Assembly: GCA_964187785.1 (NCBI GenBank)
Contig: OZ076409.1
Span: 12,898,001 to 12,962,000 of the forward strand
DNA from: Amphiscolops sp. MND2022
Taxonomy: Eukaryota
Direction of reading: 5' to 3'
DNA: 64,000 bases
In this document: positions 1 to 64,000 of the stretch, one piece after another
Layout: the number at the start of each line of letters is the position of its first letter
How positions within the stretch are numbered: position 1 is the stretch's first letter
Notes under the pieces: model-generated
What the model was told of the DNA's origin: nothing
What the model saw: only the letters and a program-made list of their open reading frames with translations
Database searches by the model: none
Program-made: the position numbers and the translations under genes

Positions 1-1495
1 CAAATTATCAAGCAAAAGGCCGGAAAGAGATTTTTGAGGGTTTTACGAAACATTCAATAAAACTTTGTTCACATGAGGCGTGATTTGAGGGTAGTTTAAG
101 TTCATCCCATTTTGACCGAGAAAGTTCCATATCGCACAAGTTTAATATCGGTAATTCTTTTGATTCTAATTTATAAGGGATATATAAGACAATAACAACG
201 CGTGTGGTTTTATCTACACACTTTCTATCGTATCTAAAGCATTTATGAGTTTCAGGAGAAATATCTTAAGTTTTAAATTCAACTTTTTCGGTCAACCATA
301 TTTCAGTTATAGCTAGAACTGTGTTTAGGACAAGATCATTGCTTAAATTTTTTGAGCCATTTTGTTTTTTTTCGAATATCTTGAAAGTTCAGATGTACAT
401 ATTTCAGATAGTTTTTCTTACTCTGAATGATTCACAGAATTGGCGTGAAAGCCATGACAGGGCCCGGATTACGCTCGATATCACCAGACAACAAGAGTAG
501 AAGAAGCACAAGCTCTAAGATCTCTGGATTTTCATTAAAGCACACAATTTTCTGCCTTTTATGAATAGAAGACGACCTCAACAAAGAGTAGGTTTCAGCA
601 ATATTCAAGGAATTTATGCTAACAGTGTTTGCTCTAAGTAGAGCAAGGTGAAAAAGCAGCATGATACAGCGAAACCTAAACTGCATGCATAAAAATTCAT
701 CAGACAAGCTTAACACTGAACAAATGGATAATTATCAGTTGAAGTTTCTCTGATAAGTGTATGATCTCAGATAATTCCAATAACTATTTCCTTTTTGCAT
801 CAGATGTTCACGAGGTACATTGTTTGTGTATTTCAAAATGCGTGAGAGTAAGGTAAACTTCATCAAAGGCAACCCATATTTATAATTGAACAGTATATTG
901 TCGAAAAAAGGATTGTTTGAATTACAAACAGCACATAATCGTTCGTGCAAATGTAAATTGAATATTCCAATTGCTGGATTATCATGATATTTGTAATTCA
1001 ATATGATTTTGAAATTTAGAATTCGTTCCCTGACAGTAACTTCATTTTTTACTGATGGAATTTCGCAAATGAAAATTTTATTCGGCCTAAATTTCCAAGA
1101 TAGTTTCTAAACTAACAGTTTCTGTTTTTCGAAATGATTTTTCACGTTGATACTTCTCTGCTTTATGGCTATTTGTTCCATCGTGGAGAGTTATCGTCCG
1201 TAGTTGTTTGTTTTCGTTGGAGTCCAGTATCTCTGCCTTTTCATCAGTCATTGACCCAGGATAAGCATTGATAGCCTCGTCACGAGGAAAGACGTTTTTG
1301 TTCATTCTACTGATGATGCTCGATCCAATAAAAAGGTTTCTGGATTCGGCAAGTGATCTCGAAATGGACAATATTGTTTTGGTTGGGTTTGATTGTCTTT
1401 CATTTCTGTCACTTTGTTGGTATTTTTCACTTGGTTGATTTTTTGGTTGCGTAATAAGTCATTCAATTTTTTCTCATGGGTATTCAGCCTCATGG
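1..1495 (-). mobile_element. Non-LTR retrotransposon (CR1/L2-like LINE), copy 1: 5'-truncated ORF1 (SGNH esterase), 2A-containing leader, start of APE endonuclease; runs off window edge
   Basis: Close diverged duplicate of 3474-4969 (offset ~3473). ORF pieces IGSS..AYPG..DGTN (SGNH blocks), LLLLSGDIERNPGP, VLAITE.WL. Confidence 0.85.
459..485 (-). other. 2A-like (StopGo ribosomal skipping) motif GDIERNPG-P
   Basis: Matches D(V/I)ExNPGP consensus, preceded by a Leu-rich stretch. Confidence 0.85.
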
Positions 1496-4400
1496 GTAGA
1501 TGTTGCGAATTGTTTATTTTGCTTTTTTGCCAAGGGCCATTTTTTTATATACACTTTTAACTTGAATTTCGAAAGTTAGTTTGTTGTCGATGACAATGTC
1601 TTATTACTTTACTTCATTCTTAAGTTTTGTATAGGAACCGGTGACTCTAAGTTGATTTTTGGATACGGTCGTTTTTCGCGTTGTGAAACGTATGAATTCT
1701 GTTTTAGATGTTAACTAAAACATTCAGAGTTAACTGATTCGACCGAAAGTAGTCTTCTAGGTTTTCAAGATAGATTTGTAAATTCTCAAATGCAATATCA
1801 GGTTTTGGATTCGCTTAGTATATCAAACAGTCAGCGGCGTATGGATAATTCTGCATTCTTCCGAGATATATTTTGTAATATCGTTAATGTAGATGATAAA
1901 AAGTAATTGACCAGTACTGTTCCTTGCAGTACACCTGGAAAGGTTACGATGATGTCAGATACAGTATTATTGACAACAACTTGTTGGCTTCTGTGTGATA
2001 AAAAGCTAAAAATTAGTGTCAGAGCATCGTCATTGAAGCCGATTAGTTTCAGTTTATCCATCAAACGTTGGTGGGATACGGAATCGAATGCTACTGAAAG
2101 ATCTATCCATACTGAATAAAGAGAATCGGTATTGTGCACTTGTTTACGGATCGATTCAGTGAATTAAACGAGAGCATCTTGTGTTGATATTTCTCGCGGA
2201 AACGAAATTGAGAAGGAGACAGAAGTTTATCAGATGATAGGTATTGATTAATTTGTTTATGCAAAAGTTTTTCAAATATTTTTGACAAACTGCTCGTTAT
2301 TTTGTAATGGGTCTGTAATTCAGAGGGTTTTGTGGATCATCTTTTTTATAAAGGTTTAATGGGACCTTTCTTCAAAATTGAGGGCAATTTTTGTTCTTTA
2401 ATCTATTCATTTATAACCATTGTAAGTTGTGGTACAATTTCAGTCATTCCGTCTTTAATAGCCCATGCTGGTATCGATTACGATCCTAGGGGTTTATTGA
2501 TTTTCAAAGGTTTTACGGCATCGAAAACCTCTTTGATGGTGGCTGGTCGGAAACTAAACACTTTTGTTGTAGTTTTGCTTTCGATGATTTTTGGTAATTT
2601 TGTCCATGATAATCACCTAGGTGTGAAAGTGAAAATGTATAGTTCAGTACACTCGCAGTCTTTTTGTCTTCAGTGATTATCTCTCCAAAAGAATTCATTA
2701 GAGCTGATCGTCGCGACTTTTCACTTTTTGTATTGCGCAGGTTGTTGATAATGTTCTCCTGGGTGATTTGAAGGTTTCCAATAAGTTCAAGCTGTAATCA
2801 GATTGCTTTTTAGCTATTAATTCGAAAACTCTGCTCTCAATATTTTGTATTTTTCCCAACGTATAGCATAAGTTTGGTGTTGGTAATGTTTTAGAGCTAT
2901 TGTTCTTTTTTTTTGTAGCAGGCATTTACATTCATCGTCAAACCACTCTGATTTAAGGTGTTTCTCGGGTTTTTGAGTGCGGTTAAAAATTTCTTCGAAG
3001 GAGCGTGCTGCTTCAAAGCTCCAGTTAATAGAGAAACAAAAATGTACAACAAAGAATCATCAGCAATACATTGATTTTACATAAAGCCCTAATCCAGAGA
3101 TCTTAAAGTTGTGCGAAATTCACCCCTATTGAACCTGGGTTTATCAGAAAAAAAATGTTTTTTTTGCTTTTCCATCACTCATCTTTTCACTACTCAAAAG
3201 CATTCAAGCAAATTTGTTTGCTTTGAAGGGTATGTCGAAAACAAAAGAGTTTTGACCATTTTCCGCAATTATGTAATTAATGGGAGTTTCAGAGGTTTTG
3301 CCTACTCTTGTTGGAATTGTTGGGCAACAGACATTCAGTGCGAAATGATTTATGACCGAGTCAAGGTGATTTAGTTCAAGTTTATTTGGGTAATCTATGT
3401 TATAATCCCCCATCAAAACAATGTTAGTTGTCTTAAGCATAGGTACTTCAATACTTTTAGATAAATTATCAAGAAACAGGCCAGAAACGGATTTTGAGGG
3501 TTTTACGAAACATTCAATAAAACTTTGTTCACATGAGAGGTGGCTTGGGGGTAGTTTAAAGTCATCCCATTTTGACCGAGATAGTTCCATATCGCACGAG
3601 TTTATTCCCGGTATTTCTTTTGATTCTAATTTATAAGGGATATATAAGAGAATAACAACACGAGTGGTTTTATCTACACACTTTCTATCGTATCGAAAGC
3701 GTTTTTGAGTTTCAGGAGAAATATCCCAAGTTTTAAATTCATCTTTTTTGGTTAACCATGTTTCAGTTATAGCTAGAACTGTGTTTAGGACAAGATCATT
3801 GCTTAAATTTTTTGGGCCATTTTGTTTTTTTCGATGATCTTGAAAGTTCAGATGTACATATTTCAACATACATGTTTCAGATAGTTTTTCGTACTCTGAA
3901 TGATTCACAGAATTGGCATGAAAGCCATGACAGGGCCCGGATTACGCTCGATATCACCAGACAACAAAAGTAGAAAAAGCACACGCTCTAAAATCTCTGG
4001 ATTTTCATTGAAGCACACAAATTTCTGTCTTTTATGAAAAGAAGACGACTTCAACAAAGAGTAGGTTTCGGCAATATTCAAGGAAGTTATGCTAACAGTG
4101 TTTGCTCTAAGTAGAGCAAGGTGAAAAAGCAGCATGATACAGCAAAACCTAGACTGCATGCATAAAAATTCATCAGACAAGCTTAACACTGAACAAATGG
4201 ATAATTATCAGTTGAAGTTTTTCTGATAAGTGTATGATCTCGGATATTTCCAATAATCATTTCTTTTTTGCACCAGATGTTCACGAGGTACATTGTTTGA
4301 GTATTTCAAAATGTGTCAGAGTAAGGAAAACTTTATCAAGGGCAACCCATATTTATAATTGAACAGTATACTGTCGAAAAAAGGATTGTTTGAATTACAA

Positions 4401-5260
4401 ACAGCACATAATCGTTCGTGCAAATGTAAATTGATTATTCCAATCGCTGGATTATCATGATATTCGTAATTCAATAAGTTATTGAAATTAGAATTCGTTC
4501 CTTGACAGTAACATCATTTTTTACTGATGGAATTTCGCAAATGAAAATTATATGCGGCCTAAATTTCCAAGATAGTTTCTAAACTAACAATTTTTGTTTT
4601 TCGAAATGATTTTTCACGTTGATACTTCTCTGCTTTACCAGGCTATTTGTTCCATCCTGGAGAGTTATCGTCCGTAGTTGTTTGTTTTCGTTGGAGTCCA
4701 GTATCTCTGCCTTTTCATCAGTCATTGACCCAGGATAAGCATTGATAGCCTCATCATGACGGAATACATTTTTGTTCATTCTACTGGTGAGGCTCGATCC
4801 AATAATAAGGTTTCTGGATTCAGCAAGTGATGTCGAAATGGACGAATTTGTAATGGTTGGGTTTGATTGTCTTTCATTTCCGTCACTTCGTTGGTATTTT
4901 TCACTTGGTTGATTTTTTGGTTGCGTAATATGTCACTCAATTTTTTCTCATGGGTATTCAGCCTCATCGAAACATTTTCAAGTCAATTATTGAGTTTGAC
5001 ATATTGTTGGTAATCTTTTTCGAATACGTTGAATTTCTCTTCCGCGTTTCGTTTTTTGAACGTTTTGAAATTGATCATATTTTCCATTGTTTAACAGTGT
5101 TGAAGGTGTATAATTTAACGGTACATCAATAGTTGTTTGACAAACAAGTTGAGTAAATTTTACGATCAAACTTTTGTTGACAAACAAGAAACTGAAAGAT
5201 CAATAAAAGTTGTTAGATTGGCAGCTAAATATGGTAATAGAGTGAAATAAAGCAATTTGA
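1496..5260 (-). mobile_element. Non-LTR retrotransposon (CR1/L2-like LINE), copy 2, decayed: ORF1 (coiled coil + SGNH esterase), 2A leader, APE endonuclease, RT; 3'-truncated
   Basis: APE motifs VLAITETWL, IVLMGDYNID, PTRV in ORF 3204-3908; RT motifs KIFEKLL..QI, IDLSVAFDSVSH, GVLQGTVL in ORFs 2103-2288 and 1831-2139; many frameshifts. Confidence 0.9.
3932..3958 (-). other. 2A-like (StopGo) motif GDIERNPG-P
   Basis: Matches D(V/I)ExNPGP consensus directly upstream of the APE ORF. Confidence 0.85.
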
Positions 5261-5529
5261 AGAACCGACTGTGTCCGACGAAATCTAAATTGGTTGTGAC
5301 CTAAATGGGAGTGTACGCCTTTGATCTAATTGCTTGGGTCTAATGGAACTAGATCTAACTGTTAGGTCTAACTTTCAGATCTAATTTTATCTAAAATACT
5401 TAGGTCTAACCCCTTTATGATCTAATAAGTGGGTGGCTGTAAATATGTCGAATTTTTCTGGTCGAAAAGACAGAGGTCGAACCTTTTGATCGAATTGCAG
5501 GGATCGAATGGAATGCGGTCGAATTTTAT

Positions 5530-7600
5530 CGTATTTGTTGTATGGCTCGGTCGCTTCGCTCCCTTCGCCAAGTAGCAACATTGAGGCATGGCCATATGGC
5601 ACGTCGCTCCGCTTCGCTTCGCTCCTGCATTCAGGGCACTAGGGGTATGTGAGGTAAATGGTCACTTGGCTTAATGCCATTTGGCTTAAAGTCATTTGGC
5701 TTAATACAATTGGTCACTTGGCTTAATTTTTTTAAGCTAAGTGTCTCGGGTATTGGTCACTTGGCTTAAAGTCATTTGACTTAAAACCACTTAGTTAAAA
5801 ACATGTGGCAGATTTTGTCGAATTTATCTTTATAACGTAGTCAGCGTACTATTATAACATGTCATATCAAGTACCCCTCGGATATGTCCCCATTTCCTCT
5901 AGTGCCCTGCGGCCCCTTGGGGCCGCTTATATTCCCATCTTGCTAAGCGAGGTCGAACAGGAGCAAAGACCTAGCGGGAACGAAGATCGCGAAGCGATCG
6001 TAGTGGGAGCTGGTCTTTGCGACGGTGAGGGCGAGCGTGCATACACCGCATATGCCCCACATTATGATATTTTCGTTGACATTTTTATTCCTCGAGTTGG
6101 AATGGAGTTGGCTTAATTTTGTGGTCACTTGGCTTAAAATTTTTAAGCTAAATGACTCGACGAAAAAATTAAGCCAAATGGTAATAAGCCAAGTGACTGG
6201 TAACCGTATGTGAACATATCTGACTACGTTATAAAAATTTCGATCCGAGTTGTTTCGATCCCATTCAAAAGTTTGGTATGTCGGCCTGAGGACTAACTCT
6301 GATTTTCGATCCTGTTCCTTCGACCTATTTCTGCTCACCCCTAATTTGTGTTCTGAAAGCGAAAATATAATGTGGGGCATTCGCGATGTATGCACGCTCG
6401 CCCTCACCGTCGCAAAGACCAGCTCCCACTACGATCGCTTCGCGATCTCCGTTCCCGCTAGGTCTTTGCTCCTGTTCGACCTCGCTTAGCAAGATGCGAA
6501 TTTAAGTGGCCCCAGGGGGCCGCGGTGCACTAGAGGAATTGTGGACATATCCGAGGCACGTTTTTTACTCTATATCACTTTTTAGTTTTAGATCCTCTTT
6601 GACTTATTTTTTTTTCTCAAATTAGAAGAGATTTTCAGACCAGATTATTTAGATCAATTCATTTAGATCTCAGTTTTGCCCCTCTCTTGGATCTATTTCA
6701 TTAGACCTGATTCCACGCACCTGCAAAGACCAGCACCCACTACGATCGCTTCGCGATCTCCGTTCCCGCTAGGTCTTTGCTCCTGTTCGACCTCGCTTAG
6801 CAAGATGGGAATATAAGCGGCCCCAAGGGGCCGCGGGGCACTAGAGGAAATGGGGACATATCCGAGAGGCTACGTGGAATCAGGTCTAAGGAAATAGATC
6901 TAAAAGAGGGGGCAAAACTTTCTCGCCACTTTCTGTTATTTTTGCGCTCAAATTAGAAGAGATTTTTAGACCTGATTATTTAGATCAATTTATTTAGATA
7001 TCAGTTTTGCCCCCTCTCTTAGATCTATTTCATTAGACCTGATTCCACGTAGCCACCTAAATGCAGGAGCTAAGCGAAGCGGCGTGTCATATGCGCGTGC
7101 CTCATTTTTTTCTCTGATCAGAATTGGATCGTCGTCATCAATCAGCGTTTTAAAAAACGCTTCTTTGTTCATCATGTGCCCCAGCCCGGGCGACAGACAA
7201 AAAAATCCAACCAAGATAGGAAACAGAAAGAATTGAGGAACGAGATCATGCAACCTGAGAGTTCAATAAATCAAGGAGATTTCAAAACAGAAACTCAATG
7301 AGGCTCGTAAAAAGGTAACGATAATGAAGCAAAGACAACATACATTTCTTGATGAAACAAAACGGTCATTGAACACAGATTTACAAGTAGAAAAGTTCGC
7401 TTAAGTGGTCTTCGTCCCGAACCGTTCCAACTAAACTGGCCGCATTGCCTGCCTGGATTGCGAGAGAGAGAGTCTCTGCCTGAAAAACGACCCGGCTCTA
7501 TTTTCCTGGTTGAACACGCACAATTTTTTACACAGGTTCTTCATGCCTCAATGTTGCTACTTGGCGAAGGGAGCGAAGCGACCGAGTCATACAACAAGTA
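5530..7600. repeat. Nested inverted-repeat (foldback/MITE-like) cluster
   Basis: 5876-6075 is the reverse complement of 6360-6556, with a third copy at 6722-6866; 5530-5590 is the reverse complement of 7541-7600; 5593-5635 is the reverse complement of ~7056-7093; GGTCACTTGGCTTAA micro-repeats at 5660-5790 and 6110-6200. Confidence 0.85.
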
Positions 7601-7867
7601 TGCAAATTTTTTCAAATAAATCGACATTGGCTGTTACAACAATATTGTTTCAACACATTGGCTGTTACAGCACTAAAAGCTTGTAATTTGAATTCTGTTG
7701 TATGGGGCAAAGTTTTCATTTTCTGCTGTATGAATAGGCACCATGTTAACGTACAAAGTTTGGCTTGCAAAAAAGCGGAGGAGTTAAAACGTTTCTTATA
7801 TCCAAATGTTTCTTCTATTCGAGTTCGGCTGTAGTGAACAATATATATCCGCTTTTGGTTTTCAGGA

Positions 7868-8365
7868 ATGGATTATGGGAACATATTGGGCGAATACCGG
7901 TGCACTGCAATGGAAAATTCTGTAGACTATTGTCGTAGTCTCAATATCAATTCATTTCTTGTGAAACTTCTTCCAGCTGCTCCTATGCCGTATATGACAT
8001 TGTCTCATGATGATGATACCTTTGAGTACACCTTTCACGGTATGATGAAAGTTGGTCCGTTCCATTTTGATGACATATATAAATTCAAAACAGATGGAAG
8101 TAAGTTCAACCTCCGTATCACTCCGAAACTTTTTGGAATGGCTGAGGCGCGTTGGAGGGATACTGCTTTGATTTTTGATGTGCATTCAATACCTGACGGA
8201 AGTGCTGCAACAATCCCAGCCAATCATCGAATTGAGATTAAGTATTACAAATTAGACCCAAACACGTTAATAGCTGAGCATGTTTTGATGGATGAAGTTA
8301 GTGGCAGTCAGATCTCTTGGCAGAAAATAACATGGAGCAGGTTGTCGTCAATTTTTTGTACATGA
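7868..8365 (+). CDS. Divergent fatty-acid-binding protein / intracellular lipid-binding (calycin) family protein, 165 aa
   Basis: Intact ORF; N-terminus ILGEYRCTAMENSVDYCRSLNI...P..TLSHDDDTF follows the FABP pattern G.Y....SENF..Y...LG....P...I..DGD.F; TTTTCAG acceptor just before the ATG; AATAAA at 8881. Confidence 0.6.
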   Translation: MDYGNILGEYRCTAMENSVDYCRSLNINSFLVKLLPAAPMPYMTLSHDDDTFEYTFHGMMKVGPFHFDDIYKFKTDGSKFNLRITPKLFGMAEARWRDTALIFDVHSIPDGSAATIPANHRIEIKYYKLDPNTLIAEHVLMDEVSGSQISWQKITWSRLSSIFCT

Positions 8366-10451
8366 GAATCAAAACAGACCATTTTTTCTTCATTTCTCCA
8401 ACGTGTTGGCTCTTGAGGATTTCTCGAAGCTTATATAATTGGAGTTTTGGAAACTTTGAAAGCTCTTCCATCATTTCCGTTCCAAAGAAAAATGACCTCG
8501 TCTTCCAAATGGCTAACTCATTCACTGAGTTGAGCGAAGTTGTATGTTGCAACTCATGGCTTTAGTCATCATGCTTTAGTGCTGCCAAAATTGATTAAAG
8601 CTTGAACCACAAAAATACACCAAATAACTGCAAACTTGACTTAAAAATTCTTATGTCTCTACTGCACTTTTTTTATTGATTACACAATGTAGAGAAACTT
8701 TAATTGGTTGGAAAGTTTCGCGTCGCTGGTGCTCACATAGGTGCTTAAACAAGCATATTTTCCATTCGATATATGTTTTGCTCTGAATTTATAGTTTCTT
8801 GTTGTGTTTCCGCTTTATCCATAAATGAGCCACTGTAGCTAATGTTATATATTTTTTGCATATCCAACCGAATTCATTTGAATAAATTCTTTGTTACTTG
8901 TTTTCACGCCTTCAAATCAAAATCCGATCTTTTGAAAAAAAGGTGTGATGAGTTTCTCTGTTTGACGGAAGCTGTGAGATCTCCTTAAAAATTCCTATCA
9001 ACTGGAAGTGATTGCCGAATTTTATTTACATTGGCTTCACTATAAGAATGCCACTGAATATTTCCAGTTTTTCTACAACATACTAAGTCTTCGCTCGTGT
9101 CTTACATAATATATCTGTCTCTCGGTGAATTGCCGCTTCCTGAATAGTCGAGGAAAATAACTCCATGAAAGTTCGACGAACTTCTTTCCATCTGTGGGAA
9201 GTATTCACAAACGCGGCTATTCTCACCGTTGTATGACTTTGACAAATGCTATTCAAATTAATTTTCAAAAGTCACACGAAATAAATTTAATTTAGCTTTT
9301 TTTCAGCTTTTGTGAGTATGAGTACTCTAGAGTTTAGCGGCGGAGAGGTGGTCTCAAAGTTAGAGGCAAATTTTTCGTACTCATTTTTGAGGGGTCGAAT
9401 AAGTAGTTGAGGATTCGAACATGAGTGCCTTTTTTTATTACAGAAGTATCATTATTATCGGGTTGGGGAGTTGCGTTTTTTTCGGGGGGGGGGGGGGGTG
9501 TTTGGGGGACAGTACCAGCCCCGCCGTAATTGAGCACTACAGAGTAACAACATGGAGCAGCTACAGAAAAGTAGCTACATGAAGCAGCTACCTCAGTATG
9601 AGTGAACTATGTACAAGATGTTAACGAGAAACTGTTGCTAACATGCAAAACTTCAAACTACGTTGACGTTGTGATGAGCTCAACTGTTCTAGTCGAACAT
9701 TTTCTGGCAAAAGAAGTCCTCTTATTTTCCATGAACAGGTAGATTAGTTGGAAGCCTTCCTAGTGTTTTGTAATTTTGATAATTTGATCCGTTGGTTATG
9801 AATGAAGACGCCTGCTTAGCCTCGGGATTTTTTCCACCAACAATTATTTTAGCATTTTTAAGGATGGATCGAGCTTAGCCTATACACTACGAAACTTGCG
9901 CATAAAGTTCCTAGAATTTAAAATTTCTGACACTTGTTCATTTCAGGCACCTTTTCTTGATAAAACTTCGCTATGTTCAGTTACTCACAAAAGTATGCAA
10001 TGTATCCTATCCTTCTCTTCAATCTTCGTCTCCGACAAAAACAATCCAAAGCTGCGTAAAAAGGTCGATTTTATTTGGCTTTCTAGGGCATTATTTTTGA
10101 AAAATTTGCCATTTAAAAATGCTGGGTACCTAATTCTCCAATATTTGCGAATATTAATGCCCTCGAAAACAATCAAATTCGCAACAAAGTAGCCTAGAAC
10201 GGCCGAAAAATTGAATTTTCTCGCTACTTAATGAAAGTTTGAACGAACCTAGTTTCATGGTAGTTGAATTCTGTAGATGAACCTCTATCCTTTGGATATA
10301 AAATTTGAACTTTGCCAAATTTGGGCAAAAAATGCAAGTAATTTTTGTTTCCCATATGGAGATATGGGCTGCAAATGACAACTTTTATAGCTTGTTGCAA
10401 AATAAGATTCCTGACAACATAGATATTTGATGTCGACCTTTTTAGAACAGA

Positions 10452-10527
10452 ATGTCACTGGTTGCCAAGAGCTTCGCCATGCCTTTCATCACAGGATTCG
10501 TCCTTCTCTTGTCTTGCATGTCTCAGT
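10452..10527 (+). CDS. SDF2L1: Stromal cell-derived factor 2-like protein, exon 1 (signal peptide)
   Basis: MSLVAKSFAMPFITGFVLLLSCMSQ then T|GTAAGT; phase 1 joins exactly to AT at 15165 (Y-LASIQYVTCGS). Confidence 0.75.
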
Positions 10528-10900
10528 GTAAGTTGGATTCTATTAATCTTGCTCGGTAATTCGAATCATGTTCAACAAATTACCGGTCCAGTCGTCGTTT
10601 TTATTTATCCCGTCCATGTGCTATGGGCAATTTGATAGTTTTCTATTCTTTTTTAGTTGGGGGATTAAACACATTAGCGGAAAGTGCGCGACTCTGGGAA
10701 TTTACCGAACCGTTTGAATATTTCCTGGAGTTTGAAGTATCTTTTTCTCTCAGACTGCTCCGTGTAAATCTTGGATGATGACATTTTGTGGGTGCTTGTA
10801 GTTGCGACTAAAACCCCTTGACTCTTAGTCTTCAAAAATAGACTCAATGCGACGAAACAGAAAGAAGAACATGTGAATTCCCATTGATATGTTGTACAAA

Positions 10901-11509
10901 AACATAAGCCGGGATCGGCATAAGTCGGTGCCATATCTAAGGCTCAAAATAGCAAAAGGACGTCAAAGTGTCAAGTATTCTTTTACAGTACCTGAAAGTG
11001 TCAAGTATTCTTTCACAGTACAAAAGTTGGGCCAAATTAGCACGCCGGGGCCCGCTAGCGGGCTCCAGGCACGCTAAAAGGGGGGACCCTGTCGAAGTTT
11101 TGAACATCCATTGTTGTCAAATTTCAAAACAATTGAAGGGGGACCATTTGGGTAAAAAGTTCTCACAATGCCGGAAAAAAACTGAAAGGGGGACAATTTG
11201 GGTTTTTTCAACATGTATGCTGTCTCAAAACATCGAGAAAATTGGAGGGGGGCCCTTTGGCAGAAATTTTTTTCGGAAAAGTCTCACAATGCCGAAAACT
11301 GAAAGGGGGACCCTGTAGTCTCTCTCGATATTGTATGTTACGCGGAAAAAGAAGAAAAACCTTTCTGGTTCAGTTCACTAGGCCAAATGATTCAATTTGG
11401 GACCACAAAATTTCGTTGAACTTTTAAGAACTATTTTGGCCAGTTCGTGTGGATTAAAAAAGAGTCACTATAATAGTCGCGTTTCACTTCATGAAGCGCC
11501 GACTAAAAA
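10901..11509 (-). mobile_element. Non-autonomous Helentron-like element (HINE/DINE-1-type), apparently complete
   Basis: On - strand: TTTTTAGTCGGCGC start inside a palindrome; 3' subterminal inverted copy GGCACCGACT, then stem-loop GCCG-ATCC-CGGC and a T-tract; homologous to 62967-63638. Confidence 0.7.
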
Positions 11510-11519
11510 CATGACATGT

Positions 11520-14500
11520 TGGTTAATAAAAAATAATAGTTTTGAATAAAATAGAGGTAATAACAATAATAAATTTCAAGTGAGGCTGACGCCTAATAAC
11601 ATTACCTTACAGTTTGCTGTCACGGATTTTTATTGAAACGGAATTCTTTCCAACAGTTTTCCATGACTTTTGGTGTCTCTGTCTTCAAGGAACAGTTCAT
11701 AAAAATATTCGTTGAATTTTACTTTCACCGTGTTATAATTATATTTGGATGTTGAGTCCGGATGCTTAGCGTGGTTTGTGTTCCAAAGTTTGCACCAGTT
11801 TTGAATTGAGGGAGTGAATTTTGTGTCAGCCTCCAGAAATAACAAGAGTTTGAAGTCCAGAAAGTATTGGATCGGTAAAACACGATATTGAACTTTGAGA
11901 TCACGCGATGAATCGAATTTCCGTCGATTTATTGCCCAATTGAGCTGTTGGTCAAGTGATGCAACAAGATTTTTGAGTGATTGAGTTCAGTATAATTGAT
12001 GTATAATGGAGATGACAGAACGAGCGCATTCATTATGATAATACGTGTAATTATATTGAAAAAATTTTTAATCGCATTCAAAGTTTTAATTCCACAGGTT
12101 ATCGTGTGGAGAACGTTTTTAACTTCTTGCTGAAATGTAAGATTTTGATAGAGAAAGAAACCGAGATATTTCACCGTTGAGGATATAGGGATTTGGTTAT
12201 CCTCATTTGAGATATTCGAGTTTGCGATCTTGCTTTTTTTGATTTCTTACATAGAGCAATAAATTCAGTTTTATCCGCATTTAAATTCAATTTATGCTTC
12301 CGTAAGTATTCTGAAATATCAGTAAGACTTTGTTCAAAATCAGAGCGTGCTATGTTTAAATTTCAGTTGGTCGTGTAAAGCATAGTATCATCCTTATATT
12401 GTAAAATTTAGCAATTGAGTGCAATGTTTTACCGCATATCATAAATGTTAAAGAAGTGGCACTAGAACTGAACCTCGTGGCACACCTTGATATAATTCAA
12501 TCTTTTCAGATGTGGTGTTGTTGACGCAGACTTTTTGAATTCTGTTGGAAGTAAATTCTGTGCAATAGACCAGGGCATCTGTTGAGACATTTGAGCTGAA
12601 GCCGAACTGATTTTGAGTGATCAAGTCAAATTGATTCAAGTACTCATTTGATTCGCGAGAATTTTCTCAAAAAGCTTCGAAACTACGGAGGTTAGAGGAA
12701 TGGCCCTATAATTCTGTGGATCTTCAATGTCGCCTTTCTTAAATATCGGTGTTACAGTGGCCTGTTTGAATTGAGAAGGAAATTTTGATTCCTAAATGAT
12801 GGTGTTGAACGAGAAAGACGTTCAGCGATCTCTGCGGAACAATCCTTCAGTGCCCACGGTTGTATGTCTGAAGGTCCTGTCGACTTTCGTACATCTACAG
12901 AATTCAAAAGAGTGTTTCCCTGGTGGTGATAAAACGAAAGCTAAAGCTTCGCCTAGTCTTTGGGATTGATGCATTGCTTAGATGTAATCATCTAAGATAC
13001 ATCTTTGCCGAGCTAATCACCTAAGTTAGACAAGCGATAGCTCAGGTTAGCCATTTTTGAATGCTCAGTAACCAAGTCACCGAAGCTATTCCCTGGACAG
13101 CTACTTCGTCCAGTTGATTTTTTCGAGTTTGTATCGTTGATGGTCTGCCATTTTCCTCTATCTGTGATTTTTGAATTGAACAGTTTAGATATATAACTGT
13201 CATCTTGAATCGATATTTTTGGTTTATTATTGCGAATGAACACTTTTTTTGGAGCACAAGCAAAAATTTAATAGTAAGTTAAAAAAATTAGTTTTACATA
13301 CCCTCAGCATTGTTCTGGTTGTAGAAAGAACCAATTTTTGTCTCTTTACTTCAGTTTTGAAAACGTCCTAATGAAAAACGTCGTTTTTTTGCAATAGATA
13401 GTTTACCTAAATGGTATAACTTTTCCAATTGGTAGTTTTTCCATCAGAAGTTGCGAGGCACTATGCGATTTACCGGAGAGCGAAAAAAATTTCGGAAGTT
13501 TTTCAATTTTTTCCTCATGCGGGTACAGTAGAAGAGAATACTTGACACTTTGAAGTTCTTTTTCTATTTTTGAGCCTTAGATATGGCGCCGACTTGGGCC
13601 GTTCTCGGTTTGTTTTTCCAGTTATAGCTGTGCCATTAGTGAGCTCGAGGTCGGCGAGGAACTGCGCTGTTTAAGATTTATTAAGATTATAAGCCAAATG
13701 AATCAATTGTTTAGACTTCTGTCTATCAGTGCACTGGCATTCAACACATACGCTCTCAAATTGTGTATTTTTATCCGCAAGGTCAGCTCTAGACTTCGGG
13801 TTAAGTTTTTTGGGAATTAGGAGCAAAACACCCCGCCGTGCTTTTCAGTGTTTTGTTCATCCCTATCCCAGCTGTAGGGTTCGAACCATGTTTTATCGAT
13901 ACACAACAGATCTTTATCATCGTACTCGGTGAGCCACGTTTCAGTTATTGCAATAATAGTGTTCTCACCAAGTGATTCTACCAGTCTCCTAAACTGGTTA
14001 TGTTTGATAGAAAAATTCTGCGCGTTCAGGTGAAAATATTTAAATCTGTTTTTGTCAAAAAATTTACAAGTTCGTCATAAGCCAGTAAAGTGGTCGGACC
14101 CGGGTTCGTTTCTATGTCGCCACATTGCAAGAGTTCTTTGCCTGTGCTCCTTTTCCTTTGTCTATGAAGAAACGCCTGTCTTTTGACAGTTGAATACATG
14201 TTAGCTTTGAGAGAAATATCGCATTTTCGGTTATGAAGGTAAAAAAATTTGGAGCTACTTTCGAGAGAGAGCAAACAGTAAGTCAATAGACAATACAATA
14301 TCAATTTTGAAAACACATGATTGGACATTGTCAGTTATAATCATAAGCCTGGTAGCCATATCTTGAATTATCTGCAAATTGAGGGAAAGACTGCATCCAG
14401 TAGATCATTCTTTGATAGTTTGGACCACTATTGAAATGACCTTTGTTGAAGTAATGTGGTCGGGTTCTTTTCGTTTTGGCTGGTGCTTGGTTGTTTTCAT

Positions 14501-14600
14501 TGTTGACCCTGCAAGACTTTTGTGATCACTTTGTTACCAGCAAAAGAAAGATGTATTCCATCACGTCCGAAAACATGTTGTTTGCCAAATTTTGAAAATG
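11520..14600 (-). mobile_element. Second CR1/L2-like LINE family, decayed, within SDF2L1 intron 1
   Basis: ORF1 SGNH block V HVFGRDGIHL (~14550-14578); leader with 2A LLQCGDIETNPGP (motif 14095-14121); APE IIAITETW (~13935-13960); RT YQGVPRGSVLVPLL, KYLG; interrupted by a HINE piece ~13455-13618. Confidence 0.85.
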
Positions 14601-14789
14601 CCAGATGAATGTCAGATGTGGTAGTCGATGTGTGAAATGTCATTTTTCAGACCGAGTTTGAACTGTTGTCATATACACTATGGTAACGAAAAGCGACGTT
14701 CAGCTGAAAATTAATTCTTATTCAGTTTGTGAAGAACTTTTCATTTTCATTCTTAACCGGAAGTGAAATCAATCACTCGTGATTTAAAT

Positions 14790-15040
14790 ATTGTTGAAAA
14801 TGGTCAAACAAAAGCAATGGGCGGTGCTCGATTGGCCATCTTGGTCCTGAAATGAACCCTATTGAAAATATTTGGGCCATGTTTAAAAAAGCTTGAGAGA
14901 TCAAATTGTTGCCTGAGAGAAATCGGAAGAAAAGTTTATGGAATTGTGGAACATTATGAACCCTGAAGTTTTCGCAACTTGTACTCATCGTATGAGAATT
15001 GTCTGGTGAAGGTCATCAAGAACAAATCAAGTTTGACCGG
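14790..15040 (+). pseudogene. Tc1/mariner (DD34E) transposase C-terminal remnant
   Basis: LDWPS/..PEMNPIENIWAMFKK (one frameshift) matches the WP..SPDLNPIENIW motif. Confidence 0.7.
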
Positions 15041-15164
15041 ATATTAATTTATCACTTGTTTCAGCATTTGTTTTAAAATTTACTCTGTTCTGATTTCATT
15101 CAAAAAAATGGTATACGTAGCTTTTTGACACCCTAGTATATGTAACTTGACGTTGATGTTTTAG

Positions 15165-15366
15165 ATTTGGCTTCTATCCAGTACGTGACATGTGGCTCTC
15201 TGATAAAACTGGTGCACACGGACTACAGAGTGAGACTGCACTCGCATGACGTAAAGTACGGCAGTGGGTCTGGGCAGCAGAGTGTGACTGCCGTGCAAGA
15301 CATCGATGACGCCAACAGCTACTGGCAGGTGATCGGCAAGTACAACGCTCCTCAGTGCAAGCGAGG
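15165..15366 (+). CDS. SDF2L1: SDF2/SDF2L1 exon 2 (MIR domain 1)
   Basis: VTCGSLIKL...RLHSHDVKYGSGSGQQSVT...ANSYW is the SDF2 signature; TTTTAG acceptor, GG|GTTCGT donor. Confidence 0.95.
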
Positions 15367-15599
15367 GTTCGTGTACTCACCCGAAATTCTCCCTATTAAA
15401 ACTATTTGGAAGACTATATAAAAAGCTATAAAAAAGCTAGTTAGAAATGTTGGTTTTTTGAAAAATTGTCAAGTTCCGGCTTGATAAGTCCACTTTTGAC
15501 ATCATCGTTCTTTGGTCGGTACTCTAATTGGAATTAAATTAATTCGGATTCCATGTTTTAAATACAGACACTACCAGAGATTAGAAAATAAAGATAAAA

Positions 15600-16520
15600 T
15601 TTAAAAATGATATTTTTGTCAATAGTTCTGAGGCCCTGGAACTCTTTGTTGACTCGCAAAAATAACATCATTTCCAAATGAAGCGATTTTTTACGATGTC
15701 GCAAACTTCCCAGGATTGTTTTGGCCCGACTGGACAACTTTCCAACTTGGTTTGATTTTCCTGGTACCCAAGATCGTTCGCCATAGGGTTTCTGCTTTTT
15801 CAGCAATACTTGATATGCAAATGACAAATCTGTAGATGAACTTGGCCGTGTAAAATTAGATTGAAAGAATATCGGCGAATATGATTTTTTTTCAAGATAA
15901 GTAGAGTCGCAATTTATTGATTTAACAGTAAATGATTCAAAGGATTTTGAATGAAAAATCTCCGCATTGGAGTCAAGTTTCGATTTCATTATGGGGTACC
16001 TCAAAGCAACTGCGTCAAAAAGCGGATATCGGTCTCGGAAAGATCATCCTTTTGCAGTTTGAGGGTATTTGAGTGTAAGTCAGTCAGCTCATTTACAAGT
16101 TCAAACAATTAGATTCTGCCTTGCAGATAGTAGGACTTCAGCAATATCATCATCTGTAGGGCCCAAAACACCTTTGATTTCTGTGTATCGTTGCAGCATG
16201 TTGTATACCGATGATCAGCGTGTCATATTCTTGTAAACCGGATGAAGGGGTGTTTTCTGTCTGTTTAGCAGAATTCTTGAGAGTTGAAAGACGTTTCATA
16301 AGTTACTGAATGTGGTCAGTACCCAAATGATCTTACCACAAAAACCTACCCAAATGATTCCTACCCTAGTGAGCTGGGACCGGTCGATGTCATCATTCCT
16401 TTGCAATTTCCATGAGTGTTTGTCATTGACTGTCAAGTTAAACTTATGACTGGAATGACCAACCTCCATTTGGCTCAACGTTTGTTGACTCTCGAAGCAC
16501 AATTAAATGAAATCACTGTA
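15600..16520 (-). pseudogene. hAT transposase remnant in SDF2L1 intron 2
   Basis: TR*SSVYNMLQRY (TRWNS motif) at ~16190-16228; dimerisation-domain tail SRAKTILG..RH...HLEMMLFLRVN in ORF 15558-16004. Confidence 0.7.
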
Positions 16521-17416
16521 TTTAGCAATTGTTCCTCAAGAGTCAACAAATGTTGAACCAAGTGGAGGTTGGTCATTCGAGCTCCGCCTGGCTCCACTTC
16601 TACGTATACTAGTCCAAATATGCCATTAAAAATTGAAATAATCAGGCATGTCTTACTTGAAAATTTTCGTTCTAATTACAATCAAAATTTGGAATCAGTC
16701 AATCAAAATGGAGTATGCAATTGAGCTGTTCCAAACGTTACCGGTCGCCATCTAGCGAGCAAATTATAGATCAAAATTCAATTGATTTCAAGTATTCAAC
16801 AATTATTGACATAAAATTTCATCTTCAACAATAAATTATTCTGTAAAAACGGAAAAATGATTGCAACTGTTCTATTGTCAATTATTTTTCAGCAATTATC
16901 ATTTTCTAATCCCTGCTTGCTACAAGGACAATTTCTACTACATGCAAAATACTACCAATTGGATGCTACTACGGAGTGAGCAATACGACTAATATTAGTC
17001 AATTACAGAAACATTGAATTTTGCTGGAATTTGGCTCAATATTTGTCGAAATGGCCGGTTAGATCCAACGGTGGCATTACTCGTCTTTTAAGACACAAAA
17101 TCAGAAAAGCTGGCTAATATCCCCATCTTAACTAAAAGCGCCATATTTATAAATAGTAGCAAATAGACCCTAGTAGTAAACGTTTAAATTTAACCAAATT
17201 AAATGTACATAACTGTCCCCGTCTTAGTTGCATCTAGTTGGCAAATTCATCAATGAACAGTCTCGCCTAAACGATCACCCAGCTAGTATTTCCCGTTATC
17301 ATTGTTCTATTGAATTGATTTTTATGAAATCGATAGGCTATTGTTACTTTGAGGGGATTTACACTTTTTTTATTTTGACTGTTATTTTTCAATGCATCTC
17401 CATTGATTTTGTTCAG

Positions 17417-17559
17417 AGAGGAAATCAAGTGTGGCGATACTGTGAGACTGCTGCACGTGAATACCAATAGGTACCTGCATACCCATTTGCACGATGCTCC
17501 CTTGACTAACGGCTACAAAGAAGTCAGTGCATTTGGGGAGAACGGCCGCAGCGACACGG
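17417..17559 (+). CDS. SDF2L1: SDF2/SDF2L1 exon 3 (MIR domain 2)
   Basis: IKCGDTVRLLHVNTNRYLHTH..APL...EVSAFGENGRSDTG; TTCAG acceptor, G|GTGAGT donor; phases match. Confidence 0.95.
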
Positions 17560-17986
17560 GTGAGTCAGAACCAGTTTACCAGTTTGTTGTCACGTCACTG
17601 TTGTTCATGTCCAGTAATTGTCTTGATTGTTTCAGGCAGGGTTGGCATGCTATTCAACACTGTTTTTTACTTACCTTATAAAAAGCAATGTTTTTTCCTT
17701 GTTCAGAACATATGTTTGTAACATATTTGGGGTTTTTACAAGGTTTTACAAATGTTTACCAATATTGACGTGTCATATATCATTTTGATGCTCGTGAGAC
17801 GCTATTTACGATTCAATGACTTAATATTAGCAAAAGGGAAATGCAGAAAATGCACTTGTGAATTATCAAGTTGTGCGTATTAATCGGTCGTAACGCTTGT
17901 TCACGCGGATTATGGCGCAGTTGGTCCATGAAAAGGCTCAGTGAATTTTCCCAAAACTGAATGTTATCTCTTTTCTACCAGCTACG

Positions 17987-18233
17987 TGTTATACGGTGTA
18001 ATACCGAACCGATTCCTTCGGTTGACAATGTCAATCAAACTTTGATCTTTTTATAGTCCTAAATGAGATTTATGTTTATATACATTTGTAAACATTGTGC
18101 TAGATCTTTCGTGCTAGAAATACATCATTTAGTTACCGTTGAACTTAGAGAAAAGATCGTTTTGACATTGCTTTCTGTTCGAAGATATATTTTACGAAAC
18201 ACTGTTTTTATTGTCTAACCAAGAAATAGAACA
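17987..18233 (+). repeat. 5' LTR (247 bp, TG...CA)
   Basis: Differs from the 3' LTR at 2 positions by eye. Confidence 0.95.
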
Positions 18234-18247
18234 TGGCGCAGTCAGCA
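18234..18247 (+). promoter_or_regulatory. Primer-binding site, probably tRNA-Ser
   Basis: TGGCGCAGTCAGCA is complementary to a ...UGCUGACUGCG-CCA tRNA 3' end. Confidence 0.7.
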
Positions 18248-21200
18248 AATTGAAATTACCCAAGAATATTTCAACAAAACAAAGAAAATGACAGAAGAAA
18301 GCAAGATTGAAGTACCGAATTTCGAAGCCACATCGGACGGAAAAAAGATATTTACACCGAAACAATGGCTCGAAAGATTCCGGTAATACGCAAAAAGGAA
18401 ACACAAAATGGACATTACCGAACTGATACGGGGAGCCGAGATGACACAAACCGGTTGGTCCGGAAAAGAAACAGAAATCCAAGAAGACTTCATATGGGGA
18501 ATTGGCCCCGAAGCGTTATACCAAATGACCCGGGCAGAATATAAAACCCAACCTGACAAAATAGCGGTAAAAGACCTTATCCGACTATTCAATGAATATT
18601 TCTTACCAAAGCGGAACACCTATCACAATCGCGGAGAATTCTTCTGGACAAGACAAACCGAATCCGAAACACCAGAAGACTTTTGGCGGAGACTTATAGA
18701 AATATAAAAAGAATGTGCATTTGAGGGAATAACAGCCGAAGACTTATTGATTTCAAAATTCATGACCGCAATTACGGACAAGAAACTTCGGGATAAACTA
18801 AAGAAAGAGAAGAAACTCGAACTGAAAAAGACAATCGAAATGATTAAACAGAACACATACGAAAGAAAGGATCGAAAAAACACAATACCGGAAGCTTCAA
18901 TTTTACACCGAGAAAAAGAAATAAAAAGAACCGATACAAAGAATGGAAAGATCCGACACAAGACCGAAGAACAAATTTACAAATGAGAAACCATGCAAAT
19001 TTGGCAACGCACAGAACTGGAACCCTACTCGAAAACTTGAAAACTTTGTAACAACTGCGCGGAAAGAAGGGACACTTCGCACGGGTATGCAGACAAAGAG
19101 ACAACTACAAACGCAAAGTACGCAATGTGACCGAAGACGAGTCAGAAATAATTGGAGGAGAATCCGACGAATCAGAAACAAGCATACACAGAATTGAAAG
19201 AATAAATAGAATTACCGACAGAAACAAATACCTGACAGCCGTGGTGAAAGTAAACGGTATTGAAAAAGAATTTATCGTGGATACCGGATCACCAATTTCA
19301 ATAATGCCCGTGGACGAGAAAATACTGAAACAAACCGAGATACAAAAAAGTGAAACAACGGTATCAAGATGTAAACAAAAATGAAGTGAAATTCCGGGGG
19401 AAAATACCGGCAAACATTGAATATGAGAACAACAAACAAAAAATGCAAATTCTAATTACCGAAAGAAACGACATTACACCATTACTCGGAATGGATTGGA
19501 TGAAAAAATTCAATTTGACAATCGGAAATATCCGAACGGAAGATATCAATCAATCGGAAAAGAGACGAGTGATCGAAAAGTTCCCAGACTTATTCAAGAA
19601 CAACACCACAATAAAAGATACCGAAATAAATATTCAGCTGAAACCGGGACACTACCCGGTGAAACAAAAAGCAAGACCGATCCCATTACATCTACAAGAG
19701 GAGGTCGGGAAAGAACTAGAAAAATTGATAAAAACCGGACATCTGGAAAAGGTAAAACACGTAGATGAAGATTGCTTTGTTTCACCGGTAGTAATTACAG
19801 TAAAAAACGATAAATCGGTCAAAATAGCACTGGACTCAAGAAAACTAAATGACAGCTGTATAAAAATCCGACCACACATGCCGAACATGGAAGAACTACT
19901 GAACCAAATTCCGGTGGAAATCACAAGAGACCGAACAAAAGAACTGAATATCTCGAAAATTGACCTCGACTACGCATACGGCCAAATGAAATTATCAAGA
20001 GACAAGCCGACAATGCGTATTCGCAATAACGGGAGGAAACTTCAGTGGATATTACAGATTTAAAAAAGGGTTTTACGGTCTTGCCGATATCCCCACAATA
20101 TTTCAAGAAAAAATTGACCGAACACTAGAATACTCCACACCGGCATGGCTGGACGACATCATAGTGGTAACCCGGGGTAGCCGGAAAGAACACGAGAAGA
20201 AATTATTCGAGATACTGAAAAAACTGGAGAATGCAGGATACCGAGCAAGCGAAATAAAAACCGAATTCTTCCTAAATAAAACAAAATGGCTGGGACACGA
20301 AATTGACGAAATGGGAATTAAACCAAATAAAGAAAAAGTGAAAGCAATATTGGAATTAAAAGACCCGGAAAATCAGAAACAACTGGAATCATTTCTCGGT
20401 GCCATCCAATATCTCGCAAAATTCTTACCAAGATTATCGGAAAGAACAAAGACTCCGAAAACTCCTCAAGAAAGACTTCTCGTGGAATTGGGGAAAACAG
20501 CAAAATGAAGATTTTGAAAACATAAAGAAAATGCTAACCGAAGAACCTTGCTTGGCACACTATGCAAAGGATCGAGAAAATATAGTGACAACCGACGCAA
20601 GCAAAACCGGACTTGGAATTACATTATGGCAGAAACAGTCGAATGGAGAAATTAAACCGATAGCTTTCGGTAGCAGATACTTGAATGATAGTGAGAAGAA
20701 CTACTCAATCGGAGAACTGGAATTACTTGCAGTTGTCTGGGGTTTAGAAAAGTTCCGATTTTATCTATACGGAAAGAAAGTTTTTCTTTACACAGACCAC
20801 CAAGCGCTCGAACCTTTGATAAAAAGGAACCGGTGTAATAGGCAATACAGCGCAAGACTAACCAGATGGCTAGACCGGCTTGCGCACTTTGATATAGCTA
20901 TTCAACACATGGCAGGAAGTAATTTAAAGTTTACCGACTTCTTAAGTAGAAATCCGGTAGAAAACGCAACAACCGAAGACGTATACGATGAGCAAAACGT
21001 AATTAACATCCTTTCAGAACAAGCCGAGATGTATAGAAAATACGGACAAATATTCGCCGACCAATCACAAAGCGCGACGGAAAGAACAAAAACGACCGAA
21101 ATTAATTCTAACGACCAATCACAGCGGAATAGAACATTCGAGAAAAACCGAGACGTGAACAAAAAGCGCGATCAAACGAAACTCATTGTAAACAATCGAC

Positions 21201-23630
21201 GACAAAAAGCTAAAACGGAAAGTCATACCCGAAAATCAAAATCAAATTTAAATCCAAATTCAAATTCAAACCGAACTTTTTTACAAAATTTACCTGTATT
21301 TAAGACCGAAATGGACCGGGATTACTTTCACTGCGGCGCGACGGCGGAAATAATGGAAATAATCCGGAAAAGGAGAAAGAGCCCGGAGAGACTCAGACTG
21401 GTAGAAAGACGTCTAGAGATTTCCCGACCCGGAACGATGAGAAGAAAATTCGACATGAATGCTCAAAGACAAATATGGGTCCCCTCAAGGCCGAACAAAA
21501 GAAGCAGGGAGGAAATTGCCGAGATAGACGGTGAACTAATGTCACGGGCAAACAGATTTGGGGTAGGATACAGACCCCTGTAAGAAAGGGCCGAAGAAGA
21601 AGAAGAGCAAGAAACGCAACAACCGGAGATATTGGAAGAAGCCGAACCCGAAAGCGAAGGTGAGAGCCAAGTAATCCGGGGTGATAACTTCCCAATCGTC
21701 GACTTGAAGGCATTCAACACCGAAGAGAAGGAAGCCCAATTTATACAAATAAATCAAGTGATCGACAAAATCACCGGAAACAAAAAATTAACCGAAGAAA
21801 CAATTTAAAAAGCCGAGTTCGATTTCATGCTCGATCTCAAAACACTGATAGCAAAGTCAACCACGGACGCGGAGCTGAATAGAGTCAGAGACGCAATGAG
21901 ACGAAATGAAAAGAACACGGCCCCAGAAGCATACCGAACAACATTTGAGAAACTGAGCAACAAGTGGGGACTAACCTTCAACGACGACCGAATAATTGTG
22001 CCAACGGAGCCTGAGAAAGAAGCTACTAGAAACACTGCACTTCGGTCACGCCGGATACACAAAGATGGCAGCGGAAGCCAAAATATTTTGGTGGCCAAAC
22101 ATGCAGAAAGAGATCGAGGAGAAAACAAAAAACTGCGTGGCATGCATGGCATCTGGTAAGAATTTAAAATACCAAACGCGAATTCGGAAAACTGAAATTA
22201 CTAACGGAACCGGGACAAGAAATTCAAATGGACTTTTCCGGTAAACTAAACAACAAAAAATTAAACGGAGAACATCAAATCTTAATCGTGGTAGACAGAT
22301 TCAGTAAATGGCCAACGGCGAAAATCTGTAAATCAGCGGAAACTAAAGAGTCATAAATTTTCTGAAACAAAATTTTAACTTATACGGATTTCCGGAGAAA
22401 ATAAAAACGGACAAAGGCGGAGCGTTTATCTCAAAAGAATACAAAGAATTTTGCGAATCGAAAAACATTGAAATCGAATATAGTACACCGAGAATTCATA
22501 CCGGTACGGGAGCAATAGAACGCGCAATACAAACGCTGAAGAACTTGATTCTTACTAACCTAGAAGAAAACATATGTCTGACCGAATGTGTAAATAGAGT
22601 GTTAAACGTGATGCGCTTTACAATACATACGGGATTGAAAATCACACCATTTGAATTACATCACGGTCGTAAACCGAGAACTGAACTAACGAATGTAATT
22701 AAAGACGGAAGATCATTCCTATCTAACTGGTCGGAATTACCTGTTTCAGCAAGCAACAGACCGAAAATCCCAATCTACATTACCAGAAATGGTGACGGAG
22801 AAGTATCAAACCATCTCGTGATGGCCCGAACCAAAAGCGAGGAAAAAGCGTTAGCCGAAAAATCCCCGAAGAAGAAAAATTCGGTTGGTACATACCCCTT
22901 TCATTTCTTCGAAAAGAACCATAATAAAAAATCATTGGAAGGTAGATTCCAATCAGAATTACAAACCGCAGTAAACGGTACGGAACATACCGTAACCACC
23001 GATACCGGAAAAGTAATCCACCGAAAATTTATTTCGGGTCCAATTGTATTTCAGAAAGAGAAGAAAGCAGCACCGAAAATCGGAGACAACATCACTCCCA
23101 AAAACCGCCATTGCCTCAGAAGAGTCGACGGTAAATATATACAATGGAATGAAATCCTGCGAGACGTACTCAACGGAAAGCTAAAAATCATTCCGAACCC
23201 GAGGACCGGATCAGACTCGGAAAGCGAGGAAGGCGAGATAGACGAGGATGAGAGCGATTTCGAAAATCACGACACCTCCGAAAAAGACGGCTGCTACCGA
23301 CCCATAACAACATCCCCCGAGGATGAATTGAACCTGCATACTGACGGCGAACTAAACACCGGTGAGACAAAATTTAAAATTAATACAACCGAGAACGAAG
23401 GCATAAGACGGTCAAACCGTGAAAGTAAACAACCGAATAGATACGGGGGAGTCACATATACAAAACACTTTTGGACATAATTTTAATATAAAACTTTTTA
23501 CAGGCGAACAATGGAACATCAGGAAAGAGCCCCCGAAACCACTGACGAAACCAGCAGACTTCATCCGGGAGAAAACACCGACTCCAGGACCGTCGAAGCA
23601 ATAAGCTGAAAGAGCTTAGAGTAGAGGGAA

Positions 23631-23877
23631 TTTTATACGGTGTAATACCGAACCGATTCCTTCGGTTGACAATGTCAATCAAACTTTGATCTTTTTATAG
23701 TCCTAAATGAGATTTATGTTTATATACATTTGTAAACATTGTGCTAGATCTTTCGTGCTAGAAATACATCATTTAGTTACCGTTGAACTTAGAGAAAAGA
23801 TCGTTTTGACATTGCTTTCTGTTCGAAGATATATTTTACAAAACACTGTTTTTATTGTCTAACCAAGAAATAGAACA
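23631..23877 (+). repeat. 3' LTR (247 bp; first TG mutated to TT)
   Basis: Preceded by polypurine tract 23618-23630, followed by TSD CTACG. Confidence 0.95.
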
Positions 23878-23967
23878 CTACGAAATAAATAACATCAAAT
23901 ACAAAATTTTTCGATAAAATACTTAGATTTTTCAAAATCTCATACAAATTACCAACCCTGGTTTCAG

Positions 23968-24049
23968 GTGACAATTGGGTCGTTGTCTGCGACACTGATG
24001 TTTGGCGTCGAGACGATGACGTCAAGCTCAAACATGTCGATACCGGAAT
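23968..24049 (+). CDS. SDF2L1: SDF2/SDF2L1 exon 4
   Basis: GDNWVVVCDTDVWRRDDDVKLKHVDTG; TTTCAG acceptor, AT|GTTAGT donor (too short for the ORF track). Confidence 0.93.
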
Positions 24050-24507
24050 GTTAGTTAAACTGTTCCTAAAACTACCTGTAGTAAATTATTCGAACATCCA
24101 TTGTTTCTGGTGTTAGTTTGGAAGTTCTGAAAATCTTCGTTCTAGAAAGTTCGACAGTCTTTTATCCTCATTCCAAATGAACTAACTTTTAAATTAACTA
24201 ATTTAAATTAAGATGCAGTTGCTTTTTTTTAAACAGCTTCCATTTATGGACTTCTTTTTGAAATTAACCGCTCCACCTTTCCACTTTCAGCTGGAGCACA
24301 ATTCTTTCTCAGCCCTGGTTCCCAGCTTATAATAAATTTTGCTAGAACAGAAACGGAGCTGTTTTTTTTTCAACATTCAATACATAAATTTTATCGTCTT
24401 ATAAGAATGATGCCTTTTTTCAACAATTCCTTATTTCGAATTTTGAAAAACAATTAAAGCTAGTGTTTTGTGATAACGATTTAGACATGAGTTCATTTGT
24501 GCTTTAG

Positions 24508-24697
24508 GTATCTTATCGTGACTGGGAGTGTGTATGGACGACCCATAAAAGGTCAGTACGAAGTGGCAGCCACTAAGCGGGAATCGAGAAACTGCTATTG
24601 GAAGACATCCGAGGGCGCTTACATCAAACCAGACGATGGGCCCACTAAAGTACTCAACAATGACGATGACGATGATAGTGAACATGATGAGCTGTGA
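24508..24697 (+). CDS. SDF2L1: SDF2/SDF2L1 exon 5, C-terminal HDEL ER-retention signal
   Basis: YLIVTGSVYGRPIKGQYEV...WKTSEGAYI...HDEL*; spliced CDS totals 693 nt (230 aa). Confidence 0.95.
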
Positions 24698-26168
24698 ATC
24701 AGTCCATGCCTTACTTAATAAGAATCTTCCAGAGAAACGTTTTGTCATAAAACTTTGGGTCAAAATTGCCGATATTAATATTCCGATCTTGTTGAAAGGG
24801 TGATGAGCTGTGAAGTTTTCTGGTTGGATGTTTCTATTGATATTTCCATATCTTACCACTGATTCACATAGCGGTGTTCCTTCATTTTTGTGAGATAAAT
24901 GTATATTGTGTTTGATTCAATATCTATTGTGTTTAAATTATTATATAATTTAAATTAGTAATAAATGTACAGAAAAAATGTTCAACATAAGATGTTTTTG
25001 ACCATGATTTTTTGAAAAGCTGTTCAAGAGAATACTGGAAAACTCCGAAATAGTGGTGAACTTATTGAACATGAAAGCAGGTTACAAATCGGTCAAACAC
25101 GGATTGCTATCGAAATTCATACCAGCTCCAAGTTGTCCATTATTACTTTCCGTACTTATTCCACGTCGGAAAAGAATTGATCTCTCTGCTATAATTTTTT
25201 GTCAAATTTTTATTTCATACTAAAAAATAAAGCTTTTCCGCAGAGTTCAACGACCAAAAGGGTTTCTAAACCGAATAAAGACCGTGCGCATTATCACAAT
25301 TCCCACATGCCCGTATTGAGGGCGTCGAGAAAATTTACCTAGGGAGTTGCCTAGCTTGAAAGCCCTTTCTCGTCAAAAATGGCGCCAATAGATGACTCGG
25401 CAATCGCCGCTGGTCGGTGACTTCTCAATATGCGGCCTCTTAGACAGGGGAATGGGGCTTCGTGAATGATCACAACTGTCTCTGAGCATCCGAGTAACTT
25501 TCTGAACCTTTTTCGTTGGTTTCTGCTGTAAGTCTGGTAATTTATTTTGTGGCCGATGGCTCAGCGCCACCACCAGCAAGAACCAGTGGGTTCTATTTGC
25601 TTTTATATGCATTAGTGATTCTAGACTTGTGTGTCAACGTATAAGTTTTGTGAAATATGGACACATTTGGAGAGCAGCTTCAAAATTTGACATCAAAAAC
25701 GAGAATCCTCAAGTCTTGCGTCGTCGTCAGTTTTATAAACGAAGGACTCACCTAGTGACCGAAGCTCACTCTCAATTTTAGCATCAGAGCAAACTTCCAT
25801 TGTTACTGCAAATTGAATTCGAGAAATTTTCGAAGAAATATTCGATCAAATTGTTCAATCTCAACAGTTTCGTCGTTCCTTGTTGAAAAAAATTAACCAG
25901 ACCATCTCCTCTGGTGAAAATTTTGAATGTTGTACCAGTTCAACGAGTTATTGAGTTTGGCCTTCCAGGCATAGACGAATGTATCAAGCATAGGTTGAAA
26001 ATTTGTCATTAATGCGATATGTGGATTGTTTCTCAATTGTTATCTCATTACCCCAGCAGGATGTCAATGAATTTTCGAATATTTGTGATTTCTAAGGATT
26101 TTGACGAATTCTAACTTCCCAAACATTATACTTGAGTTAATGCGGGGAATTTTGAGGTACTTCAAAAG

Positions 26169-26409
26169 CAGGGTTTCGATATCGCTAATTTTTCTCGCTA
26201 AACCGCTAATGGCAAAATCGGTATTTCGCTAAACGTTTTCTTCAAACTATCAAAAGTGTGACTTCGAAAGTGAAATGTGAAACCAAATAACGATTTAGTT
26301 TTAAGACGATCTATTAATTGTCGCTAATTTGAATCGCTAATAAAATCGCTGGAAAATTCCGAAGTGCCACTATTTCGCTGAATGGCTAATTAGCGGTATA
26401 AAAATTCTG
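26169..26409. mobile_element. Small MITE with imperfect CAGGGTTTCGATATCGCTAATT TIR and internal CGCTAA motifs
   Basis: Right end AATTAGCGGTATAAAAATTCTG approximates the reverse complement of the left end; no TSD found. Confidence 0.5.
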
Positions 26410-26450
26410 CTGAAGAATCAAATTTGTCTTTGATGACTTTTCAGAGGGAA

Positions 26451-26646
26451 ATGAGTTCTGTTGCAGTAGGTCGTGCTCTAGGCAGACTGTCAGTAGGGTC
26501 TACAGCCTTGTTTGTTTGTGACATGCAAGAGGCATTCAAGAAAACTATCCAATACTACCCCGAGATCATCAAGAACACCTGTCGACTGATCCAGGCTGCC
26601 CAGCTGCTCGATATGCCTATTATTGTAACAGAACAGTACCCCAAAG
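26451..26646 (+). CDS. ISOC2: Isochorismatase domain-containing protein (ISOC1/ISOC2-like), coding exon 1
   Basis: LGRL...STALFVCDMQE.F...IIVTEQYPKG; G|GTTGTA donor. Confidence 0.9.
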
Positions 26647-26679
26647 GTTGTACCCTGTTTACTTCTTTGTCGACTTGGT

Positions 26680-27745
26680 TATTAGTCGGCGCTTTTCTAG
26701 TGAAAATGCCCGACTATTACAGTGGCTAGTTTTTAGTCGGCGCATTTTCCTTTAAGGAAAAAAGCCCGACTATTACAGTGGCTAGTTTTTTTTTCTTTTT
26801 TTTCGTCAAACGACAGAGCTCATCGCGTATGTACCACTTTTTACAGAAACTGATAAGTTCACTCAGGCCAAGTTCGACCAATGCAAACTTACTGCAAAGG
26901 GTCCGCCTTTCGTTTTTTACCTTGTTTACGTAATCTACAAAACCGGAAAACTCCAAAGGGTCCCCCTTTTCATTTTTCGGCACTATGCGACGTTTTCGAA
27001 GTTTTTTTTTCAAAAAAAAATTTCAATTTTTTTGTTTCCAGTTGGGAAAAGTGATTTTCCAGTCATATCGAGCATGAAAGGCACACTTTGGGTGTCTCGA
27101 AAGTGTTTTCAAAGCTTTTCATGAATACATTCTGGGCATATTTAGAAAACTGCGCTTTTTGGGCCTTAGATATAGCGCCGACTTTAGACGTTCCCGTCTT
27201 GATTCTTTTTTTCGTCGGACCAAATAGCTCACCCTGTATGTACCACTTTTTGTGCATTATGCACTTTTACCAAAAAAACTCAGTGCTTGATTGTGAACGC
27301 ATCCAAAAGCCTCTAACTTAAAATCCAGAAATACAAAACCCAGAAGGGTCCCCCCTTTCCAATTTTTCGGCACTGAGACTTTCTCTGCCCCTTTTTCGGC
27401 TTTGTGAGACTTTTTTTCGAATTTTTTAAAAGTCTTCAAAGGGTCCTCCCTTCTACTTTTTTGGTGTTTTGCAACTGAATGAATGTTGAAAAAGCCTAAA
27501 GGGCCCCCTCTTACATTTTTCGGCACTATGAGACTGTTAAAAATTCTCATTTTTTCGGAAATTTTTAAATTTTTTTTCGAAATTTTTCAATGTCTCCGAA
27601 AGGTCGCTCCTTCATTTTTTTGATATTTTGCAGCAAACTGGATTTTCAAAAAGCCCAAAGAGGGGGACTTCTACAATTTTAAAAATTTTGCGCTTTTTGA
27701 GCCTTGGATATGGCGCCGACTTTAGACGTTCCCGTCTTGCTTTTA
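26680..27745 (+). mobile_element. Composite of nested or tandem Helentron-like non-autonomous elements in ISOC intron 1
   Basis: Two TTAGTCGGCGC...CCGACTA 5' hairpins (26682, ~26733); two 3' ends GCGCCGACTTT-AGACG-TTCC-CGTCT (~27176-27200, ~27714-27738). Confidence 0.7.
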
Positions 27746-28433
27746 TTCATGTAGCGGATTAGTGAATTAGGTTGCTTGTAAGCGGAAGCGCAAAAGAAGC
27801 GAAAGCAACGTAATATCCGAATAAGCACCGACAGCGAAAGACATGACTGAAATTTCCGTTTATCTGATTGGTCGGAAATTTTTGCTAATTTGGAAACAAA
27901 AAGTGTCCAACCATTACTGTGGCAAATTTTTTGTACTGGGCGTTTCACCCGATACCAGTACAACTGAAAGTGTTGTCTCTTGTGGTAGTTTGAGAAAAGG
28001 GAATAACAAATGGAAATTTCCAAAAGTTCGAAATTGCAGCTTTTGGAAACGTAATTTCGATGAGCCAAAGTTTAATTCCAAGTCATAAGCGATAAGCGAG
28101 GTTTTTGTAAAGCCTAGTTCACTGGTAGCAATTGGTATATGCGATTACGTTGCACTTTCAGAGTGAAGATGGAAAATTCAAAACATTTAGCCCCTCAAAA
28201 AATTAACGAAGCTCGGAGAGTTCCTCATGAATAATCCTACTGACACAGGAAGGACAAAATGCTGAATTAAAATATTGTTGTTGTTTCTGACAGGCGTAAA
28301 ATTTGTGGGAACATTGAAAAGAGGAGAAACCATGATTTAGCTCATATAGATTAGAAGTATTTCTGAAAAAAAAACATGCGATCAAATCTGAATCATTTGC
28401 TGATGTTATAACTTTTTTGTTCAAATGTTTCAG

Positions 28434-28695
28434 GATTAGGCCACACAGTGGACGAAATCAAGTCAGCCGTTCCCGAAAGTGCCAAGTTTTTCGACAAAAC
28501 GTTGTTTTCCATGTGTCTGCCAAGCATTGAGGAAATTTTGAGTAGCCGTGATGGCAAGGAACCAGTGACTGATATCATTCTCACCGGAATAGAATGCCAC
28601 GTGTGTGTTCTACAAACCACTCTGGACTTGCTATCCAAAAACTACAATGTACACATTGCTGCCGATTGCGTGTCTTCCAGAAGCTTGGTCGACAG
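28434..28695 (+). CDS. ISOC2: ISOC1/2-like, coding exon 2
   Basis: GLGHTV..KTLFSM..ILTGIECHVCVLQTTLDLL..VHIAADCVSSRS; TTTCAG acceptor, AG|GTTGGT donor. Confidence 0.92.
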
Positions 28696-29539
28696 GTTGG
28701 TATTCTGGTCACGTGACGTAGAAATCAATTATTCACGTTTCCAAACGGATGTAATTGTTTATGAAGATGCATAAATATCTCCTTTAAAATTAAAAACGTC
28801 GGCATTTTTTTTCCGGAATCTGAGTCCCCGAACATTTTGTAAAAACTGTAAATAATCCGTCCCTCTAGACAATTTTGTCAGCAAAACTTTTCATTAAATA
28901 CCGTGCGATTTCGATGAATGTACAATGTTTATGTTCAATTGTGATAAAGACCTCGTTGAAAATTGTAGAAAAAGATTGCGAATGATTGAAGCTCTACATA
29001 GCTGAATTCTTCAATTTCATGTAGATTTCCTCAAAATTTGAACTCAATCGTGAATAAAGTAGAACTTTCATTCACATAAGTGGTAGTGCTCCAAAATGCA
29101 GTTTCAAAATGTTATTCGATCAGCCATTACAACAAAAATTAACATAAAATCCTTTTCCTTGATGTTATCATTTTAAATTTCCTATTCGGTCCCCAAAAAT
29201 GATTCTTCAGCAGAAATTAGACGGTAACTTCCCAAGACTAGGACAAAAGCTAACCAATACGGAGAATTCTTCGGTTTCATACGGTTCTGAGTGCGAGTAA
29301 AGATGTGAAATAGTAAAATGTGAAGTTTTTCATCTCGGAAAATTTAAAAACTTGTCATTGTAAGAGTGGGTACTTTTACAAAAAGAACCGACTAAACCTT
29401 GTTGTCGGATCCGGCTCTTATTTTTTTCCTCGAGCCAAACAAAAATCTGTTTGGCAAGCAATCCAGAGGTAATTGTAATTTTGTTCAATTGTAAGTCAAA
29501 ATTATTTTGTACTTGAATTTACGTTCCCCCTTATTCCAG

Positions 29540-29723
29540 GAAGTTTGCGATGAAAAGATTTCCTCAAATTGGAGCGTTTGTATCAACGAGCGAAAGCTTA
29601 ATGCTTCAATTATGTAAAGATTCGAAGCATCCGTCTTTCAGAGCTCTGCAAAAATTGATCATGGAGCCTTGCGCTGACACCGGACTACTTCTGAGCAAAA
29701 AGAACGATGAACGACTCTCTTGA
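29540..29723 (+). CDS. ISOC2: ISOC1/2-like, coding exon 3
   Basis: RKFAMKRFPQIGAFVSTSESLMLQLCKDSKHPSFRALQKLI...*; spliced CDS 642 nt (213 aa). Confidence 0.9.
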
Positions 29724-30272
29724 AGTTCAAACTTGAAAGACATTCTATAAGATGTGAAAAACTGTTTATGGCTAATTGTATTCCTATTGGTGCTAATCGC
29801 TTGTTATATATGGAATTTATTTTTCTGGCTTTAATCTTCTATCGCTGTCTTCTCTATCTAGCTGCGGTCAATCAAATGTTGCAACAACGAATTGTATGTT
29901 TTGACTACAACAGATAATTTTGTTGCTGAGGCCACAGTTTTAAGGAAAAGCCTATGACTAATGGGAATTCGAAAAGGAGATTTCGGACTAATTTGCTATC
30001 AAATAATACAGAGATAACGAAATGCACAAATCCAAGATTCTTTTACTTGAATAAACAGAGGAGGAAATTCTCTCCCATTTAGCTACCACAACCAGCAATG
30101 ATAAGTCAGATAGTTGATAAGTTCTCTTTTCGACACCTTTGGTGATTATTCGAGAATAAAACAATGAATCGAATGGCCATCAAAACTTTCAATTTGTGAC
30201 GTCTCAGCTCATCATCCAATATTGATTGAATCTAGGAGTTCATGTGAAAATTTCAATTTCAAATACCAAAAC

Positions 30273-30643
30273 TAAGCTCCGCAGACTTTCACTCGGCGTG
30301 TAATCGCGTGAATTATTGCTCAATCAAATTTCAGCGTGTCACCGAAAATAAAAGCGTGAAATGAAAGCGTTTTTTCCAAAATTAGGTAATATTAGCTGAA
30401 ATTGAAAAAATACCGAAAACCAATTTTGTTTGTCAAAATTTTAATTTGTCGTTTCCTAATTAGCAACGAAACAGCAGCTGAAAATTCTGACAACTAAGTC
30501 AAAATTTAGATTTTGAAACAAAAAAATTGTTCATTTTCTGTCAATGCGAAACGAACTTTTTTTCCAATTTTGGACCGGATTAGCGTGACACTGAAGCGAG
30601 CGTATACCTTAATGATTCTTCCGCGTGAATGTCTGGGGAGCAT
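30273..30643. mobile_element. MITE-like element with long imperfect TIRs
   Basis: TAAGCTCCGCAGACTTTCACTCGG vs reverse complement of CCGCGTGAATGTCTGGGGAGCATA. Confidence 0.5.
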
Positions 30644-31369
30644 AAACAAAACAACCTTGATTTGTAAGCAACTGTATCGCCCATTTTCGTCACAGTGGAC
30701 GAGCAGAATCACATGCAGTTAACGTTAGTTATCGAACTGAAATCAAATATGTGAGAGATTAGGTTGTAAAAGAATGGTGGGGGTTCTTTCACCCTGGATG
30801 CACTCGATCTTGGGCTCTGGTGCAAAAACTGCTCGAAAAAGTTGCACAGTGCTGAAAAGATCTAACGACGGACCCTTTGGCCTTGTCTGTCATTGTCAAC
30901 AGTGAACACACAAAATAGATGCCCTGCTTGTAAGTTTTAAGCATGCAACTACTGAGAAACTCGTTAACATAACAGTACCAAAAAATACCCAAACGGGGCC
31001 TTTTCAGACTCGAAAAACGCTTTTTCTTATTAACTGAAAATCAAAACCACTTTGAGAAGAAAAATTCGCGCAGACATCTGCTGTAACCAACGAGAGATTT
31101 AAAGACTCAGCCAGTTAGTTCGCAGGTGGTCATTTTAAAAAGCCACTACTGTAGTATACGTCTAAAAAACTTTAGCGAGAAATTGGAAAACGTCGTCGCC
31201 GGTTTCATTACTACCGGGTAACGAGTTTCATCGTCAGAGAGCATAACCTCGAACTGCAGATTTTTAGTAAAGATAGTAAAGAGTCACACAAAATGCTTAC
31301 ATGAAAAAACCTTTGGTGGTCTTTCCCAAACAGCCAATGAAATCGAAATCACTTCTTTGATACCAATAT

Positions 31370-32610
31370 TTTTAGGTCGGCACTTTTTGTTGATTAGAAT
31401 CGTCAAAGTAATAATGACTACAGTTTTTAGTCGGTGCTATTTTACAGTTCCAAACTATGCCTCAAGGGATACGCATAGGACTCGAAAGTCACTCTTTCCA
31501 CAACTGGAGACAACAAAACCTTTTAAAAAACTAAAAATTGGAAAAATTAGATTTTTTTCGATTTGTTTGAAGTCTCCGGTAAGTCGCATAGTGCCGAAAA
31601 ATGTAAAGGGGGACCCTTTGGGATTTCTTGAACATCCATTCTGTTGCAAAATATCAAAAAATTGAAAAAGGATCCTTAGGAGACACTTACAAAAGTTTGC
31701 GAAAAAAGTCTCACAAAGCCGAAAGAACACGCACAAAAAAATTTTGGTCTTGGGAGACTCGAACCCACGTCCTTCTGCTTCCCAGACCTCGAAAATCCTG
31801 ATTAAATTCTATGCAGTAGTGGCAGTAGAAGTTACAAGTTTAGTGTGGCAGTTAGGGGAAGCACTTGCTTATAAAGCTTATGAAATCTGTCACGTCGTTA
31901 CTCTTGAAAAAAGCCAGTGCTATAGTCTGCGTTTTCTACGAAAAACGCCGACTAAAATATCGGGATTGGCCAAAGTCGGCGCTATATCTAAGACTCGAAA
32001 AGCGCAACGTTTTTAAAATTGTAAAAGTGGGGACCATTTGGGCTTTTTGTAACTCCACTTTGTTGCAAAATATTGAAAAAAATAAAGGGGAATTCTTTGG
32101 AGACATTAACATTTTTTAAAAAGTCTCACAGCGCTGAAAAATTGAAATGGGGGACCCTTTAGTCTCATCCAGTTTTGTATGTTAATTGAGAATTTCGAAC
32201 AGTGTCACAGTGCCAAAAATGTAAAAGGGGGACCCTGTGGGATTTTTCAACATTCATTCTGTTGCAAAATTGGAGAGGGACCCTTTGATGCATTCCAAAA
32301 ATTTTCAAAAAAAGTCTCCTAGTGCCGATGAAAATCCGAGTGGAAAACACCGGAGGGGGGTATTTTCCTCAGAATGTTTTAGAGGTTCTGGACGTCTATG
32401 TTTTTGTTTTGGACGAAGTTCTGGCGTTTCGAGTATGTTTTGAACGTCCGTAGTTCAAGCTGATGTTGTTGAACAAATGAAGAAAAAGTGAAACTTACGC
32501 GTCTAAAAAATTACCTATGCAAGAGTCGGGCACTTTCCTTCGAAAGCGCCCTTTAAAAAACTACCCACTGTAAGTGTCGGGCATTTTTCTTCAAAACCGC
32601 CGACTAAAAA
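31370..32610 (-). mobile_element. Cluster of Helentron-like non-autonomous elements
   Basis: Several AGTCGGCGC / CGCCGACTAAAA ends and the shared GGGGGACCCTTTG core; tRNA B-box-like piece at ~31752-31770. Confidence 0.65.
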
Positions 32611-32647
32611 AGTACATGACTCTTGCATCTACATACTACCCTTGAAC

Positions 32648-32905
32648 AGTAAAAAAAGTCCCCTTCGACAATAACACAACCGATACCGGATTTAACACAA
32701 ACCGGATATAACGAATTCCGGATATAACGTATTCCGGCTGAAACAATTCTTGGAGAATTTGCCAATGTTACAAAAGTGTGTCCCTTTATATTTTTTAATT
32801 TTACCGGATTTAACGCAAACCGGATATAACGACACAACCCATAACCGATTTAACACAAACCGGATATAATGAATTCCGGATATAACGTATACCGGATATA
32901 ACGTT
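32648..32905. repeat. MITE-like fragment with repeated CCGGATATAACG / GGATTTAAC motifs
   Basis: Five or more copies of GGATATAACG; related motif at 48010-48105. Confidence 0.5.
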
Positions 32906-33229
32906 TCTTATTTTTTAAAGACAGACAAAGTGACAGATTTTTATCAATTTTGTATCAATTTTGTTCAATTGGTTTAATTTGCAGACAACTTAGAACATAC
33001 ATCTAACACTTACATAATTTTGGAAAAAAACGTTTTCAAAGTTCGAATTGAACGTTTTCATTTCTCGTATAACGTTATCAATTTTTCCCCAAAATTTCAG
33101 ATAATATGCGACCAATGTAAAGCTTTAGGGTTAGGTTTTCACTACTATAAAACTTTTTTGAATTTTAGAATTTTAGAAAAATCTTTATTCAACAAGTGAT
33201 GCTAAAACTGCTAAAACTACATTTTGTGC

Positions 33230-33428
33230 CTTGTCTTCAAAGGGTCCCCCTTCAATTTTTCTGATATTCTGCAGCAGAATGGATAATAAAATATCGCAAG
33301 GGAGCGCCAATTTGGTCCAACTTTTGGGCTTTTCCGACACTGTAGAAAGTAATACTTGACACTTTGAAGTCCTTTTGCTGTTTTTGAGCCTTAGGAGTGG
33401 CGCCGGCTTGGGCCATTCCCTGCTTGTT
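33230..33428 (+). mobile_element. 3' fragment of Helentron-like element
   Basis: AATACTTGACACTTTGAAGTCCTTTTGCTGTTTTTGAGCCTTAGG..GGCGCCGGCTTGGGCC matches other copies. Confidence 0.65.
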
Positions 33429-35076
33429 CTCCAGTAATTACAACTTAAATCATCAACAGACATGATGCATTTTACAACTCGAGTGTCATTTGCTGACTCA
33501 AGGAAACGTTCACCTTACGTTTAGTTGTGTCAGCAATGCAACCAAACCTCACTACATGTGTGACCATTTTGAGATCGTCGTTCTCACCAAATTCAGTTTA
33601 ACTTTTTTGTGGCTTTTTGTTTAATTGATAATCCAACATCAAGTTTTTCCATTCCTTATACTTCCTTTTCCTCGAAAACCGTTTTTTGTAAAAATCAATA
33701 GTAAAAGAATCCGAATAAAACAAAAATTTGATATAGTTGCAAATCGAGAAAATTGATTGAAGCTAATGGCAGGTTTCAGATCATCTATCATTGGAACTCA
33801 ATAGGCGTGATCAAAACGGTGTCAGGAAATTTCATCTTATGCGATTTCAACTGTTGCCATTTCAACAACTCACAATTTCATACTATTGCATATTCAACCT
33901 TCTTCAATTTCGACCTAAACTAATTTTGGCCTATGGATCCTAAGATGATAAATGATCATTTTAGGCGGTTTTGATTTTCATTGTTAAGTGATTATAGTTC
34001 ATGAACTGGTGGTTTTGAAAAACAAGCTTAATCAACAAAGAATTATAAGTCGGAATTTACTTCCACTTCACTTTATGAAGTTAATATGCGAGTTCGAACA
34101 AGAGTAATTACAAGTCTCAATTAAGTCTAATTCATGAACACTTAGTTCGTTTTTCTTCTTTTTTATAGTTTGAAACCTTAAAGTAGTCTCGTACTCAAAA
34201 TTTTCGCGACTGTGCTTTCCTACACTTCAACAAATGTCGTCTCAGGCGTGAGTTCGGATGGAAGGACGTTATTTCTGCGGCTCGGGAGAAAAGAGTGGTT
34301 TGGTCCAGGAATATGTAAATTGAACCTTTCTTTTAATTTATAATGAAGGTGTAATAAATGTCACTCATACAGAAGCAAAGTGCACAAATCAGCATGAATA
34401 AAATAAATATAATTAAATCAAACTCAAATTCTATCTTTGAAAAATACGAGTTGTTAGAAAGAAAATAGGCTATTTAATTGTTTTTGTGTTTTACCAGATC
34501 AAGAGGTGAAGCCTCTTTATAAGATGCAGCGATAGCTTGCAATGGTGTTTATAGTCCACCGATTGTCACGGACTGAAAAGAGAACGAGTTGCTACTCTTG
34601 ATTACAGAACAACAGATTGTTGTACCAGTTTTGTAGAGTGTTATACGGCTACTCTTTGTCTCAAGTTGAAAACAGTTTGACTCGAAGAGTCACACAAACC
34701 TAAGTTATTTAGGGGAGCGCTCTCTTATATTCCAGTTGAAGCTGCGGTTTTGGTTTAAAGTCAGTATATCTACCAGAAATTGGTTTAAAGTCCACTGTAA
34801 ACCAAGGACTATTCAAATCTCCGCTAACCAAAGACAGTATGATACCTTTGGTTCAAAGCAATAGTTAATTGAAAATCTGATGAAAAGGAGAGTTGCTTTG
34901 CGATGAAAGCAGCTATTTGTTTTGGTTTTAGATCGAATATAGTAAGGACTTAGCTTGCCTTTACTTGAACGCAGAATTGAAAGTAGTCAAAACTGATTTA
35001 AGATTTTAGTTGCTTCAATATGAAGGCAAAGTTGAAAAGCTTACGACTTAATTTGTTGTGGCTCGAGAAATATTCC

Positions 35077-36107
35077 AAGATAAAATTGGTTTAGCTTGAA
35101 AGCAGGTTGGCCAATCGCCTGAGATAAAATTGTTTCACTTAGAAAGCAGGCTTGACAAATATTCTACGATAGAATTGCTTTCGCTTTGAAAGCAGAACTG
35201 AACATCAGCCGAAGATAAAATTGCTTTCAATTGAAAGCAGGGCTGAGAAATATTCCAAGATAATAATGCTTTACTTTTAAAGCAGAAGTGAAAATCAGCC
35301 TCAGATAAAATTGCTTTAACTTTGAAAGCAGAACTGAAAATTATTTACACAAAATTGAGCCAAAACTAGTGGTGGTTTTTAGAATTACAATTTAGGTTTT
35401 AAAAAAAAGTTGAAATTAAAATTAAAGAGCTAAAGAGTTAAAAAGTTAAGTGAAAGACTTAAAGGAAAATGAAAGATGAGGCAATAAGCACTAAAACAAA
35501 ATATGCTAAGGTTAAAGTTAAAGTTAAGAAAAGGTCTTTGAAAAAATGAGAGCTCCAAAAAAATTTAAAAGTTTAACTGACAAATGTTGCGCCGCGCTGA
35601 TGACAGGGATTGAACCCGTGAATAAAGATTGTAGCGTGGAAGATAAATGCTTTACCAAGTATGAATTTTGCCAAATGAAGAGCTCTGAGAGTTGAAACTT
35701 TGGTCCGTATTTATACCAACTTTGACCGCTTCGTCAACCAATAAAATTCAAACACAATCGTGATTAGCTGACGAGCATGACGTAATATGACGTCAAGTCA
35801 TATGACCTGACAAACGAGATCAATTCGCGTGTGTATTTCGTAGACGAAGCGTCCACGAGAGAATAACGTCATTTGACGTCATGTGGTATGACCAATATTG
35901 AATATGTGCAGTGTCTCAGAACAATGAGGATGAACATGTTCGAGCGTGATCAGAGTTCAGCGCTGGAGGGAAGGTTAAAAGAGTATAAGTTAAACTGTGC
36001 TTGTTATAAAATTAAATGCATGAAGTTTTAAAACAGTTATACAAAGTCTTTTTGGTTTTTCTCAGTTAGTTTCTTTTCATTTTGTTTTCCAAGAGTCGCA
36101 CACGACA
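35077..36107 (-). repeat. 3' LTR, alignable part (may extend left to TGTCGT at 34235)
   Basis: Colinear with 49647-50500; ends ...CACACGACA (TGTCG on -). Confidence 0.8.
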
Positions 36108-37899
36108 TCTCAAGAAAATGTGACGGAGCTGTACAGGTTGGTGATGTTCACATTGGTTCTTTTAGGTTGACTTCGATGAACATCGTATTAATAAGAATGT
36201 ATGGGGAGTTGCTTTTGAATAGTTGGCTGTATGGGATCAGGAAGGGGACACATATGCTCGGATTCCAAAAACTGTTGCTGGGTCGTATATAACAAGCTGG
36301 GTTTTGGTTGTCTTTTGGGTTTACTATTTTTGTCCAAGTGTCGCCAGGTTCGCTCAAATTACACTCATCAATTCGGAAGATCAATTTGAAATGCCAAAAA
36401 AATGGGTCAAGTTCTCCAAGAAGGATTTTGACAACTCGTGAAGCACTTTCTCCAGTAGCAGGAGAGCATCAATAGGGGTAGGGTTTCATATCGAAACGGT
36501 ATCCGTGAGTTGATGTGTAGAACGGAGGACTGTGAAATTTACAAGGTATTTTGGGATGAGGGTCGATACCTTTTTGCCTTTCTTGTTCACCAGCCTTTGT
36601 TTTATCAAACACAACGCTGAAGGAGCTAAGTCTCCAGCTTAGTTCTTTGTCTCTTCAGCAATCAATGCTTTGAATGCGATCTTAAAGATCCATTGTTGGG
36701 CGTTGGAGGGGTTTGAGTGCAGCAAGTCGTCTTTGTGTTTCTGTTGATTAGGGCTCGGTTGGAGAGAGTGTAGGCAGAGGAGTGTTTACAGGTCGTTCAA
36801 CAGTAGGCGTTATGGTTTTCTTATCATGGATAATGAATTGAAGGTTTTGGTCGACAATTCGGAGCTGCTGAATACTTTTGTCTTGTTATCTTCGTAGATT
36901 CTTTTTGTGCTTTAGTTGTTCGAACATACTTGCAACTTGTATTTGTGTTGCATGTAGGTATTGAACGTTTTTGAGGTTGCTGAAAGGGAACTTGCAAAAG
37001 AGCATTTTCATCTGTGTGATGTCGTTGTTGGTGCATGTAGGTTGGCTACGATTTATTAGTTCATTCCGTAGTGTATTAATCTCGTTTTCTATAGCAGCTA
37101 ATTAAGGTTGAGTTCCTCTAATAATTGTTTTTTTTTCATTTTCAGATGCAAACAGAGATAGCCCGTAGGGGTACTGATAGTCTCTGATGTTTAAGAGCAG
37201 ATTTTCAATGGTGAACTCTTGTCTTTTTGAGTCCCAGAATTTTTTTCACTGGTTGACGTTCTCTTTGAGGAAATAGTTGAGAATATAATGAAAATCTGGG
37301 GTTTCTGGTTATCGGATATTTCTGGGCGGCTTCTTCACTTCTTTTTTGTTTTTCCAATGCTTGTTTAAGTGAGTATATTGTTTTCTTCTCTTTAATGATA
37401 CCGTTAAAACTAATGTATTGGTATGATATGGAGGAGTAATAGTGCCTTCTAAGAGCGTCTGATTGAGAGGTTGAGAAGTAGGCGATTCGGCTGAAACGAT
37501 GTCGAACAAAGGAAATCAGGTATATCTTTCTTTCTTTGTCAGGGTCTCTTTCGAAAGGAGATGTTCCAGATCTGATGAAAGAGAGGTGTGCTCTGTCAGC
37601 TTTTGCTAAAATAGAATATAAGAAAGAAATAGGAGATACTGTATCTAAACGATTACTAGGTGGCAGACAATTTATGACAGAGTAGATGTGTTCGGAGACA
37701 TCTTGATTGTAAGTGCTGAATGTTGTCATTGGAATATCTCTTGTAGTAGGATTGAACATCGAATGAAAGATTGAAACCATAAATAGGTTGTAATTTGCTG
37801 ATGAGAGAGTTTTTCCAAATCCAACAGAAGCTCCAGCGAGGCGATGTATTTCAAATGCTCTGACGATAGTTACTGTTACATCTATTATTGGCTTCACGA

Positions 37900-38800
37900 A
37901 TAGAAAAACTGCAAACCAAATACCACACTTTTCTAGTCAATATCCGATTGGTCCAAAAGTATGTCTGAATTTACTCTCGAAGTGTCCGGGAGACATCATA
38001 ATATCAACAAAGAAGTCCATTCTGGGAGCATAATAAACATTTTTAACAGTGTTATTTTCTGAGTTAGAGGGAACGATGTAAAGCGTCTAACGTTCTTTGT
38101 CTTCTTGCTGAATCACATTTCATCGGATTTTCATGTCAAATGCACCATAACTGAAAGCAACAAACAAAGATTCGTAGGTTGTAGGATATACATCTGATGG
38201 TTTACAACGAAGCTTTTGTGATCTGTTCTTGATTTCAAATAGGTATATGTTTTCTGAGTCGTTTCAGCTAACAATATAATATTGGTCGTCATTTTTGATC
38301 AAATCTACGTACTCTTCTTTTAGTACGGTGAGAATACAATTGTCTGGATTATCCCATACATAAGCGTATGGGTCGAGTATTGTGCTGTCACATCTCAATT
38401 CGACTAGTTTGCAGTGAGAGGTCGTCCATTTCTGCTCTTTACAGTTCCATCTCTTAGTTTAACGTTCAGTGTGATGTCTTGGATGTGAGTTTCAAAAGTA
38501 ATTTTTCCATCCTTTCCAAACCATGGCGTTCATTTTTGAATGTGTCGTCTGCGTCGCCATTATATTTGAGATGTTCAACTACTCCCTTTTTCTTTGAGAT
38601 TTGGTGATTCTAAAGAGTTATTGGGGATCCTTCGGCTGCACGTCTGCATTGTGCAAGAGATAAATCGAGGTTGGAGGTAATCGTTTTTTGTTCGATATCA
38701 ATGCTGTAATGGTCATGCTTTCCACAATATAATCTGTTTCTTAGATCTTTACCGCTGCATTTGGTAGCGTTATATTCTGTTCGAAAATGATGAAAAAAAA
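37900..38800 (-). pseudogene. Envelope glycoprotein remnant resembling chuvirus / herpes gB-like class III fusogens
   Basis: Hand translation: NATKCSGKDLRNRLYCGKHDHYSI..LSLAQCRRA; TFETHIQDITLNV; CKLVELRCDSTILDPYAYVWDNPDNCILTVL; stops and frameshifts between blocks. Confidence 0.6.
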
Positions 38801-38849
38801 TAAATATTACTAATGAAAACGGTACTCCGAAAATACTTCAGACAATTTA

Positions 38850-39205
38850 GAAAAAGAAAGAAAGGTAGACTTGCTAACCTTGAAATGAAAAGGATGCTTT
38901 GCTTTCACTGAAGCCGTGAGGAATTTTGCATTCGACGAAGCAGAAGCACAGCTGTTGCTTTTCGGTGGAGCAAAGAGATATCTGTAGCGCTTGGTAATAC
39001 AGTGAATGTTTTGTTCAAATTGAACTGAAAAGAAAGAAAGGTAGACTTGCTAACCTTGAACTGAAAAAGAAGCTTTGCTTCCAAAGAAGCAGTGAGGAAT
39101 TTTGCATTCGACGAAGCAGAAGCACAGCTGTTGCTTTTCGGTGGAGCAAAGAGATATCTGTAGCGCTTGGTAATACAGTGAAAATTTTGTTCAAATTGAA
39201 CTGAA
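38850..39205. repeat. ~177-bp tandem duplication
   Basis: AAAGAAAGAAAGGTAGACTTGCTAACC...GGTAATACAGTGAA..TTTGTTCAAATTGAACTGAAAA occurs twice. Confidence 0.9.
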
Positions 39206-42200
39206 AAGAGAGCAAGGAATGAATTCTGCTAGAAATTAACAAATTAGTCAACAAATGATTGATAGTCTTTTTCGTAAAAGCCTTGATAAATACACGTCTA
39301 AAACTGTGTCTTCCCGGTTAAGAAAAATGTACTGTTTTAAACAGACAAAAAGAGCGAGAAGATGTTTATAGACGGCAGAGATTGATACTAAGATCGTTAC
39401 TTCTTGCCTGAGAAAGAGAGAGTTAAGAAAAGGCAAGGCCACATGTCCAAAACCCGTGTCTTCCTACCAAAGAAAAAATGATAAAGTTAGGGAGTTATTT
39501 ATAGACAACAGAGTTTGATGAAAACCGTCGTTTGTTCGTTACCGTGTCTTTGTCAAACTTTGTGACAAAACGTAAAATTGAAACATACGTCTATACACCG
39601 ATTTCCGTTGAATAATGCAACGGAGTTATTTATACAAGGCAGAGTTTGATATCAAAATCGTAACCGTGTTGTCTTGCAAGGCTAAAATTGAATACGCACG
39701 TCCAAATCCCGTGCCTTCCTGCTAGAGATAAGTGATCTTTTTTAGATCGAAGAAAATTGACAGCAGGGCATATTTATACACGGCAGAGTTCGATGCGGAG
39801 ATCGTTACGGTGGCTTGCACCTGAGAAAGTTGAATTAAAGAAGGTTTAATTTATCACAGTACACAGTATTAAGATGAAATTATAAAATGAAAAATATGAA
39901 CAGATTTAATTAAATTCGGCAGGCTGAGGTTTTCTTTTGCTTTTGAATTGTAAAACTCTTCTAAGGAGCCAGGTCCAGATTCCATAAAAGAGGACAGTTA
40001 GTCCAAAGAGGTAGATCAAAGGTTCATTTTGATGCTGAGTTATGTAGGTGCAGTGAGTTGCCAATGGCAAGTTCGGCAAGAAATTTAGTTTCTTTTTCTA
40101 CTTTGATGAAGACTTGTCAGTGAGCCTAATAGTCTATTCCTTTTAGCTGATAACCAGATTTGGTGTTGATACGACCACAGTAATTGTTTCACCATTAGGA
40201 ATTCAGGACTCTCGTTGGGTTTGTCTGAGTTGTATATAGGTACTGGTAAATATAGTGAAACTGTATCAATTTTCTCTTCTTCCCAGAAATTGTGGATGAA
40301 TATTTGTTGGTCTATTTTTTTGGGTTAAATTTTGTGGGAATTGATTTCTAGGTACTTTAGGCTGTAGATGTGAGAATACATTTCGTAGCCAAATTTGTCT
40401 CACAATTTCTTATCGTATATTGAAGCTCATTCAATTTTATTAATGCTACCGTTGTATCGGCTAACTCTCCAAGAACGTGGAGATGGTATTGAGACGGGTG
40501 TGGTTCTGGGTTGTGGGCGTAATTATCTAAAAACCCTGATAACTGGGCTTCAAGAAAACTGTATTCTTCGAGTTTGAAGTTTGTTATTTTATTTCTGTCG
40601 TTAGTGGGATGTAGTTTCACAGCGACGAAACAGTGTAAAATTGGTGACCACCTGAGTTTGGTGATTATGAAGTCTTCGGAATTGCTTCGGGTTGTTATTG
40701 TCCAAGGGCAGCTGAAATCTATTTCATTAAAATCGCCTTCATCAAAAATTATGTTGATCGTTAAATCTATTGTCAGCGGTTTTGAAAAAATCAAAAGGGG
40801 TTGCTCCAACAAAAAGGAACAGGTAATGAAAATAGATCCAGTGAATCGATGTAGGGGGTACAGTGACAAATTTTTTTTCTTTAGTCTGATGGTGCTGCAG
40901 AAAGACGTGAAAAGTTGATTTCTTATTTCTGATTCCTATAGAAATTATTTACCCTGTAATAGTCGTCGTTTATCTTGAGATACATTTGCTAGATTCGTCA
41001 GTTGATTTGTGTAGTCCAGACTAGGCTAAAATGCAAATAAAAACAAGCGTCTCTTCTTACTTTGTAGAATTCATTTTCCAATCTTACAGACGCGAGCGCG
41101 AAAGAGTTGGACAAAAACTACTCTTTAGCTAAATTGCTCAAAACAAAGGAGCTTGGGGTCAAAAGCTGATTCATGATATTAATTGGAGAATGAGGTGATT
41201 GGTGATTAAAATGAGATTAATATAAATTAAACATGAAGTGAAAAATAATTTTTAAAGACAACAAAGGAGTTTTGCGGCAAGGTATTTTATTTGTTCTATT
41301 AAGGAGGAGCTGAAGTGTCTGGAGGCTAAAATGAAAATTAGTTATGAAGTTGAAAAGATAGTAGACAAAACATGAACAAAAGCACTAGCTTAGTTCTATT
41401 GTAATATGACGCACGTGTGAAATTACTGATCAGTGAAACGAAGAGTTGAACAATGTAATCTTTTGTTCATTTGAAGAGGTTGAGGTACTTGACGGCTGAA
41501 AATGAAAGGTAATCTTGAAGCTAAAAGATAGACAAAGACCTTTAATTGTTTTTTATGTGAGATAAAGATAGAATGATCAAAGCAGTTCTTTAGAGAAGTT
41601 GAGTTGTTTGGCGGCTGAATTTGAAAAGATGATTATAAACAAAAGCGACACGTGAACAAAAGTTCAATTTGAAGAGAGACGTTGACGAGATAAATGAAGT
41701 TTGAACAAAGTATAAGTTTTATTCTTTAAGACAAAGTTGGCTATAGAAGCATTATTTTGTTCTTACTTTACTGAACAAAGATTACCAAACATTAATCATT
41801 TATTATAATAACTTACAAAACAATAAATTGTAACAGATGGATAAGGGATATTGTTGCGGGGTCTTGTTTTGTTACTGTAGCGTCTTCTTTGTTTTCTTCA
41901 TTTTGTCTTCTGGTTTTTGTGTCGTGAGATCGGGTGTTTTTCGGTGTTGTTATTTTCTTGTTTTTTGAATTCTTCTGACTATATAACTACGAAGTAGTCC
42001 CACCGCCGTTGAACAGAAACTGAAAAGTGTGAAAATTGCCCCCACGAAGTGTCTGGGTTGATTATCGGGAAAAATTATGAAGTAGGGTGTGCTGAAAGTG
42101 AAAGTTCATCTCGTGTGTTTCCACATTGTTTTGCTGAAATTTGGGTAGTTTGAACGATCTGATTTTGCCTGTTGTTGATGCAATTGAAGAAGTGTGGGCA

Positions 42201-45200
42201 TCATTCTTTTGTGCCCAAGAACTCACTACTGTTAAGTCGCTAGTGAGTGACCTACAGCAACCAATGTTAAACATGGGTGCTGTCTGTCCTCTTGATTTGG
42301 ATCAGCGACTTATCACTGCTTTGCAGATAGTGACTGACTCGGAAGACGTAGTATGTTTATCGTTTTACCAGTTGTTGTTGTGTTCGTTTCTTGTCGTAGT
42401 TTTATTATTTTGTCTGAGTGGAAGAAAATGTTGGTTGGGTCGTGAATTTTCTTTTTTGCTTTAGTGGTTGTCTGTTTTGACAGTCCATGTGATGCGAAGC
42501 AGGATCAGTTTCCGGGAATTGAAGAATATTCAGCGGCGATCATACGCTGGATTGATTCGTCTGGCGACGAAAAAGGTGTCGTTAGATTGAAATGGGAGAG
42601 TACCAGGCAGCAGTAAATTTTTTTACGTGAACCACTATTTATGAAAGAAAAGGAGGGGCTGTCTTTGAACTGTTTTGTTGTAATGTAGTTTTTAGTCTTT
42701 ATGTCCTTTTCTTTCTAAATATCGTAGTGAGCTATCAGGATGAGAGCGCTTGTGTTTTGCTTTTACTTATGATGTGAGATCAGTAACTTTGTTTATTAGG
42801 AACACGAATAGGCATAGGAGTCAAAGAAAGTATAGGAGTTTTGTTGTGGCGGCAACGGTGAAATCGTTAAAGTTTGATAATTGTGATCATCATTCGTATA
42901 AGTAGCAGGAGATTGAATTCCTGAATCAGCATTAGGCGGAAAAGTAGCGTGGTTTTTTTGATTTTGTTGAAACTTCTCAATAATATCTCGTAGTGGTGAG
43001 AGGATGAAAGCCATAACATCGAGAGAACATTTTTGTTGATCCGAATTGTAGTTCTCACTTTGTGACAGCACTAAATGATCGCAGAAAACACTATCTTCTG
43101 TTATAGGCGCGAAGTTAGTGATTAAAGGAGGGAGTCTTTCCTCATGAGGAAATTTTTCAATGAGGTGATTACGATGAGTAACTTTGATATTTTTTGGAAT
43201 AGCGTCCTCTTGAATTTCGTATGTAGCTATCGTTGTTTGTTTTGTGACTGTAAAAGGGCCTACGCGTAGTTGTTTCAGCTTTTGTGATCTGCTCAAGTCG
43301 GCAATGTGATTTTCTAAGAAAACTTTTTGTCCAATATTGATCGGTCGTCCATGATTGAATCAGTTTCTGTATTCGTGTGCTTTAGAAGTGATTTGGCGGC
43401 ATCGTTGATAGGTTGACGGGAAAATTCGCTTGAAGTCGTTTTCACGAGCAACGAATTCAAGTGAATGTTGTGGTCTGAGTAATCGGTCCAGGGATTTGTT
43501 CGGTAGCGAATTTTCACTGTGTGTATGAGGTTTCAGTCCATCGCAGTAATCGGCTGTGCACTGTTTGTTTTTGTCTTTGATTAATCCGAAATTTAGCCTC
43601 ATCGGAACATGCGGTTTTGTCCCAAAGACTGTTTACTAGGGGGTAAGCCTCGAGATAGATTACACTTGTGTCATGAGCGAATGCAAAGTTCGGTGCTAGT
43701 TCTGTCCAATTGTTACCTGACTCGTTAGTGAAGTTTCTCCAGTATCGTGTGAGGTGTTAGTTTTGTACTTCTACTTTAGCGTTTTTCATGGCGAGTATGT
43801 TGTTCGTGGAGCAAAATATATTCCAAATTCTTTAGTCCAGTTGATGAAATCACTGTTGATGAAAAATGTCATGAGTTTCCATGGGGCGTTTATCCGACTT
43901 CTTTACCCAACTACGTCTTTCTGTAGTACTCGGTCATTGAGTTGTTCTTCAACGAGTCTGTTTACAAAAAGATCAGCAGTTTTTCCAAAATCACTCAATT
44001 TCTGTATTAGATCTTTTGTATCTACTTCTGGGTGTAATTCTGAGTCGATGTTTGCTTTTAGAATTCGTTTTTGGGACTGGTTCTTTCGGATTGATTCGTT
44101 TGCAAAGGAGAAATCCTGTAGGAATCCGGGGTCCAACTGATCGAAGTTTAGTTCAGCTATTTCATAATAGCTGTCGTAGTCATCAACACGTAGTACTTCA
44201 ATTTCGCTGTAAGGATCTTTTTTATGTGCTGTAGTTCGTGAAGTAGGGACAAACGTCTGAACAAAGTCGTTTGTTTTGGTTTATTGTTTTCCGAGTTTGA
44301 AACAGTCTGCCATGTCTTGCATTGTGGTTGAGATTTCGTTATCTTCTATGTAATCTTCAAAATGCTGTTCTTCACCATCGTTCGTCAGGTGTAGAACTTT
44401 TTTGTCATTTCCATGCTGACAGATTATCGGAAAGCAGTCATTGCAAGAAATATCCTGACTATTTTCCTGTGTGATATTGTAGTGCATTTGGTCTCCTTGT
44501 TCATCAAAGAAAGATATTTTTTTCGGTTTGTCTTTGTGCTGTTACTGCAGTTTGTTGATGTCAGACAGTGTTACATTTCGACTTAGTATATCTGGGAAGG
44601 CTAGGTTTGAGCCTGGTGTCCAGATAATCTTCAAGTTATGGAATTTGTTATAATAACTTGGTACTTGAATAACCGATGAGAGAGTTGTCCTTTTCGTCCC
44701 CAAAGGTAGAAGATAGGTTTGTGGTCACAGTAAAGGTAGATCGGAAATGGAGAGCCGACTATGTAGTGTTCATACGTCTGCAGTGCAGATGCAATACCAC
44801 AAAGTTCTCGGTGGAGAGTAGACATCTTTTTTTGCTTTGCCATACACGCGAGAATTGAAAGAAACTATTCGTTTTCCTTGTGGAAAATGTTGAACTTTTA
44901 TACATCCAGTTCCTACGTTTGAAGAGTCAAAATGAATGTGAAAAAGGTACTCAGTTGAGGATCTGCTAGATTTGTATCCTCTGAGACTCTCTCTTTTATC
45001 TGGTTGAAGAGTTCTTCAAGTTTTTTGGTCCATTTGAAATATGTAAACTATTTTATTAGCTCATAGGATGGTTGGCTATCGACGTGTAAATATTTGGTGT
45101 AACAACTATAAAAGCCTAAACATCTGAGTACTTTCTTTACATCTCGTTTGCGTTCAAGAGATTTCAGATTTTTCAAATCCTGGATTCTTTTAGCTACTGG

Positions 45201-47889
45201 TTGTATTCCATCTTGAAATATAACGTAAAGAAAAAGTTTTACTTTTCTCAAGAAGAAGAGCGTTTTGTCTGGTGTTGGTTTCAGTCCACCGTTTCGTAGG
45301 AGCTGGTGATATTCGTGTATAATAGTGAACATTTCGCATTTGGTTTGCGATTGGAGTAGGCTGTCATCAAGGTAGGTGATTGCTTGTTTTTTTTCACCAG
45401 AGGTTCGAAGTTAATTGCAATCATTCGACTGAACCAGTGTGGAAGTCCACAGAGTCCGTAAAATCAAACTTGATAGGTGTTTTGCTTTCCACTTACTATG
45501 AAACTAGATAGTTTCTGAGTTTCTTCGCTGGGAGGTGCTTGGTGGTATGCACAAGAGAGATCACTTGCTGTGAAGTATTTGCCGTTGATTCTCGTCATAA
45601 TCATTTGGACTGGTTCAAGTGGCCAGGAATAGTTTGTCAAGTCGGTAATAGAATTTAGATACCTTGCGTCAATACCAAGTTTAACAGAGTCAACTTTAGG
45701 TGGGAGAATGATTGGATTCACAAAGAGTGAACCGAGTTCATCATCGTCTCCCAACTCTCTAATGATTCCTGTTTTTTGTAATTGTCCCAGGATTTTTTCA
45801 GTTTGTCTTTCATGTGAAGTGGAACTTTACCAGGACGTGTTGTTTGCGATTTCTGAGTTGCTTTTGAGAGTGACGTGAAATTTCTGTTTGGTTTGACCAA
45901 TATCGAATTTGTGCTGTGAGAATACATCTCTGTATTCAATGATCTTATCTATGAGTAAAACAAGTTTTTCGTCTTCTGAGTCAGTGTATTGGAAATCAAA
46001 TTGTTTGATGAATTCTTTTTTCTTAAGGTTGATATTGTAGGCAGTGGTCGATGAGATCATCGTTTGGTTCTTCAGGTCGTAGTATGGAAATATGTTCTTT
46101 GCACGGAGGTTGACAAGACTTAGAGTCCTTTGTAAAGTCTGTTTCTAGTTCGTTCTTTTCTTTCGTCCACTCGTTCGTATAGTTGTCAATTTCATCTTCT
46201 ATGCAAGTTTCTGAGTTTGTAGGCTTGTTAACTGTTTTGCAGTCCAGTTCGTTTCTGGAGATGATTTGTTTGAGAATTCCAGAGTCATTGAATGTATCTT
46301 GTAATGTTTTGAGTACTTCATTCCGAGAGAATTTGTCAAGTCCACAATCATTCTTTGGTATTGTTGTTATGTGAGCGTTGTTGAGTAGAGCGTGGCCTCT
46401 CACATTCTCAAGTGATGTCCGAAGATTCTCCAGAGTAGGTTTTTAAAAAAACTTGTTTTTCGTGACCAGATTGCATATGAATCTATTCGAATCGTTATCC
46501 CAAAAAGGAAAGACTGATCCTACAAAGGCTTTAGATTTTTAGCAAAATACTTGTATTCCATTGATGTGGTTAGTGATAGTTTTGGCAAACCCTTCTCTCA
46601 TCTTTGCCTTTACTCATGTGAAGTGAGCAATGGCTGTTTCTAATTCAAAAATTGTATCATCGTTCCCGTAAATGAAACGTCTCCCATGCTTGAAGTCTGT
46701 TTCATGTGGCAATGTCGAGTGTAGCAGAAAAAATTCATTGTACTGATCGTTTTCAGATAGTATGCAGTCGGCAATTTTAATAAAATCCTGTAATTGGTAT
46801 TTTGTTTGTTAGTCAATCAGTATGTCTAGCTCTAGAGTAACCCAGAGTGTCAAGAGTTATCTGATGATTTTTGTTCTTTTCCATGAGAATTGGTTGGTAT
46901 TCTTCCGACTGAGTACAGAGTACATTCACAAAGTCTAATCCAGAAGCGGCCACTTTTTGATGAGGAATGAAGGTTGTTCCTGGTGCAAAGCTTGTTCGTT
47001 CGTCTTCGGCTCGGTATTTGTAGACACGAGAAGTTTTAGCATCGATGTGTATCTGATGTGGTATTCGTATTGCTTTGATTAGTGACAGGTAAGGGTAAGG
47101 TTCGGTAGCACAGAGGCTGCCGTAGCAAATAGCGATAGGCGTATCTTTGAGTCGTAATGCCAGTAAATCAAAGTGGAGTTTGGAGATGTACTTTCTACAG
47201 AGTTTTATGCCCAATAGATTTGCGGTTTTTGTTTCTGTTATCCAGACTTGTAGTTGAAAGGAATATGGCCCATCAGAATCAAAACTGAAATTGAGTGTAG
47301 TATGACCCAACATTGGTATGATTTTCCGGTGTACGTTCTCGTTTTCTGTTTACTACTCACAACTGTGATTAGTTGAAGGAACTGAGCGATTTCACTTAAA
47401 GTGCGGTAGTTGAAGATAGAGCAAGCTGCTCCAGTATCGACCATGAGTTCGATTTCAAGTCCACTATCTTTATTATTGTCTCCGGCGGGGAAGTAGAAAA
47501 CATTCATATGAAAACGTGGTTTGAAGTTACCTTCTTCATCTGGCTGCAGAGACCTTAGCAGTTTAAAGCAAACTAGTTGGAGATTGAGTTTATCATCTCC
47601 TGAGAGTCGTCATTTATGAATTGTACGTTATTAGAAAGGGCATTAAAATTATTCTAAAGAAAGGTTAGGTTATACTGAGTGTTGGAGTTGTTGTTCTGTC
47701 TCACAGCAACGTTGTAGTTGTTTTCTCCACTGCGCTGATTCTGTCCTGGATTACAGTTGTTCTGATTTTTGAAATTTTGGTTTCTATTATACGGTTGACT
47801 GGAGTTTTTACTAGACCTTTGTTGAGAGTTGGAGTTGTAGTTTTGAGAATCGAAGTTGTTATAGTTTTTCGAACAGAAATGTGGTCCTT

Positions 47890-48390
47890 TTTAAACGGCG
47901 TTTTCGAAGAAAATCCCGACTCTTACAGTGGCTAGTTTTTTTTCGTCAGTTCAACGCGTAACGTCCACTTTTTTGTTCATTTGTTCAACATCTTACTTAG
48001 CCGAGGTAAACCCGGATATTACTTCGAATACATTGTTTCAAAGTTCCGATGGTTCAAAGTTTGGATATAACGTTTTCAAAGTTCGAATGTTCAGATATAA
48101 CGTTTTCAAAGTTCCGACATATCTTTTTTTTCGGCATTGAAACTCAGTTTTTTGGGCATTGAGACTTTTTTTAAATTTGTTTTTCACCAAAAGTGCCCCT
48201 CCAGTTTTTTTGACGATTTTCGACAGAATGGATGAAAAATCTAAAAGTGTCCCCTCTGGTGCGCCAATTCGGTTCAACTTTTGGGGTTTTTTTGGGTGCC
48301 GTAGAAGAGAATACTTTGACCCTTCTAAGTCTTTTTGCTGTTTTTGAGCCTTAGATATGGCGTCGACTTGGGCCTTTCCCGGTGTTTTGG
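47890..48390 (+). mobile_element. Helentron-like non-autonomous element inserted between gag and protease
   Basis: 5' CGGCGTTTTCGAAGAAAATCCCGACT hairpin; 3' GATATGGCGTCGACTTGGGCC end. Confidence 0.65.
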
Positions 48391-48886
48391 GGGTAGCTCT
48401 CAAGCTAATACGGAGAAACGCAAAGATAGAGTTCAAACTAGATAGATTGAGGGAACTCAAAGATAGAGTTCAAGCTAAAGATTGGGGTCTTGTTCTCAAA
48501 CAAGAAGACTAAGATTGATAACGTTTATTGACGTTTTCTTATCACGATAACGGTATGAATATAAATGAGTGAAATTAGAGACAATAGTGGGGAACTGGTT
48601 GTTAGCAGGTTGTTAACCAGCAAATTAGGCATTTAAAGCCAAAGGGGCAACAAAAAGGTCTCAACTGGTTGTTTACATGTATGTAAAAACAACGTTTACA
48701 ATAGTGAGCAATGGGTGGTAAATTGTTTATCAAATGAGCAATGTAATTGCTGTCAAGCTAAGTGATTGATCAAAATTAAAGGTGAAAGAATAAATAGACA
48801 AAGAAGCTAAAAAAAAGCACTGTCGCAGATTCGAACTCGCGCAGACCGGTTCGAAGGCAAAGACTGATCCACTGTGCTAAGTGGAC
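48390..48886 (-). mobile_element. tRNA-derived SINE-like insertion (tRNA-Arg(TCG)-like head at 48817-48886)
   Basis: On -: A-box TAGCACAGTGG, anticodon loop CTTCGAA, B-box AGTTCGAATCT; acceptor stem only partly paired; 3' extent uncertain. Confidence 0.55.
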
Positions 48887-49646
48887 TAATAATTACTGCG
48901 CGATCATTGTGATGTCATGCGCCAACACCCGGCTTGTCTCTTATTGTAGTCATTAGTGAAAGTTGGCTTTCTCTGCTGATTATCTCGATTGTATTGGCGT
49001 TTTCTTTCATCATCAAAAGCTTCAATTTTACAGTATTGTAGAGTGTGTCCATTGCGTCTGCAATAGCCACAGAACCGAGTGGCATTCTGTCTTGATTTGC
49101 TATTGACAACATTGATTCTTATGTTAGCTTGATTCAGAGCATTTACTTGATGTTCTCTCAGAAGTGTTGAAAGTTCTCTGATTTGTTTCTCTAACGAGTC
49201 TAGTTTGGAGTTCTGGTCGTTAGTTGAGTTTGGTACAAACAGTGATCTAACTGAATAGACCTAATCTTTTTTGGCTATGTGGTTTTTAAAATATTCGCAA
49301 GTTGTGTTTGGGTTTTCTATAAGATATTCATGAGCTTTACTTTTAAGTCCTGAAGGTTTTAAACCTCTGATTGTGAAGTCAATGTTTTTCTGATTTCTCA
49401 AGTTTTGTTGAGCGTCTTTTTCATTTTGGTTAGCTCAGGCATCGGTGGGCCATCCTTTATCTACTGTTTGTATGACTCGAAGGTAGAAGTTTCTGATCAA
49501 TTCTTCCTTTCCTCTGACACAGTTTTCAGCAGTTTTTCTGTGTCTATATTTGTCTTTGTCGTCTGAAAGGCAAGTCACGAAAACTGTTGACTTGTATCCA
49601 AGTAGGTAATGGATTCCCTACGTTAAATCCTTAATTCCATATATAT

Positions 49647-50500
49647 CAAGATAAGATTGCCTTGGCTTGAAAGCAGGTTGGAAAATCGTCTAAGCTAAAA
49701 TTGCTTTCGCTTTGAAAGCAGAAGTGAAAATTAGTCAAAGCTAAAATTGCTTTCAAGTGGAAGCAGTGCTGTGAAATATTCTAAGATAATATTGCTTCAC
49801 TTTTAAAGCAGAACTGAAAATTATTCAGACAAAATTGAGCCAAAACTAGTGATGATTTTTCAGGAATTACAACTTAGGATAAGAAAAAGTTAAAGTTAAA
49901 GTTAAAGAGTTAAAGTTAAGAAAAAAGACTTAGAGGAAATTGGAAGCTAAGGCAAAAAGCACTAAGACAAATTAAGGTAAAGTTAAGTTAAGAAAAAGTC
50001 TTCAAAAAATTGAGAGCTCCAAAAACAAAGTTGAAAAGGTTTAACTAACAAATGTTGCGCCGGGCTGATGACAGGGATTGAACCCGTGAATGAAGATTGT
50101 GGAGTTGAAGATGAATGATTTATCAAGTTTGTATTTCGCCAAAAGAAAAGCCCTGAGAGTTGGAAATTTAATCTGTATTCATACTAAATTTGACTGCTTC
50201 GTCAACCAATAAAATTCAATCACAATCGTGATTGGCTGACGAGCATGACGTAATATGACGTCAAGTCATATGATCTGACAAACGATATCATTTCGCGTGT
50301 GTATTTCGTGGACGAATCGCCCACGAGAAAATAACGTCATTTGACGTCATGTTGTGTGACCAAATATGGAATATGTGCAGTGTCTCAGAACAATGGGGGA
50401 TGAACACGTTGGAGCATGAAGTTTTAAAACAAAGTTATAGAAAGTCTTTTTGGTTTTTCTCAGTTAGTTTTTTTTATATTCCAAGAGTTTGCACACGATA
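49647..50500 (-). repeat. 5' LTR, truncated on its inner side and abutting gag
   Basis: Colinear with 35077-36107, lacking ~70 bp present at ~35946-36015; no PBS found. Confidence 0.8.
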
Positions 50501-50733
50501 TCATACATTTCTAAATTTTTAGAGTCTAATTTTTACGCCAGTTTTGACAGATTTTTGTTTCTTCATGAATAATTAACATTAATTAGGTCTGGTTGGTTCA
50601 TTACTAACTATTGCACCGAAATAAAACTCAACCGAATTAGGACAAAATAGTCAAACTTAGTTGAGGTCGAAATTGGAGAAATTTTAAAAAGCATTTTGTT
50701 GAAATTGCATATGACGAAATGTCATACACCCGA

Positions 50734-53700
50734 TCAAAACGTGCCACCATACGTGGAAGACGTCCAGTGTCTCATTTCCATGTCCTTTCGTTGCAGACGG
50801 GCCTCAACGTTGTACATGCTCTGCAACAGGGCCTGAGTGCTTTTGGAAAACTCATCCAGATGTCTGTTGTACTCAACTGGAATGTCCACTCTCGGTCTCA
50901 TTGGTTTGTTTGCAGCTGTGCGTCTCACAGGCTTCTCTGACTTTGAAGAACTCAACTCAGAAAACCTTTAAAAAAAGTAGTTAGGAATGAGAATTCGAAA
51001 TTTGCGGCAAGCATTCTGTATATTGAGAAATGCATCCAGTTAACAAAAATTTGTTAGAGAAAAAAACCTCTGTCTTGAAGAAAGTAATCAAAAGTTATTG
51101 GCATCAAGTGAGACACAATAATTTTTTGGGAAATTTTTAATTTGATTGCTACTGGAGTTCTCCCGATGATAATAACGACAGATACTGAAGTTTTACTTCT
51201 GGGGGAAATGAAAAAATCCAAAAATTGTTTCGACAAAATTTCCGAATCAAACCGGAGTCACTAACGTTTGTGACCTAGAGGGTACATTTGCTGCTTTTGG
51301 CAGTTGCACACAATGGGTAGGCAATGGTTTAGCTTTTGGGCATTTACAACTTGAAGAGATTGAATTTTGAGGGTTAGGGGTTTCATATTTATAACTTCGG
51401 GGATGGTAAGTGGTTCCGTTGTAGCTAATCGGAGGTTTTCTAGATATGGATGCAAGCAGTTGATGAACGGATTCATCGAAAGAAGCTGATGAACTTGAAG
51501 TGTCGTCAGAATCAGCCATAAAGCATGGTTCTTCTCTTTTACTGTCGAGGCCCGTTGTAGTTTCTTCAAATGCATGTTGGTTAGGGTCCCCCATAAATGA
51601 CACGCTTCCATGAGCAACCGGGACACTCGGCTCCTCAAGAACTTGAGACATTGTGAGATCCAATTGCAACTTTTCGTTCACAATTTGTTCAGCCACCAAT
51701 TTGGTTTTCAAGTTCTGTATCTCAATTTTCATGGCAACGTTGTCGTTTTTCAAACTTCTTTTCTTGCTGACGTAATCTTTTGTCAGTCGCTCAATTTCGT
51801 CATCTTTCAACTTCAGATCCTTTTCCATGTCGAGTACTTGCTGTTGAAGTTGTGCAACTTTCTTTTCAGCGCTCAAAAGTTCGGTTTGCAGATTCTGGTT
51901 TTCTATTTCAAGAGCACCAATTGTCTTCGCATGGTTCAAACTCGAATGAGAGGTATCGTCGTTACCCTCGTTTCCTGGAAATAGAAAGTCCAACTGAAGT
52001 CTAAATGCGTTTTTTCTCAAATTTTATTGAGCCGTGTATTTTGTATTTGGTGACAAAAATAATGTAGTTTCAGCATTTGTCCGAACCATTGAAGTATCTC
52101 TTAAAACTCTAGATTTTGATAAAATTTGATACCTAAAATTGGAGTCAAACTGGTATCGACTTCTGATTAGTATCAACTTCCAATAATTGTTACTTTCACG
52201 TATGGCTTTGAACGTATGAAGAACATGATTTTACGGTATTACCCGAATTTGAATTACTGGATGTGTTGATAACGCCACTTTCATCAAATCCTCTCATCTG
52301 AAACAAGAAACAAAATTTAAAATTGCTAAAAAGTTTTGATTTCAACAAATTTGCTCGATTGTTCCCTGTTTTTTTTTACTGTGATGTGAATATTTTTGTC
52401 CGCTTAACGCTTGAGTAATCAACGTTTTGTATTTTGTACGATTGCAAGCTTAACATGAAGAAAACGAGGAAAAACTATTGCTCCATGTCATTAGGAGCAC
52501 GTTTTACAATTTTTATATTCCCATATGGGTTTGGACTCTGTTGTGGTCGTCCAAAATTGATTACACGCGGTCTTTCAAAATGAAAGGAAAACTGAAGCGA
52601 ATAACCATTTTGAGTTCCTCTTTTAGACCTTCGTTAGCTGCAGCCAGCATTGCCACAGTGCTTTTCAACTCATCGTTTTCCTCTGAAACCACAGTAGAAG
52701 CCAAGGAATTTTGTCGCAATCCTCCGCTATTCTGAAAACAAAACGAAGGTCTTTGACCACTTTTTGAATAAATTTTGAAACGTCCGATACTGGGCTTTCG
52801 TTATGGTTTAGTGAGCCCCTGTCGCCGCGAGCCCCTTTTTTCACAATTTTAGTTTTTTCCGTTACCGCCGATTCGCGGCCATTCCACAGTTCGTGCGGGG
52901 GCTTGTAGCAACAACAACATATCATTTGGTTTTGTTGCACAAGGTACAAGACTTGTGCAACAAAACCAAATGATATGTTGTTGTTGCAAAAGGATTTGGG
53001 GTTGCCTTTCTTTATGGGTCAAGGACGTTTGAGAAAATAGGGTTTTGCCAAAAAACAAACCCATTTTCCTCATCGCTGGAGAAACTTTCGTTTTTACTAA
53101 AACTTGTGCCGTTCGGACCAAACACGGTATCAAAGAATTGTTGAAGCTGTGCGAAAGAAGAAGGGCTTCTCGCAAAACGAAGCAGAAATTGAACAAAAAA
53201 TGTAGGCTCTTTATGAGTACCGCTATGCTATTTAGGATTAAGTGTAAGAAGTCTTGATGAAATATTTTTTGTTACGTTTTGAAGTTTTGGATAGCAAGTT
53301 TGGTGGAAAATTTTCTCAAACCTAAAAAACTTCACTTGGCTGAGATGTTTTTATTTTACCTGCAGTTGACCTTGAAGCTGCAAAACTTGTGCTCTCAATG
53401 ACGTAATCTCGTCATTCAAAGGTGTCGTCTCATCGTCCGCCGAGAATTGAGTTTCTGGAACACTTTCCAGGCCATTACATACTTTTGATTCCAAAATAAC
53501 TTTTTCTCCCTCCGGATTTTGATTGTGGTTGGCGTTTTTCAACTGTTCCATTTCAGTTTCCATTTCCGCTATTTGTTTCTCGTATTCTTCCACAACGAGA
53601 CCTGCTTCCTCAAGTTGCTGATTCAAGTAATTGATCTCACCCATAAGTTGTTCACGACTCCCATCTTCTTCCGGTATCACACTCAAACCGGTCGCCCCAC

Positions 53701-54265
53701 AAGCACGCACCCTCTCGTTTTCTTCCTTCAACGCTGTCACTTCTGCGGTTAAATCTCGAACTTCTTGGTCTTTACTCTCTAGAAGCAGCAGAAGATTGTT
53801 TATCGAATCCATTTCATCCTCTTCCTCTATATTTATTTCTACTTCGTCATCATCGTCATCAAATGCTTCATCTAATGTTTCTACTTCTCTCCGTTTTTCC
53901 TCCATTTCAGCATATTCTATACCTTCTTCAGCTTCGGCCATCAAGTCCGGTTGTGACTCGACGGAATGAATTTTCACGAAATTTATTTCTCTTTTTCGCT
54001 CACTGACTTGCTTCCCCTCAGAAGCTTGAAAATCAGGCTGTGACACGTCATTAGCACTTTCCGCGGGTAATTCTTGATTCGCTGAAACTTGTTCATTGGG
54101 CTTTCGTGTCGGCTCTTTTTGAGTTCCCTGATCTTCATTCGAACCGCCCACTTGTTCGCTAGAAGATGTTATTTCTGCGCCTTTTATCCCATCTGTTTCA
54201 ATCTCTGGTTGTGACATCGCAAATTCAATTTGATTGTCTTTGTCATCTGTTAGTGGTTCTTCCAT
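50734..54265 (-). CDS. Acidic coiled-coil protein of unknown family, 675 aa, 5 coding exons
   Basis: Exons 54265-53360, 52731-52606, 52297-52243, 51974-51266, 50965-50734; all GT-AG with matching phases (0,0,1,2), total 2028 nt; heptad-like E/L/K runs; probable 5'-UTR intron 54417-54477. Confidence 0.8.
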
Positions 54266-54849
54266 GTTTATGGCTTGTTTCTGGTACCTTCTCTAATTAC
54301 AGGGTCCCCGAGCAAATACTTTTCGAATATCAAAATTTATCTTGAAGTTTCAGATGCCAAATTGTTGGTCTTTGGGCTCGTTATTCTTTACCACTGTCCA
54401 TTTTTCCATAGATTTGCTGAAACAACGAAAATGTAAGTAGGTATTAAATTGAATTTTTGGCAGAAATTCACTTACATGAAAATCATGTATCTTTAAAATG
54501 CCTCAAAATTTGGGTGTCTTGCTGTGTTTATAAACAGAGCTTATAAATACATGTTACAACCTGAGCTGCTATATTCTGGGGCTTGAATTCATGAACTTAA
54601 ACACGAACGTAGCTCAAATTCAAAAGGATGTTGTAGAATGTTCAACTCTTGATTTTTTTCTGACATTATTCGTGGGCTATTAGTCATTGTGATTTTTGGA
54701 AGCGTGAACAAAACTAAAACACTTGACTGGATGAGCCAGTTTCGTGAGTTGAGTGGAAGTTTTCACGTTTTTCTGACCAACCAAGAGACCGCATCTACAT
54801 ATTGAATAAGATTCTGTAAATCTGTAAACGGAAGAAGTGACAAAAAGAC

Positions 54850-55699
54850 ATGCAATCTTCTAAAGCGGCTTCTACTGCGGCTTCAAACCGGGCCATAAGG
54901 GGGTCTGATGCCACTCAAATTACCTCCGTTAGGAATCCGTCTACCAGAGCAAGTAAGAAAAATGTTGTGATCAAACTATTGTCTTGTTACAACTAGTATT
55001 CGGAGGAAATGCGATTACGTAGTCTCCAAAAATATTAGCACATACAAATACGGAAATTTATTCGTTTTTTAATTACCATTTTTTCTTTTCAAAGCTTATA
55101 CAGCATACTTTTGCCTCGGTGAGGCCAGATATTTTGTGCCAATTGACTTTGGCCTCAGTGGTACAACTTTTTCGCACATTAACCTGAAATGATAAAATTG
55201 ATTGGATCAAGAGGTTTGCGTTCACCAACCAAAGCTTTGAAAATAAACAGTTTAGCTTGCCTTTATAAAACTAAAGAAAATAATAAAGCAGTATTGAATT
55301 ACTTAATTTAATCTCCCAATAATTAGTGGAAGTTTTTTCCGTTACTACGTTTTTCCTTCGTAAACTTGAAGCATGTGGTAAACTTTGAATATACATTTTG
55401 AGTATAACATTTGATTAGCACAAATCTGAAAACACAAAGTTCAAAATGTGTTTTTTTCTAAAGATTTTCCTAACCCATCGGTAAGAAGTTTCTTTTAAAA
55501 AAGAGATTCGTTTAAATTTCAGCAATGAGTATTATGCATGCCTCTACAAGTGTTACATGATTTTTAAAAAATTTTCCTTGGTTCCATAGGTCTGCCCAAT
55601 CAAGAAGATGCCGCAATTACCATTGAAAGAGCATGGCGTCGTTACTCGGCAACAAAGCAACCCCCTGCTGAAGCAACCAATACCTCAAATTGTCATTAA
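54850..55699 (+). CDS. Putative 70-aa IQ-motif-like microprotein, 2 exons (54850-54952, 55590-55699)
   Basis: A|GTAAGA donor and TTCCATAG|GT acceptor in phase 1; encodes EDAAITIERAWRRYSATK. Confidence 0.55.
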
Positions 55700-56479
55700 T
55701 CACCGCACCGACAACTTGTCTGGACAAGGATTACATTGGCCCATTAACTTGGAAGAACTTGCTTCACTTGCAATAGCTGACCCAAACTGAGAATTAATGA
55801 ATGAAACATGAATTTGTACTAACTATTAATGATCATCAGTTTTCATTTCCAGATAATATAGTTGAAACTTCTCACAGTGTGGATATTTAGGGTAGCCCAA
55901 TTGAATTTTGACGAATTCTCAGTCCCGCTTTTCTTGATTCATTTTTACACCAAAATGAAGAACAATTGTAAAGATGCTTTTTGAGAAATAATTGTACAAT
56001 GTTTATTGCTACTAGCTAAGAACTTCAGAAAGTGAGATAATGTTTGGTGCAACTTGAGCAGTCAAGCGTGTATTTTGCTGTAATTGTTTTAACATGCCAG
56101 AGTTATTCGTGTTTTGATATTATACCATGCACCAACTCTTTGGCCATTGACCAGGTGAATTAAACGATAGATCTCAAAATGAAACTAGTTTTCATTTTTA
56201 GAACATACTGAGCTTTTTTTGGGTTGAGCAAACAAAGTAAAGGTTGTGTATCAAGAAGATCAACTTTAAAGTACATTATAACGACTTGCTTATTTTTCAT
56301 CGTTATTAGTCGGCGCTTTAGTGAAGACCAAAACCACATGAATATAGCAGTCACTTTCTAAAAAAACAGACACGAATTTGACGAAAACGGTGTTGTATTC
56401 TAAACTACGGGTATATTACAGTCTTGTAAAATATTCTCATTCTCTATCCAAACGTAGTATTTAGTAACAAAACATGAAG

Positions 56480-57870
56480 TGATATAGCACAGTTTTTATA
56501 TCAAGTGTTTTTGTGTTTATAAAGCAAATATGTCTTCAACCGAAACTCGGTAGAGGTCAAATGTCGTTGCCGGTGATTGACGGTTGAACCCTCTCCTCTC
56601 TCCGGGTTCTTCTAATACCTGGTTGATGAGCCGATAGGACGCTGGTGGTTTTGGCACCAATTTCGGTTGTGGTGGCTTCTGTGCGGTTCCAAATTTCCAA
56701 AAATTTCCTCCTATGCTATGCCACCGTATCCGACAGAGTCTGTTCGGTTTGTTAACATTTCGGTGAGACCCCCTAATCTTCATTGCAGAAAACTCACCTT
56801 GAAGCATCTCTCCGTCGGTATGTACCTGGATCACGTCGTTTTCAGGATCTCTCCAATTCGGCGCGTATCGTCCATCTTTTTCGGAAAAGCCATATGTTTT
56901 TCCGGCCTCTTCCGGCGTTGCATCTTAGAGGTCATTGTTATGATCATCTTCCGAATCAGTTTCGGTCTGTTTTTTTGTTTTGCACAATCCGCAGTTTTCC
57001 GTTGAGGATGTCCCTTATGATTTCTCTCCACTTTCCGTATTTGCCAGCAAACCCTCGCAGGCAATGTCGTCTCTTTGGGGTTGATCTCGGCTGAGACTGC
57101 GGGCACGGTCTCTCTTCGGTGTTTCTCTCTCGCTCTGAAAAAGTGAGTCCGAAATAATTATTCGATGGATTTTTGTTCCGTATCTATTTTCACGGTACAT
57201 TCGGTTCCGCTTTGTGCAGTTTATATTTTTGATTGAAACCTTCGTTCTAGGGATTTTCGATCATAATTTTTTTCAACAAACTTGAATGGGCATCTATCCG
57301 GGATTTTTTTCTTCTGTGACTTTGCTACCGAAGCCAGTTGTCGCTCCTCTGGTTTTGTTGGGCCATCACCATATGAGTAGTGATTTCCCTTCCCGCGCCT
57401 CGGTCGACATATATCGGTGTCTTGAGCTCGTTAGGTGCTGGAATTGACAATTCTGACCACTCTGATAGAAAGGATTGTCCGCCTTCTATGATATTTGTTA
57501 GTTCCGTTCTTGGTTTTCTACCGTGATGTACTTCAAATAGTGTTTTCATCAGTCCCGTTTGAATTGCAAGTCGCGTTACTTTTTGTTAAACTATTATGGT
57601 CTTTCATAATTGCCAATACCAAGTTGTTCATGGTTTGTATCGCGCTTTCAAATGTTCCGCTTTCCGTATGCGTTTGTGATGGGCAATATTGAATTTGTAA
57701 TTTTCGGGATTTACAAAATTTTTTGTATTCGGCTGAAATGAGAACCCGCTCATTGGATAATTTCTCTGGAATTCAGTATAAATTCGATTGATTTAATAGT
57801 TGGGTAAAAACTACCTTCGTTTCGGATGTTTCACAAATTATTATTTCCATCAGGCTTCGGAAAGTCGGGT
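56480..57870 (-). mobile_element. Gypsy integrase / 3' remnant related to the 17987-23877 provirus
   Basis: FEVHHGRKPRTELTNII.GG.SFLS.WSEL aligns with ORF 22545-23480. Confidence 0.85.
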
Positions 57871-58255
57871 GGATTTTTGTTAGACCCATTGGCATTCGCA
57901 GCCACTTGAAAGATCCGAAAGGTGTGCTGAACGACGTGTAATCCTGACTTTTTGCGTTCATGAAAGAACTGTTCTAATTTCATGCGGATGGTAGTTATCT
58001 GCAATGGCGGCCGTACTAGCACAGGTCCAAAATGGTGAGGAGGGAGCCATTTGCTATGCTTCTAGAGCACGTTCGAAATCTTAGATGAACTATTCAGCTA
58101 CAAAACGGGTACTCCTCGGTGTCGTTCGTTCTTTTCACACGACATTTCAAGCACTGCCTCCTTGGTAGAAATCTCGTACTCCGCACATATCGTAGTGCAC
58201 TGCGTTTGCTACATGTCTTCAAGGATCCAGGGGGTCTGGTTGATCGATAACACGA
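57870..58255 (-). mobile_element. Inverted Gypsy RT fragment
   Basis: YTSFSTPFGSFKWLRMPMGL RT motif in ORF 57773-57961. Confidence 0.7.
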
Positions 58256-58559
58256 AAAACTTGCTCAGTGTTGTGGAACACCGACCTGAAAAGTCAATTT
58301 GGCATATTGACGGCCCATCACGAAAACCCAATTGTGCCACAGGAGCCACTTCAGAAGTGCACAACGAGATCTTGAATCGTTGGCCAATCCTTGTCCTGCT
58401 GGATGTTGCAACCATCCAGTATTTCCGAAGGACACAATCCGCTGAAATCACAAATAAACTCACCAAAACGTCTTCGAGGGATCACGAGGAACAACCTGCA
58501 AGTCACACCAGGTCAGATGAGGTTGGAAACACGTGGCATAAATTACGTGGAGAAACAAC

Positions 58560-58955
58560 ATGTGACTTGTTCATCTCAACAGACACTGGCAAATTGTGTT
58601 TCTGCCGATTTCAAGATGAGTGCGGGCAATGGTCGCTCCAGCAAACGGAAATACTACCCTACAAAATATCCAAGGAGTTTGAAGTACTATGACGTTCCCT
58701 TGTGGACACAAACTATCCCTGATCCGGAGCGCTTCATTTATTATCAAGTGACAAACGAACGATTTGACAATAAGTTGCCATACTCGGCCTTGAGCGCACC
58801 CCTAGAACGCATGCGTGAACATGCAGAAGTGCATGGAGTGAAACACCTTAGTTTGCCTCAAATCGCATGTGGACTAGATAACTTAGAATGGCCCCTGGTG
58901 CGAGAAGGTTTGCAGGCGATCTTCGACTCGCCAAAAGTCAGGCACAGTGTATATC
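58560..58955 (+). pseudogene. TARG1/OARD1 (Poa1p-like) macrodomain within retrotransposon pol
   Basis: DLF..(frameshift)LANCVSADFKMSAG..RFIYYQVT..PYSAL...LERMREHAEVHGVKHLSLPQIACGLDNLEWPLV...IF. Confidence 0.85.
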
Positions 58956-58979
58956 AACAAACCCCCAGGACCTGACAAA

Positions 58980-59216
58980 AAACGACCACAATCCTGACAG
59001 CGGGACTCTTCAGTCTCGCCGGCTTTCGCAAAAGCTCACAAAAGTTTCTGGCTGAAACAGGGATTCGAACCCATGACCGCTGTGTTCCCTGTAAACCGAT
59101 TAAAGTCTACTAAAAAATTACATTCAGGGTGAGGTCCGTGATCTGACGAAAAAAAGAAAACCGATATCACCAGTAATAGTCGGACACTTTTCACTAGAAC
59201 AGCGCTGACTAAAAAC
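58980..59216 (-). mobile_element. Short Helentron-like element with tRNA B-box-like segment
   Basis: TAGTCGGACAC..GCGCTGACTAAAAA end hairpin; GGGATTCGAACCC at ~59060-59072. Confidence 0.55.
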
Positions 59217-62200
59217 ATACGTGATGCGCGAGTGACTGATGAATCTTTACAGGAAGTACGTAGATGTTTAGTGCGTGGTCGACTGCCCGCAACAACGATT
59301 GACAAGTAAGCCCTGAGTTGGCTTGCAAACTCTATAACCAGTTTTCCAGACTTTAAATATGTCAGAATGTCATCGGTGGGCAATTTGAACAGGCCGCCGG
59401 TGCATTGCCGTACCTCCAGCAAATAGTGCCAGCAGCACTTCTTGATCAAATGTTGACTTCCATTTATAGGTCGACAACTGGAGGTCATCCCGGAACGGTA
59501 AATTTCTCGGTAAAAGTCAAACCGTGCTTCGGGTGGCCTGAGTTCGGAGAAGATATCCAATTGTTTGTGAAGTGTTGTTTAGAAAGCCAGAAGAGACGCC
59601 ACCCGAGCAAACACATCGCCACTTCCTAGTCACTTGAAACCGAGCTACACTTTCAATCACTTCGGTCGGAACTTCATGGTCAGTTACCTTCATCTCGAAA
59701 AAACGAACGACTCTCCTCATTAATGACCACTTTACCAAATGGCATGAAGCCATACCTTTATTGAACCAGCGCGCAACTAATCGGGAATTGGGTTCGTAGG
59801 TTGTCCTTGTAGCATACCTAGTGATCAAGGTTGAAACATCGAAGCCAAAATGTTCAAAGAGACCCTGCAGCTCCTGGAAATTTACAAGTTCAGGACCGCG
59901 TCTTTCCAGCTGCAATCACAATCCGTCAAGGAAAGGATGAACCGAATTCTACAGAACATGGTGAATTAACCATGTTCGTGAATGAACCAAAAGCGAAGTG
60001 GGCATTTCAGTTGCCGTATGTCATGATGGCCTATCAGTCGTCAGTACACAAATCAACTGGCAATTCCCACAGTTTTGGGTGCAAGTAAGAGGACACTCTT
60101 TGCCCATCGATGTCATGTAGTCAAGCCCGGAACAGCCGTCTATCAGCGTGGACGACTTCGTATATAACCACCAGAAAGCCTTTCAACTCGGTTTTTCGAG
60201 AACCACCAGAATCGAGCTGGTTCGCGTCAATGTATAAAAACCCAGAGATGGCGAAATTCTCTACACAATCAAAGAGTATATGGCCCATTGTATCAAGGCG
60301 GTCAGAATGTCTTGTAACACAGTGCGCCTGTGCCGGTTTGCCAGACAGCTAAATCGTTCTCGCCATGGCAAGTTTCTCACGCCATCCTTCAATGACTCAA
60401 AAATGTCACACACTAAATTTACAAAACAGCTTAAACGACTGACCAACCTAATGTTCCAACCCGAAACTTTACTGATTCCTAGTACACCCGACGGCGATCA
60501 TAGCAATTCTATGTTTTTCCAACAGTGTCCCGTATTTCTTCCACCAACAACTGGGCCGTTGCATACACCGAATCCTAACAATGACATCGGCTTCTCCTGC
60601 TTCCGCTCAACTTCCGGGCACTTCTTAGCTGACAATGAAATTCGGCGGGAAATGAAACTTTATCCAGCAGGCCGTCCTGGTTTTGAGGCGGTAGTATCCT
60701 AAATTCAATTTAAATTCGAGGTAACTATGTATTTTTGTAAGTGTAAACACTAATCATGTTTAGCTTCCATCGAAATGGCTCCATCCTTGAATAAAGTCAT
60801 CCCTACGGTTAGTACCGCTGAATTTCATGCCTATTCAATGGGCGAAGCCCGGCAATCAGTTCTCGGCAGCTTAAGAATGGAGCTGGTGGAATTGCCAAAT
60901 GTTGAACAAGTGACACACGAATTTCTGGATGCGTTGTCGAAACCAATATCGCATTACTATTGTTCGATTACTCCAGTCAATTCCGCTGGGCTAGAGTCCT
61001 ATCTGCGCACGAAGACAGTCATTTCACGTCTACAGTGTCTATGTCTTTGTCCTTGCAAACCTTCTCGATAACGCCGGTCGTTTCATTCAAATCATTGATA
61101 AAGCCGACGATTACCAAAATCCTGATCCTACGTTTTTATACATAACTCAAAACAAAATCCAAGCTCTTGGGTCGCTCGCACGAGAAACAATCAATCAATC
61201 AATCGCTAATAACTGGAACCTCACTGCACCTGATGCTCCTTGTCTCTGTCCACGTGTTTATCCGATTGTGCTAGGTAATCAGTCGTATGAAACAAAAACC
61301 TAAATGTTTTTTTTTGCTGTCTCTCTTTCATTGTCGGAATATGTGCCATTTTTAGCAAACTGGAACCCCTCAACTCGTTGATGATATTGGACAGCTTGTG
61401 AGTTAGTTAGAAGTTTCGCAACGCTTGCGTCGGTGTTTGTCTCACCACTCCCGTTTTGGTGTATAACTGATTTGGGGAGGTTCGTCGAACTTCCCCTCTG
61501 TGGCTTGGATCAACCATATAGTATGAATATTCTTAGACTGTCACTAGTATCCCAATCTGCCTCTCAAGACAGTTAGTGTAATCAAAAGGGTCGTCGTCTC
61601 CTAGTTGTTCACGCATAACAACAACCGTACATGAACTCGTCACAGTCAATGTATCCTAGTTGTGCCTCAAATTCAGCTGGTGTAATAAAACATATTCCCA
61701 GGTATCATAATGGTATCACTACCGCAACTATGGGTTTTCCTTTAACACCTCATAATGGTATTATTGATCATCAGTAATGCATGAGGTAGTGGTGTAGTAC
61801 TTTCCGTAAAGAAAGAGTTAGCATAGTTGTTCTTCATGCGCAAATTCCAAGCCACTGCAGAACGTCCGGCATGCTTTATTCTCTCCGGTGACAGGATACA
61901 TGATCCTTCCCGAGGACATAAAGGACGAATTTTGGAAGTGATGGACTACAGTGCATCATCTCGAGTGATCCATCACTGGAAAGAATGCCCAAGAAATCTG
62001 GCTGCCCCCATCTCTCGATACTGCCGTAGAGACAGAGTGTAATGACATGGAATTCAAACCACTCACTCGCGACTACTCTTTTCCAATCCCCCCAGTGCAA
62101 CCTGACACCGTGGATCTGGCCGTAGAGGCCTTCATGGAAGCAGAAGAGCGCCTGCATCTTGTCGCAGAAGAATTCGGCTCGGTCGAACTTCATCTTTGAT

Positions 62201-62966
62201 TTCATTCAGGCGAGTGTGGAGATGGGCCGCAACTTCGAAAAGGCCTTCACGGATCTGGGAGCACACATGAAAGAGCTGCGTGACCGGGTGCATTCTTTCA
62301 GAGAATGAAGTGCTCTTGAGTCGCACCTTCGAACAAACAGAAAAACTTAAAGTTACGGGTAGAGGATGCGACTGTGTCGCAGCACAAACTCACTGCGCCC
62401 ATGTTAAAACCTCAATTGTCCAAGTACCCAGTAGACCTTGATTCTTTAGCTCACTTTGTTTTGTTTGGTTTTTTGGGCTGCAAACCAACAAAGGATGCAG
62501 AACTACTTCTCCAACATGCCCATCATTTAAAGCTACTAATACACACGGATCAAATTCCCACTGTCACACGAAGTGGGTCAGCTGATTCTCCCATTGTCAA
62601 GGAGGCCCGACGTATCCTTACTGATGGATCACTAAATAAAGTATACCGCTGTGGCGGTTTGCAGGATGTGTGTCGTGTTCGACGCAGCCTAAGAACATGT
62701 ATGGACTGTGATCACTTGTTTGGCGACCGGACATCTACTTAGGTGCACGGACGCAACTTTCTAGGAGAAGTGTGCTGTAGCGGGCCAGCAGCGAGTAGCG
62801 AAATGAAACAGATGCAAGCTCAGTTATTTACAAGTGAAACTTCTCTGAATTTTTCTTTTCTATAGTTGAGATTTCTGTATAATGATGTTTCATTTAGGAG
62901 CAGCACTTCATTCTCTCGGTGTTTTCTTTATTATTTATACACTAAGGATGCTTTTATTTAAATGTA

Positions 62967-63638
62967 GCAAGCCGGAACCGGCCCAAGTCGGCGCCATATC
63001 CAAGGCTCAAAAATAGCAAAAAGACTTCCAAGTGTCAAGTATTCTTTTACAGTAGTCAAAAATCGAAAATTTTTCGAAAAAAAATTTTTTGAAAAAATTA
63101 CATACTAAAAAAATGGACCGAGTGGCGCGCCGGGGCTCGCGCTAGCTAACGTCTCACAATGCCGAAAAACTGAAAGGAGGGACCCTTTGAGGTTTTTCAA
63201 CATCCATTCTGTAGCAAAACATGAAAAAATTGAAGAAAATTTTTTTTTATTTTCGGGAGAAAATCTCACAATGCCGAAAAAAACTGGAAGGAAGAACCTA
63301 TTGGGATTTTCCAACATCCATTCTGTCGCAAAACATCAAAAAAATGCAGGGGGGACGCTTTGAGGAAAAAAAATTTCGAAAAAAAATCCGAAAAAAAAAT
63401 GTCTCGCAGTGCCGAAAAAAATTGAAAGGGGGGACTCTGGTCTCGCCCGGTATGATATGTTACGCGGAAAAACAGGTAAAACCATTTTGCTCCAGTTCGC
63501 TAGGCCAAATGGTGCTATTTGACACCATAATATTTTGTAGAACTTTTAAGAACTATTTTGGTCAGTTCGTGTGGATAGAAAAAAAAGAGTCACTATAATA
63601 GTCGCATTTCACTTCATGAAGCGCCGACTAAAAAAAAA
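62967..63638 (-). mobile_element. Non-autonomous Helentron-like element, apparently complete
   Basis: Same ends as 10901-11509; 3' stem-loop GCCGG-TT-CCGGC next to subTIR GGCGCCGACT. Confidence 0.72.
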
Positions 63639-64000
63639 TAGACTAAATGTTTCATCCAGTAGTTGATTTCCCTTCTCTTACCCTCCATTCACGAGCAGTT
63701 CTTTGAAAAATTAAAGATGCTGTCTCAACAAAAAGTAAAAACGAGTTTTTGGCAGAAACTTGAATCCATTCTTTCCGACAACTTCAGAGATGTATGTTTG
63801 TTTGTAATTGAACATTTTTATCTGAAACGTTCTGATCAAACTTTTAAAAAGTAGTTTTTTTGCTTTTATTAGGCGTAACAACAATTTTGTTGACCATGAA
63901 ACTAACAATTTCTTCTCTAAATTTTCTTATTATTTTTATTGAAGGAACACTTTAACCAAAACACCAACAATCGCATTCGAGCATTAAAACTTATCAAAGA

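Follow-up and report, generated by a model that had tools for sequence, protein, structure and literature searches.

Target-site duplication of a splice acceptor by a hAT-type MITE in an SDF2-like gene of Amphiscolops sp.

Transposon insertions can be spliced out of the pre-mRNA, as with the maize Ds/dSpm alleles, Tc1 in C. elegans and 412 in the vermilion gene of Drosophila, and the alleles are often leaky; these are insertions into exons, and the sites used are cryptic ones in or near the ends of the element. Competing 3' splice sites are the subject of the classic duplicated-site constructs, which pose the choice between intron definition and exon definition, while long introns of Drosophila and vertebrates can contain recursive splice sites, and the known ratchet points of this kind reconstitute AG/GTRAGT (here and below, the slash marks a splice junction). 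Introners, such as IE1 of Micromonas pusilla, are MITE-like elements that create introns: one splice site is borne by the element and the 3' AG is co-opted from the target-site duplication (PMC11282704).

Here we describe a locus in a 64,000-nt stretch of the Amphiscolops sp. MND2022 assembly (GCA_964187785.1, contig OZ076409.1, positions 12,898,001 to 12,962,000; 'the window' below) at which a 428-bp MITE with 9-bp terminal inverted repeats (TIRs) inserted into GTTTCAG/G, the eight bases straddling the 3' splice site of a 76-nt intron in an SDF2-like gene (Table 1). A preliminary description of this DNA had likened it to intron-generating transposons. The likeness holds insofar as an element with TIRs has produced a target-site duplication, and the required, working AG lies inside it. 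It breaks down elsewhere: unlike in the introner case, the intron pre-existed, the donor and both copies of the AG are host sequence with no splice site given by the element, and the other target sites of the MITE family are unrelated to splice signals. We found neither a new intron at an intron-free position nor an element-supplied splice site; introners bring about intron gain, whereas here an intron was expanded and a decoy acceptor stayed behind. The insertion is neat and commonplace, its geometry being what is unusual, and the element is no introner. As in the Ds/dSpm, Tc1 and 412 cases, a transcribed gene has taken up a mobile element and may tolerate it through removal by splicing, but here the element sits on the native acceptor, and it is the duplicated native signal that would do the work. 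With the duplicated-site constructs it shares a single donor and two acceptors identical over −7 to +1, between which proximity or exon context decides; it differs in being a natural allele, in an organism whose SDF2 best matches acoel flatworm proteins. We found no title or abstract opening that describes the copying of a pre-existing acceptor by a target-site duplication, though this does not prove that no such report exists.

The host gene, on the plus strand, encodes a product with a MIR domain and an HDEL end. Joining the candidate first exon to exons 2–5 yields an open coding sequence of 693 nt, and the conceptual product of 230 amino acids is colinear with its orthologues, deviating at only three of the 61 columns conserved at ≥95% among 106 of them. 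As judged by sequence similarity (823 homologues; the best matches, at 67–74% identity on exon 2, are acoel flatworm proteins), the gene is a member of the SDF2/SDF2L1 family. The split between SDF2 and SDF2L1 is a vertebrate one, and we place the gene in neither paralogue. No protein or ORF fragment of the same species was found in a set of 5.8 billion proteins, in which the read-through frame of exon 3 also had no match. In a TCP1-family scan of the genome, the genes were multi-exon.

Table 1. Features of the SDF2-like locus and the elements nested in it (positions in the window)
Feature	Positions	Strand	Basis or remark
Candidate exon 1	10452..10527	+	heuristic scan; start codon, hydrophobic signal-peptide-like 25 residues, donor agt/GTAAGT, phase 1; no homology support
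Exon 2	15165..15366	+	matches acoel SDF2 P0001 residues 22-91; splice sites read from sequence
Exon 3 (MIR domain)	17417..17559	+	Pfam MIR E=2.7e-6 on exon 3 alone; P0001 residues 91-139
Ancestral 76-nt intron, intact, with own acceptor TTTCAG (decoy)	17560..17635	+	sequence; no residues at this position in orthologue alignment
Left copy of 8-bp target-site duplication GTTTCAGG	17629..17636	+	last 7 intron bases and first exon base
MITE left arm	17637..17986	+	family matches elsewhere in genome
5-bp duplication CTACG	17982-17986 and 23878-23882	+	flanks LTR element on both sides
Nested Ty3/Gypsy-type LTR element	17987..23877	+	gene's orientation; 5.9 kb; coding region split over several frames
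LTRs, 247 bp	17987-18233 and 23631-23877	+	differ at 2/247
Asp_protease_2 (weak)	19052-19384	+	profile match
RVT_1	19990-20508	+	profile match
RT_RNaseH_2	20360-21583	+	profile match
Integrase_H2C2	21996-22244	+	profile match
rve	22347-23480	+	29.2 bits, below 32.6 cut-off
MITE right arm	23883..23960	+	aligns to right ends of other copies; supplies distal acceptor's branch region and pyrimidines
Right copy of duplication GTTTCAGG	23961..23968	+	its AG is 23966-23967
Exon 4, 82 nt	23968..24049	+	P0001 residues 135-165; donor aat/GTTAGT
Exon 5	24508..24697	+	P0001 residues 164-230; ends ..EHDEL, stop TGA 24695-24697

Exon 3 ends in phase 1 before cgg/GTGAGT, with the 5' splice site at 17559/17560, and the exon 3–exon 4 junction (..SDTG/DNW..) is gap-free and colinear in the 106 orthologues. 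This indirectly confirms the earlier proposal that the 76-nt intron is ancestral, a reading that rests on the orthologue alignment. The 69 nt upstream of the duplication are non-transposon intron sequence with a donor of its own. AG/G is now present twice (17634-35/17636 and 23966-67/23968), and the duplication spanning TTTCAG/G flanks the MITE exactly, to the base, as had been described. The spacing of the two acceptors, originally 436 nt, is now 6.3 kb, and the intron to be removed (17560-23967) measures 6,408 nt, 84 times its former length. The exon 3 to exon 4 splice 17559>23968 alone gives the conserved protein, and it passes the intact native acceptor; the earlier argument that a correct mRNA must bypass the proximal AG is sound.

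The inserted element is a hAT-type, non-coding MITE belonging to a real family. Its left TIR CAGGGTTGG (17637-17645) directly follows one copy of the duplication and its right TIR CCAACCCTG (23952-23960) directly precedes the other; the TIRs are complementary at 9/9 positions and start with CAGGG, fitting what we take to be the YARNG start of hAT-type TIRs. The left 352 bp of the MITE have 35 matches in the genome itself, and the 13-mer CAGGGTTGGCATG occurs 96 times, as compared to 3 times for its reversed control. Of six other full-length copies examined, four have 8-bp duplications of their own (8/8, 8/8, 7/8 and 6/8 matching positions; unclear at the remaining two), which differ between copies: AGTTTAGT, ACCAAAGG, GACTACAC/GACTATAC and GCCGTATC/GCCGTACA. 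Furthermore, mate terminus and duplication were found at ≤2 mismatches in 14 of the 29 further loci sharing the terminus, seven of the 14 being perfect. While the preliminary description had raised the possibility that the family is enriched at splice acceptors, the flanking 8-mers at 35 other termini are unrelated to TTTCAG/G and display no acceptor-like bias, and we reject targeting. We also reject a scenario in which pairing of the TIRs would loop the RNA and join the two AGs: in the configuration before the LTR element arrived, the probability of TIR–TIR pairing is ~0.03, and against mononucleotide shuffles the MITE shows no unusual degree of structure (z=-1.6).

The same 12-bp termini are carried by a 1,887-bp element (L059:3986-5872) with a perfect 8-bp duplication. 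It has a 555-aa frame with a DUF659 match (E=1.8e-17), a domain that we take to be linked with hAT transposases; a C-terminal Dimer_Tnp_hAT match (E=0.059) falls below the cut-off. This family includes copies at 98-100% identity, and it is probably still mobile. Its likeness to the MITE is one of termini only and does not extend to internal sequence; the MITE at our locus is absent from the 78 matches. With its 8-bp duplication, CAGGG start, non-coding 428-bp body and termini of a DUF659-encoding element, the MITE resembles other hAT-superfamily MITEs, and nothing about it is unusual.

Nested in the MITE is a young Ty3/Gypsy LTR retrotransposon, as indicated by the domain order protease, RT, RNase H, integrase in interrupted frames. 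The LTRs read TGT..ACA (the 3' copy begins TTT), and a primer-binding site, TGGCGC.., lies directly 3' of the 5' LTR. The MITE copy L002 runs uninterrupted across the insertion site and so represents the empty site; together with the near-identical LTRs and the CTACG duplication it bears out both the nesting and the order of events proposed before, the MITE first and the LTR element second. The family is abundant and young, with near-identical copies elsewhere. Both elements come from multi-copy families, as would suit an assembly artefact with nested repeats misplaced in the intron; we regard this as extremely improbable, because a misjoin would not create clean duplications of the correct sizes (8 bp and 5 bp), and because both the flank in exon 3 and the intron and that in exon 4 are found at a single place in the assembly. 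The empty allele that the preliminary description suggested looking for is absent from it.

Repair of a staggered cut duplicated the eight target bases. One copy stayed on the old intron, leaving branch region, pyrimidines and AG intact, and the other came to lie before exon 4, where the distal acceptor consists of MITE-derived upstream sequence and the duplicated TTTCAG; the Ty3/Gypsy element entered the MITE later, in the orientation of the gene. The conserved protein would then need the donor at 17560 to be paired directly with the distal AG. While this AG had been described as having little pyrimidine tract of its own, 12 of the 20 positions from −23 to −4 are pyrimidines at both acceptors, although 6 are T at the distal and 11 at the proximal site; the distal value is within the range of the gene's other acceptors (11-14/20). 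Branch-like motifs are present at both, CTCAT at −25 (distal) and TTCAT at −28 (proximal). Exon definition should help the distal acceptor, because a genuine exon, the 82-nt exon 4, comes next, together with its donor. The proximal acceptor, intact and 76 nt from the donor, should in turn compete strongly; its use would lead transcripts into the MITE, either by read-in or with a 5-nt exon or a 158-nt pseudo-exon ending ctc/GTGAGA.

Candidate cryptic donors for the latter two are located in the MITE left arm at 17641 (agg/GTTGGC) and 17794 (ctc/GTGAGA), the second scoring like the native intron-2 donor. Splice sites were scored by a rough consensus count, drawn from four or five native sites, and by no trained model. 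As had been predicted, the 5-nt micro-exon frameshifts the product, with a stop after 173 residues instead of 230, and by conceptual translation all alternative isoforms are truncated to 144-173 residues and so stop short of both the last MIR repeat and HDEL. Such products, together with the native acceptor close to the donor and a plausible cryptic donor that lies 158 nt beyond this acceptor, would fit a null allele, in which the proximal AG is the one used, or transcripts terminate within the LTR element, and no correct mRNA arises; the reference haplotype would then carry a recent, probably polymorphic, loss-of-function insertion. We think this unlikely: total failure of a distal acceptor with the same heptamer and first exon base, followed by a genuine exon, would be unusual, and the assembly holds no second SDF2 gene to compensate.

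The proximal AG could also be used productively if the 76-nt intron were removed first and a regenerated GC donor (17636-17637) then spliced to 23967 to give a normal mRNA. Such recursive splicing, put forward earlier, would restore the normal frame, since removal of 17636-23967 replaces the lost G with the duplicated one, and as at ratchet points an AG directly precedes a potential donor in a long intron. However, positions 17634-17641 read AG/GCAGGG and not AG/GTRAGT, and the regenerated donor cgg/GCAGGG, with its GC dinucleotide, agrees at only ~5/9 consensus positions; GC donors normally need otherwise near-perfect complementarity. We consider this route very improbable.

At the opposite extreme, the insertion may be silent: the proximal acceptor would be ignored as no real exon follows it, 17559>23968 would be efficient and the gene fully functional, and the insertion would be effectively neutral, perhaps fixed, the target-site duplication having 'buffered' the hit. 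Neither the coding sequence nor any splice dinucleotide or conserved residue shows damage, the gene has a single copy and is found conserved in animals at large, the distal acceptor equals the proximal one in pyrimidine count and has a branch-like motif, and the gene already contains a 2-kb intron and a candidate 4.6-kb intron. Against this stand the untouched proximal acceptor and branch region, as in small-intron splicing an intact acceptor 76 nt from the donor is expected to be used, and the sense orientation of the LTR element, since such elements are usually disfavoured inside active genes in this orientation. We find a silent insertion possible but doubtful. That the allele is instead leaky (hypomorphic), with both correct and aberrant mRNA made, and that the element met the acceptor by chance without targeting, is our preferred reading, held at about even odds; the split between correct and aberrant mRNA is a guess from general splicing knowledge.

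The age of the insertion bears on these readings. The LTRs indicate a divergence of about 0.4% per lineage, and on an allele no older than that element, a dead gene would keep its intact appearance with a computed P=0.82; the intact coding sequence, as expected for a young null allele, therefore discriminates nothing. MITE copies are 8-16% diverged from their consensus, and the copy in the SDF2-like gene, at 11%, is like other old copies. Had the gene been neutral for that time, P(intact) would be 0.004-0.03 (computed), so a copy aged in place would argue for long tolerated residence and hence for a silent insertion, a dead gene rarely staying intact. This dating is not decisive: as near-identical copies exist in a hAT family that shares the termini, an old MITE copy, even an LTR-bearing one, could have moved here recently, and the insertion cannot be dated. 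With the LTR family also young, the age argument for a silent insertion fails, and the near-identical copies in both transposon families make a very recent origin possible, as a null allele would have it. Nesting does not help either: by rough reasoning from copy numbers, the chance of bearing an LTR element is about the same for a copy aged in place as for an old copy that was mobilised again.

If the gene fails, what one reference haplotype carries is an insertion allele, leaky or loss-of-function, of a conserved ER-chaperone cofactor. Whether or not the gene works, the locus is a warning for annotation: a model based on intron definition or on the shortest intron would choose the wrong acceptor here. 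We also put forward, tentatively, that the insertion brought its own repair in the form of the target-site duplication, the copied TTTCAG/G letting the MITE and later a 5.9-kb retroelement enter the 76-nt intron without loss of gene function. If so, the spliceosome skips a complete acceptor 76 nt from the donor and turns to the same heptamer at a distance of 6.3 kb, solely on account of the real exon behind it, which would make the locus a natural experiment on exon definition versus proximity in an early-branching bilaterian, and would point to a general mechanism, not remarked on before, that allows transposons with long duplications to enlarge introns by striking splice junctions without harm. 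A working gene would mean that a splice junction split by a transposon can be restored through a long target-site duplication, and that splicing can pass by a complete native acceptor with no exon behind it, which bears on intron growth and splice-site choice.

The MITE lies in a gene for an SDF2-like ER chaperone. Exon 3 alone matches the Pfam MIR domain (E=2.7e-6), and a search with exon 2 yielded 823 SDF2 and SDF2-like proteins (best 67–74% identity), the top two being from acoel flatworms. The best acoel protein, searched against the organism's own 1.07-Gb assembly, gave four exon matches (residues 22-91, 91-139, 135-165 and 164-230), every one at this locus; no second SDF2-like gene was found in the assembly with this query (next matches E ~0.2). 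Exons joined by coordinate with a script (see table) form an open 693-nt CDS, and the 230-residue conceptual protein ends in HDEL. Among 61 columns with conservation of 95% or higher in 106 orthologues it differs at 3, and it is colinear with these orthologues over the exon 3/4 junction (..SDTG/DNW.., as compared to acoel ..TDTGDNW..). A search of a large protein collection found no same-species product or ORF fragment. What looks by eye like the remnant of a Tc1/mariner-like transposase (frame-broken translation resembling ..DWPS..NPIENIW) lies in the candidate first intron. Multi-exon TCP1-family chaperonin genes are found on the small unplaced contigs C908, C1383 and C1751, besides chromosome-sized contigs; those on the small contigs may represent haplotigs, paralogues or DNA from a different organism.

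Read directly at both insertion junctions, the sequence matches the preliminary description base for base. Exon 3 ends with ..ACACGG, followed by GTGAGT; 76 bases further on the intron ends with ..GATTGTTTCAG, its AG (the proximal AG) being followed by G at 17636. The transposon begins at 17637 with CAGGGTTGGCATG..., and its right edge, ...TTACCAACCCTG, extends to 23960; GTTTCAGG comes next, then TGACAATTGGG.... Immediately beyond each inverted terminus (CAGGGTTGG / CCAACCCTG, 9/9 complementary) stands the octamer GTTTCAGG, made up of the final seven bases of the intron and the first base of the exon. Because the protein is colinear with its orthologues over the exon 3/4 junction, the 76 bases after exon 3 need to be removed, and as 69 of them belong neither to the duplication nor to the transposon, the sequence indicates that the 76-nt intron pre-dates the insertion. 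The assembly contains no second copy of the exon 3/intron flank or of the exon 4 flank; an assembly artefact is, in our judgement, extremely improbable. At the left junction (17634-17639) two AGs lie four bases apart (TTTCAGGCAG), as the terminal inverted repeat (TIR) itself starts CAG/G.

Features of the locus and of locus L059 (own genome, contig 2)
Feature	Positions	Detail
Candidate exon 1	window 10452-10527	
Tc1/mariner-like remnant	window ~14780-15060	
Exon 2	window 15165-15366	
Exon 3	window 17417-17559	
Proximal AG	window 17634-17635	
Conceptual 5-nt exon	window 17636-17640	donor agg/GTTGGC
Candidate donor in MITE	window 17794	ctc/GTGAGA
Left LTR	window 17987-18233	247 bp
Right LTR	window 23631-23877	247 bp; 2 positions differ between LTRs
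Right octamer	window 23961-23968	
Intron now to be removed	window 17560-23967	6,408 nt
Exon 4	window 23968-24049	
Exon 5	window 24508-24697	
Open frame	window 42796-43359 (-)	near-threshold Integrase_p58_C
hAT-like element	L059:3986-5872	1,887 bp
Open frame	L059:587-2119 (-)	510 residues

Once the nested element is cut out by coordinate, 428 bp of MITE remain. Its left arm (352 bp) has 35 genome matches (66–91% identity), and both ends align to other copies, some continuous across the nested element's site. Of six other full-length copies examined, four are bracketed by 8-bp duplications of their own (AGTTTAGT and ACCAAAGG, both 8/8; GACTACAC/GACTATAC, 7/8; GCCGTATC/GCCGTACA, 6/8), two being unclear; the 13-mer terminus occurs 96 times, versus 3 for the reversed control; and 14 of 29 further loci contain a mate terminus and a duplication with at most two mismatches, 7 of these perfect. 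Elements of the hAT type show an 8-bp duplication and a terminus reading CAGGG... Since the MITE has both, and since the L059 element shares its termini and encodes a DUF659 frame, we accept it as a putative hAT-type MITE. The L059 element has the same 12-bp termini, in perfect form, as well as a perfect 8-bp duplication (TCTGCTTT) and one uninterrupted 555-residue frame (DUF659, E=1.8e-17; the C-terminal hAT dimerisation match is sub-threshold, E=0.059). Its family looks currently or very recently active, making new MITEs through internal deletion, and as four full-length copies are 98–100% and dozens of internal-deletion derivatives 96–100% identical, a transposase matching the MITE's termini was probably active very recently. 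The open frame adjoining this element has weak endonuclease/exonuclease/phosphatase matches (E ~0.003) and is possibly a LINE-type endonuclease. A MITE-family copy landing after a T-rich target gains an acceptor-like YYYCAG/G on its left side, as with TCTGCTTT+CAGG in L059. The suggestion that the family might favour splice acceptors found no backing: no target site among the six other copies and 29 further loci resembles TTTCAG/G, hence there is no sign of acceptor-seeking. An ordinary hAT MITE would have struck the splice junction by chance, the target-site duplication regenerating it.

The nested Ty3/Gypsy-type element arrived second, as had been proposed: CTACG flanks it on both sides within the MITE, and L002, another MITE copy, is unbroken through the empty site (..CCAGCTACGAAATAA..). 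TGGCGC.. comes directly after the 5' LTR; direct repeats of 268 nt at 96% proved over-extended. Pfam places RVT_1, RT_RNaseH_2 and Integrase_H2C2, then an rve match below threshold, in this order on the gene's strand, in several frames. The LTR family is abundant and young (511 first-look candidates; all 40 scored were 97–100% identical). Several pairs lie ~5.65 kb apart, so the family's usual form seems to be the one of 5.9 kb whose frames are interrupted. A minus-strand open frame in the window (Integrase_p58_C, E=1.3e-5; 25.6 bits versus a cut-off of 27) is probably another retroelement fragment.

Conceptually, using the proximal AG with read-in gives a stop after 168 residues, the 5-nt exon shifts the frame, as predicted earlier, with a stop after 173, and skipping exon 4 gives a stop after 144; all three predicted isoforms lack the last MIR repeat and HDEL. 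A pseudo-exon from MITE sequence is plausible, since in a crude scan a donor 158 nt past the proximal AG equals the native intron-2 donor in score. The claim that the distal AG has little pyrimidine tract does not hold: in -23..-4 it has 12/20 pyrimidines, equal to the proximal AG (the gene's other acceptors, 11–14), with a branch-like CTCAT at -25 versus TTCAT at -28, though only 6 Ts versus 11. The duplicated heptamer carries the T-rich YAG core that every acceptor of the gene has, though five sites make a small sample. A silent, fully tolerated insertion is possible, if rather doubtful. Recursive splicing, in which the proximal junction would serve as a donor reading cgg/GCAGGG, is very improbable, such a donor being unlikely. 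Looping-out of the insert through TIR–TIR pairing was rejected, the predicted pairing probability being ~0.03 even in the pre-LTR configuration.

The MITE copy differs from the family consensus by 11% (22/196 positions; a second estimate, 11.3%, comprises 12 private and 10 shared differences); other copies are 8–16% diverged and no pair exceeds 88.7% identity. In substitution-only decay simulations, a gene dead for the MITE's age kept an intact ORF and 16 intact splice bases in 0.4–3% of runs, and one dead since the age of the LTR pair (2/247 differences) still looked intact 82% of the time. MITE divergence fails as proof of a working gene, since the young hAT family could have re-mobilised an old copy: such a copy, possibly already with the LTR element, could have moved recently onto the acceptor. 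The LTR pair is the only firm lower bound on age; the nesting itself, by rough reasoning from copy numbers, is uninformative. A null allele is unlikely.

The locus is not an introner: compared with introners as outlined in PMC11282704, here the intron is older than the insertion, and neither splice site comes from the element. A title- and abstract-level literature search found no published case of a duplication copying an existing acceptor, which is weak evidence of absence. The preliminary description was right in its reasoning that exon 4 relies on the distal one of two copies of its acceptor, and overstated the introner likeness, the recursion and the missing pyrimidine tract. We give an even chance to a leaky allele, from which both correct and aberrant mRNA would be made. 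Classic leaky transposon alleles are spliced around, and duplicated-acceptor constructs represent acceptor competition; it is these that the locus most closely resembles.

Follow-up and report, generated by a model that had tools for sequence, protein, structure and literature searches.

Our analysis of the window, by which we mean the whole 64,000-nucleotide stretch of Amphiscolops sp. DNA, revealed two macrodomains of the TARG1/OARD1 class, each lying within a decayed pol gene of a retrotransposon. The copy studied in most detail belongs to what we call lineage A, represented by the intact protein P0002, and the other to lineage B. The features concerned are the following.

42695–47507, minus strand: decayed lineage-B pol (tblastn with P0083, P0084 and P0243, and Pfam matches of these proteins)
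46245–46679, minus strand: second TARG1-class macrodomain, lineage B, with three stops and the Lys and Asp positions kept (tblastn; PDB TARG1, E = 3e-11)
57836–57961, minus strand: inverted reverse transcriptase (RT) fragment of the P0002 family (P0002 413–454, 76% identity, E = 2e-15)
58001–58330 (about), plus strand: RNase H remnant of a Ty3/gypsy pol, with stops and frameshifts (tblastn with P0002 about 619–730, frames +2, +3 and +1)
58535–58960, plus strand: decayed TARG1/OARD1-class macrodomain, lineage A (phmmer against PDB TARG1, E = 2.6e-18; sibling comparison, residues and frames)
58972–59205, no strand: spacer from macrodomain to integrase, 233 bases here against 21 codons in P0002
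59205–60431, plus strand: broken integrase remnant with N-terminal part, H2C2 zinc finger, core and C-terminal part (tblastn with P0002 970–1381)

The macrodomain motifs quoted in an earlier note on this DNA lie inside a stop-free plus-strand frame, 58376–58975. In a single-sequence search of the PDB, which constitutes an independent test of its class, residues 4–142 of the translated stretch 58529–58972 matched human TARG1 (C6orf130; PDB 4j5q, 4j5r, 2eee, 2l8r and 2lgr) with E-values of 2.6e-18 to 3.6e-18. The alignment runs from end to end with one two-residue gap, so the domain is without an intron, as the note had stated, and this match, taken with that of the integrase H2C2 zinc finger (about 59426–59602; PF17921, E = 9.1e-8), confirms the placement it gave, in pol between RNase H and the zinc finger. 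Pfam produced no match on either macrodomain of the window. A profile search of the window returned two matches, of 122 and 114 bits, the best of 10 shuffles reaching 2.2 bits, a control with some circularity, as the window's own domains were among the profile seeds.

The window copy is 57% identical to residues 808–949 of its intact sibling P0002. Alignment of the key residues agrees with what had been read from the letters, namely that the GLD aspartate is present and that asparagine occupies the catalytic lysine position; the conserved pocket histidine and the GIA loop are changed as well. The DLF motif of the first strand is found in a different frame (about 58555–58590), and neither the RNase H nor the integrase remnant shares the frame of the domain. 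The copy is therefore more damaged than the description "nearly complete" suggests. Without the catalytic dyad and the intact frame of its class, the copy at 58535–58960 is a dead, rearranged relic.

Gag, protease and most of the RT were not found adjoining this copy, the lone RT piece being inverted, and a repeat search and self-blastn detected no LTR pair around 57.8–60.4 kb; the copy is truncated and rearranged. A weak plus-strand match to P0002 567–618 over 57845–58000 shares positions with this inverted piece, and we treated it as an extension of the alignment. Directly beside that piece lies a minus-strand integrase-region fragment (57115–57730), 67–69% like 22437–23077 of a third element type, and the 57–58 kb area is a nest of rearranged element fragments. 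The spacer is about 170 bases longer than in P0002, and within it 59111–59210 resembles a dispersed host repeat (blastn matches at 26684–27919). The spacer also holds, at about 59055–59095 on the minus strand, a short tRNA T-loop/B-box-like motif, possibly a SINE remnant; ARAGORN found no tRNA and Rfam nothing relevant at 56–64 kb, and the motif was not called. Downstream of the integrase remnant, 60750–62750 (plus strand) has a higher GC content and several broken ORF-like pieces, two of which gave no Pfam match; this region may be a further ORF of the macrodomain element, or a different element.

The macrodomain at 46245–46679 had been overlooked in the earlier reading of the window. It was also matched by tblastn with P0002 (46251–46652, minus strand) and is 74% identical to P0084. 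The pol around it comprises, in order, protease (about 47250–47507), macrodomain, RT (about 44646–46018), RNase H and integrase (about 42695–43869), with a gag zinc knuckle, identified by eye, upstream at about 49030–49071. Lineage B thus has its domain between protease and RT, unlike lineage A, where it lies between RNase H and integrase. An 80% identical pair of 0.8-kb repeats (35122–35949 and 49649–50502), 14.5 kb apart, brackets the lineage-B element, and a tandem duplication of roughly 3.47 kb is present at the window start (32–4940). A third gypsy element, at 17989–23900, has RT, RNase H and integrase remnants at 19.5–22.7 kb on the plus strand and is flanked by a 268-base direct repeat pair of 96% identity, probably its LTRs. 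Neither tblastn nor the profile search of the window found a TARG1-class domain in this element (19.5–22.7 kb), and for that reason we regard the domain as dispensable for gypsy elements in general.

Intact relatives and the class of the domain

What does the element look like in its intact form? A search of longer proteins with the window domain gave one match among 454 candidates, P0002 (1592 amino acids), in which protease, RT, RNase H, macrodomain and integrase follow one another in a single frame, according to Pfam and the TARG1-class match. The best PDB match of P0002 is Ty3-G Gag-Pol (E = 1.4e-109), and P0002 and its relatives have, by Pfam, a Ty3-like RT and the protease–RT–RNase H–integrase order of Ty3/gypsy (Metaviridae) Pol, as in Ty3-G (7q5b, 4ol8). 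Its cluster has 16 members; among the 15 listed, three others are 1592 amino acids long and 99.5–99.7% identical, which points to a recent movement of the family with the domain aboard. Searching with the P0002 region returned eight clusters from 32 candidates (clustered at 90% identity), all with the same layout and with RTs 75–85% identical; they contain 16, 7, 8, 60, 219, 83, 1 and 1 member sequences, numbers that include fragments and are not copy counts. Among 75 listed members of six clusters, all 34 that span RNase H to integrase carry the domain, a count that is biased because the clusters themselves were found via the domain. The earlier note had named absence from sibling elements as a refutation of its reading, and these siblings have the domain.

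A lineage-B search gave 11 matches among 157 candidates, including the P0084 cluster with its 415 member sequences, and in two of these relatives, P0246 and P0249, a single frame runs through protease, macrodomain, RT and RNase H. The RT–RNase H part of lineage B is only about 30% identical to that of lineage A. Positions equivalent to Lys84 and Asp125 of human TARG1 were assigned via the PDB alignment of the window domain, and this dyad is kept in eight of eight lineage-A representatives. Forty-eight of 77 lineage-A proteins have a domain match; 45 of these have a residue at the lysine column, which is lysine in 44 and Asp in one (three gaps), and aspartate is present in 43 of 43 at its own column (five gaps); the corresponding numbers for lineage B are 17 matches in 25 proteins, lysine in 17 of 17 and aspartate in 16 of 16 with a residue, and for further Pol-linked or candidate rows the dyad in 10 of 10, many of the rows being near-copies.

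Mean pairwise identity among the eight lineage-A proteins is 77% for RT, 80% for RNase H and 73% for the integrase core, then 59% for the N-terminal part of integrase, 58% for protease and 57% for the macrodomain, and falls to 26% and 15% in the linkers, the former being 25–91 residues long. The macrodomain evolves more quickly than RT, RNase H and the core of integrase (57% versus 73–80%), which fits conflict or merely weaker constraint; no sign of unusually fast evolution was seen in it. Its length stays at 142–144 residues while the linkers drift. A lack of selection on the catalytic residues, the other refutation named beforehand, is at odds with the conserved dyad and with the identity of the domain relative to that of the linkers. 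Comparison of these proteins supports the view of the macrodomain as a stable, selected part of Pol.

To which class does it belong? The domain is closer to TARG1 than to other macrodomains in single-sequence and profile searches alike, with E = 1.5e-67 for TARG1 and 3e-16 for DarG in the profile comparison; the profile includes cellular TARG1-like rows, and the single-sequence searches are the unbiased test. Evidence on the fold comes from a sibling, P0009, rather than from the window copy. Its intact domain is predicted with pLDDT mostly above 90 over residues 11–150, as a compact macro fold without the MacroD extensions (residues about 5–146, TM 0.86 by target length), and the best Foldseek match of the model is the TARG1–ADP-ribose complex 4j5s (E = 8.9e-15; DarG, 1e-9). 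Intact siblings also show the dyad (eight of eight in lineage A, and lineage B), and they resemble human TARG1/OARD1/C6orf130 (4j5q, 4j5r, 4j5s, 2l8r) in sequence class, predicted fold, dyad and the TK-G-G-D motif described in PMC8120803. TARG1 is a free cellular protein, whereas here a domain of about 40% sequence identity appears inside a retrotransposon polyprotein.

DarG and DarG2 (5m31, 5m3i, 7omu; NF048014) share a related ALC1-like macrodomain fold and the catalytic lysine. As described in PMC9411070, PMC8120803 and PMC10789625, TARG1 catalysis proceeds via Lys84 and Asp125 and that of DarG via the lysine only; DarG lacks the dyad aspartate in the account of PMC9411070, and the element domains have it. 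NF048014 scores 17.7 and 43.9 bits here, against a cut-off of 250, and no DarT partner was seen beside the element domains, whose neighbors are pol domains. Judged from sequence and predicted fold, the domain is of the TARG1 class and not of the DarG class; of the label "TARG1/DarG-like" used in the earlier note, only the first half is retained.

In trees of 143 columns, with bootstraps not fully settled, the lineage-A domain of the window is sister to P0002 (support 100/93) and the lineage-A domains form one group (100/100). By AU test, one clade for all 20 element-borne domains is not rejected (p = 0.283), nor is a grouping of lineages A and B (p = 0.507) or one clade for all RNase H–macrodomain–integrase types (p = 0.316). 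Many independent captures are not established, since the AU tests are compatible with a single clade (p = 0.28–0.51).

Placements in other elements and in viruses

A search of representatives returned 3369 matches to E = 0.001, of which the best 150 were taken; the Pfam scan covered the 63 of these with at least 230 residues, and some top representatives score on integrase because the 278-position profile also spans integrase-side columns. P0144, P0217 and the cluster mate P0255 are Pols of the RNase H–macrodomain–integrase type, with RTs 41–45% identical to lineage A. In P0110, a gypsy Pol, the macrodomain comes after the integrase; it does so in P0228 as well, followed there by a weak Tpt1/KptA-like match (E = 3e-6). 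Integrase, macrodomain and this Tpt1/KptA-like part, which has an ADP-ribosyltransferase fold, occupy P0228 residues 1171–1513, and the active-site motif looks altered by eye; from its sequence, P0228 could possibly pair a writer fold and an eraser in one element. P0105 has a protease and then the macrodomain, and P0173 a weak integrase C-terminal match and then the macrodomain. The domains of these two proteins are sister to lineages A and B, which suggests that the domain was shuffled between positions. At the level of sequence, no fewer than three Pol positions hold the domain, in lineages whose RTs are 30–45% identical, the commonest placement seen being next to integrase. In most Pols examined it falls below the Pfam gathering score.

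Three of six metagenome loci (L001, L003 and L005) are errantivirus-like gag–pol–ORF3 elements with the RNase H–macrodomain–integrase order, and the third ORF of L001 is an envelope of the baculovirus F type. Synonymous sites among the three are near saturation (pS 0.68–0.82), and dN is 0.27–0.48 for the macrodomain, 0.09–0.23 for RT and 0.61–0.88 for the linker; where dS was computable, dN/dS is about 0.23 and 0.08, values that concern these env-type loci, a lineage other than the window's. L005 has lost the aspartate and the pocket histidine. L004 (217–6453) is a picorna-like virus with the macrodomain after the RdRP, at the end of the non-structural polyprotein, and with the dyad kept; L006 (13–6411) has the same layout and domain, as judged by domain comparison rather than Pfam. 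L007–L010 are likewise picorna-like RNA viruses with a TARG1-class macrodomain after the RdRP. The known viral macrodomains mostly belong to the MacroD class. Among Atlas clusters, the nearest consist for the most part of phage OARD1-like proteins, which is a lead only. From these sequences, it appears that the TARG1-class domain is recurrently carried by mobile elements. Cellular-type TARG1-like domains are fused to DNA ligase III, PNKP, uracil-DNA glycosylase, NADAR and an HMG box (P0196, P0155, P0140, P0168, P0234, P0143, P0232 and P0194). P0132, a single ORF of 2653 amino acids with three full-length near-copies, combines TARG1-class and SWIB/MDM2 domains with no other Pfam match, and is perhaps another mobile element.

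Macro domains in LTR reverse-transcribing elements have a precedent in the teleost epsilon-like endogenous retroviruses (Basta et al. 2009, cited in PMC4977317). By the description in that review, the fish cases are vertebrate retroviruses with the domain in additional ORFs, whereas here it is of the TARG1 class and in frame with a Ty3/gypsy Pol. In errantiviruses, accessory folds are known from the "bridge" that links RNase H to integrase, and are named "pseudo RNase H" or "mini" domains in PMC13524379. The main text of that paper does not mention macro or ADP, and its supplements do so only within species names; the macrodomain of L001, L003 and L005 might be its unnamed "pseudo domain". We found no description of a TARG1-class domain in a Ty3/gypsy Pol in the full-text literature searched, most subscription journals and Repbase notes lying outside it. 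The domain may have escaped discussion because Pfam-based annotation misses it.

Possible roles of the proposed Pol-borne ADP-ribose eraser

The intact siblings display an in-frame fusion with conserved dyad and pocket motifs, and other lineages display other placements. In conjunction with the conservation described above, we propose that a Ty3/gypsy lineage probably took a TARG1-class ADP-ribosyl hydrolase into its Pol, where purifying selection would have maintained it as a Pol-borne eraser of ADP-ribose. Ty3/gypsy Pol is packaged and then cut into protease, RT–RNase H and integrase. Since Pol is packaged, the domain as part of it would travel in the particle and remain close to the RNA genome, to the cDNA as it is made and to the integration complex, whether cut free or still joined to RT–RNase H or integrase. 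Host transferases would put ADP-ribose on element RNA, on single-stranded or nicked cDNA, or on acidic residues of Pol or Gag, and the domain, if it shares TARG1 chemistry, would strip those marks, allowing reverse transcription and integration to be completed. TARG1 is able to take ADP-ribose off Glu/Asp residues, DNA and the bases of RNA (PMC9411070; PMC11102865; bioRxiv 10.64898/2026.03.31.715305), its substrates including DNA modified by PARP1 at nicks or at single-stranded ends (PMC11102865) and RNA with base-linked ADP-ribose (bioRxiv 10.64898/2026.03.31.715305). We favor nucleic acids as the targets. We give roughly equal weight to the host marks being a dedicated defense and to their being a general DNA-break response. 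A dedicated, PARP-type restriction of retrotransposons in this host would be plausible; repair-linked clean-up fits as well, because PARP2 supports LINE-1 integration (PMC11140550) and TARG1 acts at nicks (PMC11102865).

Why would an element carry such an eraser? One version of our proposal, a possibility that we hold tentatively, is that antiviral-type mono-ADP-ribosyltransferases hit element RNA, cDNA and proteins and that the domain is the answer, comparable to viral macrodomains acting against PARPs and phage macrodomains against DarT. The patchy, recurrent presence of the domain in mobile elements, its several positions in Pol and the phage-rich clusters are consistent with this, and its presence in RNA viruses, which have no DNA stage, also argues for it. 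Coronavirus Mac1 and alphavirus nsP3 are likewise ADP-ribose erasers within a viral-type polyprotein; they match the fold weakly and, according to PMC10789625, are of the MacroD class with another catalytic mechanism. A counter-defense role has been shown for Mac1 and nsP3, whereas for the element domain it is one that we infer. PARP13/ZAP limits the mobility of LINE and Alu elements, and marks set by PARPs are reversed by viral macrodomains (PMC5322727); mono-ADP-ribosylation of KAP1 by SIRT6 silences L1 (PMC4695847); against this, ZAP is catalytically inactive (PMC5322727), and the cited evidence comes from mammals and non-LTR elements.

In a second version, which we consider rather unlikely, nicks, gaps and single-stranded ends arising during integration and reverse transcription trigger PARP1/2-type marks, and the domain clears these on the spot, which lets gap filling and ligation run to completion; the element would then exploit or tidy a housekeeping response rather than evade immunity. 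The fusion of cellular TARG1-like domains to DNA ligase III, PNKP and uracil-DNA glycosylase points in this direction, as do the clearance by TARG1 of PARP1-made DNA marks at unligated Okazaki fragments and 3' overhangs (PMC11102865), the recruitment of PARP2 to LINE-1 integration, which it helps (PMC11140550), and the most frequent placement, adjoining integrase. The lineage-B domain, however, lies away from integrase, the host presumably has nuclear erasers of its own, and RNA viruses with the domain are not explained.

Alternatively, the domain could bind ADP-ribosylated chromatin or damage sites and steer integration like the chromodomains of chromoviruses, with catalysis secondary. Frequent fusion next to integrase would suit such a module, including fusions on its C-terminal side, on which targeting domains are located (P0110, P0228), and transposable elements often carry chromatin readers (bioRxiv 10.1101/2021.11.30.470311); L005, moreover, keeps its domain without the aspartate. 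We consider this role improbable, because the dyad is almost invariant, beyond the apparent need of binding alone, and the protease/RT placement in lineage B would separate the domain from integrase. That the domain is a passenger, either a processed copy of host OARD1 that landed in a single element or a neutral sequence carried along in frame, agrees with an intronless, dead window copy but is very improbable given a domain that is in frame in eight families with RTs 75–85% identical, conserved in its dyad, constant in length beside drifting linkers and united in one well supported lineage-A group (100/100), and a one-off processed pseudogene is excluded in practice by the intact in-frame siblings with a conserved domain.

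Returning to the Pol-borne eraser, we may speculate further, with more doubt than confidence, that invertebrates and other eukaryotes widely defend themselves against LTR retrotransposons by ADP-ribosylating retroelement RNA or cDNA, a defense so far unrecognized, and that Ty3/gypsy lineages, env-bearing errantiviruses among them, have responded repeatedly by placing a TARG1-class eraser in Pol, at three or more positions, as an antidote carried in the particle. This would be the eukaryotic equivalent of the conflict between DarTG and phage. TARG1 is a known eraser of nucleic-acid ADP-ribosylation, a modification whose physiological purpose in animals is an open question. That a domain of this class, with its catalytic dyad conserved, is kept in Pol by several gypsy lineages distant from one another, two of which occur in this single 64-kb window, suggests that its natural substrates are retrotransposon intermediates. 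The element domains would be small, testable enzymes, and elements with and without the domain offer a natural comparison. Its presence in Pol hints that ADP-ribose tags may hinder mobile DNA.
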